Source: an uncultured Candidatus Brevefilum sp. (lineage in GTDB: Bacteria > Chloroflexota > Anaerolineae > Anaerolineales > Anaerolineaceae). Taken from it: a stretch of DNA of 64,000 nucleotides. The position numbers were made by a program, and so were the translations under genes. Each line of letters starts with the position of its first letter. Within the stretch, counting starts at the first letter, position 1. The DNA is taken from positions 40,207-104,206 of the forward strand of contig CAZCBW010000004.1 of the NCBI GenBank assembly GCA_964497065.1, written 5' to 3'. The notes beneath the pieces are model-generated. The model had not been told where the DNA came from, did not search any database, and saw nothing but the letters and a program-made list of their open reading frames with translations. Below are positions 1-64,000 of this stretch, one piece after another.

Positions 1-596
1 CGCGGCAGCAACAGAAACCCCAAAATTCCGCCTGAAAGCAGTGGAAGGAAATAGTCTCCCTGCAGCTGCCAGAGATTTCCTTTGACGGCCATTAAATAGT
101 GAATGATCACCAACACTGCAGCCAGGTAGACCAGGCGGTGTAACCGCCCCCAATTTTTTCCTAATTTTCGTTTAGCATACCGAAGCGAAGTTGCAGTCAA
201 TACCAGCAGGATGATTAAAGCCCCCAACCCAACCAGGATAAATAGTTTTTCTTTTATTTCCAGCCATATCAAATGCATATCCAGCCTAAAATCCCACAGT
301 GCAAATGCGCTGAAATGAAGGACCGCATAGAGGGCTGCATAAAGCCCCAGAGGTGTTCGCAGCCGTTTGACCCGCGGCACGTTGATCAGGCGGCTGAATG
401 GCGTGCAGGCCAGGGATAACAGCAGCAGGGCAACAGCAGTCCGTCCTGTACGCTGGATGACAGCCTCAACGGGGTTGAAACCCAGGCGAGCTGTGAAATA
501 TAACCAGGTCATGTAAACCAAGGGACTCAGTGCACCAAGATGGACTAAAGTATTGATCCAGCGATTTTGTATTGTGCAAGAGGTATTGCTGCCCAT
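1..596 (-). CDS. msrQ: Protein-methionine-sulfoxide reductase heme-binding membrane subunit MsrQ (3' end runs off window)
   Basis: Manual translation from ATG at 596: MGSNTSCT...GFNPVEAVIQRTGRTAVALLLLSLACTP...RTPLGLYAALYAVLHFSAF...WGRLHRLVYLAAVLVIIHY. This is the ferric-reductase-like TM domain with heme His residues, and it lies downstream of msrP. Confidence 0.9.
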   Translation of the reverse strand, partial: MGSNTSCTIQNRWINTLVHLGALSPLVYMTWLYFTARLGFNPVEAVIQRTGRTAVALLLLSLACTPFSRLINVPRVKRLRTPLGLYAALYAVLHFSAFALWDFRLDMHLIWLEIKEKLFILVGLGALIILLVLTATSLRYAKRKLGKNWGRLHRLVYLAAVLVIIHYLMAVKGNLWQLQGDYFLPLLSGGILGFLLLP

Positions 597-612
597 GATT
601 CAAACATAAACC

Positions 613-713
613 GTAACTGCTCAGGCTGCCTTGTAAATGAAAGGTCGGGGGTGTGGTGTGGCGGCAAAGCCGCCACACCACACCCCCTGTTTTCTCATAA
701 GCTAAGTAGTTAC
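613..713 (+). mobile_element. MITE copy 1 (101 bp)
   Basis: Termini GTAACTGCTCAG / CTAAGTAGTTAC. Central 19-bp perfect hairpin (647-665 / 669-687). Flanked by the 8-bp direct repeat CATAAACC (605-612, 714-721). Confidence 0.9.
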
Positions 714-735
714 CATAAACCTTAATGATTTGGAA

Positions 736-1707
<972 letters not shown>

Positions 1708-1737
1708 TTTGTAATATTTCTGGGAGGCAAGTTCTGT

Positions 1738-2151
1738 TTAAGGCTCAAGGATCAATGGCAGGCCGGATTCATGCCAGTTGAGAATCCCGCCGACCAAGTT
1801 TTTGACATTGGTATAACCCTGATTGATCAACACCTCTGCCGCAAGAGCAGATTTATTGCCGCTTCTGCAATAAAGCACGATTTCGGCATCTTTGTCTGGG
1901 GGCAGAATGTCAAGGTTGTTCTCGAGCTGATTAAAGGGAATCTGGTGATCTGTGGTGGGGATATTTGCAAGGTGGAAATCAAGTGTGTTAACCAATAAAA
2001 AAGAGTCTCTACGTTCGTTCATCATCCCAGCCAGCGTTTCGACGGAGATATCTTCATAGGCAGCGGCGACAACAGGTGGGTTTCCTGCTGATGAGCAGCC
2101 TGCCAAAGCCAAGCTGACCATGAGAACCGCAATGATTAAATATCTTTTCAC
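1738..2151 (-). CDS. Rhodanese-like domain lipoprotein
   Basis: Signal peptide with LAGC lipobox; IVLYCRSGNKS active-site loop; NLVGGILNW. Confidence 0.85.
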   Translation of the reverse strand: MKRYLIIAVLMVSLALAGCSSAGNPPVVAAAYEDISVETLAGMMNERRDSFLLVNTLDFHLANIPTTDHQIPFNQLENNLDILPPDKDAEIVLYCRSGNKSALAAEVLINQGYTNVKNLVGGILNWHESGLPLILEP

Positions 2152-2333
2152 ACAACCTCCTAAACTTGAAACTGGTTAAATTCTACCATTTGCACCTGAA
2201 TTGTATAGATATTGTCTAACGCTTTAAATAGGCGATAATAAATCAGGTGATCTGGATATTACTTCAACAGGAGCTTACAGGGTGATCATCGTGCTATAAT
2301 GAGCGTACTTTATTGATCCTCTAGCCACCTAAT

Positions 2334-2990
2334 ATGACCTTTATGTTATTTAATTTATCCATACCAATCTTAATTTCAAGGATCATCACGCTGATGATCG
2401 CATTCACATTTCATGAGTTCGCCCATGCCGCAACGGCAAATCTATTGGGAGATTCCACCCCAAAAATGCACGGCCGCCTGACGCTCAACCCGATGGCGCA
2501 CCTCGATATGATGGGCACGATCACGCTGCTGTTTGCCGGCTTTGGCTGGGCAAAACCAGTGCCGGTAAACCCCTATGCGCTGCAGCGTAAGACAGGTGCT
2601 GGATTGATGCTGGTTTCACTGGCCGGGCCAATGACCAACTTATTATTGGGCGTCATATCTGCGCTGCCGTTGCGCTTTGGCTGGGTACCGCTGCGTTTTT
2701 CAACCAATGCCATCCTGCCTGCGCCGGGCGAATTTTTACTGGAATTCCTCTTTATCAACCTGGCATTGTTCCTGTTTAATTTAATTCCCCTGGCACCATT
2801 GGACGGCGAAAAGGTGATCACCTATTTTTTACCTGATCATTGGGTGGAAGTTTATGATCAGATCCGTCCCTACAGCCCGATGATCTTGCTGGTTATCATC
2901 TTTGTGCTGCCGATGTTTGGTTTAGACCTGGTCAATCTGATTATTCGTCAGCCGTTAATGAGACTGACTTATTTCTTAATTGGAAGGTGA
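2334..2990 (+). CDS. Site-2 protease (peptidase M50) family protein
   Basis: HEFAH zinc motif, AGP, and FNLIPLAPLDG motif. Confidence 0.9.
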   Translation: MTFMLFNLSIPILISRIITLMIAFTFHEFAHAATANLLGDSTPKMHGRLTLNPMAHLDMMGTITLLFAGFGWAKPVPVNPYALQRKTGAGLMLVSLAGPMTNLLLGVISALPLRFGWVPLRFSTNAILPAPGEFLLEFLFINLALFLFNLIPLAPLDGEKVITYFLPDHWVEVYDQIRPYSPMILLVIIFVLPMFGLDLVNLIIRQPLMRLTYFLIGR

Positions 2991-3063
2991 GCGTCCGTCT
3001 GTGATTGGCAACTGGCTGCTATCGAAGTTTGACCCGGGTAAAGGCAGGGATTGACCACAATTT

Positions 3064-3348
3064 ATGGGTTATTACTGTTATATGGTTCGGTGTGACAATG
3101 GTGCGTTTTATACTGGGTGGACGACAGACCCGGTTCGCCGAACGAAAGAGCATAATCTTGGGCAGGGGGCCCGGTATACCGGGATGCATGGACCGGTAGA
3201 GCTGGTTTATGTAGAAGAAGTGGAAGATCACAGTGCCGCATTAAAACGAGAAATAGAAATTAAACGCTACACCCATGCCCGCAAAGCTTCCCTGGCTGAT
3301 GAATGCCACCTGCCGGATGAATTCAACAGAGCGTCACAGCTTGATTAA
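3064..3348 (+). CDS. GIY-YIG nuclease family protein (UPF0213/YhbQ-like)
   Basis: YCYMVRC...FYTGWTTDPVRR...HN.G.GARYT...P..LVY.E...AALKRE..IK pattern. Confidence 0.85.
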   Translation: MGYYCYMVRCDNGAFYTGWTTDPVRRTKEHNLGQGARYTGMHGPVELVYVEEVEDHSAALKREIEIKRYTHARKASLADECHLPDEFNRASQLD

Positions 3349-3390
3349 TGCGTGCATAATAAAATTATTTTGGGGGTAATTTTTGTATGA

Positions 3391-4380
3391 TTATTTTAAT
3401 CGTGAGGTGGTGAATAAAAGTAAACCAATCCCAAACAGGCTGACCACAACCAATCCGATCCCAACACCCATTGTATCCCCACTGAAAATATTGACCAAAA
3501 TGTTTCCCTGTAAGGGTGGCACTTCCGTAGGTGTTGGTTCTGCTGTCGGCATCAACGTCCGTGTGACTGTTGGTGCTGGTGTCAGGGTGAATGTTGGTGA
3601 AGGTGTTGGTTCTGGTGCTTCTGCATCTTCGTCTTCCTGGTAATTTTCGTCTGGGGGAACAATGATCAGTTCCTGGTCAGGGTAAATCACAGTGTCTTCG
3701 GTGAGGTAATTTAATGCCAGCATCTCAGACATCTCAATTTCATAAGCATTGACGATCTTCCACAGGGTATGCCCGTATTGCACCACATGGATCACTGAGC
3801 CATCCGGGTTGGGTGTGGCAACGGAAACCAAATTGATGAATGGTCCCGACGTGGGGGTTGGGCCGCTGGGGGCAGATGATGCCGGGGGTGGGCTCCAAGT
3901 GCCAGGTGTACCAAATTTCACCACATAGATTGTTAATCCGGAACCATCCACAGCAACGCCTGCGCCGAATTCAGGCCGGGTTGTGAGCATATTATTGATA
4001 TGCGGGCCGGAGTTTGCCCAAACCGTATACACCACTTCGCTGGCAGTCCAGCTTCCCCTGGCCCAGTTTTCTGTCGCTGTGCCGTCGTACCCGACAGCCC
4101 GGGCACGATCCGTGGGTGTACTGCCGCCTGCGCCGGTATGCCCTCCGGGGTTGCCGGCTGCGATCCAATTTGCATGCTGTTGTGCGGCAATATTCAGGTA
4201 CTGGTTTTCGGCCAGCGGATCCCTGCCGTTGGCTGCCCGCAGCCCGTTGATTTCTGCCAGCACCTGGGCAGCTGTGCCTCCCTGGGCAGATACCGGCTCA
4301 GAGACAGCCAGTACCATCGCCGCTGCCAGCCAGATTATTGTTAGGAACGCAAAAAGTCGTGTTTTATTATCTTGTTTCAT
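3391..4380 (-). CDS. Secreted CAP/SCP + LysM domain protein with Pro/Thr linker and C-terminal TM anchor
   Basis: Signal peptide; INGLRAANG...AAQQHA...ENWA...SGPHINNML (CAP); HVVQYGHTLWKI...LNYL...IYPDQELIIV (LysM); PTPT repeats; hydrophobic C-terminus. Confidence 0.85.
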   Translation of the reverse strand: MKQDNKTRLFAFLTIIWLAAAMVLAVSEPVSAQGGTAAQVLAEINGLRAANGRDPLAENQYLNIAAQQHANWIAAGNPGGHTGAGGSTPTDRARAVGYDGTATENWARGSWTASEVVYTVWANSGPHINNMLTTRPEFGAGVAVDGSGLTIYVVKFGTPGTWSPPPASSAPSGPTPTSGPFINLVSVATPNPDGSVIHVVQYGHTLWKIVNAYEIEMSEMLALNYLTEDTVIYPDQELIIVPPDENYQEDEDAEAPEPTPSPTFTLTPAPTVTRTLMPTAEPTPTEVPPLQGNILVNIFSGDTMGVGIGLVVVSLFGIGLLLFTTSRLK

Positions 4381-4512
4381 CTTATTCCGGCGTTTTTTGG
4401 GGGTGTTGGTGATGAAATCACCGGCAAACTTCTTTAATCGGCTGTATTTTACTCATCAACCTAAAAAAAATCAATCCCGGTAAATAGCTTTTATTGGTTA
4501 TGTTGATAAACC

Positions 4513-5574
4513 TCAATTAACCAAAACCTTATCACCCTGGATGACCTCTCCGATCTTCCAGGCAGGGCAGCCTGCCTGACTGGCTGCAGACATAAAAGGT
4601 TTAATATTTGCTTCAGGGACGCCCAATAGCAGCCCGCCGCTGGTTTGGGGATCGAAGAGCAGCATCTGGCTAGCCTCAGAGATGGCAGGGTCAAAAGAAA
4701 CATGCCCGCTGTAGTACAGGCGGTTGTCAAACGCCCCGCCGGGGAAGATCCATGCATCGGCATACTTTCTGGCATTTGTGACGAATGGGACAGCATCAAA
4801 TTCGATTTGCATCCCCAAGCCGGCTGCCAGTGCCATTTCCCAGGCATGACCCAGCAAGCTGAACCCGGTGATATCGGTTGCCGCCCGTAATTGATGCTGA
4901 CGGGCCAGTTCTGCAGCATTGCTGTTCAGCTTCTTCATCCAGCCAACCACCTCAGCGATATCTTCTACTGAGGCTTTGTCTTGTTTCAAGGCAGTGGTGG
5001 TCGTGCCAAATCCCAGGGGTTTGGTCAGCACCAGCTGGTCACCTGGTTGCAACCCATCTTTGCGCAGCATGGATGCCTCATCAGCAAAACCCATCGCCAC
5101 CAGGCCGATCTTGGGTTCTTTATCCTGAATGGTATGTCCGCCGACAATCACTGCACCTGATTCTGCGGTTTTCTCTGCCAGCCCCCGCATGATGGCTTTA
5201 GAAATTTCTGGGTCTAGGTCAGGCGGGAGGGCAGCAATGGTTAACGCTGCAAAGGGTATGCCGCCCATGGCATACACATCCGATAAGCTGTTTGCGGCGG
5301 CAATGGCACCGTAATCATACGGATCGTCAACCACCGGTGTGAAGAAATCGGTTGTCATCACCAGCACCCGGCCGTCTGGCAGCCGCCAAGCAGCTGCGTC
5401 ATCGGGATTGTTTAACCCGATCAGCAGGTCAGGATACGAGGTGTTTTTGAATTGGTCTGTGATTGGCTGCAGAACCTGCGCCAGCGCTTCCGCGCACAGC
5501 TTGGATGCTCAACCAGCACAGTCTGACAGTGTGGTCAGGCGGATTTGTTTGCCTGAATCAGCTTTTTCGGACAT
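4513..5574 (-). CDS. selD: Selenide, water dikinase SelD containing selenocysteine (UGA at codon 22)
   Basis: The ORF-track call (4513..5367) extends in frame to an ATG at 5574 through TGA at 5509-5511, giving RLTTLSDCAG-U-ASKL. Also DDAA, TTDFFTPVVDDPYDYGAIAAANSLSDVYAMGG and DPQTSGGLL. Confidence 0.93.
5474..5508 (-). promoter_or_regulatory. Candidate bacterial SECIS hairpin immediately 3' of the selD UGA
   Basis: The sequence after UGA reads GCATCCAAGCTGTGCGC-GGAA-GCGCTGGCGCAG, which forms a GCGC/GCGC stem with a GGAA loop at the position expected for a SECIS. Confidence 0.5.
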
Positions 5575-5633
5575 AGGCTCCAATCTTGAACTTGTTTGAC
5601 GGTTGGGGTTAATTATACTCAAGATAGAGTGAT

Positions 5634-6389
5634 TTAGCCGTTGTAAACGGCAGGTCTTGCGGCATGCACAAATGCTTGAAACAGGGACTGGCTTCGATGA
5701 TCGTCAGGCAGGCACTCCGGGTGCCACTGTACACCGATGCCAAACTTAACCCCTTCGATTTCTAGGCCTTCCACCAGGCCGTCTGGAGCAAAAGCCGTTC
5801 CTTTCAGACCTTTACCCACACGAAACACACCCTGGTGGTGCAGGCTGTTGACCATAATTTCATTCTCACCATAAATTTCTTCCAGCCGGCTGCCGCAAAC
5901 CAGGCTGACACTGTGAGATAGTCTGTCACGGGGATGATCGGGGTACCAGTCATGTTTGATTTGGGGCTCTTTTTGGTCGGCTATGTGGGTGTAGAGGGTG
6001 CCGCCGCAGGCTGCATTGAGCACCTGGATCCCTCGGCATATGGCTAATAAGGGCTTGTCAGCTTCTAGAGAAAATCTTACTAAAGAAAATTCCAGGTGGT
6101 CGCGTTCAGGGTTGATACCATAAATTTCAGGGTGTGGTTCACCGTCAAAGTGCGCAGGGTCAATATCACCGCCGCCTGAAAGGAGGACGCCATCCAGTCG
6201 TTGAAAGAGTTCGGTCAACGCAACCTGGTCAATACCAGTTGGGATGATCACAGGGATGCCGCCAACATATTCAACAGCTTCAATATAAGCCCTTCCGAGC
6301 TGGCAGACCTCAGACCCTGCCCGATTTTCGGAGAGTCCGCAGGTGATCCCGATCAGAGGTTTGAAGTCAGGTGACATTACATGCTCCAA
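5634..6389 (-). CDS. Gamma-glutamyl-gamma-aminobutyrate hydrolase family protein (peptidase C26, PuuD-like)
   Basis: LDGVLLSGGGDIDP, LAICRGIQVLN, VNSLHHQ and GVQWHPE class-I glutamine amidotransferase motifs. Confidence 0.9.
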   Translation of the reverse strand: MEHVMSPDFKPLIGITCGLSENRAGSEVCQLGRAYIEAVEYVGGIPVIIPTGIDQVALTELFQRLDGVLLSGGGDIDPAHFDGEPHPEIYGINPERDHLEFSLVRFSLEADKPLLAICRGIQVLNAACGGTLYTHIADQKEPQIKHDWYPDHPRDRLSHSVSLVCGSRLEEIYGENEIMVNSLHHQGVFRVGKGLKGTAFAPDGLVEGLEIEGVKFGIGVQWHPECLPDDHRSQSLFQAFVHAARPAVYNG

Positions 6390-6495
6390 AATGCAAACAC
6401 CTCATCGAGGAACAGCACCGGTGAGGTACCTAAAATTTTGACCAGGATGAGGTGGCAAACAACCCGTATGGGATGTCTTTGCTCTTGAATTTTGC

Positions 6496-6846
6496 TTAAA
6501 AACGTTGTTTAAGGCGGGCACTCTTGCCGGTTCGATCACGCAGGAAGTACAACCGTGCTCGTCGAACCTTATTATGCCGTTCAACCACGACCTTCTCGAT
6601 GTGTGGGGAACGGAGCATGAATTTGCGTTCAACGCCGATACCGTTGCTGGCGACGCGCCGGACGGTAAAAGTGGCGTCATTGCCGCTGCCGCGTACATAA
6701 AGAACGGTGCCTTTAAATATCTGGATGCGCTCCCGGTCACCTTCTTTGATTTTGAGGTGTACACTGACGGCATCACCGGGGAATAATTGCGGGATGTTTT
6801 CGTTGACAGGTGCTTCAACTGCTTTTAAGAGTTCAGCTTGATTCAT
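6496..6846 (-). CDS. rplS: 50S ribosomal protein L19
   Basis: PGDAVSVHLKIKEGDRERIQIFKG...TFTVRRVASNGIGVERKF...VRRARLYFLR; ATG at 6846. Confidence 0.97.
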   Translation of the reverse strand: MNQAELLKAVEAPVNENIPQLFPGDAVSVHLKIKEGDRERIQIFKGTVLYVRGSGNDATFTVRRVASNGIGVERKFMLRSPHIEKVVVERHNKVRRARLYFLRDRTGKSARLKQRF

Positions 6847-7066
6847 CTTGCTTTCCTTGCCTTTCAAAAATAAGTACTGCGCTTTTCAAGACGCGACGAA
6901 AGATTATACCATGTGCAGTTAGACTCAGCAAGCGGAAATTTGCCACATATGAGTATAATTTTCCCATCCTTTATGCACCCTGTGTGGATTATGTAGTATT
7001 ATCTACGGCAATGTGTCCTTATCATCATTTAACAGGTACTGATTTGCGATTTTGGAAAAATAATCT

Positions 7067-8353
7067 ATGAAAACTAATTTATATCATAACCTGCGATTGG
7101 GTTTATTCCCGGTTGTGCTGGGTTTGACCAGTGTGTTCATGGGCGGGATTGTCAACCGGGTGATGATCGTTGAGCTGGATATACCAACTTCACTGGTGGG
7201 GTTGTTCTTTTCACTGCCCTTGTTCGTTTCACCCATCCGCATCTGGCTGGGTTATCGGTCAGATGCCTACCCCATTTTTGGGCTGCGGCGTGAGCCTTTT
7301 ATCATCCTCGGTGACCTGGCGGCCTCGCTTGGGACGATCGCGGTGACCCTGTTGATCCTACGCATTGAGATCCAAAGCCCTGCATGGATGCTCGGTGCCA
7401 GTTTGGCATTCATTGGTTACGGTATCGGGCGCTCATTATCCAGCAACACCTTTGAAGCACTGCAGGCGGATAAATTTGACGGCGAAGCCCGCCCAAAGGC
7501 AGTCGCCTTTTTGAAGGTCGCCATGTTCATCGGCATCATCGGCGGCTCGGTTGTACTTGGGAATATATTTTTAACCTTCTCATTTGAAAAACTCCTCAGG
7601 GTCGTGGTCGGTGTGGGCATTATTTCTACCGTGGTGACTGTGATTTCTATTGTCTTCCAGGAACCGCGCCGCCCCGAAACAGCGGTTGAAAGCCAGCAAG
7701 CCAGGCAGTTTACCTTTTGGTATACATTTAATACATTTATCTGGCCTGACCGTCAGATCCGCTTGTTTTTCTTTTTTGTGATGCTGACCGTAATTGGGAC
7801 GCTGGCACAGGATGTGATTCTGGAGCCCTATGCCGCCTTTGTGTTGGATATGAATGTCGGGCAGACGACCCGGTTGACGGCTATCTGGGGCACCGGAACA
7901 CTGCTGGCTATGCTGGCCTCAGGTGGTTGGCTGATTAATCGGTTTGGGTACCAGCCTGTGCTTAAAGCTGGTTTGTGGCTGGGTGTGCTGGTTTTTATTG
8001 GGTTGATCTTTTCTGGCTTTATTGTGAGCATTTCTTTGTTCTGGACGCTGGTGTTTTTATTGGGAATCAGCACAGGGTTATCTGCTGCAGCCATGTTGAC
8101 CGCAGTGATCGAGTTTACGACACCAGCCCGCGCTGGTTTATTGATGGGGGTGTGGGGCTTGGCGCATAATTTTGGTCAGGCCTTGGGCAGCCTGTTGAGC
8201 GGGACACTGATTGATTTAGTCCGTGTTTTGCAGGGGAATGTACTCACAGCTTATGGGTTTGTGTTTGCGGTGGAAGCTGGTATGCTGTTGATCGCACTGG
8301 GGCTCTTCAGGCGGATAAAAATCCAAGAAGCCCGTGTTTTAGCTGAAACTTGA
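7067..8353 (+). CDS. BCD/PucC-family MFS transporter
   Basis: NRVMIVEL...SP.RIWLGYRSD....G.RREPFI N-terminal signature; QDVILEPY; GLLMGVWG.A; about 12 TM segments. Confidence 0.8.
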   Translation: MKTNLYHNLRLGLFPVVLGLTSVFMGGIVNRVMIVELDIPTSLVGLFFSLPLFVSPIRIWLGYRSDAYPIFGLRREPFIILGDLAASLGTIAVTLLILRIEIQSPAWMLGASLAFIGYGIGRSLSSNTFEALQADKFDGEARPKAVAFLKVAMFIGIIGGSVVLGNIFLTFSFEKLLRVVVGVGIISTVVTVISIVFQEPRRPETAVESQQARQFTFWYTFNTFIWPDRQIRLFFFFVMLTVIGTLAQDVILEPYAAFVLDMNVGQTTRLTAIWGTGTLLAMLASGGWLINRFGYQPVLKAGLWLGVLVFIGLIFSGFIVSISLFWTLVFLLGISTGLSAAAMLTAVIEFTTPARAGLLMGVWGLAHNFGQALGSLLSGTLIDLVRVLQGNVLTAYGFVFAVEAGMLLIALGLFRRIKIQEARVLAET

Positions 8354-8376
8354 TCGAGAAAATATTATTGGATTAG

Positions 8377-8428
8377 ATAATTGCTCGCTGTGCAACACCC
8401 CCTATAACCGCATGAGCTGATTAGTTAA
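8377..8428 (+). mobile_element. Degenerate short MITE derivative (52 bp, no central hairpin)
   Basis: Termini ATAATTGCTCGC / CTGATTAGTTAA resemble the family TIRs. Flanked by the perfect 8-bp direct repeat TGGATTAG (8369-8376, 8429-8436). Confidence 0.65.
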
Positions 8429-8510
8429 TGGATTAGAATTTATTAAGCACGATATTACATACGGGTAAGTCGTATTATGCGATATATGTTTAGCTCTCAT
8501 GGAGGAAATT

Positions 8511-9383
8511 ATGCCGATCAGTGACGAGATTAAAAAAGAATTGATCAAAGCCCAAAGAAACGAGATCACCGAGTATCATATCTACAAACGAATTGCAGCC
8601 ACTTTGCCCAAGGAAGAAAACCGCCGTATCGTGGAAGAAATCGCTGAAGACGAAAAGCGGCACTATAAAATCTGGCAGGAATACACGGGTGAGGCTGTCA
8701 GCCCTAACCGCTTGCAGATCTGGTTTTATACGATTGTCAGCCGGGTACTGGGTTTCACCTTCGGTTTTAAGCTGATGGAGCTGGGAGAGGAAAAAGCCCA
8801 GGTCAACTATGAACGAATTGGTGAGGCGATACCTGAAGCCAGGGAAGTGATTCGGGATGAGAGTGTCCACGAAGACAGGCTGTTGGCCATGCTGGATGAA
8901 GAATCGCTGATCTACGCAGGGTCGGTGGTGCTGGGACTAAATGATGCCCTGGTTGAATTGACCGGCGCGCTGGCAGGCTTGACATTTGCCTTCCAGGATG
9001 TGAATATCATTGCCCTCTCCGGGTTGATCACCGGGATTGCGGCTTCACTCTCGATGGGCGCCTCGGAATATCTTTCGACCCGTTCAGAAAAGACGGAAAA
9101 GAACCCCGTCAGGGCCGCGGTGACGACCGGGATCACCTATGTGATTACTGTGACGTTACTGATCACCCCCTATTTTTTATTGAATAACGAATATACCGCC
9201 CTGGCTGTGGCGCTGACCATCTCTGTGGTGATCATTGCTCTGTTCAATTTTTACATTTCTGTTGCTAAGGACCAACCTTTTGGCAGGCGGTTTCTTGAAA
9301 TGACCGGCCTCAGCTTGAGTGTAGCAGCGCTCAGTTTTTTGATCGGGTTCCTGATCCGCACCTATATCGGGATTGAGATTTAA
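8511..9383 (+). CDS. Rubrerythrin-domain / VIT1-CCC1 iron exporter (MbfA-like)
   Basis: N-terminal ExxH di-iron motifs (EDEKRHY, DESVHE). C-terminal VLGLNDAL...SMGASEYLS VIT1 domain. GGAGG RBS at 8501. Confidence 0.88.
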   Translation: MPISDEIKKELIKAQRNEITEYHIYKRIAATLPKEENRRIVEEIAEDEKRHYKIWQEYTGEAVSPNRLQIWFYTIVSRVLGFTFGFKLMELGEEKAQVNYERIGEAIPEAREVIRDESVHEDRLLAMLDEESLIYAGSVVLGLNDALVELTGALAGLTFAFQDVNIIALSGLITGIAASLSMGASEYLSTRSEKTEKNPVRAAVTTGITYVITVTLLITPYFLLNNEYTALAVALTISVVIIALFNFYISVAKDQPFGRRFLEMTGLSLSVAALSFLIGFLIRTYIGIEI

Positions 9384-9606
9384 CTCAGAAATGACAGGTT
9401 AACCTAGATCAGGGGTGACGGAATGGTTTTAACAGCAGGATTGCTAACTGTTCCTTTTGAAAAAATTTAAACACAAAGGACACAAAGATCACTAAGGGTT
9501 TTTTGTTATAATCGTGACAAATTAATTATCTAGCTAATAATCTCGCGTGAAAGATAATAAAGCGGTCCAAAGTATGTTAGTCAGAAACTTAAACCTGGAG
9601 GAACAT

Positions 9607-9951
9607 TTGGCACATCAAAGCACTGTCATTCTGATCAATCGAAATGGGATGGGTCACGCCGACCCTGAACTGCAGACCCAACTGATGCAGACCTACCTGC
9701 GTACAATGAATGAATCTTCATCAAAGCCTTCTGAAATCTGCTTCTATGCCGAGGGCATTCACCTTGTGGCAGAAGGTTCGCCGGTGGTGTACCTGCTGCA
9801 GTTGCTGGCAGATAAAGGGGTTAAACTTACAGTGTGCAGCACCTGCCTGAATTTTTATGGATTGACAGAGAAGGTTGCTGTTGGTGAAAAGCGCACGATG
9901 GTGGATATTGTCGACGCACAGATACAGGCAGATAAGGTGATTACGTTGTGA
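9607..9951 (+). CDS. DsrE/DsrF-family protein resembling the C-terminal domain of selenium-metabolism protein YedF
   Basis: NGMGHADPEL...LMQTYL...ICFYAEGI.L...CSTCLNFYGL. A TTG start at 9607 follows GGAGG (the ORF track starts at 9547). Confidence 0.75.
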   Translation: MAHQSTVILINRNGMGHADPELQTQLMQTYLRTMNESSSKPSEICFYAEGIHLVAEGSPVVYLLQLLADKGVKLTVCSTCLNFYGLTEKVAVGEKRTMVDIVDAQIQADKVITL

Positions 9952-10024
9952 TTTTCTTATCGTTATTTTCCAGCCTTATGATATTTAGATTCGTGAAATA
10001 TGATAGCTATTTTATAATAGTATT

Positions 10025-10927
10025 ATGGCTTTAATTGAAACTCTGGATCTTTCTGTTTATTATGGAAACCAACGTGGTATTCATGAGCTTGACCTGACTG
10101 TTGAGTCAGGAGAAGTGTTTGGGTTTTTAGGACCTAATGGCGCTGGGAAAACAACCACACTGCGAGTTTTATTAGATATCATTCGCCCCGCTAAGGGAAA
10201 TGCCAGCATCTTTGGTTTGGACTGTCAGAAGCACGGTGTAAAAATCAGGAAGCAGGTTGGATATTTACCAGGGGAATTAAGCCTTTATCCCAATATGCGT
10301 GCAGAAACGTATTTCAAAATTGTGAACGCCCTTCGTGGTGTTAAAGAAGACCGAGCATGGCTTGCAGAACTGTGCCAGCGGCTGGCGCTGGATCCAACCC
10401 GTCCAATGAACACTTATTCGCACGGCAATAAGCAAAAGGTCGGGTTGGTGGCAGCCTTTATGAGCCAGCCAGATTTATTGATTCTGGATGAACCAACCAC
10501 GGGGTTGGATCCTTTGGTGCAGCAAGCGGTACATGATCTGGTACGTGAAGTCAGGGATGATGGGCGAACGGTTCTTTTCTCGTCACATATCCTATCGGAG
10601 GTGCAGGCAGTATGTGACCGGGTAGGCATAATCCGCAATGGCATTATTGTCACAACCGAGCGAGTGGATAAGCTGCTTCAAAGACAATTCCGTTGTTTCC
10701 GCTTTCGTTTTGAAAAATTGCCGCCTGAGAATATATTTGATGATCTTGATGTGCGTGAAGTTCACCGCATTGAGAAGGAACTTACGATTGAAATCCACAA
10801 TAATTTTAACGAAGTATTGACTCGGGCAGTTTCATTTGGTGTCATTGACCTTGAAGAAAAGCACTTAACTTTGGAAGAAATCTTCCTGGCTTACTATGGG
10901 GAGAAGGGCGGAAATGGTGATGGTTAA
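10025..10927 (+). CDS. ABC-2 type exporter ATP-binding protein
   Basis: GPNGAGKTT Walker A; YSHGNKQK signature; LILDEPTTGLDP; SSH switch. Confidence 0.92.
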   Translation: MALIETLDLSVYYGNQRGIHELDLTVESGEVFGFLGPNGAGKTTTLRVLLDIIRPAKGNASIFGLDCQKHGVKIRKQVGYLPGELSLYPNMRAETYFKIVNALRGVKEDRAWLAELCQRLALDPTRPMNTYSHGNKQKVGLVAAFMSQPDLLILDEPTTGLDPLVQQAVHDLVREVRDDGRTVLFSSHILSEVQAVCDRVGIIRNGIIVTTERVDKLLQRQFRCFRFRFEKLPPENIFDDLDVREVHRIEKELTIEIHNNFNEVLTRAVSFGVIDLEEKHLTLEEIFLAYYGEKGGNGDG

Positions 10928-11741
10928 ATTATTTTGGATCGAATTACAGCAGCGTAAAGGGGCACTGATCCGTTGGACAATCGCATTGAGTTTTTTCGGC
11001 ACAATCTATATTATCTTGTATCCAAATCTTCCGGCGGAGATGCGAGAAATTAACCCGCAAGCGCTGGCTTTGCTGCAGTCGATTGGCATGCAAACCTTTG
11101 CTACCTTTGAAGGCTGGATTTTGGCAACAGAATTCAATGTGTTGCCGCTGATTGCCAGTTTGTGTGGGTTATTCATGGGCGTTGGTTCACTGGCAGCTGA
11201 AGAAGAACAGGGAACGCTTGAATTACTGGCTTCATTACCGATATCACGCCTTTCAATAATTTTGGCCAAAGCAAGTGCAATGATTGTTGCAATTATATTT
11301 GCCTTAATGATTGTAGGGATTATCGCCGGCTTGATGCTGATTGGTTTACAGATTGAAACATCGGTGACATTTTTTGACCTATTTATGGCGATACTCAGCC
11401 ACTGGATCATGGGGTTATTTTTCATGTCATTGAGTTTGTTCCTCGGGGCATACCTCCCTAACCGGAACAGCACTTTGGTGGCTGGAATGGGATATCTGTT
11501 GGTAAGTTTTTTTGGAGAAAACCTTGCGGGCATGGCACCTGTTCTCGACGCCTATAGGCCTTTCTTTGCTTTTTATTATTTTAAGCGGGTGGTTACAATT
11601 CTAACTGGGGAACTGGTCTGGGCAGATATCGGGATATTAATTGGGGCCAGTATGCTTTTCCTTATTTTGGCCATACTCAGTTTTCATAGACGCAACTTGA
11701 CAGTTCAGGCTTGGCCCTGGCAGCGTCCGAGAATTGAATAA
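10914..11741 (+). CDS. ABC-2 type exporter permease
   Basis: Six TM segments; GSLAAEEEQGTLELLASLPISR motif; overlaps the ATPase stop. Confidence 0.88.
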   Translation: MVMVKLFWIELQQRKGALIRWTIALSFFGTIYIILYPNLPAEMREINPQALALLQSIGMQTFATFEGWILATEFNVLPLIASLCGLFMGVGSLAAEEEQGTLELLASLPISRLSIILAKASAMIVAIIFALMIVGIIAGLMLIGLQIETSVTFFDLFMAILSHWIMGLFFMSLSLFLGAYLPNRNSTLVAGMGYLLVSFFGENLAGMAPVLDAYRPFFAFYYFKRVVTILTGELVWADIGILIGASMLFLILAILSFHRRNLTVQAWPWQRPRIE

Positions 11742-11954
11742 TGGTAAGAAAATCAAGTATACGAAAACCCACCCTGCTAATTGCACAGGATGGGTCATTT
11801 ATTTAATTAACTCACCGCCGGCTATCTCAACCCGTCCAGAGAAAGCAACCCGAACTAATGCCTTATCACCGACGGTGCGTAATATGTCTAGACAATCAAT
11901 AAGTTAACTCCAGTATACACCAGGTGCATATCAGAGTCAAAAACTGTTAACACT

Positions 11955-13076
11955 TTACTCCTGCACCTGCCAGACCAGGGCATATTCATTCCAATAAGCG
12001 GCAGCCAGGTAGCGGCTGTCTGGCGAAAAGGCCAGGTCGGTGACCCAGTCTGAGTCCTCAGAAACCTCAATTTCAATATGCGTATAAAGACTCATTTCGG
12101 GCAGCGACCAGAGGGTGATACCGTCTGTGGTACCGGCTGCCAGCAGCGCCCCATCCGGTGAGAAGGCGGCCGGTGCAGACATGGAGCCGGGACGGCTGGC
12201 CTCGTCCAGCACCCAGGCCAGTTCTCCGTTGGCCACATTATAGACCTTGACCGTGGGTTCAAAGCCGACCTGGTGCCCGCCCACAGCCAGGAACTGCCCA
12301 TCAGGCGAGAAGGACATCCCCCAGGTGCCGCAGTAGTCTGTTTCCGGCTCGATTGTGCGCACCAGGTCGCCAGTGCTGGCATCCCATAAGAAGATATACC
12401 CGTTCCAATCGCCTGCGGCGATGATGCCTCCGTCAGGCGAATACGCCAGGGACGTTAGATAATCTGGTTTAACATCGACATAGTCAGCGGGGTTTAGCTC
12501 GAGGATTTGCTCGCCGCTGTCGGCATCCCAGACCCAGGTCTCTCCGCTGCGATTGCCAGTAGCGATTTGGGTACCGTCGGGTGAAAGGGCCAGGTAATTG
12601 TCATACCCGCCGTGAAAATCGACCATCAGCGATTGATCAGCCAGAGAATAGCGGTTGACGCCGCCGAGGGAAAACGCTGCAAAGATCGACTGATCGTCCG
12701 GGGTGAAAGCCAGTTCGTCCACAGAATGGGGCATGTCAGGCATTGACTTCAGTAACTCCCCGCTGGCAGCATCAAAGATATCGACCAGCCTGAAGGTTCC
12801 GACGGCGATCTGACTGCCGTCATGGCTGTAAGCCACACTTTCAACCGTGTGGCCTGTTTCGGTGGGTACCAGTCGCAGCGTCAGCTCTGGGATAAAACCC
12901 GGTTCCTCAGCTGGTTCTTCGATCGGTTCAGGTTCCTCCACCGGGGGCATTTCTTCGACCACTTCCGGATCTTGCGGCTGGGCGCTCAGCAGGTTGCAAG
13001 CCAGCCCGGATAAGAGGATGGCTGCCATCATTACGATGATGATCCAGTACGGTTTACCAAGGTATTTTTGTGTCAT
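11955..13076 (-). CDS. WD40/beta-propeller repeat lipoprotein
   Basis: LACN lipobox; Pro/Glu linker; repeated (V/L)A(F/Y)SPDG..(L/I)A.G...I..WD units. Confidence 0.88.
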   Translation of the reverse strand: MTQKYLGKPYWIIIVMMAAILLSGLACNLLSAQPQDPEVVEEMPPVEEPEPIEEPAEEPGFIPELTLRLVPTETGHTVESVAYSHDGSQIAVGTFRLVDIFDAASGELLKSMPDMPHSVDELAFTPDDQSIFAAFSLGGVNRYSLADQSLMVDFHGGYDNYLALSPDGTQIATGNRSGETWVWDADSGEQILELNPADYVDVKPDYLTSLAYSPDGGIIAAGDWNGYIFLWDASTGDLVRTIEPETDYCGTWGMSFSPDGQFLAVGGHQVGFEPTVKVYNVANGELAWVLDEASRPGSMSAPAAFSPDGALLAAGTTDGITLWSLPEMSLYTHIEIEVSEDSDWVTDLAFSPDSRYLAAAYWNEYALVWQVQE

Positions 13077-13279
13077 TTTTCCTCCAAGATTGGTTTTAGA
13101 AATACAGGCACATTTCGTGTCAGGGTTTGATTATGAGGGGAATATTTGAATGGATTTTTAATTTGTGTTTTGGCTGTTTGCTGCGTGATCGAATCACCTG
13201 GTATCGATGGATGGCTTGTTAAACACAGTCATCATATCTGTATCGGTATTGTATTAAGAGTATATCATAACGGCAGAAT

Positions 13280-13786
13280 TTAGGGCTGACGGGCTGCGCG
13301 GATGAACATGAACCCCGGCTCACGGTGTAGTTTTTCGTAGACCGCGGGGTTCTTCTCTTTGAATATCTCCGTCGGCAGGGGTTCCAGCACTTGCTCAAGC
13401 CTGAATCCCACCTCGATCAATGGGTTGAACACCTCAGCCAACGGTCGGCGGTAGGAGGGCACCACCACCGGTTCGCCAAACCCGCGCCAGGTGAATTTCT
13501 GCCCGATCCCCCAACCGATCACGAGCATGGGCGACCATTTTGGCGTTGGCATTTATAGCCATCACGCTGGCACCCAAATTGACGATGATTTCCGTCAGCG
13601 CCCCCGGGCCGCAGCCGGCATCCAGCACACGCAGACCCTGCACATCCGGCAGCAGCGAAAGCATGGCCGGGCGTTCATAATCCGCATTGTATGCTTTGGT
13701 GCCTGCCCGGGCAGCATAGCCATCCGGCAGCCGGTCATAGGCCGGGTTGGCGATTGGTTCTGGATTTATTTAGGTTGTTTGTTCAT
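13280..13786 (-). pseudogene. Class I SAM-dependent methyltransferase pseudogene
   Basis: ATG at 13786 hits TAA after 6 codons (probable 1-nt loss in CCTAAATAAAT). Next frame: PIANPAYDRL...YERPAMLSLLPDVQGLRVLDAGCGPG...EIHLA. The frame then switches at CACCTGGC (13486-13493) to TWRGFGEPVVVPSYRRPL...PGFMFIRA. The central part of the fold is missing. Confidence 0.8.
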
Positions 13787-13799
13787 GCACGTTGTGCGT

Positions 13800-14075
13800 T
13801 CATCCCAAACTCAGCGGGCCGTCTTGGTGATCACCTTCGTACCAGGAAAGTGTGAGGGTCAGTTTTTGCCGCTTGCCCTTGACGCGCTTTATTTTCTCTC
13901 TGGCCTTGACCTTCATGGACATATGCTGGGGGATCGGCAGCACAACGTCGGATGGCTCAGCACGCAGGATCACCTGCCCTTCATTGATCTTCTGGCTGAG
14001 CTGGGCTAAGAACTGGCTCACCTCTGCCCGTGATTTGCGTTCTTTGTGGTCGAATAATTTGGCTTTCTTGGCCAT
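13800..14075 (-). CDS. Amphi-Trp domain-containing protein
   Basis: E.KSRAEVSQFL.QL..KI.EG.V.L...V.K..E.....KLTLTLSW pattern with terminal Trp. Confidence 0.75.
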   Translation of the reverse strand: MAKKAKLFDHKERKSRAEVSQFLAQLSQKINEGQVILRAEPSDVVLPIPQHMSMKVKAREKIKRVKGKRQKLTLTLSWYEGDHQDGPLSLG

Positions 14076-14315
14076 GTTAACTCCTTTCTGATACTTGTGT
14101 GCTTCCTTTGGGTTTTAAAATCAGGGTGATTAAAATTTTACGTTTCAACCTGCTTGATGTAAAAGACATGCCCATAATACCCTCTTAATCATCATACCAC
14201 GAGCGTCGTCGTTTGCATCGCTGCCCCTGGCTTTCTCATAGGTGCTAAGAATTATTAAAAATGGTACACTCCTGAAACTTATTAGGTATATTGCTGAAAT
14301 TAAGGGCCCTTTCGG

Positions 14316-14960
14316 ATGACTGATCCATTGCAAACCCTGCAATTAGCCTTGTTTGGCCTCTCGATCCTGACGCTGTTGACCTTTGGTACCCTGATCCTGG
14401 CCAGGCCGGTTAATGTGATCAACCGCCGCTGGTACCTGGCCGTGCTGCTGCCGTTATTGCTGGCGAACCCGCTGGCTGTACTGGAGGAAGAAGCGCTGCT
14501 AACAGTTAGCTGGACGGTGGATTGGCGCACCTGGCTGGTTTTGGCTGCCAGCATCGGGCTGCTGATTTATTTTGTGGTTACCTTGCGGGGTATGGTCGTT
14601 TACGGATTATCACTTGAGTCGGTTGAAGAACAACTGACCGCCGCCTGGCAGGCACAGGGTTTCACCGTTACGGCTCAGGCGGGAGAAAACCAGGCGGAAA
14701 GCCGTATGCTGATGGTCGAATTCGATGGGGCTTCGGCCGAGATCGTGCTCTCAGCCCGTTTCAGGGAGGTGCGCATCCAGCCCGGCTCAGCTGCAGGGCA
14801 GAACACCCTCAGGCAAGCGCTCCCTGCCTTACGCGATTCTGAAGCAGCAGAGGGGGTTACCTTCCACATGGCTGGCGTTCTCTATATCGTGCTGGCGGTG
14901 GTGTTTGCGGTGATGAGCTGGATCTTTTTCTTTGAGCCGCGCCTGGTTTTGCTGCCCTGA
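14316..14960 (+). CDS. Hypothetical membrane protein
   Basis: 214-aa ORF with 3 N-terminal and 1 C-terminal hydrophobic segments; no family recognised. Confidence 0.65.
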   Translation: MTDPLQTLQLALFGLSILTLLTFGTLILARPVNVINRRWYLAVLLPLLLANPLAVLEEEALLTVSWTVDWRTWLVLAASIGLLIYFVVTLRGMVVYGLSLESVEEQLTAAWQAQGFTVTAQAGENQAESRMLMVEFDGASAEIVLSARFREVRIQPGSAAGQNTLRQALPALRDSEAAEGVTFHMAGVLYIVLAVVFAVMSWIFFFEPRLVLLP

Positions 14961-15044
14961 AACACATTATATTAAACACTCTGACCATCCAGGGCAATTG
15001 CAAAGTCATTCACTTTGATCATGTCAAATATGTGTACATGAAAA

Positions 15045-15156
15045 CCACCTCATCTTGCCCCCACCAAAAGCAGGTGCGGGTTCCGCTTTGCTCCAGCAGC
15101 TGTGCGCCACCTTCTCCTCGAGGAGAAGCTGTCTGCGAAGCAGACTGATGAGGTGG
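15045..15156. repeat. REP-like composite palindromic element
   Basis: Terminal inverted 10-mers CCACCTCATC / GATGAGGTGG. Internal perfect 18-bp palindrome CTTCTCCTCGAGGAGAAG (15111-15128) and GTCTGC-GAA-GCAGAC hairpin (15131-15145). Confidence 0.6.
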
Positions 15157-15418
15157 AGTTAGTTTCATCGACGATTAAGTTTGAATTAATAAGTAAAAAA
15201 GAATACCACGCCTAGAGCTTCTAAGCACCTTCCTGTCTTAAATGGAACTCCCATTCCGTTTTTTTGTGGGGATTAGCAAAAGGAATGCAAAGTAATCTCA
15301 CTCAGTCAGTAAAGCATATTTCTGACTTTGTGATTGCCCTACTGACCATCATGATGGATATATGCTGCACAACTGCGTGTGGTAGGATTAACCGCGTTTA
15401 TTAACTTCCGGAGGCAGG

Positions 15419-16408
15419 ATGGAAAACCCTGATAAAGTCATTATCACTGGGCCGATTGGCCTGGCACTGCGGACGGCACTGCGCACGGATGGCAGCGGTC
15501 CGCTCACCCCCGGTCAGCCGCATCTGGCAGGACCGATGGCGGCAGACATTTCTGGTACGGCCGCATCACTGAGCCAGACCTTGTTACATTTAAACATGCC
15601 CACGCAGTTGATCGCCAAGGTTGGGGCAGACCCATTGGGGATGCTCCTGCACAACCTGCTTGAGGATGCCGTGCCTGGAATGGCTAATGACCTGGTCGTC
15701 GACCCGGGCACCTCGACAGCCTACCAGTTGGCCATCCAGCCAGCAGAAGGAGCACCGACACTGCTCAGCACTAACAGTGCCAATGACCATTTTTACGCCT
15801 CAGACCTGCCACGTGGGGCGCTGCAGGGGGCGGACCTGTTCCTGTTCTGCGACCCGTTTGGGATGCGGTCTATCTTCCGGGGTGAGGGCGGGGAACTGGT
15901 CTCCATTCTCAATAAAGCCCGCCGCGCCGGGATGACGACCGGGCTGGTATTAACGGACACTGCTTTCAATTTGCAGACTGAGCCGATGGATTGGTTAAGT
16001 CTTTTGAGGGGAGTGGATCTATTGCTGGCCGATTTGGATGCCTTCAAACGGATGCTTGGCCTGGTTGATGCAGCATTAAATGAAGCGGATAATCTGGCAG
16101 CCAGGTTGAATTCAACTCTCACCGGGTTGATGGCTGGCGGCCCCAAGCTGGCCCTGGTCTATGCTGCTGGACGGGGTTTATATCTGCGTACCAAAGAAGA
16201 ACCTGCCTGGAAAAAGGGCGGGCGTGCGCTGGCCAGGATCAGCCCTGACTGGTTTGGGTGCGACCGGTGGCAGACGATTGAAGTGCCTGGCGAGGGCGAT
16301 GAAGTGAATTCGATTACATCAACCCTGGCCGGTTTTATCGCCGGCCTGCTGGGGTTTGAGACACCTGGGACAACCCTATCAATGTCAATAAAGATGATAA
16401 GTTTTTGA
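15419..16408 (+). CDS. PfkB/ribokinase-family protein, catalytic motif apparently degenerate
   Basis: AKVGADPLG, TSTAY, GANDHF-like segment (SANDHF) and ALVYAAGRGLYLR are present. The C-terminal GAGD motif is replaced by NSITSTLAGFIAG. Confidence 0.7.
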   Translation: MENPDKVIITGPIGLALRTALRTDGSGPLTPGQPHLAGPMAADISGTAASLSQTLLHLNMPTQLIAKVGADPLGMLLHNLLEDAVPGMANDLVVDPGTSTAYQLAIQPAEGAPTLLSTNSANDHFYASDLPRGALQGADLFLFCDPFGMRSIFRGEGGELVSILNKARRAGMTTGLVLTDTAFNLQTEPMDWLSLLRGVDLLLADLDAFKRMLGLVDAALNEADNLAARLNSTLTGLMAGGPKLALVYAAGRGLYLRTKEEPAWKKGGRALARISPDWFGCDRWQTIEVPGEGDEVNSITSTLAGFIAGLLGFETPGTTLSMSIKMISF

Positions 16409-16409
16409 A

Positions 16410-16787
16410 ATGAATCAGAGCGACAAACCGGCCGGCACAGATGTGTTGACAACATGGGAGGTGGCTGCGATCAACATCCTGATCGCGCTAGACCCGGGTT
16501 TAGATTTAGATGTACATGCCAGCCGCGAGAATATGCTGGCGCTGATGCAGGCGCTGGACCGGGGCGACCTGGCTCCTGTTCTGCGAGATGAAGCGTTTAT
16601 AGCACTGACCGAATCGCTCCTGTTGGCGGTTGTGCGTAACGAGCGGATCGAGGTGGCAGATACCTCCACTTACCACGCCCGGGGGGCGATCATCGCGGCA
16701 GCACGGGTGATCTACCACCGTGTGGTCGCAGAAGGGCTGCACCCATCCCATGCTGAGATTCTGGCCGTGTTTGATGGGGAATCATGA
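16410..16787 (+). CDS. Hypothetical protein
   Basis: 125-aa ORF tightly packed between the PfkB-like gene and sfsA (1-nt gap and 4-nt overlap). Confidence 0.6.
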   Translation: MNQSDKPAGTDVLTTWEVAAINILIALDPGLDLDVHASRENMLALMQALDRGDLAPVLRDEAFIALTESLLLAVVRNERIEVADTSTYHARGAIIAAARVIYHRVVAEGLHPSHAEILAVFDGES

Positions 16788-17473
16788 AGTTCCCGCCGCT
16801 AATTGAAGCCGAGTTTATCCACCGCCCAAATCGCTTTACTGCAGGCATCCGGCTTGTAGATGGTGGGGTGGGGCGGGCTTACGTCCCGACGACCGGGCGG
16901 CTGACCGGGGTATTGGTGCCAGGCTGCCGGGTCTGGCTGGAAAAAGCTGTGAGGGCTGACCGGAAAACACCCTATACGCTGGTACTGGCCGAATTGGGTA
17001 GTGGGGCCTTGTGTTCTGTGGATGCTCACCTGGCCAACCGTCTGTTTGCAGAGGCAGTCGAGGAAGGGCATCTGTCGAAGTTTGAGGCGGACAGGGTGGA
17101 AGCTGAAGTGAAAATCGGCCGCAGTCGGCTGGACTTCAAGCTCAGGATGGGCGGGCAAATCTGCTGGGTGGAGGTTAAGTCTGTCACCTATGCGGCGGGG
17201 GGTGTGGCCATGTTCCCCGACGCGCCGACCGCTCGTGGGCGCAGACATTTACTGGAACTGGCCAGGCTGGTTTCCGGGGGTGACCGGGCTGAGGCAGTCT
17301 TCATCGTTCAGCGGCCGGATGCGCAGGTGTTCAGACCTTATGCCGAAATTGACCCGGAATTTGCAGAGACCCTGCGAAAGGTGCACAATACAGGTGTGGG
17401 GGTGAGGACCTTCCGCTGTGCGGTCAGCACCGAAAGCGTAGAGATCCTTAAGGAAATCCCGGTCGAACTTTAA
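16784..17473 (+). CDS. sfsA: DNA/RNA nuclease SfsA (sugar fermentation stimulation protein)
   Basis: FIHRPNRF, YVPTTGRL, SRLDF, WVEVKSVT, FPDAPTARGRRHLLEL and PYAEIDPEFAETL motifs. Confidence 0.93.
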   Translation: MKFPPLIEAEFIHRPNRFTAGIRLVDGGVGRAYVPTTGRLTGVLVPGCRVWLEKAVRADRKTPYTLVLAELGSGALCSVDAHLANRLFAEAVEEGHLSKFEADRVEAEVKIGRSRLDFKLRMGGQICWVEVKSVTYAAGGVAMFPDAPTARGRRHLLELARLVSGGDRAEAVFIVQRPDAQVFRPYAEIDPEFAETLRKVHNTGVGVRTFRCAVSTESVEILKEIPVEL

Positions 17474-17538
17474 TTGGCTACAGAAAAAATTCTTGACGGG
17501 ATTGAATAGATTGGGTTATAGTCTTTATAACAATTATT

Positions 17539-17639
17539 GTAACTACTTAGCTTATGAAAAAATTGGGGGTGTGGTGTGGCGGCTTTGCCGCCACACCACA
17601 CCCCCGACCTTTCATTTGCAAAGAAGCCTGAGCAGTTAC
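17539..17639 (-). mobile_element. MITE copy 2 (101 bp, reverse orientation)
   Basis: Near reverse complement of copy 1. Flanks CAATTATT (17531-17538) and CAATTGTT (17640-17647) match at 7 of 8 positions. Confidence 0.9.
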
Positions 17640-17666
17640 CAATTGTTCTATATTAGGAAGTTGTTT

Positions 17667-18453
17667 ATGAAGTTTGAAAACCGGATCCTCCAGGGTGATT
17701 GTGAACAGGTACTGAAAGCCTTCCCGGATGATAGTGTTGACCTGATTTTTACCTCGCCCCCTTATGCGGATCAAAGAAAAAACACCTATGGCGGCATCAA
17801 ACCGGATGATTATGTGGATTGGTTTATGCCAAGAGCGGCATACCTATGTACTGGAATTGATCCAGGCGATGCGCGGGCAGGGCTGGTTATGGACGGAAGA
17901 ATTCATCTGGCATAAGAAAAATTCATTCCCGGGGAAGTGGCCTAACCGGTTTCGGGATAACTGGGAAAGATTGCTGCAGTTCAACAAGCAGAAGAAATTT
18001 AATATGTACCAGGAAGCGGTGATGGTGCCGGTGGGAAATTGGGCAAAAGACCGCTTGAATAATTTAAGTGAAACCGATAAAACCCGTGATGAATCCAGGG
18101 TCGGCAGCGGATTCGGCAAGAATATCAGCCATTGGGTCGGACGGAAGAAGGTTTATCCCACCAATGTCCTGCATATGGCGACGGAGTGTGCTAACCGGAA
18201 CCACAGTGCAGTCTTTCCGGAGGAATTGCCTTCCTGGTTTATCAAATTATTTACACAGCCGGGTGATCTTGTTCTGGACCCGTTTATTGGGTCAGGTACA
18301 ACAGCGGTGGCAGCAGTCCAGCTGGGAAGAAAATTCATCGGCATCGATGTGGAACATGAATATGTGACATTAAGTGAGCAGCGCTTATCTGATTTGCAGA
18401 TCAGCCTGCCATTGCTTGCAGATAAGAAACCCGATTACAAAGAAGATCAGTGA
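17667..18453 (+). pseudogene. Site-specific N4C/N6A DNA methyltransferase (beta class), frameshifted by an internal deletion
   Basis: Frame A from ATG 17667: ILQGDC..VL..FPDDSVDLIFTSPPY...WFMPR. Frame B from about 17833: ERHTYVLEL...EEFIWHK...HSAVFPEELP.WFIKLFT..GD.VLDPFIGSGTT. The two frames meet at GAGCGG (17833-17838). Confidence 0.85.
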
Positions 18454-18655
18454 CGACCCAAACTTGTATAAGGACATCATTGAGCCCATCGGGTATCGGG
18501 CAAAAGAGCATAATGAGGCCTTCTATCGTGAGAAGGGTCGGGTGGTCAACCGATTCACCAAACTGTTTTTAGACCGATTTTGCGACCAGGCGGGGAACAT
18601 CGATTGGGGGCAATTGGTGGAATTTAACAGTGGGAACCTCGATATGGTGAAATAA
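18446..18655 (+). pseudogene. C-terminal remnant of a type II restriction endonuclease (PmeII-family-like)
   Basis: ISDDPNLYKDIIEPIGYRAKEHNE...NRFT..F...FC...G.IDW..LVEFNS resembles the PmeII-type C-terminus as I recall it. No start codon or N-terminus; it is fused directly at the MTase stop. Confidence 0.55.
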
Positions 18656-19090
18656 GGATTTACCCGCAAGATATGACATTCTTCCTGAAGCTGGGTTTAA
18701 TGAGAATTTACTCTTGCACGAAATCCAGAATCCTATTAGAATAGGGTTTGTACTCAGATGGTTTTAATTTTATTGGTGGGAAGGTGTTGCAGGTGAGTAC
18801 AATGAAAGTTCGTTGATCGGGGCTATTCTTTAGAACGAAAGCAGATAAAATTTTAGATGACGACTGAAGGGGCAGTGGGAAACATCGCAATTACCAACAT
18901 TATCACCAGCCAGGTTTATACCTGCCTGTTGAATGTTTCAAGCCAGCCTGATTTGGGCTGGTTTTGTGGTTAATGGCGATGGCGCTGCCGTTGAAAGGAG
19001 GCACGATCAGGGGAAACTAAAATGACATAATAACCGGTTTATTGACAGACGGCCGGGATCGTACCGCCAATGGGAATCCCAAGCGCACAA

Positions 19091-19225
19091 CCCTGGCATC
19101 CATAAGATGGATCCGGGGTGGGAACACAGCCCATCCAGCGGGGAAAACGTCCGGCGAGTCTGCCGGCGAAGGGGCACCAGGCGCAAATTTATCATATTGT
19201 ATTTATCACAGCCAGCGTGCCCCCG
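19091..19225 (+). ncRNA. Candidate structured leader RNA (c-di-AMP/ydaO-riboswitch-like 5' half)
   Basis: Stems CCCTGG/CCGGGG (19091-96 / 19113-18), CATC/GATG, TGGG/CCCA, CCGGC/GCCGG and GGGGCAC/GTGCCCC (19171-77 / 19217-23). Lies about 135 nt upstream of the giant surface-protein ATG. Confidence 0.4.
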
Positions 19226-19358
19226 CCGGGGAAATTGACCAACTATTTAATCGAAATGCACAGGAATTGCCAGCCGCGGCCGCGCAGCCAGCGGCTGCGA
19301 TCTGGCATCTTAAGGGTGCTGGTGTGCCTGTGCCAAACAAAAACGGAGGAAAATCAAG

Positions 19359-22300
19359 ATGGGTACGAAAAGAATTATGTTTAAGTCGCTGGGTGTGTTG
19401 ATGGCACTGGCGATACTGATGGTGGCACTACCGGTTTTAACGGTTCAGGCACAGACAACTCGATATGTTGATCTGAATTATGGATCAAATACACCTGGTT
19501 GGGAAACAACCCACTTTGCCACAATCCAGAGTGCGATTGATGCTGCCAGTTCTGGTGACACGATTACTGTTGCTGCAGGAACTTATACTGAAGATGTGAC
19601 TGTTAATAAGCCCATAACTTTGGTTGGTGCAGGGAGAGATGATGTCACCATTCAAGGTGTAGGCACCGGAGAATCAGCTGCTCTGGTAATTGCTGCGGAC
19701 GATGTGACGTTTGAAGGTTTCACGATCCAAGGAGCAGCAGGAGGAAGAAAAACCGTACGTGTGACCACGGCGACGATAAACCTCGAGTTTTTGAACAACA
19801 AAGTTGTCACGGCTGATAACTCGGGTGAAGACAATGCCTGGAGTGGGTTTGAAACCACAGGCACCCAAACGGATCACATAATTAATGGGAATATTTTTAT
19901 TGGCAATAAAACTGCACAGTTGATTTATTTCAATCCAAATACCGTTGGGCTCACATTTACCAACAATACTATTGAAGGCACAGTGCGGCCAAATGGTTTG
20001 GTGGCTGGTTTTGAGGGGTTGGATGGTACCCAGAACATCAGTGGGAACACCTTTGATATCGAATCGGATTATGCGGTTCTTGAGCTTTTTGGAACTTTTG
20101 ATGGTGAAGCGATATTTGCTGCAAACACCTTCCCAGATGGCTACGTATTAATCGTCAATAAGGTTGTAAAAGCACCTCCTGTTTATAATGTTACACAAGG
20201 AACTTACTTTGACACCATCCAGAGTGCGATTGATGCTGCCAGTTCTGGTGACACGATCGAGGTGGCACCAGGGACATACGATGAAGATATTAATATCAAT
20301 AAATCCTTGACATTAAAAAGTGAATCAGGAGCTGATAATACATTAATTCGTGGTCAAAAGGGTGGTAATAATGCTACGATTCGAGTTTCTGCAAATGATG
20401 TAATAATTGATGGGTTTACCATAACAAGAGTTGGAAATAATCTTGCGGAGTGGAATGATTCGAGTTTAAAGACTGCTGGTATCGCGATTATTAATCGTTC
20501 GAATTCTGGATTATTAATCAAAAATAATATCATCATAGGGAATCGAACAGGGATAGATGTAAACAACACTTCCTATGTGACTATACAAAATAATGAGATC
20601 ATTGACAATCGCACAGGTTTATTATTCCGGAATGAAACCAATTATTTAACGGTTATTAATAATGAAATTACAGATAACTGGACAATTGGTATCCTGTTCT
20701 TGGATATGGGTGGCACTCCTCCCCAAACAGCTCATAACAGTGTGTTTAATAATAATAATCTTAGTGGCAATTGGTATGGTCAAGTTGAAGATAGACAACT
20801 TCCAGATGCTGAAGAAACAAATTTCAAAGATTTTTCATCGAATTGGTGGGGATCAACAAATTTGACAATTACCTCTGAGCCTGCAGGTGAACCGGGTTAT
20901 GCTGATCTAATACCAGTTAAATATGGTGGTACAGCAACCCCACCTGATTTTGCACCTGCCATTGTTGGAATCGCATCAAGCAATATCTTGTTTTGTCCTG
21001 TTCTTGATGCTCCACCGCCAGTTGGTGAGGTTTATTATTCAGTAGAAAATGCCGACACCGGTGAAAAATTCTGTACCATTCAAACTGGAATTGATGCTGC
21101 CAGCGTTGGTGAGACTTTAATTGTTTCACCTGGAACATATAATGAACTATTGATAGTTGACAAACCACTCACACTTCTTGGTCCAAATGCAGGAATTCAT
21201 GGCACTTCAGATCGCACCTCTGAAGCTGAGATTATTGGGCCATCGAATATGTGGTTATCTATATATGTTTCATCTGAAAATGTTGTAATTGATGGCTTTA
21301 CCATCAATGGTATAAATCTCGACCCTGGAAATTACTATACGGTAGGCTTATATAGTGTTGCGGGAGACTTTATATTAAAGAATAATATCTTCACGAACAA
21401 TAATGGCATGTCAATTCTTACTTCAGGAGGCTCATATGCTTCAGGGAATTCAATTTCCGGAGTAATGATCATTGATAATTTAATAACTAATGAGTATCCA
21501 AGTGATGACCCCTACAATTTTGGCATATATCTTCAAAGTACCCTTGCTTCTGTTACAGGCAATTTTGTCGAAAATATGCGAAGTGGTATACAGATACAAC
21601 CTTATAATATCCCTGGATATGGGTTAGTTGAAAATAACACCTTTTTAGCATATGCAAGGCCTCTATGGTTTAATTATGCAGTTCATGTGGACTCGAATTG
21701 GGAAATTAAAAACAATTTGATTTCTGGGATTGCTACACCTAGCTCTATCGAAGAACGACCATTTAATGCGATCCGAGTTGAAACATTCTACAATGGAAAT
21801 GTTTCCTTTACCCAAAACAGGGTGTTGTTCGGTGAAGCAAACTCTACAGAGCAAAATTTGTATCGGGAAAACAATGTTACTAATGGTATTAGTAACGCCT
21901 CACCAAACTGGTGGGGGAACATTGCTGGTCCAAAAGAAGCATTTGTAACACTCAAAGATACCTCATATATCCCCTGGTGCGGTGACCCCGAGTGCTCGTT
22001 CCTGGTTTACCCCAACGAAAAAGGCGAACTCGTGCTCGAAGGTACTATCAACCTTGACGGCGGTGTAAAGGTCGACGTGGACGGCGTCACGATCCTGGTA
22101 AAGGACGGTACGATCATTAAAAATGTGTCACCTTGCTTTGAAGTCACAGCGAACAACGTCACCATCCTCGGCGAGTCTGAGGGCGGCGCAACCTGTGTAC
22201 CAACCGGCACTTCCGCAGGCGTCGAAGTAGCTGACGGCGTTGAGACTTTGACTGTTAAAGGGCTGCATTTTGACGGCTCTGAGACATCCGGCCCGGCGAT

Positions 22301-24272
22301 CCATTTTGCTGGCAATGTTCAAGACATCCAGGTCCTCGATAACCTGTTTGAGGCTTTCTCACCTTCTGCGCTGGTGTTTGACGGTGCGGTAGATAAGCAC
22401 TTCATCCAGGGTAATCTCTTCTTGAATGTTGGTGCCCCGGCGATAATCTCAACAACCGAAATTAGCGCAGCTTACAACAGCTGGGGTGTCAATGAAGCGC
22501 CTGTAATCTCTGGTGTAACCACAACGCCTTTTACCCATGTAGATCTGTGGGTTTTGCCTGTAACAACGCAGGTGCTCCAGGGGGAAGATATCACCTTCAC
22601 CGTCATGGCAGATATGCAAAATATTGCAGGTGCTGAATTTGATCTCATTTATCCCACTGATCTCTTGACATTTAGTGGGTTTAGTGATGTTACCGTAGAA
22701 TTCATGGGCATAATTACTGGTGATGACCCGGAAACCCAAGCGGATTTGCTTACCCATTCACTAGGCGTAATTTCATTCCGTGGAACCTACGATTTCACCG
22801 ATAGTGAGGCCGGCCCTGTCTCAGGTGAAGATCTGGTCTTGTTCCGGGCAACCTTTACAGCATCCGAAACGCTGACCAGATTTGATACTCTTGGTTTGGT
22901 TGAGCTGCCCCAGGGATTTGCCATGAGCCCGGATATCGAACATGCCACCAATTATGTCTACCCGCTCCTCGCTGAAGATGTTGCGGTTAGCGTGGTGGCA
23001 CCGCCGGTGATCACCTCGGAGGATATTGAGGGCTACTACCTGGTCGATGAACTTCGGGAATTCAAGGTCAAAATGACCAACCCTGCGGAGGGCGGTACCT
23101 ATGAGCTCGTCCTGTTCCGCTTCGAAGTTGAGGCAGTAGATGGGGACATTACCCTGTTCCAGTACAAAGCTGATGAAAACTGGCTGAACATGCCTCTGGA
23201 CTGTGTGGGCGGTACCTGTGTGGGTTATTATGGGTCAGAGACTGGCTTCCCGCTTGGGACGAATTATGAAAGCGAAACCACGTTCCGGATCCAGTTTGCA
23301 AAATCAGGCGCCTACCCGGTGGTTATCACACTGGAAGATCTGAATGCTGACAACCACCTGCTGGCTTCATTAGAAGCTGAACCCCAGGTATATGCTGTTC
23401 CGGTCATTAGCTCGGACGATCTGGCAGGGCCTTATGTGGTCGACATTACCCAGGAATTCAAAGTGGCCATGACCAACCCTGCGGACGGCGGTACCTATGA
23501 ATATGTTCTGTTCCACTTCGAGGTTAAAGCCGAGGATGGGGACATTGCGGTCTTCCAATACAAAGCCGGAGAAAACTGGCTCGACATGCCGTTGACCTGT
23601 GTTTCAGGTACCTGTGTGGGGTATTACGGCCCTTCAGGTGGATTTAAGATTGAACCAAACTATTTTGCTGAAACCACCTTCCGGGTTCAGTTTGCGGAAA
23701 CGGGTACCTACCCGGTTGACGTGACACTGGTGGATCTGGATATGGATGAGCGTGTTCTGGCTGAATTTGATGACGACGCCATCGTCATCGACAGTGAACA
23801 GCTGGTCGGCCGGGTGATGATGCAGGGCCGTTATGAACGCGGCGGCGTCCTGTTCACGTTGACCCGAGAAGATACTGGCTTCGTCACGACAGCGTTCTCG
23901 TTGAGCCAACTTGGTCAACACAACGTTTTCATTGATGATGTAGCTGAGGGGTTGACATATTCCGTAACAGTCTCACAAGACCGCTACCTTGATGTGCATT
24001 TGGCCTTGGATAAAGTAATTACCTTGTCTAATGGCCAGTTTATCCTGCCTGATCTGTACCTGTATGCCGGCGATGTTACCAATACGAACGAGGTTGATAT
24101 TGGCGATGCAGCGCTGGTCGGTGCCCAATATGGTCTAACCGGTGCGGCAATCAGCCTTGAAGGCGATGCCAATTTCGACGGCCGGGTCAACATTCAAGAC
24201 CTGGCTCTGGTCGGCGGGAACTTCCGCATGACCTCGGGATCAGCCTACAGTACATGGTTATTAGCTGACTAG
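19359..24272 (+). CDS. 1637-aa secreted multidomain protein: parallel beta-helix modules, cohesin, two 132-aa repeats, carboxypeptidase-regulatory-like domain, C-terminal dockerin
   Basis: Signal peptide (VQA/Q). Three TIQ.AIDAA..GDTI.V..GTY.E module starts. Cohesin-like VLQGEDITFTV...IAGAEFDLIYPTDLL...VLFRATFTA. Duplicated Ca-loop GDVTNTNEVDIGD / GDANFDGRVNIQD. Confidence 0.85.
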   Translation: MGTKRIMFKSLGVLMALAILMVALPVLTVQAQTTRYVDLNYGSNTPGWETTHFATIQSAIDAASSGDTITVAAGTYTEDVTVNKPITLVGAGRDDVTIQGVGTGESAALVIAADDVTFEGFTIQGAAGGRKTVRVTTATINLEFLNNKVVTADNSGEDNAWSGFETTGTQTDHIINGNIFIGNKTAQLIYFNPNTVGLTFTNNTIEGTVRPNGLVAGFEGLDGTQNISGNTFDIESDYAVLELFGTFDGEAIFAANTFPDGYVLIVNKVVKAPPVYNVTQGTYFDTIQSAIDAASSGDTIEVAPGTYDEDININKSLTLKSESGADNTLIRGQKGGNNATIRVSANDVIIDGFTITRVGNNLAEWNDSSLKTAGIAIINRSNSGLLIKNNIIIGNRTGIDVNNTSYVTIQNNEIIDNRTGLLFRNETNYLTVINNEITDNWTIGILFLDMGGTPPQTAHNSVFNNNNLSGNWYGQVEDRQLPDAEETNFKDFSSNWWGSTNLTITSEPAGEPGYADLIPVKYGGTATPPDFAPAIVGIASSNILFCPVLDAPPPVGEVYYSVENADTGEKFCTIQTGIDAASVGETLIVSPGTYNELLIVDKPLTLLGPNAGIHGTSDRTSEAEIIGPSNMWLSIYVSSENVVIDGFTINGINLDPGNYYTVGLYSVAGDFILKNNIFTNNNGMSILTSGGSYASGNSISGVMIIDNLITNEYPSDDPYNFGIYLQSTLASVTGNFVENMRSGIQIQPYNIPGYGLVENNTFLAYARPLWFNYAVHVDSNWEIKNNLISGIATPSSIEERPFNAIRVETFYNGNVSFTQNRVLFGEANSTEQNLYRENNVTNGISNASPNWWGNIAGPKEAFVTLKDTSYIPWCGDPECSFLVYPNEKGELVLEGTINLDGGVKVDVDGVTILVKDGTIIKNVSPCFEVTANNVTILGESEGGATCVPTGTSAGVEVADGVETLTVKGLHFDGSETSGPAIHFAGNVQDIQVLDNLFEAFSPSALVFDGAVDKHFIQGNLFLNVGAPAIISTTEISAAYNSWGVNEAPVISGVTTTPFTHVDLWVLPVTTQVLQGEDITFTVMADMQNIAGAEFDLIYPTDLLTFSGFSDVTVEFMGIITGDDPETQADLLTHSLGVISFRGTYDFTDSEAGPVSGEDLVLFRATFTASETLTRFDTLGLVELPQGFAMSPDIEHATNYVYPLLAEDVAVSVVAPPVITSEDIEGYYLVDELREFKVKMTNPAEGGTYELVLFRFEVEAVDGDITLFQYKADENWLNMPLDCVGGTCVGYYGSETGFPLGTNYESETTFRIQFAKSGAYPVVITLEDLNADNHLLASLEAEPQVYAVPVISSDDLAGPYVVDITQEFKVAMTNPADGGTYEYVLFHFEVKAEDGDIAVFQYKAGENWLDMPLTCVSGTCVGYYGPSGGFKIEPNYFAETTFRVQFAETGTYPVDVTLVDLDMDERVLAEFDDDAIVIDSEQLVGRVMMQGRYERGGVLFTLTREDTGFVTTAFSLSQLGQHNVFIDDVAEGLTYSVTVSQDRYLDVHLALDKVITLSNGQFILPDLYLYAGDVTNTNEVDIGDAALVGAQYGLTGAAISLEGDANFDGRVNIQDLALVGGNFRMTSGSAYSTWLLAD
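19524..20257 (+). repeat. Exact 41-bp direct repeat pair at starts of beta-helix modules 1 and 2
   Basis: ATCCAGAGTGCGATTGATGCTGCCAGTTCTGGTGACACGAT occurs at 19524-19564 and 20217-20257. Confidence 0.95.
22993..23790 (+). repeat. Tandem intragenic duplication, 396-nt (132-aa) period
   Basis: ATGACCAACCCTGCGGA(G/C)GGCGGTACCTATGA at 23073 and 23469. Protein repeat EFKV.MTNPA.GGTYE.VLF.FEV.A.DGDI..FQYKA.ENWL.MPL.CV.GTCVGYYG. Confidence 0.92.
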
Positions 24273-24289
24273 AGAATTATTAACGTCCA

Positions 24290-24316
24290 GCAGGCCGGCC
24301 TTTATGGCCGGCCTGC
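24290..24316 (+). terminator. 11-bp perfect hairpin after the giant protein gene (no U-tract; attenuator or stabiliser?)
   Basis: GCAGGCCGGCC-TTTAT-GGCCGGCCTGC followed by AAAC rather than poly-T. Confidence 0.5.
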
Positions 24317-24405
24317 AAACCTATTTAATGATTAAGTTATGCTGCAAAATGAGCTGCCCCATGAAGGATGATCTGGCCCATGATGCAGTTGAGAATATTA
24401 CCGGG

Positions 24406-25389
24406 ATGGCATTATTGATCAATTATCGTATTTATCTTTTATTGGGGCTGCTGTTGCTGATGGTGATTCCCGAAGCTTCGGTGCAGGCTGCCGATTCGGC
24501 CCTGTTGTGGATAGACCCACCCTCCCAGAGCTTGCCGGCCGGGAACCAGGCGCAGGTGGTGATCGCCATCCGCAATGCGGAAGAGGTGAATGCCTTTGAT
24601 GTGCTGATCACCTATGACTCCGCGATTTTGGGGTTGTTCTCCTGGTCACACGGCGGGTTTTTTCAAAACCTGTCCTGCCTGGACCAATCTATCCAGCCTG
24701 GGCGTATCCAGCTGGCCTGCACCCAGGTGGCGCGGCCGGCCGTCAGCGGAGATGGTGTGCTGCTGACATTGGTATTTGACGCATTGGCGGGCGGCACATC
24801 CCAGGTGCGGATTGCAGAAGGGGTGTTTGCCAACCGGCTTGGTGTCAAGTCCTTCCCAGAACGGCAGCATGGGTCGGTGCAGGTACAGAGCCTGCCTACC
24901 TTCACCCACACACCGACATCAACTCCGACACAAACACCGACGCGCACGCCCACACCGACAATGACGGCTACCCGCACCCCGACTTCCACACTCCAGGTAA
25001 CCAGCGGGCTGCCACAGGCTGCGACAGCAGGCAAGTCGACAGCGGTGGTTGGGGCACAGCCCACCCGTGTTCGTCCTGGCGAGACTCAGCCAGCCTGGGG
25101 TATCCCTGAAAGCCAGTTTGAGCAGGGGTACCCGATTGAGGGAGATCAGGGTTTGGCAGCGGATGTTCAGGCAGCCACGGCTTATCCCGCCAGCGAGGGG
25201 GATGCAGAACCGCCAAACTTTGAACCGGCTGTTCAGAATGAGGCGGCAGTTGAAACGCCTTCGGAGGGGGCAGGTATTATGGAATTTTTATTGTGGGGGC
25301 TGCTGACCGGCAGCGGTGTTGGGTTATTTGGTTTGATCGGACTTTACTGGTTTAGAAGAAATAGAAAAAGTGAGGACATATTGTTATGA
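24406..25389 (+). CDS. Cohesin-domain protein with Pro/Thr linker and C-terminal TM anchor
   Basis: Signal peptide (VQA/A); LWIDP...VVIAIRNAEEVNAFDVLITYDSAIL...VSGDGVLLTLVFDA..G.S cohesin; TPTPT linker; TM followed by RRNRK. Start codon uncertain (the ORF track starts at 24304). Confidence 0.82.
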   Translation: MALLINYRIYLLLGLLLLMVIPEASVQAADSALLWIDPPSQSLPAGNQAQVVIAIRNAEEVNAFDVLITYDSAILGLFSWSHGGFFQNLSCLDQSIQPGRIQLACTQVARPAVSGDGVLLTLVFDALAGGTSQVRIAEGVFANRLGVKSFPERQHGSVQVQSLPTFTHTPTSTPTQTPTRTPTPTMTATRTPTSTLQVTSGLPQAATAGKSTAVVGAQPTRVRPGETQPAWGIPESQFEQGYPIEGDQGLAADVQAATAYPASEGDAEPPNFEPAVQNEAAVETPSEGAGIMEFLLWGLLTGSGVGLFGLIGLYWFRRNRKSEDILL

Positions 25390-26207
25390 AAGTCAATATG
25401 ATGTTTTATTGGTTGTGTTTGGGTGTGATCATCTGTTTTGCTTCGATGCCTGTGTCTGCACAGGCAGTGGGCGAAGCACAAATCGGTTTCTTCGAAGAGA
25501 TCATAATTGCGCCGGGGAGCAAGGTGGAAGTGCCCGTTGAAATTCGGGGGGTGGAAGATCTTTATGCGGTTGATATTACAGTCCGTTTTGATCCATCAGT
25601 GATCCAGGCGGTGGATGCTGATCCGTCCAAGGACGGCATCCAGCCCGGTCTGGGTACCTTTTTAGACGCCGGATTGGTCTTATTCAACGAAGTGGATAAC
25701 GAAGAAGGGGTGATCCGTTTCGTAATGACGCAAGTCAATCCGGCTGAACCGAAGTCGGGTGACGGCGTGCTGATGGTACTGTATTTTGAAAGCAATCTAT
25801 CAGGGGAATCTGTGCTGGCCATTGAGTCGGTTGATCTAGCCATGCGCACAGGCGAAGCTATTGCGGTGGAACCGGTTGAAGGCCGACTGCTGGTGGAAGC
25901 CGGCGCGCCGCAGCGCGAGGGCACCCCGATCCCGGTGCAGGACCCGACACTGATTATCGTCATCCCAACGTTGACTCCGACCCCGACTCCGACCGAGATA
26001 CCGCCTACACCAACCTCGACGGTCCCGCCTGGTGAGCTCGATGAGGTGCAGGAAAATGGCGAAGTTGGATTAGAGATCATCAATCAGGAGGATGAAGCAA
26101 TCCAGGCAGGCTACACGATCCTTGATTATTGGTGGGCAGTTGTTCTGGTTGTTCTGTTGGTGATCGGGTTGGCTGTGTATTTATTCAAGACCAAAAAGAT
26201 TGTTTAG
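25386..26207 (+). CDS. Cohesin-domain protein with Pro/Thr linker and C-terminal TM anchor
   Basis: PGSKVEVPVEIRGVEDLYAVDITVRFDPSVIQ...SGDGVLMVLYF; PTLTPTPTPT; WWAVVLVVLLVIGLAVYLF-KTKK. Confidence 0.85.
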   Translation: MKVNMMFYWLCLGVIICFASMPVSAQAVGEAQIGFFEEIIIAPGSKVEVPVEIRGVEDLYAVDITVRFDPSVIQAVDADPSKDGIQPGLGTFLDAGLVLFNEVDNEEGVIRFVMTQVNPAEPKSGDGVLMVLYFESNLSGESVLAIESVDLAMRTGEAIAVEPVEGRLLVEAGAPQREGTPIPVQDPTLIIVIPTLTPTPTPTEIPPTPTSTVPPGELDEVQENGEVGLEIINQEDEAIQAGYTILDYWWAVVLVVLLVIGLAVYLFKTKKIV

Positions 26208-26227
26208 GGAGAAAAAGGAAAAAAATC

Positions 26228-27427
26228 ATGAAACGATATATGTTGATAATTATGACCGTTATCTCATTGGCACTGGCCGGTTTGATGCTTGGCACAACGA
26301 CGCCGGCTTATTCAGAACCTGCACCTACCCAGCTGCTTGTCTCGCCGGAAACCTCCGTTTCCACTACCTGTGCGCCTCATACAATAGCCATTGCTGTGGA
26401 AAATGTGGAATCGCTGGCCGGGCATGAGCTTAAAATCAAGTTTAACCCATCGGTGGTAGCGATCATCAGTGTTGAAAATGGAGATTTTCTTTCTAACCCT
26501 GAAGAACAACTGCTTTACTCACCCGCCAATAATGACGGGGAGTGGAATGATGATGGTTATATCATTTTTGGCCTGGTACAGCAGGGGGAGGATGGCAACC
26601 CAGAACCACGCTCAGGCACCGGTACCCTGGTTGAGATTACGATGCAAGCATTGGCACCTGATCTGACAACAAATTTTGATATTGACACAGAAGCAACCCA
26701 ACTGATCTGGTGGGGGGAGGATGGAAGCCCGACAGAGCCTGGCGATCCTTTGGATGGGTCATTGATCGAATATACAGCCAGTCATGGTGTGGTTCATACA
26801 GATATCTGCCCGCCTCTTGCCCAAGATCAGGTTGTTAACACACTGATTGATTCCTCGGTGGCCATTGAGTTGACGGGTACAGATTTTGAAGGATTACCAC
26901 TGGATTATTATCTTGTGCCGCCTTATCCGCAATTTGGCACCTTATCCGGGGGCCCGCTGCCTGGCTTGATCTATACACCACTGCCGGATTTTATTGGCAC
27001 AGATTCTTTCAGTTTTGTTGTGTATAACGGTCGGTATTTCAGCCAACCTGCAACGGTGACGATCAATGTTCGGGAACCGGTGGCGATGCCAGAGGAAATT
27101 GTCCTTTCGAATAACACTATCCTGGAAGGTGAGCCGATCGCTACGGAAATTGGCACCTTCAGCACCCTGCCTGATGATGGGGTGGATTACGTCTACACGC
27201 TGGTAGCAGGTGGGGACGATGATGATAATGCCTCCTTTACGATCGATGGGAATCAATTATTGTCCGCGGAAGTGTTTGACAGCACACTCCAGTCGTTCTA
27301 TACCATCCGCGTGCGGTGTGAAGACCCGGGTGATGGCTCCCGGTATCTTGAAAAAGTTTTCACAATCGAGGTAGAGCCGGAATCTGAATTTCCTTTTAAA
27401 TATTACCTGCCCCTGATCACGCGGTAA
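26228..27427 (+). CDS. Secreted cohesin + Ig-like (Big_9/tandem-95-type) + cadherin-like protein with C-terminal YYLPLI motif
   Basis: IAIAVENVESLAGHELKIKFNPSVV...SGTGTLVEITM (cohesin); GTLSG...LIYTPLPDFIGTDSFSFVV...ATVTINV (Ig); IVLSNNTILE...IGTF...YTLVAG.DDDDNASFTIDGNQL (cadherin); ends KYYLPLITR. Confidence 0.83.
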   Translation: MKRYMLIIMTVISLALAGLMLGTTTPAYSEPAPTQLLVSPETSVSTTCAPHTIAIAVENVESLAGHELKIKFNPSVVAIISVENGDFLSNPEEQLLYSPANNDGEWNDDGYIIFGLVQQGEDGNPEPRSGTGTLVEITMQALAPDLTTNFDIDTEATQLIWWGEDGSPTEPGDPLDGSLIEYTASHGVVHTDICPPLAQDQVVNTLIDSSVAIELTGTDFEGLPLDYYLVPPYPQFGTLSGGPLPGLIYTPLPDFIGTDSFSFVVYNGRYFSQPATVTINVREPVAMPEEIVLSNNTILEGEPIATEIGTFSTLPDDGVDYVYTLVAGGDDDDNASFTIDGNQLLSAEVFDSTLQSFYTIRVRCEDPGDGSRYLEKVFTIEVEPESEFPFKYYLPLITR

Positions 27428-27668
27428 GCGTGACTCATTACCCAGTAAGTCTGCCGCTGCCCTGGACTCAGGGGCAGTTGCAGTTTAAGTATCGAGAGCA
27501 GGGTGTGTGTGTGTGTCCACCATTTTATCCTGGTGCGCAGGCAAGTACTGCGCACCCTACATAACTGATTCCTTGTCTCCTAATTGCCTGGTACCTAATT
27601 ACCTACTCACCCTTCACCCTCTCCTCAAAATCTGGTATCCTAAAATCAGGCATACAACACAAAGGAGC

Positions 27669-28796
27669 ATGATGAATAAAAGAATTGGCGTCCTGACGGG
27701 CGGGGGCGATGCCCCGGGCCTCAATGCAGCCATCCGGGCGGTGGTGCATACGTCGATCGGCGTTTATCAGAATGAAGTTTTCGGCATCCGGCACGGCTAC
27801 GGCGGCCTGCTGGAGGATGAGGGCGTCTTCCCGTTGGATTATAAGGCTGTGCAGGGTATTCTGCCCAAGGGCGGGACGATCCTCGGCGCGGCCAGCGGCG
27901 GCAACCCCTTTGCGATCGAGTTTGAGGAGGGCGGCAAAACGATCACCCGGGATGCCTCCAAAGACGTGATAAATCGGATTGGTGAACTGGGTCTGGATAT
28001 GATCGTGGCCATCGGCGGGGACGGCACCATGGCGATTGCCCAGGAGCTGATCGATAGAGGTGCCCCGATGGTGGGCATCCCCAAGACGATCGACAACGAT
28101 GTGATGGGTACCGAGATGACGATCGGGTTTGATACGGCTGTGGGAATCGCCTCCGATGCGCTGGACCGGCTGCATACAACGGCCGCCTCCCACCACCGGG
28201 CGATGGTGCTCGAGCTGATGGGGCGCTACGCGGGGTTTATCACGCTCGTGGCCGGTATCTCGGGCGGGGCGGATGTGATCCTTATTCCGGAAATTCCCTT
28301 CCGGTACGAGGCGGTCTGTAAAAAGATACAGGCGCGCATCGAGCAGGGCACCCATTTCAGTCTGCTGGCTGTGTCAGAAGGTGCGCACCCGGTGGATGAA
28401 GGTCGGGTCTACCAGGAGGTAGACAGAGTGGGCGGCGCATCGCCGCGTTTGGGGGGGATCGGCGCGCAGATGGTGGATTATCTTGAGTCTGAGTGCGGCG
28501 TCCAATCGCGGGTGACGGTGCTTGGGCATTTGCAGCGCGGCGGAACGCCCTCACCTTATGACCGCTGGCTGGCATCACAGTTTGGCACGGTGGCGGCCAG
28601 GCTGGCAGACGAAGGCAAAGAAGGACGGATGGCCGCCCTTCAGCACGGTCAGGTGGTGGATGTGGATATGAAGGAGGCTTTCGCCGGCGCACGCCAGGTG
28701 GATGTAGATGGGATCGGTGTGCAGACAGCACGGGGCCTGGGCATCAGCATGGGTGATCGCTACGACCCGGTCTTTGAAATGGAAGAGTTGGTGTAA
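27669..28796 (+). CDS. pfkA: 6-phosphofructokinase (group III type, GGDG/PKTIDND; probably ATP-dependent)
   Basis: GVLTGGGDAPGLN, GGTILG, IGGDGT, PKTIDND, GFDTA, ELMGR and LGHLQRGG motifs; AGGAG RBS. Confidence 0.92.
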   Translation: MMNKRIGVLTGGGDAPGLNAAIRAVVHTSIGVYQNEVFGIRHGYGGLLEDEGVFPLDYKAVQGILPKGGTILGAASGGNPFAIEFEEGGKTITRDASKDVINRIGELGLDMIVAIGGDGTMAIAQELIDRGAPMVGIPKTIDNDVMGTEMTIGFDTAVGIASDALDRLHTTAASHHRAMVLELMGRYAGFITLVAGISGGADVILIPEIPFRYEAVCKKIQARIEQGTHFSLLAVSEGAHPVDEGRVYQEVDRVGGASPRLGGIGAQMVDYLESECGVQSRVTVLGHLQRGGTPSPYDRWLASQFGTVAARLADEGKEGRMAALQHGQVVDVDMKEAFAGARQVDVDGIGVQTARGLGISMGDRYDPVFEMEELV

Positions 28797-28901
28797 AAAA
28801 TATTCATAGGCAACCTATTAAAGTCGTTTCCATGCCGTACGAGAACTGTCGTAATTGCAGTTTTGTATTTATTTCTCATTGTCCTAGTTACATAGTGCAT
28901 G

Positions 28902-28943
28902 ATTCACCATTCACTAATATCTAATCCCCAATCACAATTCACT
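28902..28943 (-). repeat. Degenerate heptamer array (6 units)
   Basis: ATTCACC ATTCACT AATATCT AATCCCC AATCACA ATTCACT; 7-nt period. Confidence 0.5.
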
Positions 28944-29019
28944 GTCTCCTCCCTATTCCATTTTGTTTTTGGGTATGATATACTAAATCCGCTGTCAAAA
29001 TGATGTGACAGTCAAATTT

Positions 29020-29095
29020 CACACGCTTCCGGATTTGTCCTGCGTGCCCATATGATGGGTGAGGGACAAGCCAGAAGGAGGCGGAGGACTAAAAC
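29020..29095 (+). promoter_or_regulatory. rpsB (S2) autoregulatory leader
   Basis: CACACGC start, TTGTCC/GGGACAA and CCCA/TGGG nested stems, and a GGAGG...AAAC end, directly upstream of rpsB. Confidence 0.55.
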
Positions 29096-29111
29096 GCAAA
29101 GGAGTTATAAA

Positions 29112-30188
<1,077 letters not shown>

Positions 30189-30236
30189 AGCGGTCCTCTT
30201 TTACAGCCTTAAGATTAGATAGGAAAGCAAATAAAG

Positions 30237-30863
30237 ATGGAAATTACTACTGAGATGATCAAAGAACTGCGGGAGGCCACCGGATGCGGCATTCTCGATT
30301 GCCGGGCAGCGCTTCGTGATGCCGACGGTGATTTTGATAAAGCCAGCGATATCCTGCGTGAGAAAGGCCTGGCCAAGGCCGCAAAACGAGCCGGGCGTGA
30401 AGCCTCTGAAGGCGTGATCGAAGTCTATACCCATGGAGAAGGCCGCATGGCCGTGATGGTTGAAGTCAACTGTGAGACTGACTTTGTGGGCCGCTCACCA
30501 GACTTTCTCAATCTCTCCCACGAAATTGCACTGCAAATTGCAGCAGCGAACCCTCTGTATGTAAGCGAGGAAGAAATACCCCAGGCTGTTCTGGATCACG
30601 AGAGCCAGATCGCTGCTGCCCGTTCCAAGGAAGAGGGCAAGCCAGACAATATCATCCCCAAGATCGTCGAAGGTTACCTCAAGAAGTACAAAGAGGAAAC
30701 GGTCTTGATGAACCAGCCCTATGTCCGTGACGGCAGTTTGACGGTGAATGATCTAATCAATGAGCAGGTCAGTAAACTTGGAGAGAAGATTGTCGTCCGC
30801 CGGTTCGTCCGGTGGGAACTCGGCGCTGATTCTGGCGTTGAGGAAGACGAAGAAGAAGGATAA
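30237..30863 (+). CDS. tsf: Translation elongation factor Ts (short form)
   Basis: IKELRE.TG.GILDC..AL, R.ASEG, VEVNCETDFV and VRRFVRWELG motifs. Confidence 0.97.
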   Translation: MEITTEMIKELREATGCGILDCRAALRDADGDFDKASDILREKGLAKAAKRAGREASEGVIEVYTHGEGRMAVMVEVNCETDFVGRSPDFLNLSHEIALQIAAANPLYVSEEEIPQAVLDHESQIAAARSKEEGKPDNIIPKIVEGYLKKYKEETVLMNQPYVRDGSLTVNDLINEQVSKLGEKIVVRRFVRWELGADSGVEEDEEEG

Positions 30864-30867
30864 CATG

Positions 30868-30901
30868 AACAAAGGCCAGCCGCAAGGTTGGCCTTTGTTT
30901 T
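30868..30901 (+). terminator. Intrinsic terminator after tsf
   Basis: AACAAAGGCCAGCC-GCAA-GGTTGGCCTTTGTT followed by TT. Confidence 0.75.
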
Positions 30902-30911
30902 AGCAGTTTGA

Positions 30912-31667
<756 letters not shown>

Positions 31668-31690
31668 AGCTTGCCGCGATTTGATTAATT

Positions 31691-31791
31691 GTAACTGCTC
31701 AGTTTGCCCTGTAAAATAACGGTTGGGGGTGTGGTGTGGCGGCTTCGCCGCCACACCACACCCCCCATTTCCTCATCAGCAGAGTAGGTAC
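31691..31791 (+). mobile_element. MITE copy 3 (101 bp)
   Basis: Termini GTAACTGCTCAG / CAGAGTAGGTAC; same hairpin with TTC loop; perfect 8-bp flanking repeat GATTAATT (31683-31690, 31792-31799). Confidence 0.9.
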
Positions 31792-31921
31792 GATTAATTC
31801 AACTGATTGGCAGTCGATTAAATTGACTTGAACTGGGATCGCTTTCCCAGATCACGCCTCGGGCAGGGGTTGACCTTGACCGATGTGGGGATATCGAATA
31901 GAATTTAACGCCTGAAACAAA

Positions 31922-31994
31922 GCCCTCGTAGCTTAATGGATAGAGCAACTGCTTGCGGAGCAGTAGGTTGTGCGTTCGAATCGCACCGAGGGTA
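31922..31994 (+). tRNA. tRNA-Arg (anticodon GCG)
   Basis: Cloverleaf: GCCCTCG/CGAGGGT acceptor, GCTT/GAGC D-arm, ACTGC-TTGCGGA-GCAGT anticodon arm, GTGCG-TTCGAAT-CGCAC T-arm. CCA not encoded. Confidence 0.93.
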
Positions 31995-32188
31995 TTGATT
32001 ATAAAATTGGGGGGTTTGATTGATAACTCATTGTCATCTGGAACTGGGTATTTGGAATCAGGTTTATTTATTTAAGTAGAATTTAAATTTATTTAGTTAT
32101 TAGTTGATCAACTTGCTTTACAGGTGGCTCTCATATTTCTGAATTGGCTGACAGGACCATAATGATAACCGGGTAGAATCGTGGTGCC

Positions 32189-34246
32189 ATGAAATCTGCC
32201 AAAATGGAAAAATTAACAAAAACACCGTTCTTTGTACCGCTGGTCTTACTGGTGGTCTGTGTACTTGCGTACGGCTTATTGGCCCCCACCCTGGGGCTTT
32301 ACTGGGATGATTGGCCTTATGCGCTTTCCTATCACCGGTTCGGTCCGGCCGGGTATCCAGCTTTCGTGGCCTCTGACCGCCCCTATTCAGCCTGGATCTT
32401 CATGGGTCTGACCTGGCTGCTGGGTGAAAATCCACTGGGATATCATATCACCGGTATTGTGTTGTATTGGTTATGTGCGGTCTTGTTTTGGAAGCTTTTT
32501 AGACTTGTCTGGCCAACAAGGCATAACGAAGCCCTATGGGCCGGGCTGTTATTTGCCGTCTATCCTGGTTTTTTAGGCCAGCCAAAAACGATCATTTACA
32601 ACCATCACTTTATCACCATGGCGCTGTACTTGTTTTCACTGGTTGGCAACGTTAATGCTGTAAAGCATTCTAAAGGTTGGCCCTGGCATATCCCGGCAGT
32701 GCTGGCGATGGTCATCAGTCAGTTTTCAATCGAATATTATTTGGGGTGGGAGATTATTCGTCCTACCCTGGTTTGGATTGTGCTGTCGGCCCAGGCAGGG
32801 TCAGACCTGGTCAATAGAATACGTGCTGTATTAAAACACTTATGGCCCTATTGGCTGGGAACCATGGCATTTATTGTATGGCGTTTTTTCATCTTCAAAT
32901 TTCCGACCTATCAACCAGTCGTTAGTGATGAAGGGGTGAATATCAACCTGCGCTGGTTGGTACATATTCTCTCACAAATATTTGATGCTGTAGTATTGGC
33001 CTGGGGACGCTCCCTGCCTTTTTTATCGGCGCAGGATTACAGCGAGCCTTTTTGGCTAGCCTTCCTGGTATTAACGATCTTTTCCGCAGGTTTAGTTTTC
33101 TTTTTGCTGATTTATTATCACCGCAATAATGAAGATCGATTTGACAATCGAACTGACCTTGGGGATCGCTTCGCATTTTCGGCATTGATAACAGCCCTTT
33201 TGGGTATCTTTGCTGCCGGGTGGCCTTTCTGGTTGGTGGACCTGGAACTCAGTATTACAAGCCGGTTTCGCAGCCGCTTCACGCTGGCATTCATTCCCTG
33301 GGCAGTACTGCTTTTTGTGGTAATTTTACATGCAGTTTTCAGCCATAAACGCATTTGGCTGAAACAGGTTGTACTGGCATTCACAGCTCTGGTTGTGGGC
33401 GGGTCAGTGGGATGGCATTTTTGGAATGCAAATTATTACCGTAATGATTGGATTGAGGTCCAGCGATATTTTCAGCAATTGGTGACCCGGGCTCCCGGGA
33501 TCAAACCAGGAACGACACTGGTCGTGAATGATATGCGCTCTATCACGCTTTACCAGGATGATTCACTGGCATCCATCCTCAACTGGACTTATGATCCAGA
33601 GAACCGCACGACGGATCTGGACTATATGATGTTTTACCTCAGCGTACGGCTGGGTAACGATCTATCAGCTTTAAAACCAGGGCTGCCCATTGAAAAACCC
33701 TTCCGCTCGATGCACTTCTCGGGGTCCACAGACCAAATTTTGGTGGTGCATTATGATCCGCCTGGCTGCCTGCGGGTCATTGACGGCAGCCGACCGGATT
33801 TCGTGCCGTTGACCCTGCCCGATAAACTGGTGCCTGCTGTACCGCTTTCAGATATCAGCCTGATTAATACCGATCCGGTTTTTCCTGCTGCACCACCGGC
33901 TGCTTTCTTTGATCTCTCTGAACCAACTTCGTGGTGTTTGTATTATCAAGCGGCAGAACTGGCAGCACAGCGAGGAGATTGGGGGCAGGTGGCTGAGATC
34001 GGCGTTATCGCTTATACCAGGGATGACCTGCCGAATGAGCTGACTGAGCATTTTGTTTTTATTGAAGGCTATCTCCGCACTGGCCGGTTCGAGGATGCGC
34101 TGGTATTAAGTCAACCACTGTTTGAAACTGGTGATATGGGCATTAACAACCTGTTGTGTACTTTGTGGGGTGAAGCCGCGCAGGAGTCTGATGATTCCGG
34201 ATTTAACCTCGATGATGTATTAACTCAATTCTGTGAGCCATCATGA
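32189..34246 (+). CDS. Polytopic membrane protein, GT-C (ArnT/PMT-like) glycosyltransferase-like
   Basis: N-terminal GLYWDDW acidic loop, about 11 TM segments and a C-terminal soluble domain. Confidence 0.6.
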   Translation: MKSAKMEKLTKTPFFVPLVLLVVCVLAYGLLAPTLGLYWDDWPYALSYHRFGPAGYPAFVASDRPYSAWIFMGLTWLLGENPLGYHITGIVLYWLCAVLFWKLFRLVWPTRHNEALWAGLLFAVYPGFLGQPKTIIYNHHFITMALYLFSLVGNVNAVKHSKGWPWHIPAVLAMVISQFSIEYYLGWEIIRPTLVWIVLSAQAGSDLVNRIRAVLKHLWPYWLGTMAFIVWRFFIFKFPTYQPVVSDEGVNINLRWLVHILSQIFDAVVLAWGRSLPFLSAQDYSEPFWLAFLVLTIFSAGLVFFLLIYYHRNNEDRFDNRTDLGDRFAFSALITALLGIFAAGWPFWLVDLELSITSRFRSRFTLAFIPWAVLLFVVILHAVFSHKRIWLKQVVLAFTALVVGGSVGWHFWNANYYRNDWIEVQRYFQQLVTRAPGIKPGTTLVVNDMRSITLYQDDSLASILNWTYDPENRTTDLDYMMFYLSVRLGNDLSALKPGLPIEKPFRSMHFSGSTDQILVVHYDPPGCLRVIDGSRPDFVPLTLPDKLVPAVPLSDISLINTDPVFPAAPPAAFFDLSEPTSWCLYYQAAELAAQRGDWGQVAEIGVIAYTRDDLPNELTEHFVFIEGYLRTGRFEDALVLSQPLFETGDMGINNLLCTLWGEAAQESDDSGFNLDDVLTQFCEPS

Positions 34247-34443
34247 GGCTTATTGAATACAACATTATGATCAAGCGTGGGGGTTATCAAAATAGGATAT
34301 TCGCTCATTTTTAATTAGATTTAGTCACAAGTTGATATCCATGGTTGACCCTACTATTTTTAGATAATGAGATCCAATCATAAATATTCGGATAATACGA
34401 TAATAATGATTATAATTATCATAAATACTAAATATTTAATTTA

Positions 34444-35751
34444 TTGAAAGTGTATATGATGTTTAAAAAATTTAATCTCTCAAAAAAATCAGCCATCTGG
34501 CTTACATCAATCCTGGCTATAAAAATATTGGTCGGGTTCGTGGTGGTTTCATTTTCTATCAACAGGCTGCCGGTATTTGCCCAAGAGACAGGGGACTTCC
34601 CTGAAATTGCGTTTATTGAAACAGCATCCGGGCTTGACCGACCGGTTCAGATCACCCATGCTGGTGATGACAGCGGACGCTTATTTATCGTTGAACAACC
34701 TGGCAGAATCCACATTTTAGAAGGGGGCAGCCTGCTTTCGACGCCTTTCTTGGACATTCAAGACAGGGTGCTTTCACCAGCAATAGGTGGTGGGAATGAA
34801 GAGGGTTTGCTCAGTGTAGCTTTCCCGGACGATTTCTATGACCGGGGGTATTTCTTTGTCTATTACACCACTCGGGATGGTGATAACCGGGTTGCTCGGT
34901 TTTCTGTTGGTAATGAGATGAACCTGGCTGACCCTGATTCGGAGCTCTTGGTCATCCATCTTTCGCACCCGACTTATTCAAACCATAATGGCGGGCAGAT
35001 GGCATTTGGGCCAGACGGCTTTCTGTATATTGGCACGGGTGACGGCGGAGGCGGGGGCGATCCCCTTAGGAATGGGCAGAACCCAGACTCGTTGAATGGC
35101 AAGATCTTGCGAATTGATGTCAGCACGATGGTACCTGTATCGATCAATGGTGACCATGAATATTATATGCCGCTTATTTGCGGCAATGGGGATCCGATGG
35201 TTGGTTTCTATCGCATTCCTGAAGATAATCCTTTTATCGACAACGAAGACTATCGTCCTGAAATTTGGGCACTTGGTATGCGCAATCCATGGCGTTTTTC
35301 CTTTGATCGGGAAACCAGTGACCTGTATATTGCCGATGTCGGGCAAAACCGCTGGGAAGAGATCAATTTTCAGCCAGCAGTCAGCCCCGGTGGAGAAAAT
35401 TACGGCTGGAACTTCATGGAAGGCGAAGAATGCTACCCGTCTGGATCTTGCGATACCACTGGGCTGACTATGCCCGTCCATATTTACCCGATTTTTTCAT
35501 CTTCTAATTGTTCGGTCACAGGTGGTTATGTTTACCGTGGTGAAGCTATTCAAGGTCTTCAGGGCATCTATGTCTTTGGTGATTTCTGCAGCGGCAGAGT
35601 TTGGGGATTAGAAAATACTACCGAGACGTGGGCGCATGGTTTACTTTCCAGCACGGGTTATCGCATCAGTGCTTTTGGCGAAGATCAGGCTGGTGAGCTT
35701 TACCTGGCTGACCTTTCTGGCGGCGTGATTTATCAATTAGTCCAGCCGTAA
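34444..35751 (+). CDS. PQQ-dependent sugar dehydrogenase (GSDH/sorbosone dehydrogenase family), secreted
   Basis: GRLFIVEQPG, EEGLLSVAF, NHNGGQMAFGPDGFLYIGTGDGG, GKILRIDV, EIWALGMRNPWRFSFD, DVGQN.WEEIN and NYGW motifs. Confidence 0.9.
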   Translation: MKVYMMFKKFNLSKKSAIWLTSILAIKILVGFVVVSFSINRLPVFAQETGDFPEIAFIETASGLDRPVQITHAGDDSGRLFIVEQPGRIHILEGGSLLSTPFLDIQDRVLSPAIGGGNEEGLLSVAFPDDFYDRGYFFVYYTTRDGDNRVARFSVGNEMNLADPDSELLVIHLSHPTYSNHNGGQMAFGPDGFLYIGTGDGGGGGDPLRNGQNPDSLNGKILRIDVSTMVPVSINGDHEYYMPLICGNGDPMVGFYRIPEDNPFIDNEDYRPEIWALGMRNPWRFSFDRETSDLYIADVGQNRWEEINFQPAVSPGGENYGWNFMEGEECYPSGSCDTTGLTMPVHIYPIFSSSNCSVTGGYVYRGEAIQGLQGIYVFGDFCSGRVWGLENTTETWAHGLLSSTGYRISAFGEDQAGELYLADLSGGVIYQLVQP

Positions 35752-36004
35752 TTCGATTTTAATTCCCTGGTCAAAAATTAAACAGATGAACACCAAAACC
35801 ACAAATGAATTTTATGACAGGAATATGATAATTAGTCATTAGTTAATCTTAGCCAACCAATGTATATCATGCTGGACGCCAAGAAATTCCCCTGTACTAA
35901 AACAAGTCGATTACTGGTAAAATCACACACTTATAATTAAATTAATTGTCCTGCTGCAAAATCAGATAGTATGTACCATATTCTTAGTCCAACTACAGGA
36001 AATC

Positions 36005-37363
36005 ATGTACAAGAGAACTTATTATATTGAAGGCATGCATTGCCCAGCCTGTGAAGCTTTTATCGAACGGTCTTTATTTGCTTTAAAAGATATTGAGCGT
36101 GTAAAGGTATCTTTGGCAGATTCGAGCCTTGTTATTCATGCTGTTTCTTCTAAGGCTCTCCCATCCTTGAGTAAACTGAATCAAATGTTTAATCAGGATG
36201 GGTATATTTTTTCTGATCGGCCTTTAAAAAATCACCCGCACACTAAGAAAACCCTGGCAGCGATAGGCTTATTTTTATTAATCGTTTTGCTTTTCTTTAT
36301 TCTTGAACGATCACCGCTGCTTTCATTTTTATATATTGAATCATCATCAAACCTATTGGCTTTTACACTCTTTGGTATTGCCGCTGGTTTTTCCAGTTGT
36401 GCTGCTCTGGTAGGCAGCCTGCTTTTAGCTGTTCAAGATGGATGGGTGGATCACCAAAACTCCCTAGTCAGTGAAAGAATCAAACCACTGTTTCTTTTTA
36501 ATGGTGCCAGGCTGATTACCTTTGCAGTTTTTGGGGGATTACTGGGTGCTTTGGGCAGTGTATTTCAATTTTCATTGCAGGCTTCGGCTGTTCTAACAGT
36601 TCTTATATCCATATTGATATTTATCATCGGTATGCAGATGCTTGGCGTGAAGATTTTTCAAAAATTATCTTTGAATTTGACGGGGCATTGGGTCAGCAAA
36701 ATAACAAATCGGCCGGGTCTGCATCAAAAAATGATGCCGGCACTTTTTGGCATGGTCACATTTTTTGTGCCCTGTGGTTTTACATTGATTGCCCAATCTC
36801 AGGCTTTGCAGTCAGGTAATTTATTTGATGGCCTGGCAATCCTTCTGTCATTTGCGTTAGGAACCTTACCTGTACTGGTCATGATCAGCCTGACCAGTGT
36901 CAAGTTTCATAAGAATCCTAAATTCGCATCTACGTTCAGGCTGCTTTCAGGGTTATTGATTGTCTTCTTTTCGATTTATACAATCAGCTCACAGGTCAGA
37001 ATTATTGAGCCATCTACCTTGTGGCGAAACACAGCCAATCAGGCACAGTCACCAACAGACCCGATCGATGATGTAGCGATCAACCAGGGCTCTGAATATC
37101 AGCTGATGCAAATGGAAGCCAGGGGTTTTGAGTATGTCCCTGATCTGATCACAATCAAAGCCGGCATGCCAACGCGTTTTGAAATCACCAGGAATGATGC
37201 CATCGGGTGTGCAAATGCAGTTTATGCCAGGGGAATTTACCCTGATGTGATTTTCCTCAACCCTGGATTAAACGTTGTTGAGTTTATTGCACCAGAGCCT
37301 GGCACCTACCAGATTTCCTGTTCTATGTGGATGGTGAACCCCATCACTGTTGTTGTAGAGTAA
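36005..37363 (+). CDS. HMA + DsbD_2 (TauE/UreH-like) + cupredoxin-domain metal-handling membrane protein
   Basis: IEGMHCPACE heavy-metal motif; SSCAALVG and VPCGFT transmembrane cysteines; SFALGTLP; C-terminal GC.NAV...YQISCSMWM. Confidence 0.8.
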   Translation: MYKRTYYIEGMHCPACEAFIERSLFALKDIERVKVSLADSSLVIHAVSSKALPSLSKLNQMFNQDGYIFSDRPLKNHPHTKKTLAAIGLFLLIVLLFFILERSPLLSFLYIESSSNLLAFTLFGIAAGFSSCAALVGSLLLAVQDGWVDHQNSLVSERIKPLFLFNGARLITFAVFGGLLGALGSVFQFSLQASAVLTVLISILIFIIGMQMLGVKIFQKLSLNLTGHWVSKITNRPGLHQKMMPALFGMVTFFVPCGFTLIAQSQALQSGNLFDGLAILLSFALGTLPVLVMISLTSVKFHKNPKFASTFRLLSGLLIVFFSIYTISSQVRIIEPSTLWRNTANQAQSPTDPIDDVAINQGSEYQLMQMEARGFEYVPDLITIKAGMPTRFEITRNDAIGCANAVYARGIYPDVIFLNPGLNVVEFIAPEPGTYQISCSMWMVNPITVVVE

Positions 37364-37428
37364 ATAAATTTTGGGCAAATAAAAACAGTCCAAGATGATA
37401 TCAGGAATTTAATAAAAGGATTAATGGG

Positions 37429-37788
37429 GTGAAAAAATCCTTGACACTACTCGTGTTCTTATTGCTTGTTTCTTGCACAAGAATTGGACCAGGGTCATCA
37501 CTGGTTGAAACTCCCAACGCCGGGTTATCCCAGGCTGATATAGTTTTTGAGCACTTCATTGGTCACCAGATGAACCGTATTACGGCGATCTATTATGGTG
37601 AAAACGCTGAGTGGATTGGATCGGTGCGTTCTGGGCGGCTTGTAGATGCCCAGCTGACCGTGCTATCCCAGGCATTATATGCCTATGGTAAGCTTGACCC
37701 TCAGTTGGATCTTGTGCTTAGGGAAGTATTGGATGACCGTGCCCGGGGGATTCAATGCCCCTTAAACCAGGGCGCACTTGGGTTGTAA
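37429..37788 (+). pseudogene. Truncated DUF3048-like lipoprotein paralog
   Basis: VSC lipobox, then AGLSQADIVFEHFIG..MNR..AIYYG.N.E..GSVRSGRLVDAQL matching the downstream gene. Lacks the linker and ends after 119 aa. Confidence 0.7.
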
Positions 37789-37909
37789 TCGTTGGGTTAA
37801 ACTCAAAAGTATCTAAACCTGAAGAAGATTTCTGGCGAATAGATTTTTTCATACCTTAATTTAATCCTTCTTTCATATGGGTTTAACCTTGCTGTGTTAA
37901 ACTCGCCCT

Positions 37910-39024
37910 ATGGCTAAAATAAAAACCCTTCATCTTATTTTTGTCTTGTTATTTTTAAGCGCTTGCAGGTTCTTAACGTACTCCATTTCAGATTTTCTCC
38001 CAGAACCAGAACAAACCCCAGAAAGCCAGGCAGAGGTTCCAATTACGCCTGAGGTTGACCTCCAACCTGGGATCAACCCGCTGACAGGTCTGCCTCCATC
38101 TGACCCGGCACTTATGGACCGAAAACCCGTGATGATCAAAGTTGCCAACTGGCCCCGAAGTGGACGCCCACATTCAGGCTGACTCAGGCTGATATCGTCT
38201 TTGAACACTATATCGGGTTTGAGATGAACCGCTTCCTGGCGATTTACTACGGTGATAACTCAGAAAAAGTCGGCCCGCTTCGCTCAGGCAGGTTGGTGGA
38301 TGCCCAACTGGCAACGCTTTATCAGGGACTGTTTGCTTATGGTAATGCAGATCCGAAGGTCGAAAAAGTCCTGCTGGCGGATTTGGGTGAGTGTGCTCTG
38401 GCATGGAAACGGGTGCCGTGTCCGCCGGTTTGCGGTAAAACCAGGGATACTGTATCAGGTATGTTTGTGGATTCTGGGGGGGTGACAGAATTTGCCATCA
38501 GCAAAGGCGTAGATAATACTGCTCCTGACCTGAATTCAATGGTGTTCATCCAGAAACCCCCTGACGGTGATTCAAAAGGGAATATGGTACACATAGAATA
38601 TGCCATCGACAGCATCATGGAATGGCATTATCTTCCCAGCAGCGAACGTTACCAACTATGGTCAGACACGATTTATAAACAGGCGACGACTACACCGATG
38701 ATAGATCGAAATAATGGCCAGGAAATCATCTTTGAAAACCTGGTTGTGATGTACGCTGAGTATGTTGAGTATGCGCCCATGTTGCATGATATCTTTATCC
38801 AGAATATTGTTGATCCACAGCCGGCTTTTTTGTTTCGGGATGGGGTGATGGTTAATGCGACCTGGCGTGTGGATGAACCTGATCGGCCGATTGTCTTTGA
38901 AACTCTTGAAGGTGAATCTTTAGCTTTCAAACCTGGCCGCACCTGGTTTGTGATCGTCGGTTTAAGCTCAGAAATGAAGGAAATTCAAGACGGTTCCTGG
39001 TGGGTCAATTTTGAGTTACCATAG
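37910..39024 (+). pseudogene. DUF3048-like lipoprotein with 1-nt frameshift
   Basis: LSAC lipobox; NPLTGLP...KPVMIKVANWPRSGRPHSG then TGA at 38180-38182. The -1 frame continues TQADIVFEHYIG...GPLRSGRLVD...FENLVV...PGRTWF. Confidence 0.8.
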
Positions 39025-39029
39025 AGAGG

Positions 39030-39071
39030 GTGAATTGCGAATTGAGAAATGTGAATAGTGAATAGTGAATG
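39030..39071 (+). repeat. Degenerate heptamer array (6 units)
   Basis: GTGAATT GCGAATT GAGAAAT GTGAATA GTGAATA GTGAATG. Confidence 0.6.
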
Positions 39072-39652
39072 AGAAGAGATTGAGTAGTTTAAATAAGAAA
39101 CAATCAATGCCAGTTATTTCACAATACCTTGACTTGATGGATGCGCAGCGTGAGCAGGTTTTCAGTCTAATTGCGGATATCTCTCATAATGCGCTGTGGA
39201 AGCGGCCAGAATCTACGGAATGGTGTATTGGCGAGATTCTACATCACAATATCTTGCTGTTAGAAAGTATTTTTCCTATCGTAAGATTTTCATGGCGATT
39301 TTTTAGATGGACTGGAAAATTGCTTAAATCAAGGCGTTATCGCACCACGATAAAGGATCCGTACTGCAAGAAAAATTTTCCTCATTGGGTGGGTTTCCTG
39401 TGGAAGCCAAATTACACACCAGAACAATCTGTATCACTTGAGAGGTTGATTACAGAAACACGGCTTGTCCACCAGGAAATCCGGTCTTTTTATGAAGAAA
39501 AAGAGGAAGCCATGTTGGGGAATGTGTTTGTCTTTGATCCCTTATTTGGCTTTCTGAATCTGATCGTGACTCTGCGAATTGGTATCTACCATGATCAACT
39601 GCATTATGAAGATGTGGTTAAAATAGTGAGTGGTGAGTGGTCAAGAAATTGA
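39065..39652 (+). CDS. DinB-family (DinB_2) protein
   Basis: LWKRP...EWCIGEILHH...HDQLH metal-binding His pattern; start uncertain. Confidence 0.75.
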   Translation: MNEKRLSSLNKKQSMPVISQYLDLMDAQREQVFSLIADISHNALWKRPESTEWCIGEILHHNILLLESIFPIVRFSWRFFRWTGKLLKSRRYRTTIKDPYCKKNFPHWVGFLWKPNYTPEQSVSLERLITETRLVHQEIRSFYEEKEEAMLGNVFVFDPLFGFLNLIVTLRIGIYHDQLHYEDVVKIVSGEWSRN

Positions 39653-39704
39653 AAACTATTGTTTTATGAAATATGTTGGTTGGAGTGATTGTTTCTTTAT
39701 TTAT

Positions 39705-40526
39705 TTATAAGTAACTATAAAAAACCACCAGGTAATATCCAAGCATCGCTGCCCAGATCCAGCTGTCGATGCGATCCAGCATCCCGCCATGACCGGGGAT
39801 CAAATTTCCCGTATCCTTAACGTTTGCAGTCCTTTTAAACAGGCTGATCAAGAGATCCCCGATTGGTGTCAAGATTGACAGCAGCAGTCCCATCACAGCG
39901 CCTTGCCAGAGTGGGGTTTGCAAAGGCAGCCAGTCAATACTGCGCCAAAGTAAAATCAGCAGCATACCACTGAGCGTTCCTGTCAGCACGCCGCCAGCAA
40001 AGCCTGCCCAGGTTTTGCCAGGGCTGAGACGCGGTGCCATTTTCTTTTTCCCCAACCAGCGGCCGATAAAATAAGCCCCACAATCAGCCAGCCATACAAC
40101 AGGCAGTGCTGTCAGCATCCAACCTGTGGCATCGGGTAGATTGCGGAAGGGGATGAAAAAGCTGCCAACCCAGCCAATATAGAGGATGCCCATTAAGTTA
40201 ATCGCAAAATTTACCGCCGCATTGGATCTGCCGCTTTCGTGCTGCACCAAGGCGACTATGCTGGTTAACAATATCAGCAATGAAATTAATATTTCAAGAT
40301 AAAAATTGTCTAAAAACCAGCGTTGGAGGATGATCAGAAGGATGCCAATCAGCAGTAAATTAGGAGAAGGCTTGTAGCCGATCTTTTTGAATAAAGTGCT
40401 GAATTCAAACCCTGAAATAAGCAGGATTGCCGTTATAAAAAGGTTAAAAGGCCAGCCGCCTAACCAGATCATAACCAATACGAGGGGAATAAAAATCAGA
40501 ACTGCCTTAACGCGGGTGGCTAACAT
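39705..40526 (-). CDS. cdsA: Phosphatidate cytidylyltransferase
   Basis: WLADCGAYFIGR, KMAPRLSPGKTWAG, GDLLISLFKR and KDTGNLIPGHGGMLDRIDS motifs. Confidence 0.95.
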   Translation of the reverse strand: MLATRVKAVLIFIPLVLVMIWLGGWPFNLFITAILLISGFEFSTLFKKIGYKPSPNLLLIGILLIILQRWFLDNFYLEILISLLILLTSIVALVQHESGRSNAAVNFAINLMGILYIGWVGSFFIPFRNLPDATGWMLTALPVVWLADCGAYFIGRWLGKKKMAPRLSPGKTWAGFAGGVLTGTLSGMLLILLWRSIDWLPLQTPLWQGAVMGLLLSILTPIGDLLISLFKRTANVKDTGNLIPGHGGMLDRIDSWIWAAMLGYYLVVFYSYL

Positions 40527-40545
40527 CAGTGAATCTTCTCGGGAA

Positions 40546-41271
40546 TTATGACTCATTCAGGCCGCCATACCGGCGGTCCCGGCTGGCATAAACTTCAATG
40601 GCTTTCTTTAATTCTTCCTCATTGAAGTCCGGCCAATACACAGGGGGAAAGTACCATTCTGAATAAACGGTTTGCCAGGTCAGAAAATTGCTGGTGCGTT
40701 GTTCACCTGATGTCCGGATGACAAGGTCAGGGTCGGGTAAGCCTTCTGTGAACATATACTGGCTGACCAATTCTTCATTCACAGTTTCAGGGTCAAGGCC
40801 ATCTTGTATAATATTGCGGATGGCATGGATGATTTCATCCCGTCCGCCGTAGTTAAAAGCCAGTACGATGGTGATCCGCTGATTATCTTTGGTCAGTTCA
40901 ATGGCCTTGCGCACCTTCTTCTGCAAAGTTTTTGAAAGACCATCTAAATGGCCAATATGCAACAACCTGGCGCCTTCCTGGTTTAATTCTTCCATCTCAC
41001 GGTCGATGACATCAGAGAGGATGCGCATCAAACCGCTGATTTCTGCCCGAGGCCGAGACCAGTTTTCCGTTGAAAAGGCATAAAAAGACAGGTATTGGAT
41101 GCCAAGTTTGGCACTGGCCCGGATGATTGTTCGCAGGTTTTCCGTCCCGGCTTTGTGCCCGGCCACACGTCCCAGCCCACGTTCCAGTGCCCAACGTCCG
41201 TTGCCGTCCATGATGATGGCTACATGGCGGGGGATGTTTATTTGGGGGTTTATTTGTTCGTCAGATTTCAT
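40546..41271 (-). CDS. uppS: Isoprenyl transferase (undecaprenyl diphosphate synthase)
   Basis: PRHVAIIMDGNGRWA, YAFSTENWSRP, NYGGRDEI, PDPDLVIRTSGEQRTSNFL and RRYGG motifs. Confidence 0.96.
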   Translation of the reverse strand: MKSDEQINPQINIPRHVAIIMDGNGRWALERGLGRVAGHKAGTENLRTIIRASAKLGIQYLSFYAFSTENWSRPRAEISGLMRILSDVIDREMEELNQEGARLLHIGHLDGLSKTLQKKVRKAIELTKDNQRITIVLAFNYGGRDEIIHAIRNIIQDGLDPETVNEELVSQYMFTEGLPDPDLVIRTSGEQRTSNFLTWQTVYSEWYFPPVYWPDFNEEELKKAIEVYASRDRRYGGLNES

Positions 41272-41276
41272 TCAGT

Positions 41277-41834
41277 TTAGACTTCCAAGATCTCTTTTTC
41301 TTTACGCTCACCGACTTCATCAACTTTATTATTCATTTTGTCGGTCAGATCCTGTAATTCCTTTTCACCACGTTCCTGTTCGTCTTCTGAAATTAATCCT
41401 TCTTTTTCAAATTCTCGAATATTCCGGATCAGATCGCGGCGTACATTGCGAATGCTGACCTTGGTTTCCTCCATCCGGTTATTGACCATCTTGACCAATT
41501 CCTTGCGCCTTTCTTCTGTCAGCTGGGGCAAGGTGAGGCGAATGACTTTGCCGTCACTGTTAGGTGTCAGGCCGATATCTGATGAAAGGATGGCACGCTC
41601 AATGTCTTTTAGCGTGGCAGGGTCAAAGGGGCGGATTAGCAACTGGCGTGGTTCAGGCACACTGACAGATGCCAGCTGGATCATTGGCGTATTGGTGCCG
41701 TAATAATTCACAGGGAGGCGTTCCACCAAGGCAGGTGAAGCACGGCCTGTGCGGATCGCAGAAAGATCTTCTTCAAGCATGTTGATGGCAGATTGCATTC
41801 TTTCGAGGGCTTCACGCAAAGTATCTTTGATCAT
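41277..41834 (-). CDS. frr: Ribosome recycling factor
   Basis: IRTGRASP.L, PE.RQLLI.PFD, LTPNSDG.VIRL..P.LTEERRKELVK and RNVRRD motifs. Confidence 0.97.
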   Translation of the reverse strand: MIKDTLREALERMQSAINMLEEDLSAIRTGRASPALVERLPVNYYGTNTPMIQLASVSVPEPRQLLIRPFDPATLKDIERAILSSDIGLTPNSDGKVIRLTLPQLTEERRKELVKMVNNRMEETKVSIRNVRRDLIRNIREFEKEGLISEDEQERGEKELQDLTDKMNNKVDEVGERKEKEILEV

Positions 41835-41914
41835 AATCTTCCTCCTTGGTCAATGACAGAAACCTTATTAAGGATACATCAGTTTAATCGTAACGTCCAT
41901 TTAATACAATTATA

Positions 41915-41968
41915 GTAATTGCTCACGTCTCATAATAATCACTATTCTCTCATAAGCTGAGTAATTAC
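41915..41968 (+). mobile_element. Short MITE derivative (54 bp, no central hairpin)
   Basis: Termini GTAATTGCTCAC / CTGAGTAATTAC; right end TCTCATAAGCTGAGTA matches the long copies. Flanks CAATTATA / AAATTATA match at 7 of 8 positions. Confidence 0.8.
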
Positions 41969-42037
41969 AAATTATAATCGTAATTGTATGCGATATTTTG
42001 GGTGGAATTTGATGTTCCCTGGATAATAAAGACGCGA

Positions 42038-42853
42038 TTATTCAGAACACGATTTACAATATCGGTGTATCAGCAATGCAATCAGGTAACAAATACCTGA
42101 GAGCAAGATGATCGTTGCCCCTGAGGTCAGGTTAAAAAAGAAAGACAGCAGCAGCCCGCCGGTGGCGAACACCATGCTCAACCCGGTTGCCAGCCACATG
42201 ATCTTTCCCATGTGGTTTAGGAACATTGAACCAATGGCAGCTGGAACAGTCAAAAGGGCGATGATCATGATCAGGCCGACCACCCGCATCAACATAACCA
42301 CGGCCAGGCCGATCATCGTTATCAGTACCAGGTATAGCAAATCGACAGGCAGGTTGCGTACTCTGGCAAAAGTCTCATCGAAGGCTGTCGCCTGTAATTC
42401 TTTATAGAAAAGGGTTGCCAGGCTGATAAATATTAAGTTCATGATCAGCATCATCCACAGGTCTGTGCGGGTCACAGCAAGGATGCTGCCAAATAAATAG
42501 CTCATCAGGTCTGCTTTATAGCCCGGAGTCATGTCAGCAAATAGGATGCCAATGGCCATACCCATCGCCCACATTACCCCAATTAAGGTGTCCGACCGTT
42601 GGTGGGTCTGGCGTTGGATATAGCCCATCAAAAATGAAGCCATCAGGCTGAATGTGACCGCGCCCAGAACCGGGTTAACACCCAGGTAAAAGGCCAACCC
42701 AACGCCACCGTAAGCTGTATGGGCAACCCCCCCAGAAATGAATACCATGCGTTTCAACACCACCAGCGTGCCTATTATACCGCTAGCAATGCTGACCAGC
42801 ACACCAGCCATCAGGGCATTGCGCATAAATCCATAACTTAATAATTGGCTCAT
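42038..42853 (-). CDS. znuB: Zn/Mn ABC transporter permease
   Basis: GGVAHTAYGG, DLMSYLFGSIL, FDETFARV and VVGLIMIIALLTVPAA motifs (ABC-3 family). Confidence 0.9.
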   Translation of the reverse strand: MSQLLSYGFMRNALMAGVLVSIASGIIGTLVVLKRMVFISGGVAHTAYGGVGLAFYLGVNPVLGAVTFSLMASFLMGYIQRQTHQRSDTLIGVMWAMGMAIGILFADMTPGYKADLMSYLFGSILAVTRTDLWMMLIMNLIFISLATLFYKELQATAFDETFARVRNLPVDLLYLVLITMIGLAVVMLMRVVGLIMIIALLTVPAAIGSMFLNHMGKIMWLATGLSMVFATGGLLLSFFFNLTSGATIILLSGICYLIALLIHRYCKSCSE

Positions 42854-43641
42854 CCCTGGTCACTCTCGTGTGAAGCCAGAACTCGGTGGGGCAGGCCATG
42901 GGCGATCAAATCAACCGGGCAGCCATAGACAGTCTGAAGCATTTCGATCGTGATTTCTTTTTCTCCATGATAGTGCAATGTGCGGTTGAGGCAAGCAATT
43001 GTTTTCACGTGACTGGAGATGGCATTAAGATCGTGTGAGACGAGTAAAATCGTGATACCCTGCCGGTTGATATCATGGAGCAATTCATAAATATGTTGTC
43101 TTGCTTCTGTATCAACGCTGTTGGTCGGTTCGTCCAGGAGTAAAATGTCGGGCTCAGCAGCGATTGCCCTGGCGATATAAACTCGCTGCCGCTGCCCCCC
43201 CGAGAGCTCTCGCAGAGCCCGGTGCTTATGAGACAGCATATCCACCCAGGCTAATTTTTCTTCAACAATCCGGTCGTCCTCTTTGTTATAGGGCTTGAAT
43301 AAGCGTTTGGGGCTCAAACGTCCCATCCTGACGACATCCAGAACATTGATGGGGAAATCTGAATCATAGGTATTAAATTGTGGCACGTACCCAATCTGGC
43401 TGCGGCCAAATTGGGGAGATTGCCCCATCACGCGGATGCTGCCTTTTTTTTGTGGCAGCAGCCCCAGGATCGTCTTGAGCAGCGTGGTTTTTCCGCCCCC
43501 GTTGGGGCCAATGAGCCCGATGAAATCCTTTTCCCAAACGGTCAGGTTGATATCGTACAAAACGGTTTCGTCGTTGTAACCTGCATAGAGGTGGCTGATT
43601 TCTACCAGTGGGTTTTTCTCTGTATAAGGCATTACAAGCAT
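42850..43641 (-). CDS. znuC: Zn/Mn ABC transporter ATP-binding protein
   Basis: GPNGGGKTT, GYVPQ, LSGGQRQR, LLDEPT, VSHD and CLNRTL...YG..V..IAH motifs. Confidence 0.92.
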   Translation of the reverse strand: MLVMPYTEKNPLVEISHLYAGYNDETVLYDINLTVWEKDFIGLIGPNGGGKTTLLKTILGLLPQKKGSIRVMGQSPQFGRSQIGYVPQFNTYDSDFPINVLDVVRMGRLSPKRLFKPYNKEDDRIVEEKLAWVDMLSHKHRALRELSGGQRQRVYIARAIAAEPDILLLDEPTNSVDTEARQHIYELLHDINRQGITILLVSHDLNAISSHVKTIACLNRTLHYHGEKEITIEMLQTVYGCPVDLIAHGLPHRVLASHESDQG

Positions 43642-43817
43642 CCGGTCAGTCTATTTAATTAATTCGTTTGCAGCTTGTCGGTTAATAAACCGATCAAAAT
43701 AGGGTACAGATGACATTCACTTTCCTCTGGCCAATAAAATGAGGATAGAGAACAGATATTATTTATAGGATAAAATGAGAACAATCTTCCCTGCATAAAT
43801 TATACTGGTTTTGGGCC

Positions 43818-44759
43818 TCAGTTACCCAGTGCGCTGGCGAAGGCGTCCGCAATAATTTCAAGGTTTGAAAGCCATTCATATGCCAGTGGGTCTACTTTCA
43901 CCACCTCACCACCGATTTCCTGGGCGATGGCCCTGGCGTTGGCTTCACTGAATTGTGGTTGAACGAAGATCACACGGATGTCTTCCTCCAAAGCCAGGTC
44001 GATTAATGAAGCCAACTCACTTGCGCTGGGGTCCGTTCCGCCAGTTTGGATTGGCAGTTGAGTCAGATCATAAGCGTCTGCGAAATATCCCCAGGCCGGG
44101 TGGTATACCATGAAATTACGCTGGGATATCCCCGATAAAATCTCTAAAATTCGGTTGTCGAGGGTTTCGATCTCTTCGATCAGGACTGCATAGTTGGCAG
44201 TGAATACAACCTCATTTTCCGGGTTGGCAGCTGCAAGTGCCTCATAAATATTCCTGGCGATGATCTTGCCATTGGCAGGAGTTAGCCAGACATGCGGGTC
44301 AAGGCCTAACTCGTCTTCATAGTCGTTTTCATCATCATCGTCATGGTCGTCATCGTCATCATGGGTATCAGGAATGGTTTCCATGATTCGTTCTATCCCC
44401 TTGGCGCTGTTGATGATTTCCATTTCGGGGTTGACTTCTTCAAACCTTGGCAGCCAGGCTTCTTCGTACTCCATCCCGATGCTGAAAAACAGGGCGGACT
44501 CGCTCAATGCGATCATCTGGTCCGGCTTGGGCTCATAGGTGTGAGCGTCGTCACCCGGGCCGACCATCACGTTGACAGCGACCAGATCCCCGGTGATTCG
44601 CTCGACAAAATAAGCCAGCGGAAGGATACTGACGGTGACCTGCAAGGGCTGGTCAGCTGCAGGCTCTGGCTCATCGCTGACTGACCGGGGGGCGCAGGCA
44701 CCTGCTGCCACAGAAAGAATAAATAAAACTGTGACGAATAGGATGGTTCTTTTTTTCAT
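43818..44759 (-). CDS. znuA: Zn ABC transporter substrate-binding lipoprotein
   Basis: AGAC lipobox; DAHTYEPKP; Asp/His-rich loop HDDDDDHDDDDE; DPHVWL; HPAWGYFA. Confidence 0.92.
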   Translation of the reverse strand: MKKRTILFVTVLFILSVAAGACAPRSVSDEPEPAADQPLQVTVSILPLAYFVERITGDLVAVNVMVGPGDDAHTYEPKPDQMIALSESALFFSIGMEYEEAWLPRFEEVNPEMEIINSAKGIERIMETIPDTHDDDDDHDDDDENDYEDELGLDPHVWLTPANGKIIARNIYEALAAANPENEVVFTANYAVLIEEIETLDNRILEILSGISQRNFMVYHPAWGYFADAYDLTQLPIQTGGTDPSASELASLIDLALEEDIRVIFVQPQFSEANARAIAQEIGGEVVKVDPLAYEWLSNLEIIADAFASALGN

Positions 44760-44772
44760 ATTTACTCCTTAT

Positions 44773-44787
44773 TGAAAAACATTATCA
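44773..44787. promoter_or_regulatory. Putative Zur operator upstream of znuA
   Basis: TGAAAAACATTATCA, a TGA-N9-TCA imperfect palindrome, begins 14 nt from the znuA start codon. Confidence 0.7.
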
Positions 44788-44814
44788 CTAACAGACTTTT
44801 TAAAAAGGATTGCG

Positions 44815-45231
44815 TCAGATTTTCTGGCAGGCCGGGCATAATCCATAAAGTTCTAACAAATGGTCTTTGACCTGGTATCCGGTTTGGCGCTGAACTCGCT
44901 GGACAATCGATGAAAGGTCTTCAGAACCAATGAATTCCACAGCCTGTTTGCAGGTACGGCAGACCAGATGATGGTGATGGCCCGGTGAGGCCAGGACATA
45001 TCCCTGGCATTCCTCCTGGCTGTGAACCCGGCGCACCAAACCAAATTCATCCAGCAGGTCGAGTGTGCGGTAGACGGTAACCAGCCCGATCTTCTCTTTT
45101 TGGTCTATTGCACGCTGGTGGATACTTTGAGCTGAGAGGGGCATCCTTGCGTTTTCCAGGATTGACAGCACTACCTGGCGGGGCCGGGTCATGCGGAGAC
45201 CTTTCTGGTTTAGTTTGTCCTGTAAATCCAT
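44815..45231 (-). CDS. zur: Fur-family transcriptional regulator (Zur)
   Basis: GLRMTRPR, IGLVTVYRTL, HHHHLVCRTC and LELYGLCPAC motifs; upstream of znuACB; ATG at 45231. Confidence 0.88.
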   Translation of the reverse strand: MDLQDKLNQKGLRMTRPRQVVLSILENARMPLSAQSIHQRAIDQKEKIGLVTVYRTLDLLDEFGLVRRVHSQEECQGYVLASPGHHHHLVCRTCKQAVEFIGSEDLSSIVQRVQRQTGYQVKDHLLELYGLCPACQKI

Positions 45232-45244
45232 CGACGATCCTTGT

Positions 45245-45259
45245 TGAAAAAGATTATCA
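45245..45259. promoter_or_regulatory. Putative Zur operator upstream of zur
   Basis: TGAAAAAGATTATCA is 14/15 identical to the znuA box and has the same 14-nt offset from the start codon. Confidence 0.7.
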
Positions 45260-45376
45260 ATAAGGATTTTAGCGCGTGGATTATCAAATGTCAAGCGTGT
45301 AGATTGGCGAATTATTTTTTGTGAATGGTGATCATTCTCTTGATGCTGTGGCTTCGGCGTTTTATAAGATTAAATG

Positions 45377-45412
45377 AAAACACCCCCGGCCGGCGTATTC
45401 CAGGGGTGAAAA
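45377..45412 (-). terminator. Intrinsic terminator after tRNA-Asn
   Basis: On the minus strand: CACCCCTGG...CCGGGGGTG followed by TTTT. Confidence 0.6.
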
Positions 45413-45425
45413 GAAGAATCTATAG

Positions 45426-45498
45426 CTCCTCGACCTGGACTCGAACCAGGAACCTAGCGGTTAACAGCCGCTCGCTCTGCCAATTGAGCTATCGAGGA
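45426..45498 (-). tRNA. tRNA-Asn (anticodon GTT)
   Basis: Minus strand TCCTCGATAGCTCAATTGGCAGAGCGAGCGGCTGTTAACCGCTAGGTTCCTGGTTCGAGTCCAGGTCGAGGAG folds as a cloverleaf. Confidence 0.95.
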
Positions 45499-45575
45499 AG
45501 ACGAAGGTTATTATACGGATAAAGGGGGTAGGTGTCAAGCTAACTTTGGAGAGGCTGATGATCATCAGCAGCCTC

Positions 45576-46757
45576 TTATGTTTTTGCTGGGAGTGTAAAA
45601 TGGAACCGAGTACCCTTACCAATCCCATCACTTTCTGCCCAGATCTCACCCCCATGTGCTTGAATTAATTTTTTTGTGATCGTCAAACCAATCCCGCTAC
45701 CACCGGCTTCACGTGATCGAGATGGATCGACTCTGAAAAACCGTGAGAATATATGCGACAGATGTTCTTTTGGTATGCCGCTACCCGTATCACCGACAGT
45801 AATCTGGATGTATTGTTTTTCTTTACGGGCTTTGATCCACACGCGCTCCCTCTGTGGTGTGAAAGCCAGGGCATTGCTCAATAAATTGATGATTATCTGG
45901 TTCAATCGACCTGGATCTGCCAGGACGATGATGTGATTCTCACTCTGGTGATGTTCTAAAGCAACCCCCTTGATAGCAAACGCTGGCCGCATTATTTTTA
46001 ATAGATCTTTGATGAGTTCATTCACATTGACAGGTTGGAAAGATAACGATATCGTCCCGCTTTCAATGGTGGTTAATTGCTGCAAGTCATCAAGCAGTCC
46101 TTCCAGGCGAAGAGTTTGCCGGTGAATACTTTCAAAGGTCTTCTGGTCAGCCCCTAAGATGCCATCAGCCAGACCTTCCATTGAGCCTTTGATAACAGTG
46201 AGAGGCGTCCGAAGTTCGTGGGCAACATCAGCAATTAATTGTTGCCGCATTTGCTCGGTTTCTTTTAATTGTTTTCCCATCCGGTTAAAACGATCAGCCA
46301 GGTAGGAAATCTCATCTCGAGAGGTGTCCTCTTGTGTGTTTCTCAGGGGTAACTGTACATCAAAATCACCACCAGCAATCCGATCGGCTGCATCACTCAT
46401 TTGCTGAAGGGGTTTTACGAAAAGACGGCTCATCATTAGGCTGATCACAGCAGCTACCAGCAAGGCAATCGCGCTTGCTTCAAGGATCGATTGCCAGATG
46501 ATTTGGTTGAAGATCCGGAACAGACTGGTGTAAAGCCTGGAGCCTTCCATCATCCTGCCGTGTTGAGATCCCATCATATTGCCTCGTTCGATTCCATATT
46601 CTGAAAACAGGGTCGCCATGGCTGAGGAGCGCCCCTCGAAAGCAAAAGGGATCGAGACCTGGATCACCAGGCTTAATACAATCAGGCCGATCAGGATCAC
46701 GAAAAAATAGGAGAGGAAGAATTTCCAGTAGAGCTTTGATCGAATCAAACGTCTCAT
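45576..46757 (-). CDS. HAMP-domain sensor histidine kinase (BaeS-like)
   Basis: Two TM segments with a short Met-rich loop; DEI..LA..FNRM (HAMP); DVAHELRTPL; NLLSNA; DTGSGI; IFSRFFRVD.SRSR..GGSGIGL. Confidence 0.93.
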   Translation of the reverse strand: MRRLIRSKLYWKFFLSYFFVILIGLIVLSLVIQVSIPFAFEGRSSAMATLFSEYGIERGNMMGSQHGRMMEGSRLYTSLFRIFNQIIWQSILEASAIALLVAAVISLMMSRLFVKPLQQMSDAADRIAGGDFDVQLPLRNTQEDTSRDEISYLADRFNRMGKQLKETEQMRQQLIADVAHELRTPLTVIKGSMEGLADGILGADQKTFESIHRQTLRLEGLLDDLQQLTTIESGTISLSFQPVNVNELIKDLLKIMRPAFAIKGVALEHHQSENHIIVLADPGRLNQIIINLLSNALAFTPQRERVWIKARKEKQYIQITVGDTGSGIPKEHLSHIFSRFFRVDPSRSREAGGSGIGLTITKKLIQAHGGEIWAESDGIGKGTRFHFTLPAKT

Positions 46758-47437
46758 ATTAAACGCTCATCATCGAAGCGGTAGCCAACGCCCCAAATAG
46801 TGGTGATATATCGTTCTCCTATTTTCTTGCGGATATGGCTGATGTGCACGTCTACCACGCGGGTATCTCCGAAATAATTCTCATTCCACACTTCCGCTAA
46901 TAATTGATCTCGGCTTAGTACTTGTCCGGCAGAATTCATCAGCCGTCTTAATAACTCAAATTCCATGGTGGTTAGATCCAATAGTTCATCATGTAACCAT
47001 ACCTGGCGGCTGCCCGCATCTAGACGGATGTGTTTAAATTGCATGATTTGATTTGGATTAACTTTTTCAGAAGAGCTTAAACGCCTGACGGCAGCATTGA
47101 CCCGGGCAACCATTTCGCGAGGTGAAAAGGGCTTTGTTACGTAATCATCAGCGCCCATATTTAATCCAACAATCTTATCAACTTCTTCGGTTTTTGCAGT
47201 CATCATGATGATATAGACATCGGATTCACGTCTGAGCGCAGAGAGCACTTCTAAGCCACTTAATGTTGGCAGCATAATATCTAACAGAATTAAATCTGGC
47301 TTGAAGGCTCTGGCTGATTTTATCGCAGCAGTCCCATCTCCTGATTGGAATACTTTATATCCTTCCCTTTCAAGATAGGCTGAAACCAAATTCCGGATGT
47401 CTTCCTCATCATCAACGATCAGTATTCTTTTTCCCAT
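46754..47437 (-). CDS. OmpR/PhoB-family response regulator
   Basis: ILIVDDE, LLDIMLP, GADDYVTKPFS, LTTMEFELL, RVVDVHISHIRKK and TIWGVGYRF motifs. Confidence 0.95.
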   Translation of the reverse strand: MGKRILIVDDEEDIRNLVSAYLEREGYKVFQSGDGTAAIKSARAFKPDLILLDIMLPTLSGLEVLSALRRESDVYIIMMTAKTEEVDKIVGLNMGADDYVTKPFSPREMVARVNAAVRRLSSSEKVNPNQIMQFKHIRLDAGSRQVWLHDELLDLTTMEFELLRRLMNSAGQVLSRDQLLAEVWNENYFGDTRVVDVHISHIRKKIGERYITTIWGVGYRFDDERLI

Positions 47438-47465
47438 TTTTTAGATTCTCAAATCATGAATTTTC

Positions 47466-47566
47466 GTAACTACTCAGGTTGCACTACAACTAAAAGGTCG
47501 GGGGTATTGTGTGGCGGCGGAGCCGCCACACAATACCCCCTATTTCTCCATTAGCTGAGTAGTAAC
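47466..47566 (+). mobile_element. MITE copy 4 (101 bp, variant hairpin)
   Basis: Termini GTAACTACTCAG / CTGAGTAGTAAC. Hairpin GGGGGTATTGTGTGGCGGC-GGA-GCCGCCACACAATACCCCC. Perfect 8-bp flanking repeat GAATTTTC (47458-47465, 47567-47574). Confidence 0.9.
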
Positions 47567-47658
47567 GAATTTTCATTATTGTACCTAATTAGGTCTGATA
47601 ATTGGCTCATAAATCAACTATAAATTTCTGATGCATTGTGATAATAAATGAATAACTT

Positions 47659-47696
47659 AAAAAACTGCAACCTCTCAGCATAATTGAGGTTGCAGT
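47659..47696 (-). terminator. Intrinsic terminator
   Basis: ACTGCAACCTC/GAGGTTGCAGT 11-bp stem followed by a T-run on the minus strand. Confidence 0.7.
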
Positions 47697-47729
47697 GTAA
47701 AAATTAATAAATGAAAGTTTTTTAGAGAA

Positions 47730-48251
47730 TCACCTTTGGCAAGCGCCAAAACCTCTTTCTTTTTGATTTTGAGTTTCTGAGTTGAAACGTTGTTCAAATA
47801 TTCGAAACATTCTTCCCTGTCCTGAAAATGGTAAGGAATCCCAAATTCCTTTATTGCTTTGGCGTTCCTGCCAAACTTGTTCTCTAATGGTATTATGTAA
47901 TTCGTAAAAACTATCACTTGACATTCCAGCATTGCTCGCAATTTCGAACAGAGATAACCTATCCAAGATCATTTTTCTTATCTCATCTATTGCTAGATCC
48001 GTTTGGGTGGCAATTGCTTCAATTAATGGGTTCATCATTGGTGAAAACCGGTTCTCATCCTCCCATGCGTAACATGGTCTTGTGATATCGATATTTTGAC
48101 AATGACCTATAGGGCGTGATTCCCATTCGTCATTAGGTTGATCAAAAGGAATATCTTGTTGTGTAAAAGCGGCTTTTACAGTTTCTGGGTTTAGGAATGT
48201 GAGTGTAAACACGATTAAAGCGGTCAGAATAAAAAGGAATCTTTTTGTCAT
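47730..48251 (-). CDS. Hypothetical secreted protein
   Basis: Signal peptide (VKA/A); helical LIEAIAT.TDL.IDEI...LFEIA segment; no family named. Confidence 0.65.
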   Translation of the reverse strand: MTKRFLFILTALIVFTLTFLNPETVKAAFTQQDIPFDQPNDEWESRPIGHCQNIDITRPCYAWEDENRFSPMMNPLIEAIATQTDLAIDEIRKMILDRLSLFEIASNAGMSSDSFYELHNTIREQVWQERQSNKGIWDSLPFSGQGRMFRIFEQRFNSETQNQKERGFGACQR

Positions 48252-48479
48252 TTTTCACCTCTAAAGTTTAGAAATTTTATTTTAATTAAATTTTACGTGG
48301 AAATTGTAAAGAAGATGTGAAGAATGCTCAAAGAATTACTTAAGAATTTTTTATTGTTGGTTGATTTTTTTGGTTGGGTTTGAAATCAGCTGGATCTGAG
48401 AAAATATTTCGATGGTATTTCTAAAGATTTAATCAATTGCGATCAGTTTAATTAATTATGAAATATTTTAAATCCAATA

Positions 48480-49721
48480 TCATTCCGATGAGTTGACATC
48501 TTCAATAATTATCTTAGCCAAAGTTTGTAAAGTCTTTTTTTGGTCATCATTCATATCTGGGTCTACAGCCTGCCAATATAGATCTAACAGGTCAACCATA
48601 CTGAAAGTTTCTTCCATTTGCTCTTTGGATATTCTGGCCCGCACCTGCATTTGCGGCCTTTTCACAAGATGAAATTCAAAAGCATTGGCAGCATGATCAC
48701 GTAAAGAATTTTCCTGGATGAGTGATTCCCATTCCCGTTTATAGTTAATTGTCAATCTGACGATCGCACCGTCCAGTTCTTCTTGTGGGGGCATGGCTGC
48801 TAATAATATTTGATTGATCTTATCTTCAGATTCGAGCTTTACATGAATATCTTTGAAAGGGCGGATATTTTTAAGCTCTATCCAATTTACTTTGGTAGCT
48901 CCTTTTACAACATCAGCAATGATAAAAAATTTACGATCCTGAACCTCACCAAAATCAATACGTTCGATGGATCCGGGGTAAATAACCGGGGGATGATTTC
49001 CTTCGTTAATATTTTGCGGTTTGTGGATGTGGCCTAAAGCAACATAATCTAACCGCGCATCCTTGACTAAGGCAGGCGGCAGGACAAGGTCTTTTCCCAA
49101 CATGACCATTCGCTCTGTACCGTACATTGCACCTTCAACTGAGGCATGTGCAGTCAGGATCGTGGGTAATTCAGGGTCAGCATTCTCGAGCCAATAATCG
49201 ATTAACTCACTCACATGATGAGAAAGCTTTTCGTAGATTTTCTCAGGGTTAGAATTTTCCAGTTCTAATTTTGCCACCATGCCAGACCGAGAAATCCACG
49301 GCAGTGCTAAAATCTGCACTGGCAATCCTGCCAGATCTGAGGGTGACAAAAATTGTGGGGCATTCAATACGCAGACACCAGGCACTTCCAGTGTGTCAAA
49401 TTCCTGGATGGCGTGTGCACGACCAGTGGCAGGAGAAATATCATGATTGCCTGTAAGCAGTAAAGTGATGATCCCAGCACGCGATAGCTGCATGATCCGC
49501 CTTCCCCATTCCCTCTGGAAAGTTGGTGCAGGAGAACGGTCTTTATAGGCGTCGCCAGCAAAAATGACCAGGTCAACTTTCTCAGAAATGGCTGTGTGGA
49601 TGATTTCATCCAATGACCTGAGATAATCCATCACACGCACAGGCAGCCCGGTTTCAGAGTCATGCCGGCCGTAATTGGCCATATCGATGTGTGCATCTGC
49701 AAAGTGAAGAACTTTTACCAT
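48480..49721 (-). CDS. sbcD: Exonuclease SbcCD subunit D (Mre11-like)
   Basis: LHFADAH, FAGDAY, TGNHD, AHASV and YVALGHIH...YPGSIERIDFGE metallophosphoesterase motifs. Confidence 0.92.
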   Translation of the reverse strand: MVKVLHFADAHIDMANYGRHDSETGLPVRVMDYLRSLDEIIHTAISEKVDLVIFAGDAYKDRSPAPTFQREWGRRIMQLSRAGIITLLLTGNHDISPATGRAHAIQEFDTLEVPGVCVLNAPQFLSPSDLAGLPVQILALPWISRSGMVAKLELENSNPEKIYEKLSHHVSELIDYWLENADPELPTILTAHASVEGAMYGTERMVMLGKDLVLPPALVKDARLDYVALGHIHKPQNINEGNHPPVIYPGSIERIDFGEVQDRKFFIIADVVKGATKVNWIELKNIRPFKDIHVKLESEDKINQILLAAMPPQEELDGAIVRLTINYKREWESLIQENSLRDHAANAFEFHLVKRPQMQVRARISKEQMEETFSMVDLLDLYWQAVDPDMNDDQKKTLQTLAKIIIEDVNSSE

Positions 49722-49823
49722 ACTGATTTTTCCATCTCAGTACCTTTGGTAAGATATGTTTGGGTTAGTAATGATGATCTTATACCCTGAAATCTTAAAG
49801 AAAAAAATAATAAAATTAGATAA

Positions 49824-50579
49824 TCATCTTGGCTGAGCGCTGTTGGGGCTGCTTGTGGTTGGCTTTTCAGCTTTATCTTTTTCCTTGGCAAGTTTACGTT
49901 CTAGGCGTTTTTCATCCAATATTGCTAATCTGCGAGCCTGAATCCCAGTATTGATCAAAAAGTAAAGCGCCATTAATATGGCCAATAAACTGACAATCAG
50001 CGTATATAAACTTGTCATCCCAACCAGGGGGAGATTGAAGAAAACATCCCCGATAAGGAAAATGGCAGTGTTGGCCAAAATTGCCAGCAGACGGATTTCG
50101 GTAGGCCCGATTTTTGCACTTGTAATTTCAAAAACCCCTGTCACATAAGTGATCAGGTAAACCATAATTGAAACCAACAGGTAAGCAATCGCACCCATAC
50201 TGGCAATTGCCAAATCGACATAAGGTGAAAGACCCAGCCCAATGAAGATCAGTACCGCACTGATGGCATCAACCCAATGATCAATTAAGAACCCGTATCG
50301 AGGCCTTTCAATATGGCGATATCTGGCCAGTGTTCCATCCAGGCTGTCACCAAACCAATTGAGGATGAATCCAAGACTTGCCAGCCACAAAAAATTTGGG
50401 CTGTAGTTAGTGAGGATATAACTTACAAAAATCAGGATAGATGCAAATATGCCCAAGCCTGTTAATGTATCTGGTGTGACCCATTTAGGCATATGTGCTG
50501 CCAGCCAATGCAAGGCTGGCCTTTCCAGAAATCCGAGAAGGATGTCATTCTCTCTTTGATGATTTTCAACTTTTGTCAT
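49824..50579 (-). CDS. CDP-alcohol phosphatidyltransferase family protein
   Basis: VTPDTLT; DSLDGTLAR......PRYG.L.DH..D (CDP-OH-P-transferase motif); GPTEIR. Confidence 0.9.
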   Translation of the reverse strand: MTKVENHQRENDILLGFLERPALHWLAAHMPKWVTPDTLTGLGIFASILIFVSYILTNYSPNFLWLASLGFILNWFGDSLDGTLARYRHIERPRYGFLIDHWVDAISAVLIFIGLGLSPYVDLAIASMGAIAYLLVSIMVYLITYVTGVFEITSAKIGPTEIRLLAILANTAIFLIGDVFFNLPLVGMTSLYTLIVSLLAILMALYFLINTGIQARRLAILDEKRLERKLAKEKDKAEKPTTSSPNSAQPR

Positions 50580-50598
50580 ATTAACCTTTCTTATTGAA

Positions 50599-51513
50599 TT
50601 AAATCCCTAGAAATTGAGGCCAGACCGGGTAGAACATCGCCCATTGATCTGAATATGTTTTTATTAATGATTCCGCTTCTTCCAGCACACGGTTGGCATT
50701 AGAAAGGATCTCTTTTTCGAGATCATTATTTGACTTCATCCATATTGGATCTGAACTTTCAAGCCGGTATCTACCTGATGGTTGAGATGTGGATGCCAGT
50801 ACGAATACTGGGGCGTTTGCTTCCTTTGCCATTCGTACATGGACAACTGGTAAATTAGCTTGATGTCCAAAAAAAGTCGGCACATATTTTTCAAGATGTT
50901 CACTACTGAGCGGCCGATCAAGTCCTGTCAGGATACTGCCGCCTTGTCGTAAACGAGCCCTTGCTTGCCGGAATGCTTGCATACTCATTGGTGTGACTTG
51001 AATGCCCAGATTTTTCCGCAGCTTATTTTGTTGTTTATAAGATATGTTTGGCTTTGGATAAGATAAAACCTGAACATCGACATTATGTAACGCCAACACA
51101 TATCCCATTAATTCGAAATTACTTAAATGTGGGCAAACAACAACGCAAGGTTGCTTGTTCTGGATTCGCTCCATCACAGACAAGGCTCTTGGACTAAGAT
51201 CAACTACACTTTGTAATTCTTCTGCCCGTGTTAAATAATAAAAGAAATCAAACATACATCGTGCTGCAGATCTAAAGACGGTCTCAGGTTTAGCATCCAG
51301 TTCTTCTTCAGTCAAATCTTTGTCATGGATAACCCATTGGTTGGCTCGAATTGCTTTCACCATGGCAATGCGTTTCATTTTACCTAACCTGGTGCCAACC
51401 CAATCTGCGAAAGATAAGCCATTATTCCGCGTCAGCGTTTTACCTAATATGAAGCCAATTTGAATTAAGATGGGCTGGTTTATAATGTTTCTGAATCTAA
51501 TCGGTTGGTTCAT
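50599..51513 (-). CDS. Lysophospholipid acyltransferase (LpxL/PatA-like)
   Basis: PHLSNFE (HxxxxE), LDRP, FFG..A.LP...R.A and YSDQWAMFYPVW motifs. Confidence 0.8.
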   Translation of the reverse strand: MNQPIRFRNIINQPILIQIGFILGKTLTRNNGLSFADWVGTRLGKMKRIAMVKAIRANQWVIHDKDLTEEELDAKPETVFRSAARCMFDFFYYLTRAEELQSVVDLSPRALSVMERIQNKQPCVVVCPHLSNFELMGYVLALHNVDVQVLSYPKPNISYKQQNKLRKNLGIQVTPMSMQAFRQARARLRQGGSILTGLDRPLSSEHLEKYVPTFFGHQANLPVVHVRMAKEANAPVFVLASTSQPSGRYRLESSDPIWMKSNNDLEKEILSNANRVLEEAESLIKTYSDQWAMFYPVWPQFLGI

Positions 51514-51696
51514 TGTTTATAAATTATGGAATAATGATTGATTAACTGGGATATCCCGACCCATCAATGGTTTATTATTGTACTTCAAAAACATATTATT
51601 TTCTCATAATGATTTGGTCGATAAGGTCTAAAGAAATTTTTTTAAACTAAAGCGTAACTTATAAAACTCAGATAAAATGTTTATCAGGTAACATAT

Positions 51697-53259
51697 ATGG
51701 ATATTTTTCCATGTTACCTGCTGACAGGCAGAACTATGAAATCAAAAAAAATCTTTGATAATTTATTTTATTCAATAGTAGTAGCTTTCAGCTCCCTGAT
51801 TTCTTTACTTCCAGTCAGTCCTTATTTTATGCCTTTAACAAATCGGGATTCGGGGGTTTTCCTGTATGTAGGTTGGAGAATATTATCAGGTGAGATTCCC
51901 TATAAACAAGTATGGGATCATAAACCTCCTATAATATTCTATATAAATGCTTTAGGTTTATCCATTACACCAGAAACAAGATGGGGTGTTTGGATTATTG
52001 AACTCGTGTTTCTTTTCACAGCTTTTATTATCGGATTTCTAATCTTAAAGAAGTTGTTTGGAATACTTCCTGCAATTTTTAGCCTTATTACCACAAGCCT
52101 AACATTGGCTTTTCTCATTCAAGGTGGGAATTTTACGACTGAATATATAATTCTGTTTCAATTCATCGTTTTTTGGATATTGTTTTTTATTCTCCCTAAG
52201 GAGAATAACTTTTTATGCTGGTTTCTAATTGGTTTAGTGGGTGGGTTGGCGTTTTTTACAAAGCAAACAGCCATTGGTCTTTGGATTGCTGTATTTATTA
52301 ATTTAGTCATTACTGCCAAAAATATATTTGATAAAAGTGCTGTAATTAAAAACGTGGCTGCATTTTTTTCAGGGGGTCTAATAATTACATTAATGATAAT
52401 TATTTATTTTTTGATAAATGGTGCTTTAAGTGATTTTGTTGATGCGGCTTTTAAATTTAATTTTTTCTACTCAACAACTATATCACGGGTTGCAACGAGG
52501 CTTTGGCCCATTATTATGGGAATTTATCCCCTGACAAAAACCGGTTTATTTCAATTCTCTTTAATAGGTTATTCAATTTGTATAGTAATGTTAATAAAAA
52601 AAGTTGCGATATTTTCTCAAAGAGAAACGTTTTTTAAAATATTGCTCATTGGCTTACCGATTGAGTTGTTGTTAATTGGTGCCTCAGGTTATTCGCACCC
52701 ACATTATTATATGACACTTGTACCGTATTTATTTATCTTTTCTGCAATTATTTTATTTTTTATTAAGCAGCAGTTTGAGGTTTACAAAATTTCAAATATT
52801 TACGCATCTGTATTTCAAATAAGTGTTATTGGAATTATTATATGGGGTGCTTTTTTTTCGTATTATGATCAGATTAAGGCATTTCGGGGGATAAGACAAG
52901 AAAGGCAAATGGTCATTGATTTTATTGTTAATCACACTGATCCTGATGATCATGTTCTTTTTTGGGGTGAAGAAACTATGATGAATTATTATACAAAAAG
53001 AAATAGCCCTACTCGATTTGTTTATCAAACGCCTTTATACACCCAAGGTTATGCCAATGAAGAGATGGTTATGGAATATTTAACCGATATAACTCTAAAT
53101 CAACCCAAAATCATAGTGGATACAGAGAATTTTCGAATTCCTTTTCTATCTTTTTTGTTTGACAGTCAAGAAATTAATGAAAAATTAGAAATGATAAGGA
53201 ACAATTATCAATCCACAACGGTTATTGGCAGCTGGACTATTTACCAGCGTGAAAAATAA
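51697..53259 (+). CDS. GT-C (ArnT/GT39-like) membrane glycosyltransferase
   Basis: RDSGVFLYVG..IL.GEIPYKQVWDHKPP.I, TTEY and F.TKQ motifs; many TM segments; visibly AT-rich. Confidence 0.75.
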   Translation: MDIFPCYLLTGRTMKSKKIFDNLFYSIVVAFSSLISLLPVSPYFMPLTNRDSGVFLYVGWRILSGEIPYKQVWDHKPPIIFYINALGLSITPETRWGVWIIELVFLFTAFIIGFLILKKLFGILPAIFSLITTSLTLAFLIQGGNFTTEYIILFQFIVFWILFFILPKENNFLCWFLIGLVGGLAFFTKQTAIGLWIAVFINLVITAKNIFDKSAVIKNVAAFFSGGLIITLMIIIYFLINGALSDFVDAAFKFNFFYSTTISRVATRLWPIIMGIYPLTKTGLFQFSLIGYSICIVMLIKKVAIFSQRETFFKILLIGLPIELLLIGASGYSHPHYYMTLVPYLFIFSAIILFFIKQQFEVYKISNIYASVFQISVIGIIIWGAFFSYYDQIKAFRGIRQERQMVIDFIVNHTDPDDHVLFWGEETMMNYYTKRNSPTRFVYQTPLYTQGYANEEMVMEYLTDITLNQPKIIVDTENFRIPFLSFLFDSQEINEKLEMIRNNYQSTTVIGSWTIYQREK

Positions 53260-53338
53260 TAAGTATTCAATCAAGATATTTGTTTGTTGATATGTATATA
53301 ACCGATTTCATTGACTAATTTTCAGTAAGGTTTTAAAA

Positions 53339-54463
53339 ATGAAAATTGCAGTAATATCCGCATCATTTGTTCCTTCAAATACAGCAAACAGCATCCAAAT
53401 GCTTAAATCAACTCAAGCATTGTTGGAATTGGGTCATGAAGTTGTCCTGTTTGTTCCGGGTATTAAAACAGTAGATTTTTCCACAATTCAATCACTGTAC
53501 GGCTTAAGGAAACAAATTGATATACGCTGGATAAAAGAAAACCTTGCCCTTAAACGTTATGATTTTGCACTAAAAGCAATTAAAGCAGCTCGTGAAACAA
53601 AACCAGATATGGTGTATACCTGGGTGCTGCAGGCAGGAGTATTAGCCCTGCAATATCATTTGCCAACCATCCTTGAATTGCATGACCGGGTTACCGGAAA
53701 ATTTGGCCCCTGGCTGTTAAAAAGATTCATTAAGGAGGATGTTTCCAGAAGAATATTAACAAATACTCAGGCGCTTCGTCAGGTGATCATATCTAAATTT
53801 AAAATTGAGAATTCAAAAAATGACATCATCACATCACCGAATGGTGTCGACCTTGAGCAGTTTATCGATTTGCCTTCTCCTGAAGAAGCCAGGAAAAATC
53901 TGGCTTTAAGAGGTGGTTTTACTGCTGGTTATACCGGGCATTTTTATAAAGGCCGCGGGATTTCATTATTGTTTGACCTGGCAAAAGCTTTATCCGAGAT
54001 CAATTTTCTTTGGGTCGGTGGAAGAGAACAAGATGTAGACCTCTGGAAAAATCGTGTTTCTGATACAGGGATTGAAAACATTCACATCGCTGGCTTTGTG
54101 GAGAATGCAGTTCTCCCGCAATACCAGGCAGCCTGTGAAGTCTTGATGATGCCATATGGCACGACGATTGAGGGCAGCGGTGGGGGTGATAATTCTGAAA
54201 TTGCCAGCCCGATGAAGATGTTTGAGTATATGGCGTCAGGCAGGGCAATCATCAGCAGCGACTTACCTGTGATAAAAGAAGTTTTGAATAAAGACATGGC
54301 AATTTTTTGCCCACCTGACAGCCTATCACACTGGAAACAAGCAGTATTAGACTTAAGGGTAGATTCAGAAAAAAGAAGTGCATTGGGTACAGTGGCCTCG
54401 GACGCAGTGAGAGAATATACTTGGAAAAAAAGGGCTGAACGAGCACTTGACGGTTTTGTATAA
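53339..54463 (+). CDS. Glycosyltransferase family 4
   Basis: TANSIQ, LELH, NGVDL, GYTGHFYKGRG and SPMKMFEYMASG.AII.SDLP motifs. Confidence 0.9.
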   Translation: MKIAVISASFVPSNTANSIQMLKSTQALLELGHEVVLFVPGIKTVDFSTIQSLYGLRKQIDIRWIKENLALKRYDFALKAIKAARETKPDMVYTWVLQAGVLALQYHLPTILELHDRVTGKFGPWLLKRFIKEDVSRRILTNTQALRQVIISKFKIENSKNDIITSPNGVDLEQFIDLPSPEEARKNLALRGGFTAGYTGHFYKGRGISLLFDLAKALSEINFLWVGGREQDVDLWKNRVSDTGIENIHIAGFVENAVLPQYQAACEVLMMPYGTTIEGSGGGDNSEIASPMKMFEYMASGRAIISSDLPVIKEVLNKDMAIFCPPDSLSHWKQAVLDLRVDSEKRSALGTVASDAVREYTWKKRAERALDGFV

Positions 54464-54495
54464 CCTAGACGCATTTTGGGTAAAATTAGAATCTT

Positions 54496-55842
54496 ATGAA
54501 TTGGTTTAAAAAAAATAAATTAAATGCATGGTTGAGTTTTGTGATAATTCTCGCAATTTTATTGCGGGTATGGTTATTTATTGCTTATCAACCGATAACC
54601 TATAGTGATTCGAACAGCTATCGCAGATCAGCCAATGCTGTTTTAGCAAGTTTTGATGGGTATGATGGTACTCGAACACCTGGATATCCGGTATTTATGG
54701 CGCTAATAGGTTCGGATCAAGCCATTTTTGTTAGTCAATTGATCTTGGGTTTTGTAATCACAGTGATCTGGTTCTATATAGGTTATAAGTCAACTGGTCA
54801 AGCTTACTTTGGTGGGTTGATGGCATTAGCTCATACGCTTAATCCGGGACAATTATTTTTTGAGGCTAATTTATTAACCGAAACGCTAACAACTTTTTTG
54901 TTGGCATTAGCTTTATTGGGTGGTTTTCTCTGGCTTTATGAACCAAAGGCACGAATAATATGGCTTGCATTAGGTATTGGGATTTTGTCTGGTTTAAGCG
55001 CATTAACCCGCCCTCTTTTTATTTTTGTGCCGTTTCTACTGGCAGCTTTTTTGGGCTTAGAAATCAAGAATAAAAAAATTAAAATAGATTGGAAGTTTAG
55101 CGTCAGTATCCTATTCCCGGCATTGACATTAATTGTAGGCTGGATGATGTGGGTAAACTCGAATTTTAATACTTTCAGCTTGACGACGATGACAGGGTAT
55201 CACCTGGTACAGCATACCGGCTATTATTTTGAATCTGTACCTGATGAATATGCTGATTTAAGGGATACTTATTTAGAATACCGTGATGAACGTATCAAGG
55301 AGCGTGGAAGCCAAGGTAATGCTATTTGGGATGCTATCCCGGCGATGCAAGCAGCCACCGGGATGAGTTTTTATCAACTTTCAAGAACTTTACAACGCAT
55401 ATCCATAGATTTGATCTTGCAGAATCCTTTTGCTTATCTCAGTCGTGTGGCTCGGGGTTGGTGGTTTTTCTGGCGTGCTCCTGTTTACTGGGACCAAACA
55501 GTTTTCAGATCGTCAGCTTTTGCAACATTCTTAGGGTGGGGTATTTTAACTGTGCGCGGGATGCTTTTCCTAGTTAACATAGGATTTATAATATCTTCGA
55601 TATTATTATTGATATTCACTCGTTTTCGACACCATTTTAATCTCACCACATTTCATTGGTTATTGGCGGCATCGATATGGGCTGCCTCAATCCTTTCTTC
55701 GCTGCTTGATCATGGTGATAACCCTCGTTTCCTAATCCCTTTACAAACCGTTGTGGTTTTTTGGACGCTTTGGATAGCAACAAAAATATATTTAATCATT
55801 CAGCAAAAGATAAAAGCTGGAGTGATTGATAAACATGAATAA
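54496..55842 (+). CDS. GT-C-like polytopic membrane protein
   Basis: DS.SY, RTPGYP.F, LLTETL, L.ALTRP and NPRFLIP pattern. Confidence 0.65.
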   Translation: MNWFKKNKLNAWLSFVIILAILLRVWLFIAYQPITYSDSNSYRRSANAVLASFDGYDGTRTPGYPVFMALIGSDQAIFVSQLILGFVITVIWFYIGYKSTGQAYFGGLMALAHTLNPGQLFFEANLLTETLTTFLLALALLGGFLWLYEPKARIIWLALGIGILSGLSALTRPLFIFVPFLLAAFLGLEIKNKKIKIDWKFSVSILFPALTLIVGWMMWVNSNFNTFSLTTMTGYHLVQHTGYYFESVPDEYADLRDTYLEYRDERIKERGSQGNAIWDAIPAMQAATGMSFYQLSRTLQRISIDLILQNPFAYLSRVARGWWFFWRAPVYWDQTVFRSSAFATFLGWGILTVRGMLFLVNIGFIISSILLLIFTRFRHHFNLTTFHWLLAASIWAASILSSLLDHGDNPRFLIPLQTVVVFWTLWIATKIYLIIQQKIKAGVIDKHE

Positions 55843-57409
55843 ATTAAAAATATTCAACCAACCAGCAGCTCATTTAGTGATCATCGCACTTATCAGCATA
55901 CTTTTTGGTGCAGGTATGCAATCAATAATTGGGATTGGTCAATTCCTACCCGGTTTTTTTGCGGGAACAGTGCTTTTATTTTTTGCCAGCTGTTTATTAT
56001 ATTTTGCTTGGCGTTATGCTGGCAAGGGCAAATTACTGGTAATTGTGATGATGTTAGCATTTATTGTGCGAGTAGTTTATAGTGTCTTCCTTTTTTGGGG
56101 TTTGCCACAATATGGATATGAAACTTTTACGCAAAGGGCAGGGTTTGTTTACGAAGATGCATTTCGTAGAGAAAGGCATGCGTGGGATTTAGCAAACTCC
56201 GAAGGTCCAATAGCTCAAGCCTTTCAGGATGTTTATGAGACGGACCAATATGGTGGATTATTGGCTTTAAGTGCATTTGTCTATCGCTATATCAGCCCTG
56301 ACGCTTTCCGTCCGTATTTGATTTCGATATTGGCGGCGGCAGCAATGTCTCTAAGCATTGCCTTTTTAATGGCTGCTCTTAAAACCCGGTTTCCTACCAA
56401 TGCAGCAAATTGGGCGGGCTGGATACTGGCTTTATACCCTGAGGGGATATTGCTCAGTGCTTCACAAATGCGAGAGCCGTTTATCATTCTCTTATTTACC
56501 GTTCTCTTTTGGGCTGTGATGAATCTGATTCATGGAAGAATCAGTAAGTTGTCAATTCTATCTGTGATTTTAAGCGCACTATTTTTGATGGCATTTTCCT
56601 TCAGGGTTGGCGGTTTAATAATCGGGTTTATGGTTTCATTTGTTTGGGTGGTAATATCACCGAAAATTCCCAGGCTTTGGGTACGAATAACTGGCTGGAT
56701 ATTAATGGTGGTTGCACTGGGTATAGCCTTCTGGGCTATTCGGGATTGGATGAGTGAAGTCATTCAATGGGATGCTTTGATGACAGTAAGCAGATCTGGT
56801 CGGATACAATTCCAGTTATCTGAGCTGCCAGAATTTTTACATTTTCCGTTTATTTTTATATATGGTCTGTTGCAGCCAGTTTTACCTGCGGCTGTAGCTG
56901 CCCCTGCGCCTTGGATCTGGCAAAGCCTGGGTATTTTTCGGGCGTTGGGTTGGTATTTAATGCTGCCGACTTTGTTCTATGCGATAATCCAGTTATGGAG
57001 ATTGAAACCAAGCATGACAAAACGGATTTTGTTGGCGTTGACCATCCTGGTTTTGGCTGCCATTTTTATAGCTTCTGCTAGAGCAGGTGGTGACCAATGG
57101 GATAATCCCCGATATCGGACAGCATTTTTACCCTGGATGGCCATTATCTCAGCCTGGGCAATAAATCATGCTTGTGTTACAAAAGATCGTTGGTTAGCAA
57201 GAGGTTTTGCTATTGAAGGCATTTTTATTTTAGTCTTCACACAATGGTACTTAAGTCGTTATTATCGCTTTATGCCCCGTTTGAACTTATGGTTGAATGT
57301 TGGTTCAATACTTATCCTGAGCCTTGCGATCATTATTTTTGGGTGGGTCAAGGATCGAAAAAGGTATCAATTAACTGAGAAGAATGATTATTCTGGACAA
57401 GAAAAATAA
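55835..57409 (+). CDS. Polytopic membrane protein (GT-C or polymerase-like)
   Basis: More than 10 TM segments; YPEGILL...MREP; DQWDNPRYR. Confidence 0.55.
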   Translation: MNKLKIFNQPAAHLVIIALISILFGAGMQSIIGIGQFLPGFFAGTVLLFFASCLLYFAWRYAGKGKLLVIVMMLAFIVRVVYSVFLFWGLPQYGYETFTQRAGFVYEDAFRRERHAWDLANSEGPIAQAFQDVYETDQYGGLLALSAFVYRYISPDAFRPYLISILAAAAMSLSIAFLMAALKTRFPTNAANWAGWILALYPEGILLSASQMREPFIILLFTVLFWAVMNLIHGRISKLSILSVILSALFLMAFSFRVGGLIIGFMVSFVWVVISPKIPRLWVRITGWILMVVALGIAFWAIRDWMSEVIQWDALMTVSRSGRIQFQLSELPEFLHFPFIFIYGLLQPVLPAAVAAPAPWIWQSLGIFRALGWYLMLPTLFYAIIQLWRLKPSMTKRILLALTILVLAAIFIASARAGGDQWDNPRYRTAFLPWMAIISAWAINHACVTKDRWLARGFAIEGIFILVFTQWYLSRYYRFMPRLNLWLNVGSILILSLAIIIFGWVKDRKRYQLTEKNDYSGQEK

Positions 57410-57679
57410 CCTATCTTGTGATTAGTTTGGACATCGCTAAAATTCGTTGAGATATCTGGCGAACTTTTACTTGAAGATTACGGGTAAAATTGGAATTGTC
57501 TAAAAATCCGTAACTTATGCCCACCTAATAAAACATTTCTTGTTTGACTGAATATGAATGATCGCATTATTACATCATAAATAATTTGTAAAACAATCTC
57601 AAACCTTAGATGGAATAGTTGTGGTAACGTAATACCTGCTGCGTATAATGGATGGTAGTGCTATCAAGGAGTTTGTTGA

Positions 57680-58633
<954 letters not shown>

Positions 58634-58642
58634 GAGTGTTCA

Positions 58643-59494
58643 TTGATGGAAAGAACTAAAGAACAATCCAGTTCAATGCCAGTTACCTATTTAAGGCCAT
58701 CAAAAGGCTGGCTCTCAATTGACATGCCAGAATTATGGCGTTATCGGGAGTTAATATTTTTCTTAACCTGGCGTGATATCAAAGTGCGCTATAAACAGGC
58801 AGTTTTGGGGGTTGCATGGGCGGTATTACAGCCATTATTGACCGTTTTGATTTTTACGATCGTGTTCGGAGTTCTGTTGAGCACACCTTCATCGGATCTT
58901 CCATATCCCTTGTTCGCATTTTCGGCCTTATTGCCATGGCAATTATTTGCATCAGCACTGCAGCGGTCAAGTGTAAGCCTGGTTGGTAATGCAAATTTGA
59001 TCACCAAAATTTATTTTCCTCGATTGGCAATCCCTCTTTCTTCGGTTTTTGCTGCATTAGTTGATTTTGGGGTTTCATTCTTAGTATTAATTGGCATGAT
59101 GATTTATTACCAATTTTGGCCAGGTTGGAATATCCTTTGGTTAGTGCCGATTTTGATCATGGTCATTTTCACGGCACTCTCTGTTGGTTTGTGGTTGTCC
59201 GCTTTTAATGTGCAATACCGAGATGTTCAGCACATGGTGCCATTTATCATCCAGGTGTGGATGTATGCATCACCGATTGTCTATCCGATTGATATCATCC
59301 CAGAAGGTATCTGGCGATTATTATATGGTCTTAACCCAATGGTGGGGATCATTCAGGGATTCCGTTGGGCATTATTGGGCGCAGATCAACCTGACCTGAC
59401 CATGCTGATTTCAATTGTAGTTGTAATCGTACTTTTGGTGGGCGGCTTATATTATTTTCGCAGAATGGAAAAAACTTTTGCAGACATTGTATAG
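58643..59494 (+). CDS. wzm: Polysaccharide ABC exporter permease
   Basis: ELWRYREL...RDIKVRYKQ.VLG.AW, LITKIYFPR, YRDV, YASPIVYP and NPM.GII.GFR motifs. Confidence 0.93.
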   Translation: MMERTKEQSSSMPVTYLRPSKGWLSIDMPELWRYRELIFFLTWRDIKVRYKQAVLGVAWAVLQPLLTVLIFTIVFGVLLSTPSSDLPYPLFAFSALLPWQLFASALQRSSVSLVGNANLITKIYFPRLAIPLSSVFAALVDFGVSFLVLIGMMIYYQFWPGWNILWLVPILIMVIFTALSVGLWLSAFNVQYRDVQHMVPFIIQVWMYASPIVYPIDIIPEGIWRLLYGLNPMVGIIQGFRWALLGADQPDLTMLISIVVVIVLLVGGLYYFRRMEKTFADIV

Positions 59495-59500
59495 GATCAT

Positions 59501-60784
59501 ATGTCAGATATCGCATTAAGGGTAGAAAACATCTCAAAACAGTACCGGATTGGTTTGGCACAATCTCGTCCAGACACATTGCGGGATCTTTTAGTTAACC
59601 AGGCGAATAAAGCAAGGCGCATATTCTCAAAAAAGAATCAGCAAACTGAAGATAACCTCAGTCATATTTGGGCTCTTCGTGATATTTCTTTTGAAGTCGA
59701 GCGAGGCCAAGTTCTTGGCATCATTGGGCGCAATGGCGCAGGGAAAAGCACATTATTAAAAATTCTCTCACGAGTGACAGACCCAACAGAAGGTTATGGA
59801 GAAATCAACGGACGAGTTGGTTCCTTATTGGAAGTTGGAACCGGCTTTCATCCAGAGCTTTCAGGACGAGAAAATATCTACCTGAATGGGGCGATTCTTG
59901 GGATGCATCGGGAAGAAATCAACCGAAAATTTGATGATATTGTAGATTTTTCTGAAGTAGGCAAGTTCATTGATACACCTGTGAAGCGGTTTTCAAGCGG
60001 TATGTATTTGCGGCTCGCATTTGCTGTAGCGGCACATCTTGAGCCTGAGATATTAGTGGTGGATGAAGTTTTGGCCGTAGGTGATGCTGAATTTCAAAGG
60101 AAATGCCTTGGCAAAATGAGTGACGTAGCACAAGAAGGCAGGACGGTGTTATTCGTCAGTCATAATATGTCTGCAATTCTAAGGTTGACCCAAGAGACGA
60201 TTGTGCTGGATGGCGGCAAATTGGTCATGCGCGCACCCACTGCAGAGGCTGTGGATCATTATTTAAATATGGGGTTAACGAAACAAGGCGAGCGAAATTG
60301 GTCTGAGGAAACAATTGATATTACTTCGCCTTTCAAACCAATCGCTTTAAGAATCTTAAACCTGCAAAACCAGGTTGTTGATACTGTCAATTCATCGGAT
60401 GGGTTTTATATTGAAATTGAATATGAATTAACAGAATCGATTACTGGTTTACGTGTCGGGTTATATATGATGACAACCCGGGGTGAATATGTGTTTACAT
60501 CTTTTGATACTGATAATACAGAATTATATGAAGAATATGGAGAACGTCTAAAAGGGCGTTATATCAGCCGCTGCTTAATGCCACCAGATTTAATGAACGA
60601 AGGACGATATATTTTAGGTGTCAACGCCAGCGTCTATCGAATTCAGCGGTATTTCCAGGATGATAAAGCATTAACTTTCACTGTGGATGCCATTGGGGCA
60701 CCTGGTATGCAATGGCCAGAAAAACGACTGGGTCCTGTAAGGCCAAAGCTGAATTGGTTAATTGAAGATATTGAGAGAAAGTAG
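59501..60784 (+). CDS. wzt: Polysaccharide ABC exporter ATPase with C-terminal carbohydrate-binding domain
   Basis: GRNGAGKST, LLEVGTGFHPELSGREN, PVKRFSSGM.LRLAF, VDEVLAVGD and Wzt_C-like extension. Confidence 0.94.
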   Translation: MSDIALRVENISKQYRIGLAQSRPDTLRDLLVNQANKARRIFSKKNQQTEDNLSHIWALRDISFEVERGQVLGIIGRNGAGKSTLLKILSRVTDPTEGYGEINGRVGSLLEVGTGFHPELSGRENIYLNGAILGMHREEINRKFDDIVDFSEVGKFIDTPVKRFSSGMYLRLAFAVAAHLEPEILVVDEVLAVGDAEFQRKCLGKMSDVAQEGRTVLFVSHNMSAILRLTQETIVLDGGKLVMRAPTAEAVDHYLNMGLTKQGERNWSEETIDITSPFKPIALRILNLQNQVVDTVNSSDGFYIEIEYELTESITGLRVGLYMMTTRGEYVFTSFDTDNTELYEEYGERLKGRYISRCLMPPDLMNEGRYILGVNASVYRIQRYFQDDKALTFTVDAIGAPGMQWPEKRLGPVRPKLNWLIEDIERK

Positions 60785-62368
60785 ATGAGTCGACAAAAAA
60801 TTAAAAAAGTCTTTGGACAGATACCCTATTCTGTCGAGCTATACTGGCACATGGTCCAACGTCATAAGCCCTGGCAGGCGCATTATAATCTGGAATTTTT
60901 AGAATCCATAATAGCGGATGCAGTTATTCAAGCAGAGTCTTATAGAAATAATCTAGACCCTGGTAAAAAAGTATTCATTTTTTCGGCATTACATTATTGG
61001 ATTGAATATTGTGCATTATTAGGTTTGGCTTTAGCAGCCAAAGGGCATCAAATAACCCTCTCATATTTGCCTTATGCAAGTTGGGACGAAGAAATTAATG
61101 CTTTTGACATTCGGCGACAAGATCTATATACCCGAAAAACGCTTGAACCAGCTTGTTCATTGATGTTGGTGCGGTCATTATTGGATAAAAAAACTATCTC
61201 TTCTAGATTGCCTAATAAAATCATTGAAGCTGTTGAAGAAGTAAGTGTTATGGATACTCAGTATGCCTTGCAAATTGAAGAAGTTGCCAAAGATGAACCG
61301 CTCTATAAATTAAGATATGCAAGAAACGTTGAGGCTGCCCAGGCAGCAAAAGCATTATTTGAAATCGAGAAGCCAGATGTAGTGATCGTGCCTAATGGCA
61401 CAATTCAAGAGATGGGGGTTGTATACCGCGTTGCCCGATATTTGGATATTCCAACTGTAACATTTGAATTTGGTGATCAAAGGGAAAGAATCTGGATTGC
61501 TAAAAATGACCAAATAATGCGACAAAACACGGATGATTTATGGCAGGCTCATGGACACCAGCCATTGAATAATGCCCAAATAAAAAAACTAGAAACACTT
61601 TACAATGCCCGTGAAGCAGGAATTACCTGGGAAAATTTTTCCCGGCAGTGGCAAGAAGTTCCAACAGCAGGCAGTGAAGCTGTAAAAGTGGAATTAGGCT
61701 TAGATGATCGCCCGATTATTCTATTAGCAACAAATGTTTTAGGGGATAGTTTAACTTTAGGTCGGCAGATCTTCAGCAAGACGATGTCTGAGTGGATTAG
61801 AAAAATAACACAATACTATGTTGATAAAAACGAATTCCAATTACTTATCCGCGTCCATCCAGGTGAATTGCTGACACATGGCACATCTATGGTCGATGTG
61901 GTTAAGGCCGCCGTCAAAGAATTGCCAGAGCATATCCATCTGATCGAACCAGATGAGAAAATCAACACCTATGACCTGATGGGTCTCACCAGTATTGGGT
62001 TGGTTTACACAACAACCGTTGGTCTTGAAATGGCAATGAGAGGTATCCCGGTGATTGTGGCTGGGCATACACACTATCGTAACCGTGGGTTTACCTTTGA
62101 TCCAAATACTTGGGATGACTATTTTGAGATATTAGAGACCTTAATGCACAACCATCACCAATCAAAGTTAAGCAAAAAACAAGTCGAATTGAGCCTGAGA
62201 TATGCCTATTTATTCTTTTTTGAGTTTCCACAGCCTTTCCCCTGGCATCTGGTAGGACTTAAGAATGATTATCGGCAGCGGCTTTTAAAATATGTACTAA
62301 GCAAAGAAGGTGATGAAAAATACCATCAAACCTTTGAAGCATTGGTTGGAAATCCTATTAACTGGTAA
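60785..62368 (+). CDS. Capsule-synthesis (KpsS/KpsC-like) GT-B protein
   Basis: LLIRVHPGE, INTYDL, TTTVGLEMA..GIPVIVAG..HY...GFT.D motifs. Confidence 0.65.
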   Translation: MSRQKIKKVFGQIPYSVELYWHMVQRHKPWQAHYNLEFLESIIADAVIQAESYRNNLDPGKKVFIFSALHYWIEYCALLGLALAAKGHQITLSYLPYASWDEEINAFDIRRQDLYTRKTLEPACSLMLVRSLLDKKTISSRLPNKIIEAVEEVSVMDTQYALQIEEVAKDEPLYKLRYARNVEAAQAAKALFEIEKPDVVIVPNGTIQEMGVVYRVARYLDIPTVTFEFGDQRERIWIAKNDQIMRQNTDDLWQAHGHQPLNNAQIKKLETLYNAREAGITWENFSRQWQEVPTAGSEAVKVELGLDDRPIILLATNVLGDSLTLGRQIFSKTMSEWIRKITQYYVDKNEFQLLIRVHPGELLTHGTSMVDVVKAAVKELPEHIHLIEPDEKINTYDLMGLTSIGLVYTTTVGLEMAMRGIPVIVAGHTHYRNRGFTFDPNTWDDYFEILETLMHNHHQSKLSKKQVELSLRYAYLFFFEFPQPFPWHLVGLKNDYRQRLLKYVLSKEGDEKYHQTFEALVGNPINW

Positions 62369-62483
62369 TCATTGGTATGATTATTGATGTTTATAATGCT
62401 CTTTAATGAAACGGTCTATTGGTTATTAATTTGCTTAATCATGTACAGAATTCTATGAGCAGTTTTAACATAAGTGAAAATAA

Positions 62484-64000
<1,517 letters not shown>

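What the first reader, a model, noticed from the sequence alone, without database searches (positions are those of the whole stretch)
19359..27427. Four-gene cohesin-dockerin cell-surface assembly locus in a probable Anaerolineae genome
Seen: four consecutive same-strand exported proteins, each with a cohesin-like domain. Two are tethered by a Pro/Thr stalk plus C-terminal TM helix, one ends in Ig/cadherin domains plus a YYLPLI tail, and the giant first protein ends in a duplicated Ca-loop dockerin. Known: in clostridial cellulosomes, anchored cohesin scaffoldins capture dockerin-bearing proteins. Inferred: this is a cellulosome-like display system whose cargo is a beta-helix adhesin or lyase rather than glycoside hydrolases, with three alternative anchors. 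I am not aware of a characterised example in Chloroflexota. This is the best candidate for a new system in the window.
Basis: partly seen in the sequence, partly recalled or inferred. Interest (0 to 1): 0.85.

Follow-up and report, generated by a model that had tools for sequence, protein, structure and literature searches.

The report
Anaerolineaceae cohesin-dockerin cell-surface cassette
Four neighbouring genes of an uncultured filamentous sludge bacterium (family Anaerolineaceae) encode a giant secreted protein with a calcium-dependent "plug" (dockerin) and "sockets" (cohesins) on all four proteins, two of them rooted in the membrane. The same gene set is conserved in at least 42 related species and looks like a way of building a protein coat or adhesin on the cell surface, not a cellulose-degrading machine.

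Summary
Genes A (19359-24272), B, C and D lie on the same strand, are tightly packed, and each has an N-terminal signal-like segment. B, C and D pass the Pfam cohesin cutoff. A carries a divergent cohesin, shown by profile-profile comparison and through its orthologues. A ends in an X-module plus dockerin whose family profile best matches the type II X-dockerin of C. thermocellum CipA. B and C have Pro/Thr stalks and C-terminal TM helices. D has Big_9 repeats and a YYLPLITR tail.

This is a cohesin-dockerin surface assembly, but not a cellulosome. No CAZyme or CBM was found, the window holds one dockerin, and this dockerin type occurs at one place per genome.

The cassette is conserved in the same gene order in at least 42 uncultured Anaerolineaceae genomes, usually next to rpsB-tsf. 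The conserved unit on the giant proteins is a cohesin-X-dockerin triad, so A resembles a scaffoldin rather than plain cargo and could chain with itself.

Three further features are new:
- a covarying 13-bp hairpin after every giant gene;
- a cassette-specific C-terminal (Y/F)LPL(I/V) tail;
- a mosaic gene A, shown by a GC3 jump.

No binding partner was tested. I rate it a new variant of a known kind, interest about 0.6.

The parts
19359..24272 (+). Gene A: giant secreted protein (1637 aa), made of a signal peptide, four beta-helix units, a divergent cohesin, two 125-aa repeats, an X module and a dockerin
   Evidence: ORF. Pfam Beta_helix 61 bits, NosD 47, DUF1565 37. Same architecture in orthologues L008, L009, L005 and others.
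19452..22454 (+). A, N-terminal beta-helix region (aa 32-1032). Three units open with the repeated cap '...TIQxAIDAASxGDTIxVxxGTY...'. The region is low in GC3.
   Evidence: Pfam and NCBIfam NosD-like hits. Internal repeats D1 and D4. GC3 is 0.25-0.40 up to about codon 800, against 0.47-0.66 afterwards. No PDB relative by sequence.
22446..22940 (+). A, divergent cohesin module (aa 1030-1194)
   Evidence: hhalign against the C-cohesin family 95.7% (E 9.5e-9) and against the B family 95.6%. 6 of 11 orthologues hit Pfam Cohesin. The top four PDB profile hits are cohesins but weak, E 0.1-0.4. No Pfam hit for this sequence itself.
22926..23690 (+). A, two tandem repeats of about 125 aa (68% identical) with no known family
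   Evidence: BLASTP self-match. DNA direct repeats D2 and D3 with a 396-nt period. No Pfam hit.
23676..24050 (+). A, X-like module before the dockerin (aa 1440-1564)
   Evidence: The alignment to the CipA X-dockerin 2b59_B runs from the X module into the dockerin: single sequence E 0.0018, 7-sequence profile E 2.9e-5. Conserved next to the dockerin in the loci.
24036..24269 (+). A, dockerin (aa 1560-1637) with two F-hand loops at 24072-24107 and 24165-24200 and a conserved end 'AYxxW'
   Evidence: Pfam Dockerin_1 24.1 bits excised, 19.7 in the whole protein, cutoff 22.9. Family profile against PDB: 2b59_B 3.8e-7, followed by further dockerins. Motif scan. 44-member family alignment.
24290..24316 (+). 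Conserved GC-rich hairpin 18 nt after the A stop codon (GCAGGCCGGCC-TTTAT-GGCCGGCCTGC)
   Evidence: RNA fold -27.9 kcal/mol, z -5.1. The pattern occurs once in the window with 0 expected. It occurs once per locus, and twice where there are two giant genes, always just after a giant gene. 13 pairs, 94.9% paired, 5 pairs with compensatory changes, 0/500 shuffles reach the observed covariation score. No Rfam family.
24304..25389 (+). Gene B: signal peptide, cohesin (about 24487-24903), long Pro/Thr-rich stalk, TM helix (25285-25344), cytoplasmic tail ending EDILL. The true start is probably 24406.
   Evidence: Pfam Cohesin 24.4 bits, cutoff 24.1. B family against C family by hhalign 99.5%. TM segment aa 328-347. 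The annotated ATG lies in the hairpin loop. Orthologues in 25 of 29 unique loci.
25386..26207 (+). Gene C: signal peptide, cohesin (25455-25940), PT stalk, 'YWW' plus TM helix and Lys-rich tail (26106-26204)
   Evidence: Pfam Cohesin 40.9 bits. More than 300 homologues at 45-55% identity. AF2 pLDDT 87.8 and cohesin-only top Foldseek hits. Present in every locus whose flank reaches that far.
26228..27427 (+). Gene D (399 aa from MKRYM): signal peptide, N-terminal cohesin (about 26330-26827), Big_9/tandem-95-type Ig-like domains (26810-27400), C-terminal tail
   Evidence: Pfam Cohesin 26.7, Big_9 40.7, Cadherin_5 18.8. NCBIfam tand_rpt_95 30.5. Gene callers use the 399-aa start. Orthologues range from 205 to 3228 aa.
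27401..27424 (+). C-terminal tail KYYLPLITR of D, an instance of the cassette-specific motif (Y/F/L)(L/F)P(L/I)(I/V/L/F)x0-6-COOH
   Evidence: The only such tail at the end of a listed ORF in the window; the two other pattern matches lie in short stop-interrupted frames. 31 of the 33 motif-bearing ORFs among 882 unique ORFs of all loci are cassette genes. No NCBIfam sorting-signal model matches.

Best explanation
The locus is the minimal, four-gene form of a cassette conserved across the family Anaerolineaceae. It encodes a non-cellulosomal cohesin-dockerin assembly on the cell surface.

Proposed mechanism:
- B and C are type I membrane proteins. After signal-peptide cleavage, a C-terminal TM helix holds them in the membrane, and a Pro/Thr stalk lifts one cohesin through the wall of a probably monoderm cell.
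- A is secreted and carries a C-terminal X-module plus Ca-binding dockerin, like the type II X-dockerin that fixes the CipA scaffoldin to the cell.
- This X-dockerin plugs into an anchored cohesin. C is the best candidate because it is the only cohesin found in every locus. That fixes the beta-helix region of A (an adhesin or polysaccharide binder/lyase) on the surface.
- The cohesin just upstream of A's X-dockerin offers a further socket. In the minimal cassette the only plug encoded nearby is that of another A molecule.
- D is a second surface arm with a distal or proximal cohesin, Ig-like repeats and a tail of unknown function.
- A conserved hairpin after gene A probably marks or stabilises the 3' end of the A transcript, so that A and the anchors are made in different amounts.

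Shown here: the modules, their order, the anchors' build, conservation and synteny, and the hairpin's covariation.
Inferred: all binding, the choice of partner, surface location, and what the hairpin does.
For: - Module identity: Pfam, hhalign, PDB profile searches, and the AF2 model with Foldseek.
- Anchors: signal-like N-termini, PT stalks, and a C-terminal TM segment followed by basic residues in B and C and their orthologues.
- Operon: 4-nt B/C overlap and a 20-nt C-D gap.
- Conservation: the same gene order (giant cohesin-X-dockerin gene or genes, optional small cohesin and cohesin-X-dockerin adaptor, then B, C, D) holds in the mapped loci. These come from 25 + 23 + 43 overlapping locus lists, covering at least 42 species genomes, all Anaerolineaceae. 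The cassette is often next to rpsB-tsf-pyrH.
- Counts in 29 unique loci: giant dockerin 29, C 29, B 25, A-type cohesin 23, D 23, adaptor 13.
- Linkage of plug and sockets: the X-dockerin pattern hits one place per genome, and it is the cassette.
- Precedent for XDoc anchoring of a Coh-X-Doc protein: CipA structures 2b59, 3kcp and 4fl4 appear as best hits.
- Chloroflexota are increasingly regarded as monoderm (abstract of bioRxiv 10.1101/2025.08.19.671072).
Against: - No interaction was tested or modelled. The AF2 model of the X-dockerin failed (pLDDT 35), and complexes could not be predicted with these tools.
- The dockerin's first loop is degenerate, and the whole-protein Pfam score is below cutoff.
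- The cohesins cannot be assigned to type I, II or III. The best sequence hit is a type II ScaB cohesin. The model lacks the type II helix, and its best TM scores are to compact cohesins 6kgf and 2xdh.
- There are four cohesins and only one dockerin in the window, so some cohesins must have other ligands or none.
- A mirror-tree test did not single out a partner.
- No expression data are available.
- Other dockerin proteins elsewhere in the genome were not excluded. Only a narrow pattern was scanned.
Confidence: 0.65

Rival explanations
1. Self-assembling coat. Every giant protein carries both a cohesin and an X-dockerin, so the dockerin of one molecule binds the cohesin of the next. The resulting chains or a lattice, primed on the membrane-anchored cohesins B and C, form the main surface layer or sheath of the filaments. 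This extends the best explanation rather than excluding it.
For: - The cohesin-X-dockerin triad is the conserved unit. About 110 of the 148 top X-dockerin cluster representatives have a cohesin directly before X-Doc, and 23 of 29 loci do.
- In the minimal cassette no other dockerin is encoded nearby.
- The cassette is single-copy and family-wide, next to housekeeping genes.
- A hairpin follows each giant gene, as expected for a product needed in excess.
- Precedent: R. bromii Amy4's cohesin binds its own dockerin and is proposed to multimerise (PMC4611034).
Against: - No binding data exist.
- The A-type cohesin is the most divergent of the four. It shows the weakest distance correlation with the giant dockerin (0.19).
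- Abundance and the existence of a surface layer are unknown.
Confidence: 0.2
2. A true cellulosome-like enzyme complex. The cohesins recruit dockerin-bearing polysaccharide-degrading enzymes encoded elsewhere in the genome, and the beta-helix region of A is itself a polysaccharide lyase.
For: - Right-handed beta-helix domains include pectate and polysaccharide lyases.
- There are faint Pel9A-like hits on A in the precomputed table.
- One orthologue (L005 giant) has sub-threshold GH43/GH130/GH32 hits.
- There are more cohesins than dockerins in the locus.
Against: - No CAZyme catalytic domain or CBM above cutoff was found in A-D or in six other giants.
- There is only one dockerin in 64 kb.
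- This dockerin type occurs at one place per genome.
- The top 148 X-dockerin proteins show cohesin-X-Doc architecture, not enzyme-Doc architecture.
Confidence: 0.07
3. The modules do not pair. The cohesin-like domains act only as Ig-like spacer or adhesion domains, and the dockerin-like end acts only as a Ca-stabilised cap. The four proteins would then be independent surface adhesins that happen to be co-transcribed.
For: - Many non-cellulosomal cohesin-like and dockerin-like modules have no shown partner (general knowledge of the field, not tested here).
- The first dockerin loop is degenerate.
- The Pfam scores are borderline for B, D and the dockerin.
Against: - Dockerin and cohesins are strictly linked in one cassette across at least 42 genomes.
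- Many residues of the C cohesin are invariant at about 48% overall identity: 44 invariant columns in 20 sequences.
- Two dockerin subtypes appear in the larger cassettes, a giant type and an adaptor type. This fits a hierarchy of specific pairs.
Confidence: 0.08

Closest known systems
C. thermocellum CipA C-terminus (CohI9-X-DocII) bound to type II cohesins of the anchoring proteins SdbA/OlpB/Orf2p (PDB 2b59, 3kcp, 4fl4)
   Same: - Same module order, cohesin then X then dockerin, at the C-terminus of a large secreted protein.
- Best sequence and profile match of the X-dockerin.
- Same logic: the X-dockerin fixes a cohesin-bearing protein to cell-bound cohesins.
   Different: - The anchors are single-pass TM proteins with PT stalks, not SLH-domain proteins.
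- A has one cohesin and a beta-helix region instead of nine cohesins and a CBM3.
- No enzyme subunits were found.
- The cohesins cannot be typed as type II.
- The phylum is Chloroflexota, not Bacillota.
Acetivibrio cellulolyticus ScaA/ScaB adaptor system (type II cohesins 1qzn and 3l8q; Coh-XDoc complexes 4u3s and 4wi0)
   Same: - Best sequence hit of the C cohesin: 3l8q at 6.7e-5 for the single sequence and 6.9e-6 for the profile.
- The larger cassettes in other genomes contain an adaptor of about 330 aa (cohesin plus X-dockerin), as in hierarchical scaffoldin systems.
   Different: - The window has no adaptor.
- Identity is only 13-20% in structural alignments.
- There is no enzyme layer.
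Ruminococcus bromii amylosome (Amy4, Sca2) (PMC4611034)
   Same: - Cohesin-dockerin pairs are used outside cellulose degradation.
- One protein carries both a cohesin and a dockerin and recognises itself.
- A small cell-anchored cohesin protein is present.
   Different: - The R. bromii cargo is GH13 amylases, with 26 dockerin proteins.
- Its anchoring is by a sortase signal.
- Here there are no enzymes, one to three dockerins, and TM anchors.
Non-cellulosomal cohesins and dockerins of Archaeoglobus fulgidus (2xdh) and Clostridium perfringens toxin complexes (2jnk/2ozn, 2jh2, 2vo8)
   Same: - They are among the closest structural and profile matches: 2xdh TM 0.84, 2jnk dockerin 5.2e-7.
- They show that the pair works outside cellulosomes.
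   Different: - They are not organised as a conserved multi-gene cassette with TM-anchored cohesins, an X module, giant beta-helix proteins or a tail motif.

Membership tests
Cohesin module (PF00963) | Score at or above the Pfam gathering cutoff (24.1 bits) | tested here: met
   B 24.4, C 40.9, D 26.7 bits. The A module itself has no hit, but 6 of 11 of its orthologues do, best 1e-9, and hhalign to the C and B families gives 95.7% and 95.6%.
Cohesin module (PF00963) | Flattened beta-sandwich (jelly-roll) fold of about 140-170 residues | tested here: met
   Tested for C only. The AF2 model has pLDDT 87.8 and is all-beta. The top 42 Foldseek PDB hits are cohesins, TM 0.6-0.84. A, B and D were not modelled.
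Cohesin module (PF00963) | Binds a dockerin | not testable with these tools
   No complex prediction or binding assay is available. The mirror-tree attempt was uninformative.
Dockerin module (PF00404) | Score at or above the Pfam gathering cutoff (22.9 bits) | tested here: inconclusive
   19.7 bits within the whole protein and 24.1 bits for the excised 78 aa. Orthologues score 25.5 and 25.1 bits and 18.8, 16.2 and 9.8 bits.
Dockerin module (PF00404) | Duplicated segment of about 22 residues, each with a 12-residue Ca-binding loop (D/N at positions 1, 3, 5, 9, 12) followed by a helix | tested here: met
   Repeat 2 is DANFDGRVNIQD, canonical. Repeat 1 is DVTNTNEVDIGD, with D1, T3, T5, D9 and D12, so it is degenerate at positions 3 and 5. 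The family profile hits dockerin structures first, 2b59_B at 3.8e-7. No confident 3D model was obtained.
Type II cohesin / X-dockerin pair | An X module immediately before the dockerin, homologous to the CipA/ScaA X modules | tested here: inconclusive
   The alignment to 2b59_B extends about 35 residues into the X module, including the motif Y-x-(L/V)-x-(I/V)-S-x3-YLD. E is 0.0018 for the single sequence and 2.9e-5 for the profile. Most of the score comes from the dockerin, and the fold was not confirmed.
Type II cohesin / X-dockerin pair | The cohesin has the type II hallmarks (an alpha-helix and two beta-flaps) | tested here: not met
   The C model has no helix by DSSP. TM normalised by target is higher to the compact cohesins 6kgf and 2xdh (0.81-0.84) than to type II cohesins (about 0.65-0.68).
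Cellulosome | Dockerin-bearing carbohydrate-active enzymes | tested here: not met
   No CAZyme catalytic domain above cutoff in A or in six other giant orthologues. One dockerin in the window. Genome-wide absence was not tested.
Cellulosome | Scaffoldin with several cohesins and a cellulose-binding module | tested here: not met
   Each protein has one cohesin, and no CBM was found.
Cellulosome | Cell anchoring by SLH domains or a sortase (LPXTG) signal | tested here: not met
   No SLH or sortase signal was found by Pfam or NCBIfam. The anchors are TM helices. The D tail matches no sorting-signal model.

The most novel reading that the evidence does not exclude
Anaerolineaceae filaments are coated by a surface layer that polymerises through cohesin-dockerin daisy-chaining of giant cohesin-X-dockerin proteins. 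The chains are primed on two membrane-anchored cohesins. A new kind of short C-terminal tag, (Y/F)LPL(I/V)-COOH, would act as a second anchoring or docking signal. A conserved hairpin after each giant gene would set the subunit ratio. That would be a new building principle for a bacterial cell coat.
Probability: 0.2. Interest if true: 0.8.

Novelty: new variant of a known kind. Interest (0 to 1): 0.6.

Why it matters
- Cohesin-dockerin pairs are the textbook glue of cellulosomes and a favourite tool of synthetic biology. Outside Bacillota they are known almost only as scattered domain hits.
- Here they form a complete, syntenic, family-wide cassette in Chloroflexota, with membrane-anchored cohesins and no enzymes. 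That points to an older or broader use of the pair: fixing or polymerising surface proteins.
- Anaerolineaceae are dominant filamentous bacteria of anaerobic digesters and granular sludge, where adhesion and filament surfaces drive granule formation and bulking. Their envelope proteins are essentially unknown.
- The cassette offers testable parts: one X-dockerin and four cohesins in the minimal version.
- It may provide new orthogonal cohesin-dockerin pairs.
- It adds two unexplained elements, the tail tag and the 3' hairpin.

Tried and rejected
1. The search for homologous proteins with the X-dockerin alone gave only 6 hits. With the 608-aa C-terminal region of A it gave none. The word index did not help here, so no deep alignment could be fed to AF2.
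2. The AF2 model of the X-dockerin, built on a 7-sequence alignment, failed (pLDDT 35) and was not used.
3. Complex prediction was not possible.
4. A dockerin alignment of 18 diverse sequences was too variable for a pattern scan. The narrower alignment A2 was used instead.
5. A mirror-tree distance correlation between the giant dockerin and each cohesin was weak and did not discriminate: B 0.48, D 0.43, C 0.37, A-type 0.19 (16 loci).
6. The promoter and terminator consensus scan gave no more than chance. A structure after gene D was not significant (z -2.0).
7. No RNA-seq run holds the locus.
8. There were no PADLOC hits, so it is not a defence system. There was no Rfam family apart from two tRNAs.
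9. tblastn found no remnant of the small cohesin or the adaptor gene in the window.
10. No cultured isolate turned up in three genome scans.
11. I considered the hairpin as a DNA operator and rejected that as less likely. The loop length varies from about 4 to 13 nt while the stem covaries.

Full report
WHAT IS THERE

The region holds four + strand ORFs:
- A, 19359-24272, 1637 aa.
- B, 24304-25389, 361 aa.
- C, 25386-26207, 273 aa, overlapping B by 4 nt.
- D, 26129-27427. Gene callers on the identical metagenome contigs start it at 26228 (399 aa).

The genes are tightly packed, with 20 nt between C and D. An N6/N4 DNA methyltransferase gene lies upstream, and pfk, rpsB, tsf and pyrH lie downstream. 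All four products begin with a hydrophobic, signal-like segment. B and C end with a hydrophobic segment followed by basic residues.

MODULES

Pfam places a cohesin in B (24.4 bits), C (40.9) and D (26.7), with a cutoff of 24.1. D also has Big_9 (40.7). A has Beta_helix, NosD and DUF1565 hits, plus a dockerin at 19.7 bits, below the 22.9 cutoff. Excised on its own, the last 78 aa of A scores 24.1 bits.

A profile of 18 family members finds dockerin structures at the top of the PDB. First is the type II X-dockerin of C. thermocellum CipA (2b59_B, 3.8e-7). Next come the C. perfringens NagH dockerin and other type I and type II dockerins. With the preceding 125 aa included, the alignment to 2b59_B runs from the X module into the dockerin.

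The two Ca loops are at 24072-24107 (DVTNTNEVDIGD, degenerate) and 24165-24200 (DANFDGRVNIQD, canonical). The family ends in a conserved AYxxWxP. This could form the N/C-terminal 'clasp' described for dockerins (PMC3821032). That is inference.

However:
- its orthologue family matches the C and B cohesin families by hhalign at 95.7% and 95.6%, with controls at 1.6-5.5%;
- 6 of 11 orthologues hit Pfam Cohesin;
- the four best PDB profile hits are cohesins, though weak.

An AF2 model of the C cohesin (59-sequence alignment, pLDDT 87.8) matches only cohesins among its first 42 PDB hits.

THE LOCUS IS A CONSERVED CASSETTE

C has more than 300 homologues of about 285 aa at 45-55% identity. Where they carry a name at all, it is 'cohesin domain-containing protein' or 'hypothetical protein', from Anaerolineaceae and Brevefilum.

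Long contigs show the same neighbours. Three pattern scans of one genome per species returned 25, 23 and 43 loci, largely overlapping. All come from uncultured Anaerolineaceae (labelled Brevefilum, Mesolinea, Bellilinea, Longilinea, Anaerolinea), apart from a few contigs labelled otherwise (Brocadiaceae, Syntrophorhabdus, Chitinophagales, 'bacterium'). No isolate appeared. The window's closest relative is a Brevefilum sp. (64% in the best segment; lineage).

I mapped all ORFs of these loci with phmmer and my own HMMs. The gene order is fixed:
1. One or two giant secreted proteins ending in cohesin-X-dockerin.
2. Often a cohesin of about 180 aa with a short C-terminal tail.
3. Often an adaptor of about 330 aa (B-like cohesin plus X-dockerin).
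4. B.
5. C.
6. D, or a protein of about 650 aa with a central cohesin.
7. Often rpsB-tsf-pyrH.

In 29 unique loci the counts are giant dockerin 29, C 29, B 25, A-type cohesin 23, D 23 and adaptor 13. The window, L008 and L009 carry the minimal four-gene form. tblastn finds no remnant of the missing genes.

NOT A CELLULOSOME

- No CAZyme catalytic domain or CBM reaches its cutoff in A-D or in six further giants. The cargo is NosD/Beta_helix or unknown.
- The window has a single dockerin.
- The X-dockerin pattern hits one place per genome, and that place is the cassette.
- A full HMMER search of 1.84 billion cluster representatives with the X-dockerin profile finds 159 clusters at E<=1e-30.
- About 110 of the 148 best of these carry a cohesin directly before X-Doc.

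The conserved unit is thus a cohesin-X-dockerin triad, the module order at the C-terminus of the CipA scaffoldin (3kcp, 4fl4). A is better described as a scaffoldin-like surface protein than as cargo.

MECHANISM (inferred)

B and C have the build of type I membrane proteins that present a cohesin on a PT stalk of about 65-125 residues. Chloroflexota are increasingly regarded as monoderm, so this would place the cohesins at the outer face of the wall.

A's X-dockerin would plug into one of them. C is the only cohesin present in every locus, including the distant L055 and the B-less L031 and L032, so it is my first candidate.

A's own cohesin offers a further socket. In the minimal cassette the only plug encoded nearby is that of another A molecule, so head-to-tail chaining is possible. 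R. bromii Amy4 is a precedent, because its cohesin binds its own dockerin (PMC4611034).

In larger cassettes two dockerin subtypes exist, a giant type with 'LVGGN' and an adaptor type with 'LVAGN' and an insertion. This fits a two-level hierarchy.

None of this binding was tested. The AF2 model of the X-dockerin failed, complexes could not be predicted, and a mirror-tree test did not discriminate.

NEW FEATURES FOUND ALONG THE WAY

(a) A hairpin after every giant gene. A perfect 11-bp GC-rich hairpin lies 18 nt after the A stop (24290-24316; -27.9 kcal/mol, z -5.1).
- The pattern GCAGGYYGG-N3-20-CCRRCCTGC occurs once in the 64-kb window, with 0 expected.
- It occurs once per locus, or twice where there are two giant genes, always just after a giant gene.
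- In 28 distinct sequences the 13-bp stem is 94.9% paired. Five pairs show compensatory changes, with 41 double-change cells against 14.4 +/- 2.8 in shuffles (0/500). Slid controls are 28-45% paired.
- A covariance model finds hits after giant genes, apart from one marginal hit (E 0.76, in L067, whose genes were not mapped), in 727 kb.
- No U-tract follows, and it matches no Rfam family.
- The annotated ATG of B sits in its loop, so B more likely starts at 24406.

(b) A cassette-specific tail. The motif (Y/F/L)(L/F)P(L/I)(I/V/L/F)x0-6-COOH (D: KYYLPLITR) marks three protein classes of the cassette.
- 31 of 33 motif-bearing ORFs among 882 unique ORFs are cassette genes.
- It is too short for a TM helix and matches no NCBIfam sorting signal.
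- D-type repeats resemble those of myxosortase and rhombosortase targets, so the tail sits where a sorting signal would.

(c) A mosaic gene A. GC3 is 0.25-0.40 up to about codon 800 and 0.47-0.66 afterwards. The N-terminal parts of the giants are also poorly conserved. This suggests that cargo is swapped onto a conserved docking end.

KNOWN OR NEW

Non-cellulosomal cohesins and dockerins are known, for example 2xdh, the C. perfringens complexes and the R. bromii amylosome. Databases already label some of these proteins as cohesin-domain proteins. The giants and adaptors are 'hypothetical' or unnamed.

Full-text searches found no description of a cohesin-dockerin system in Anaerolineae or Chloroflexota. 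I therefore rate it a new variant of a known kind: a family-wide, enzyme-free, TM-anchored cohesin/X-dockerin cassette with two unexplained accessory elements.

Interest is about 0.6. It would surprise a specialist moderately, and it is directly testable with five recombinant modules. The boldest reading that remains open is a self-polymerising cell coat with a new anchoring tag. I give it about 0.2.

Noticed in passing
window 24290-24316 (and one site after every giant gene in loci L005-L073): A conserved palindromic hairpin GCAGGYYGG-loop-CCRRCCTGC lies 10-30 nt after the stop codon of each giant cohesin-X-dockerin gene. The stem has 13 bp with compensatory changes, no U-tract follows, and it matches no Rfam family. 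It may be a transcript 3'-end or stabiliser element, or a protein-binding site.
   Followed up: yes
window 24304 vs 24406: The annotated start codon of gene B lies in the loop of that hairpin. A start at 24406 (MALLINYRIY...) would give a 28-aa signal peptide like those of the orthologues, so B is probably 327 aa rather than 361.
   Followed up: partly
window 27401-27424; loci L005-L053 (list): The C-terminal tail (Y/F/L)(L/F)P(L/I)(I/V/L/F)x0-6-COOH occurs on three classes of cassette proteins: the small cohesins, D-type proteins, and non-cohesin proteins of about 370-565 aa. It is almost absent from the other 850 ORFs of the loci. It matches no known sorting-signal model, and its function is unknown.
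   Followed up: partly
window 19359-21760 vs 21760-24272: There is a sharp GC3 shift inside gene A. GC3 is about 0.25-0.40 in the first 800 codons and 0.47-0.66 afterwards. The N-terminal beta-helix part looks recently acquired or swapped, making A a mosaic gene.
   Followed up: partly
window 25375-25389; B orthologues in L005, L006, L008, L009, L011, L014, L017-L020: In the Brevefilum-like clade the cytoplasmic tail of B-type anchors ends in a conserved acidic di-leucine motif: E(D/E/S)(L/I/Y)LL-COOH, or KDLLL in L018 and L019. Other clades lack it. It is a possible cytoplasmic interaction motif.
   Followed up: no
window 22926-23690: Gene A contains two tandem repeats of about 125 aa (396-nt period, 68% aa identity) with a CxGGTCxGYYG motif and no Pfam family. 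The same repeat occurs in some giant and D-type proteins of other loci.
   Followed up: no
window 32189-34246: A 685-aa protein with at least five hydrophobic segments has no Pfam hit. A protein of similar size with no Pfam hit on record lies downstream of pyrH in L006 and L008 (L001 is the window's own sequence).
   Followed up: no
window 46000-64000 vs 1-46000: Base composition is uneven along the window. GC is about 0.45-0.55 in the first 46 kb and about 0.33-0.42 in the last 18 kb, where GC3 falls to 0.27. I did not examine whether this reflects islands or an assembly join.
   Followed up: no
loci L040/L041 and L065/L066 (assembly CAYVTF01): The same cassette sequence appears on two contigs of one MAG. 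This is probably an assembly or binning duplication rather than two gene copies.
   Followed up: no

Follow-up and report, generated by a model that had tools for sequence, protein, structure and literature searches.

A predicted surface beta-helix protein with one cohesin-fold module and one X-module-dockerin dyad belongs to a conserved cohesin-dockerin locus of Anaerolineaceae

P0001, a gene of an uncultured Candidatus Brevefilum sp., encodes a predicted secreted beta-helix protein ending in a cassette of one cohesin-fold module, two Ig-like repeats, an X-module and a dockerin. Comparison with related genomes supports its assignment to a conserved cohesin-dockerin assembly locus. The gene lies in a 64-kb stretch of DNA (64,000 nucleotides), which was analysed as a whole and is called the window here. 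The reading we lean towards is that the X-module-dockerin dyad (X-Doc) docks P0001 on a neighbouring membrane cohesin and that the internal cohesin serves as an adaptor site with one socket. Judged on the sequences, this adaptor reading fits better than self-polymerisation; that the cohesin and the dockerin of P0001 are cognate, and that the protein chains with itself into a fibre, is possible and mildly disfavoured.

Among the high-affinity connectors between bacterial proteins, cohesin-dockerin pairs are the best understood, and to our knowledge their study has been almost confined to the cellulosomes of Firmicutes. Anaerolineae are filamentous bacteria that abound in anaerobic digesters and sediments. 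We found no description of the present Anaerolineae system in the literature; one Anaerolineae genome study reported cohesins and dockerins to be absent (PMC4877987). The features of the locus are listed in Table 1.

Table 1. Features of P0001 and of the cohesin genes downstream of it (positions in the window)
Feature	Coordinates	Strand	Description and evidence
Whole gene P0001	19359..24272	+	1637 aa; ORF list, translation, Pfam, NCBIfam
N-terminal passenger	19359..22511	+	Sec-type signal peptide (MGTKRIMFKSLGVLMALAILMVALPVLTVQA) and ~1000 aa of parallel beta-helix modules
Internal cohesin-fold module	22512..22988	+	aa 1052-1210 (about); orthologues, family profile, predicted fold, tree
Repeat R1	23004..23399	+	aa 1216-1347; Ig-like beta-sandwich stalk domain
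Repeat R2	23400..23795	+	aa 1348-1479; Ig-like beta-sandwich stalk domain
X-module	23796..24053	+	aa 1480-1565; beta-sandwich of ~85 aa; homology to cellulosomal X-modules
Dockerin	24054..24269	+	aa about 1566-1637; two F-hand repeats, 'LALVGGN' subtype
TMA (P0027)	24304..25389	+	Pfam Cohesin, 24.4 bits vs GA 24.1; orthogroup
TMB (P0028)	25386..26207	+	Pfam Cohesin, 3e-10; orthogroup, SH-aLRT 95
P0029	26129..27427	+	Pfam Cohesin, 7e-6; Big_9, 4.4e-10

From its N-terminus, P0001 consists of the signal peptide, three right-handed beta-helix regions and the cohesin/2 x Ig-like repeat/X-module/dockerin cassette. The preliminary description had placed a cohesin and a C-terminal dockerin in a single polypeptide, with two 132-aa repeats and a beta-sandwich between them, and all of these parts were indeed found within the one ORF; position 22539, at which it let the cohesin begin, corresponds to aa 1061 of P0001. 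The passenger matched the Pfam families Beta_helix (PF13229, 1.4e-16), NosD (PF05048, 2.8e-12) and DUF1565 (PF07602, 3.1e-9), and in NCBIfam P0001 gave partial matches, NosD-like and LIC10774-like; a sequence search of the 1017-aa beta-helix region against the PDB matched nothing. We infer that the passenger is probably polysaccharide-active or adhesive. Other passengers, found in relatives, include pectinesterase, GH43, PA and Big_2. The promoter and terminator scan gave a number of sites not above that in shuffled sequence, and the Rfam scan of the ~900-nt leader upstream of P0001 gave nothing at E up to 1. The stretch was contained in no RNA-seq run, and in only four DNA metagenome runs, all from one study.

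The C-terminus of P0001 resembles an X-module followed by a two-repeat dockerin, like the type II dyads which anchor clostridial scaffoldins. Its dockerin scored 19.7-22.3 bits against Pfam Dockerin_1 (PF00404; E 1.5e-4 to 1e-3), just under the gathering score of 22.9, and only four of the 12 relatives' dockerins matched PF00404 at E below 0.01. There are two Ca-binding loops of 12 residues, and a helix follows each. Loop 2 (DANFDGRVNIQD) is of the canonical form; in loop 1 (DVTNTNEVDIGD) positions 1, 9 and 12 are retained and Thr occupies positions 3 and 5. The helix motif is duplicated (DAALVGAQYG and DLALVGGNFR) and the tail carries a conserved AYxxW, while the motifs MQGR and RYL(N/D)V of the X-module are conserved among relatives. 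With the family profile of X-Doc, the best six matches in the PDB were X-module/type II dockerin dyads (2b59_B, 4u3s_B, 5k39_B, 5g5d_B, 3kcp_A and 4wi0_B; E 8e-5 to 3e-4); the alignment to the CipA/ScaA dyads covers part of the X-module and the dockerin, and the similarity is weak in absolute terms. The single X-Doc sequence matched 2b59_B with an E of 0.0017, in an alignment that begins inside the X-module. AlphaFold2 modelling of R2-X-Doc from a 12-sequence alignment folded the repeat alone and left X-Doc at a pLDDT below 50 with short helices only; the identification of the dockerin is therefore from sequence alone.

The two repeats (132 aa each) share 62-63% identity, and Tandem Repeats Finder reported no DNA-level repeat for the two units. 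AlphaFold2 predicted an Ig-like beta-sandwich for the repeat with a pLDDT of about 93. Foldseek with the R2-X-Doc model returned pilin shaft, CARDB and transglutaminase-type sandwiches at low TM, consistent only with a generic Ig-like sandwich. The linkers between the domains of the cassette, read from the translation, are 2-5 residues long.

The internal module is, judging from profile searches of its family and from the predicted structure, a cohesin fold whose sequence has diverged too far for Pfam. The window's copy matched no Pfam family, PF00963 (Cohesin, a nine-stranded jelly-roll) included, even when the isolated fragment was searched at E up to 10. The repeats matched nothing in Pfam either, and NCBIfam gave no match to the isolated module or to the repeats; PF00963 was matched by nine of 16 orthologous internal modules, with a best E of 2.4e-10. 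The best four matches of the internal-cohesin family profile in the PDB were cohesins (E 0.008-0.011), and an HMM built from the neighbour cohesins matched the orthologous internal modules down to 4e-16. Alignment of the family profile with the single TMB cohesin by hhalign was weak (E about 0.01, probability 4%). The AlphaFold2 model is all-beta and of moderate quality (pLDDT 75.5, pTM 0.75), and its top 32 Foldseek matches in the PDB were all cohesins (E 7e-6 to 3e-4, TM 0.45-0.60); these span types I, II and III, and no type is assignable from a model of this quality.

The preliminary description had the chains begin at a membrane cohesin, and membrane cohesins do exist in the window. TMA and TMB, encoded directly downstream of P0001, each comprise a signal peptide, a single cohesin, a PT-rich linker and a C-terminal TM helix, which is followed by a basic tail in TMA and has a YWW motif in TMB. 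Translation of TMA probably starts at an internal Met near 24406, and the start of TMB overlaps the stop of TMA by 4 nt. The next protein, P0029, likely starts at MKRYML at about 26228 and has a signal peptide, an N-terminal cohesin, Big_9/cadherin-like domains and a C-terminal KYYLPLITR tail, which is kept in its orthologues. The locus in the window thus holds four cohesins (the internal one and those of P0027, P0028 and P0029) against one dockerin, the only one found in the 64 kb. Counted against the anchoring model, this leaves three sockets, including the internal one, without a known plug. The locus is compact and conserved, its set of modules is small and defined, and its wiring is within reach of a few binding assays. 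The wiring would tell how monoderm Chloroflexota keep very large exoproteins at the cell surface, whether chain formation is encoded in the strict 1:1 valency, and whether the modules are new orthogonal connectors for protein engineering.

The order of the cassette is repeated in more than 100 proteins, and the combination of cohesin and dockerin is therefore far from chance. Likewise, the gene order BIG, Coh-X-Doc adaptor (where present), TMA, TMB and cohesin-cadherin protein recurs in over 30 loci, almost all of them from Anaerolineaceae MAGs, and was reproduced by independent gene calls and precomputed Pfam matches. Across the loci, at least four orthogroups of cohesins and two subtypes of X-dockerin could be distinguished. 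About half of the related loci have the small adaptor (Coh-X-Doc, ~340 aa), which the window lacks. The chromosomal site, rplS/peptidase C26 ... rpsB-tsf-pyrH, is common to the window and to loci L048, L050 and L051. A mobile island was rejected because the locus occupies the same chromosomal site in several genomes, and a true cellulosome because the locus has no multi-cohesin scaffoldin, no CBM and no cellulase.

To see which cohesin the dockerin follows, evolutionary distances were compared by Mantel tests in 23 loci. The distances of the dockerin correlated with those of TMA (r=0.54, p=0.0002); the partial correlation was 0.37 with TMB controlled, and that of the dockerin with TMB went down to 0.12 with TMA controlled. 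TMA and TMB are themselves correlated (r=0.67), all of these correlations being inflated by shared phylogeny, and mirror-tree correlations are poor predictors of binding. The dockerin-TMA signal was lost (r=0.11) once the distal paralogue replaced the proximal one in loci with several copies, which makes the evidence for co-evolution fragile. In the tree, the cohesins of the small adaptors (Coh-X-Doc) fall inside the TMA clade, which points to TMA-type sockets as those copied onto soluble extenders. Compared with the other members of their groups, three of the window's modules rank among the most diverged (the dockerin, the internal cohesin and the cohesin of TMA), and the cohesins of TMB and P0029 are average.

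In the anchoring model, P0001 would be a secreted beta-helix protein displayed at the cell surface. We infer that its X-module-dockerin dyad would plug, in a Ca-dependent manner, into a cohesin on one of the tail-anchored membrane proteins from the genes just downstream; TMA, the first membrane cohesin, would be the most likely receptor. With their very short linkers, the two Ig-like repeats and the X-module would form a stiff stalk, and the membrane protein would cross the wall with its PT-rich linker. The internal cohesin would most likely re-offer one docking site to a different dockerin-bearing partner. The logic would be that of type II cohesin/X-dockerin anchoring, shifted to a monoderm Chloroflexota and to a membrane-helix anchor.

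The preliminary description had offered two readings: self-polymerisation through a cognate pair, its main idea, and an adaptor scaffoldin with a non-cognate pair. Widened to paralogues, the first gives a possible, though rather unlikely, alternative: besides a membrane cohesin, X-Doc would also dock into the internal cohesin carried by a second copy of the protein or by a paralogous cassette protein. Units would then be joined head-to-tail from the membrane outwards into a bottle-brush fibre, each docked unit bringing a new socket. The best remaining argument for such a chain is the strict valency of one cohesin to one dockerin, which chaining explains more naturally than the anchoring model does: a single cohesin is present in 100 of the 102 long relatives that carry X-Doc, and in no case are there more, unlike multi-cohesin scaffoldins or cohesin-less enzymes. 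The rule survives in loci L021, L027, L029 and L031, where the cohesin differs in type and position. Cohesins also exceed dockerins in every locus, some loci carry one to three cassette paralogues in tandem, and linkers of a few residues disfavour binding in cis and leave binding in trans possible. An Archaeoglobus fulgidus protein with both modules reportedly binds its own cohesin. However, the internal cohesins group in a clade of their own (SH-aLRT 99), which sits on a long branch apart from the membrane cohesins and is confined to cassette proteins, and the distances of the dockerin are uncorrelated with those of its own internal cohesin (r=0.01 in the 23 loci; 0.01 to -0.16 over variants). 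Paralogues within a locus showed no consistent homogenisation of dockerins or cohesins. The window's internal cohesin is moreover unusually diverged, ranking second in divergence among 27 orthologues, with a branch length of 1.47 against a median of 0.39. Characterised scaffoldins, as far as we know, avoid self-cognate pairs, their own cohesin and own dockerin being non-cognate.

Extended to the family, chaining would mean that Anaerolineaceae possess a conserved, chromosomally fixed, non-cellulosomal system with one socket and one plug, in which beta-helix proteins (elsewhere enzymes) are chained head-to-tail from two kinds of membrane cohesin. We hold this wider proposal to be unlikely; if true, the filament surface would bear a protein 'bottle-brush' layer or fibre made of cellulosome parts. 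A link to the filament sheath is speculation.

It is more doubtful still that the internal module no longer binds a dockerin and acts as a structural or ligand-binding sandwich of the stalk, P0001 being dockerin-tagged cargo. Its escape from Pfam in the window and the long branch just described would agree with such a loss, as would the lack of a cognate plug encoded within the window, and cohesin-like folds are also found elsewhere, the Foldseek matches of the module including integrin domains and a CLIPPER adhesin domain. On the other hand, about 100 proteins retain the module in the same position, together with the motifs GA[DE]F, LFxxTF and FxMxP, which indicates a selected, shared function, and more than half of the orthologues searched are still Pfam cohesins. 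An intramolecular clasp, in which the dockerin folds onto the cohesin of its own chain and, for example, masks the plug until export or rigidifies the C-terminus, is very improbable: both modules do lie on one chain, and contacts that stabilise dockerins intramolecularly are known from a study of R. flavefaciens ScaA (PMC3821032), but with three sandwich domains in between, linkers this short and a repeat number of 0-4 among relatives, one conserved cis geometry is unlikely, and the conserved neighbouring membrane cohesins would be left without a role.

For the anchoring model, the nearest known systems are those of clostridial type II anchoring, in which X-DocII of C. thermocellum CipA pairs with SdbA, OlpB or Orf2p, and X-Doc of A. 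cellulolyticus ScaA with ScaB. As in CipA and ScaA, a C-terminal X-module and dockerin stand on a cohesin-bearing protein, cohesins are found on separate cell-bound proteins encoded nearby (here predicted receptors, placed in no type), and the linkers are rich in Pro and Thr. In contrast to these systems, the anchors are C-terminal membrane helices in place of SLH domains and sortase signals, each protein has a single cohesin where the clostridial scaffoldins have many, and the cohesin-bearing P0001 carries a large beta-helix passenger, with no CBM and no cellulase. The host belongs to the Anaerolineae (Chloroflexota) and is not a Firmicute, and the sequence similarity is low (E about 1e-4).

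Adaptor scaffoldins of the ScaC type in R. flavefaciens are small, have one cohesin and one dockerin, and lack a passenger. By analogy, P0001 would share with them the single socket and single plug per chain, and a cohesin whose specificity differs from that of the socket occupied; unlike in the ScaC type, the 1:1 cassette is here the C-terminal foot of proteins of 1000-2000 aa. Both modules are also found on the same protein in C. clariflavum scaffoldins (PMC4582956). Use of cohesins and dockerins outside cellulose degradation is likewise represented by Archaeoglobus fulgidus and by the glycoside-hydrolase complexes of C. perfringens, and the structural matches include the A. fulgidus cohesin 2xdh and the C. 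perfringens GH84C cohesin-FN3 construct 2w1n. The present system differs from both in lineage, architecture and anchoring, and it is encoded in a conserved multi-gene locus.

P0001, the long ORF listed in the table, encodes a protein with a Sec-type signal peptide, followed by about 1000 residues in which Pfam recognised right-handed beta-helix in three regions (Beta_helix, 1.4e-16; NosD, 2.8e-12; DUF1565, 3.1e-9). The G + C content of 20001-22000, inside the beta-helix part of the gene, is 0.386 versus 0.47-0.55 on both sides. The C-terminal 590 residues, the last third of the protein, form a cassette running from cohesin to dockerin. This confirmed the preliminary description, in which a cohesin, two 132-aa repeats, a beta-sandwich and a C-terminal dockerin were placed on one polypeptide.

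The module at aa 1050-1215 had no Pfam or NCBIfam match, even when the isolated fragment was searched at E up to 10. It is conserved across a large protein family, and 9 of 16 orthologous modules scanned singly matched PF00963 Cohesin (best E 2.4e-10). When a profile of the 16 modules was compared with the PDB, the best four matches were four cohesins (E 0.008-0.011). An AlphaFold2 model on the same alignment was all-beta (pLDDT 75.5, pTM 0.75), and the first 32 Foldseek matches of this model were all cohesins (best E 7e-6, TM 0.45-0.60), with types I, II and III mixed among them. The module is a diverged cohesin-fold domain not assignable to type. The two repeats which follow were not detected at the DNA level by Tandem Repeats Finder because their DNA is too far diverged. 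The second was predicted as a beta-sandwich (AlphaFold2, pLDDT about 93), whose Foldseek likeness to pilin-shaft, CARDB and transglutaminase-type Ig-like domains is generic only. Joints of 2-5 residues between the cassette domains suggest a stiff stalk.

At the C-terminus, Dockerin_1 of Pfam scored 22.3 bits against the last 160 residues, just below the gathering score of 22.9. Of its two calcium loops, the second, DANFDGRVNIQD, is canonical, and the first, DVTNTNEVDIGD, carries Thr at both position 3 and position 5. One motif is repeated in the helices after the loops (DAALVGAQYG and DLALVGGNFR). The top PDB match of the X-module plus dockerin (X-Doc) as a single sequence was 2b59 chain B (E 0.0017), the X-module/type II dockerin of C. 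thermocellum CipA, with the alignment starting within the X-module. With a family profile the E value improved to 8e-5 and the best six matches were all X-Doc dyads, including CipA, A. cellulolyticus ScaA and 5k39_B. AlphaFold2 left X-Doc unfolded (pLDDT below 50, 12-sequence alignment), so the dockerin is called from sequence only. Six-frame translation of the whole 64-kb window revealed no dockerin-like loop besides those of P0001.

In an exhaustive HMMER search, 871 cluster representatives reached an E value of 1e-3 or lower and 89 one of 1e-30 or lower. Domain HMMs derived from the modules in the window showed the commonest architecture to be a cohesin, zero to four repeats, an X-module and a dockerin. 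Among 102 X-Doc proteins of at least 900 aa, a single cohesin was present in 100, none was detected in 2, and no protein had two; in 87 of the 102 proteins, no more than 20 residues separated the dockerin from the C-terminus. The N-terminal passengers vary (beta-helix, pectinesterase, GH43, PA, Big_2, Glug and cadherin-like domains); therefore the cassette is a reusable C-terminal 'foot'.

The three genes directly downstream of P0001 each passed the Pfam cohesin threshold. P0027 and P0028 represent two types of single-cohesin protein with a C-terminal transmembrane helix, termed TMA and TMB.

Coordinates of the cohesin-dockerin locus and its surroundings
Feature	Position	Strand	Description
rplS / peptidase C26 flank	3391-6389		rplS / peptidase C26 (+ CAP-LysM protein)
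Methylase ORF, just 5′ of locus	17764-18453		229 aa; N6/N4 DNA methylase domain (PF01555, 2.2e-32)
About 900 nt 5′ of P0001	18454-19358		Sole long frame 119 aa, overlapping P0001 start; no Rfam match at E up to 1
P0001	19359-24272	+	Long ORF, 1637 aa, translated
Repeat 1	aa 1216-1347	+	62-63% identical to repeat 2
Repeat 2	aa 1348-1479	+	62-63% identical to repeat 1
P0027 (TMA)	24304-25389		Signal peptide, one cohesin, Thr/Pro-rich linker, C-terminal hydrophobic helix then basic residues
P0028 (TMB)	25386-26207		Signal peptide, one cohesin, Thr/Pro-rich linker, C-terminal hydrophobic helix then basic residues
P0029	26129-27427		Signal peptide, cohesin, Big_9/cadherin-like domains
Tail at end of P0029	27401-27424		KYYLPLITR
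rpsB-tsf-pyrH flank	29052-31667		rpsB-tsf-pyrH

When one genome was scanned for each species, 44 loci emerged. Nearly all belong to MAGs of Anaerolineaceae (Bellilinea, Longilinea, Brevefilum, Anaerolinea and Mesolinea), and their gene order is conserved: an optional small cohesin protein with an LPL-type tail, one to three cassette proteins, an optional Coh-X-Doc adaptor, TMA, TMB, and a large protein whose cohesin is N-terminal. Of this arrangement the window carries the minimal form. Eight more loci, fetched by protein identity and having independent gene calls and precomputed Pfam matches, showed the same order. The locus is flanked by rplS/peptidase C26 and rpsB-tsf-pyrH in the window, L048, L050 and L051; thus it is chromosomal and vertically inherited. 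The short contigs that carry cassette loci L016, L017, L043 and L044 come from MAGs labelled Bacteroidales, Syntrophorhabdus, Bacteroidetes or Phycisphaerae; as the distribution is otherwise exclusively Anaerolineae, these loci resemble binning errors more than transfers.

The partner of the dockerin was approached by comparative evidence: a tree, subtypes, Mantel tests, divergence ranks and paralogue homogenisation. In a quick tree of 162 cohesins, the internal cohesins formed one clade apart from all others (SH-aLRT 99, branch length 1.0); TMA, TMB and the N-terminal cohesins of large proteins formed further groups, with adaptor cohesins inside TMA. Two dockerin subtypes were found: cassette proteins carry 'LALVGGN', adaptors 'LALVAGN'. 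In Mantel tests on distance matrices from 23 loci, dockerin correlated with TMA cohesin at r = 0.54 (p = 0.0002; partial r = 0.37 with TMB controlled), with TMB cohesin at r = 0.44 (p = 0.0002; partial r = 0.12 with TMA controlled), and with its own internal cohesin at r = 0.01 (p = 0.46; partial r = -0.13 with TMB controlled). The outcome was similar with the window left out; the result is fragile, the dockerin-TMA correlation being only 0.11 when the distal paralogue was taken in a set of 15 loci, and much of every correlation is driven by shared phylogeny (TMA-TMB r = 0.67). In the window, divergence ranked 3rd of 25 for the dockerin, 2nd of 27 for the internal cohesin and 3rd of 20 for the TMA cohesin, and was average for TMB and P0029. 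Same-locus paralogues showed no consistent homogenisation of cohesin or dockerin. Together, these sequence comparisons favour binding of X-Doc to TMA.

The most economical reading is anchoring of the kind seen in type II cohesin/X-dockerin systems. In this reading, the X-Doc foot would tie the large beta-helix exoprotein, through the wall, to a cohesin anchored in the membrane, and the single internal cohesin would then offer one further socket. We regard this prediction, X-Doc anchoring with a hetero-specific internal socket, as somewhat better than even. The head-to-tail polymerisation proposed earlier, in which cassette proteins chain through internal cohesin and X-Doc, draws its strongest argument from the unusual strict 1:1 valency of cohesin and dockerin; the membrane-anchored cohesins encoded next door bear out part of that proposal, but a self-cognate pair has no support from the comparative evidence, and we consider the chain unlikely. 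Every locus has more cohesins than dockerins. That the internal module of P0001, with its family-wide conservation, does not dock at all seems improbable. A clasp in cis, the dockerin binding the cohesin of its own chain, is very improbable.

Cohesin and dockerin on one protein are ordinary for scaffoldins (C. clariflavum; PMC4582956). In the literature on Anaerolineae we found no description of such a system, and a genome study of the group could identify no cohesin or dockerin (PMC4877987).

The adaptor, of about 340 aa and combining a TMA-type cohesin with the distinct 'LALVAGN' dockerin, is missing in the window and occurs in about half of related loci (L001, L004, L005, L010, L015, L022, L023, L026, L031, L032 and L050-L052). 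It tends to occur together with the small cohesin protein that has the LPL tail (13/4 versus 2/8 loci; Fisher p = 0.007, uncorrected for phylogeny), which suggests that there is a second pair of plug and socket. In secreted cohesin proteins that lack a transmembrane helix, the C-terminus is formed, exactly or very nearly, by a short conserved tail, [YF]-[LIF]-P-[LI]-[IVL]-x-[KR] (KYYLPLITR in P0029), possibly a signal for sorting or attachment that is not yet described; it is found on small and large cohesin proteins of L001, L004, L005, L009, L015, L019, L022, L023, L026, L032, L045 and L050-L052. A simpler sister system in other Anaerolineae/Chloroflexota MAGs (L035, L037-L043) comprises a one-cohesin protein of about 800 aa with a C-terminal dockerin, a membrane-anchored cohesin, and a protein of about 330-500 aa that has a dockerin only; with two sockets and two plugs, it fits adaptor wiring.
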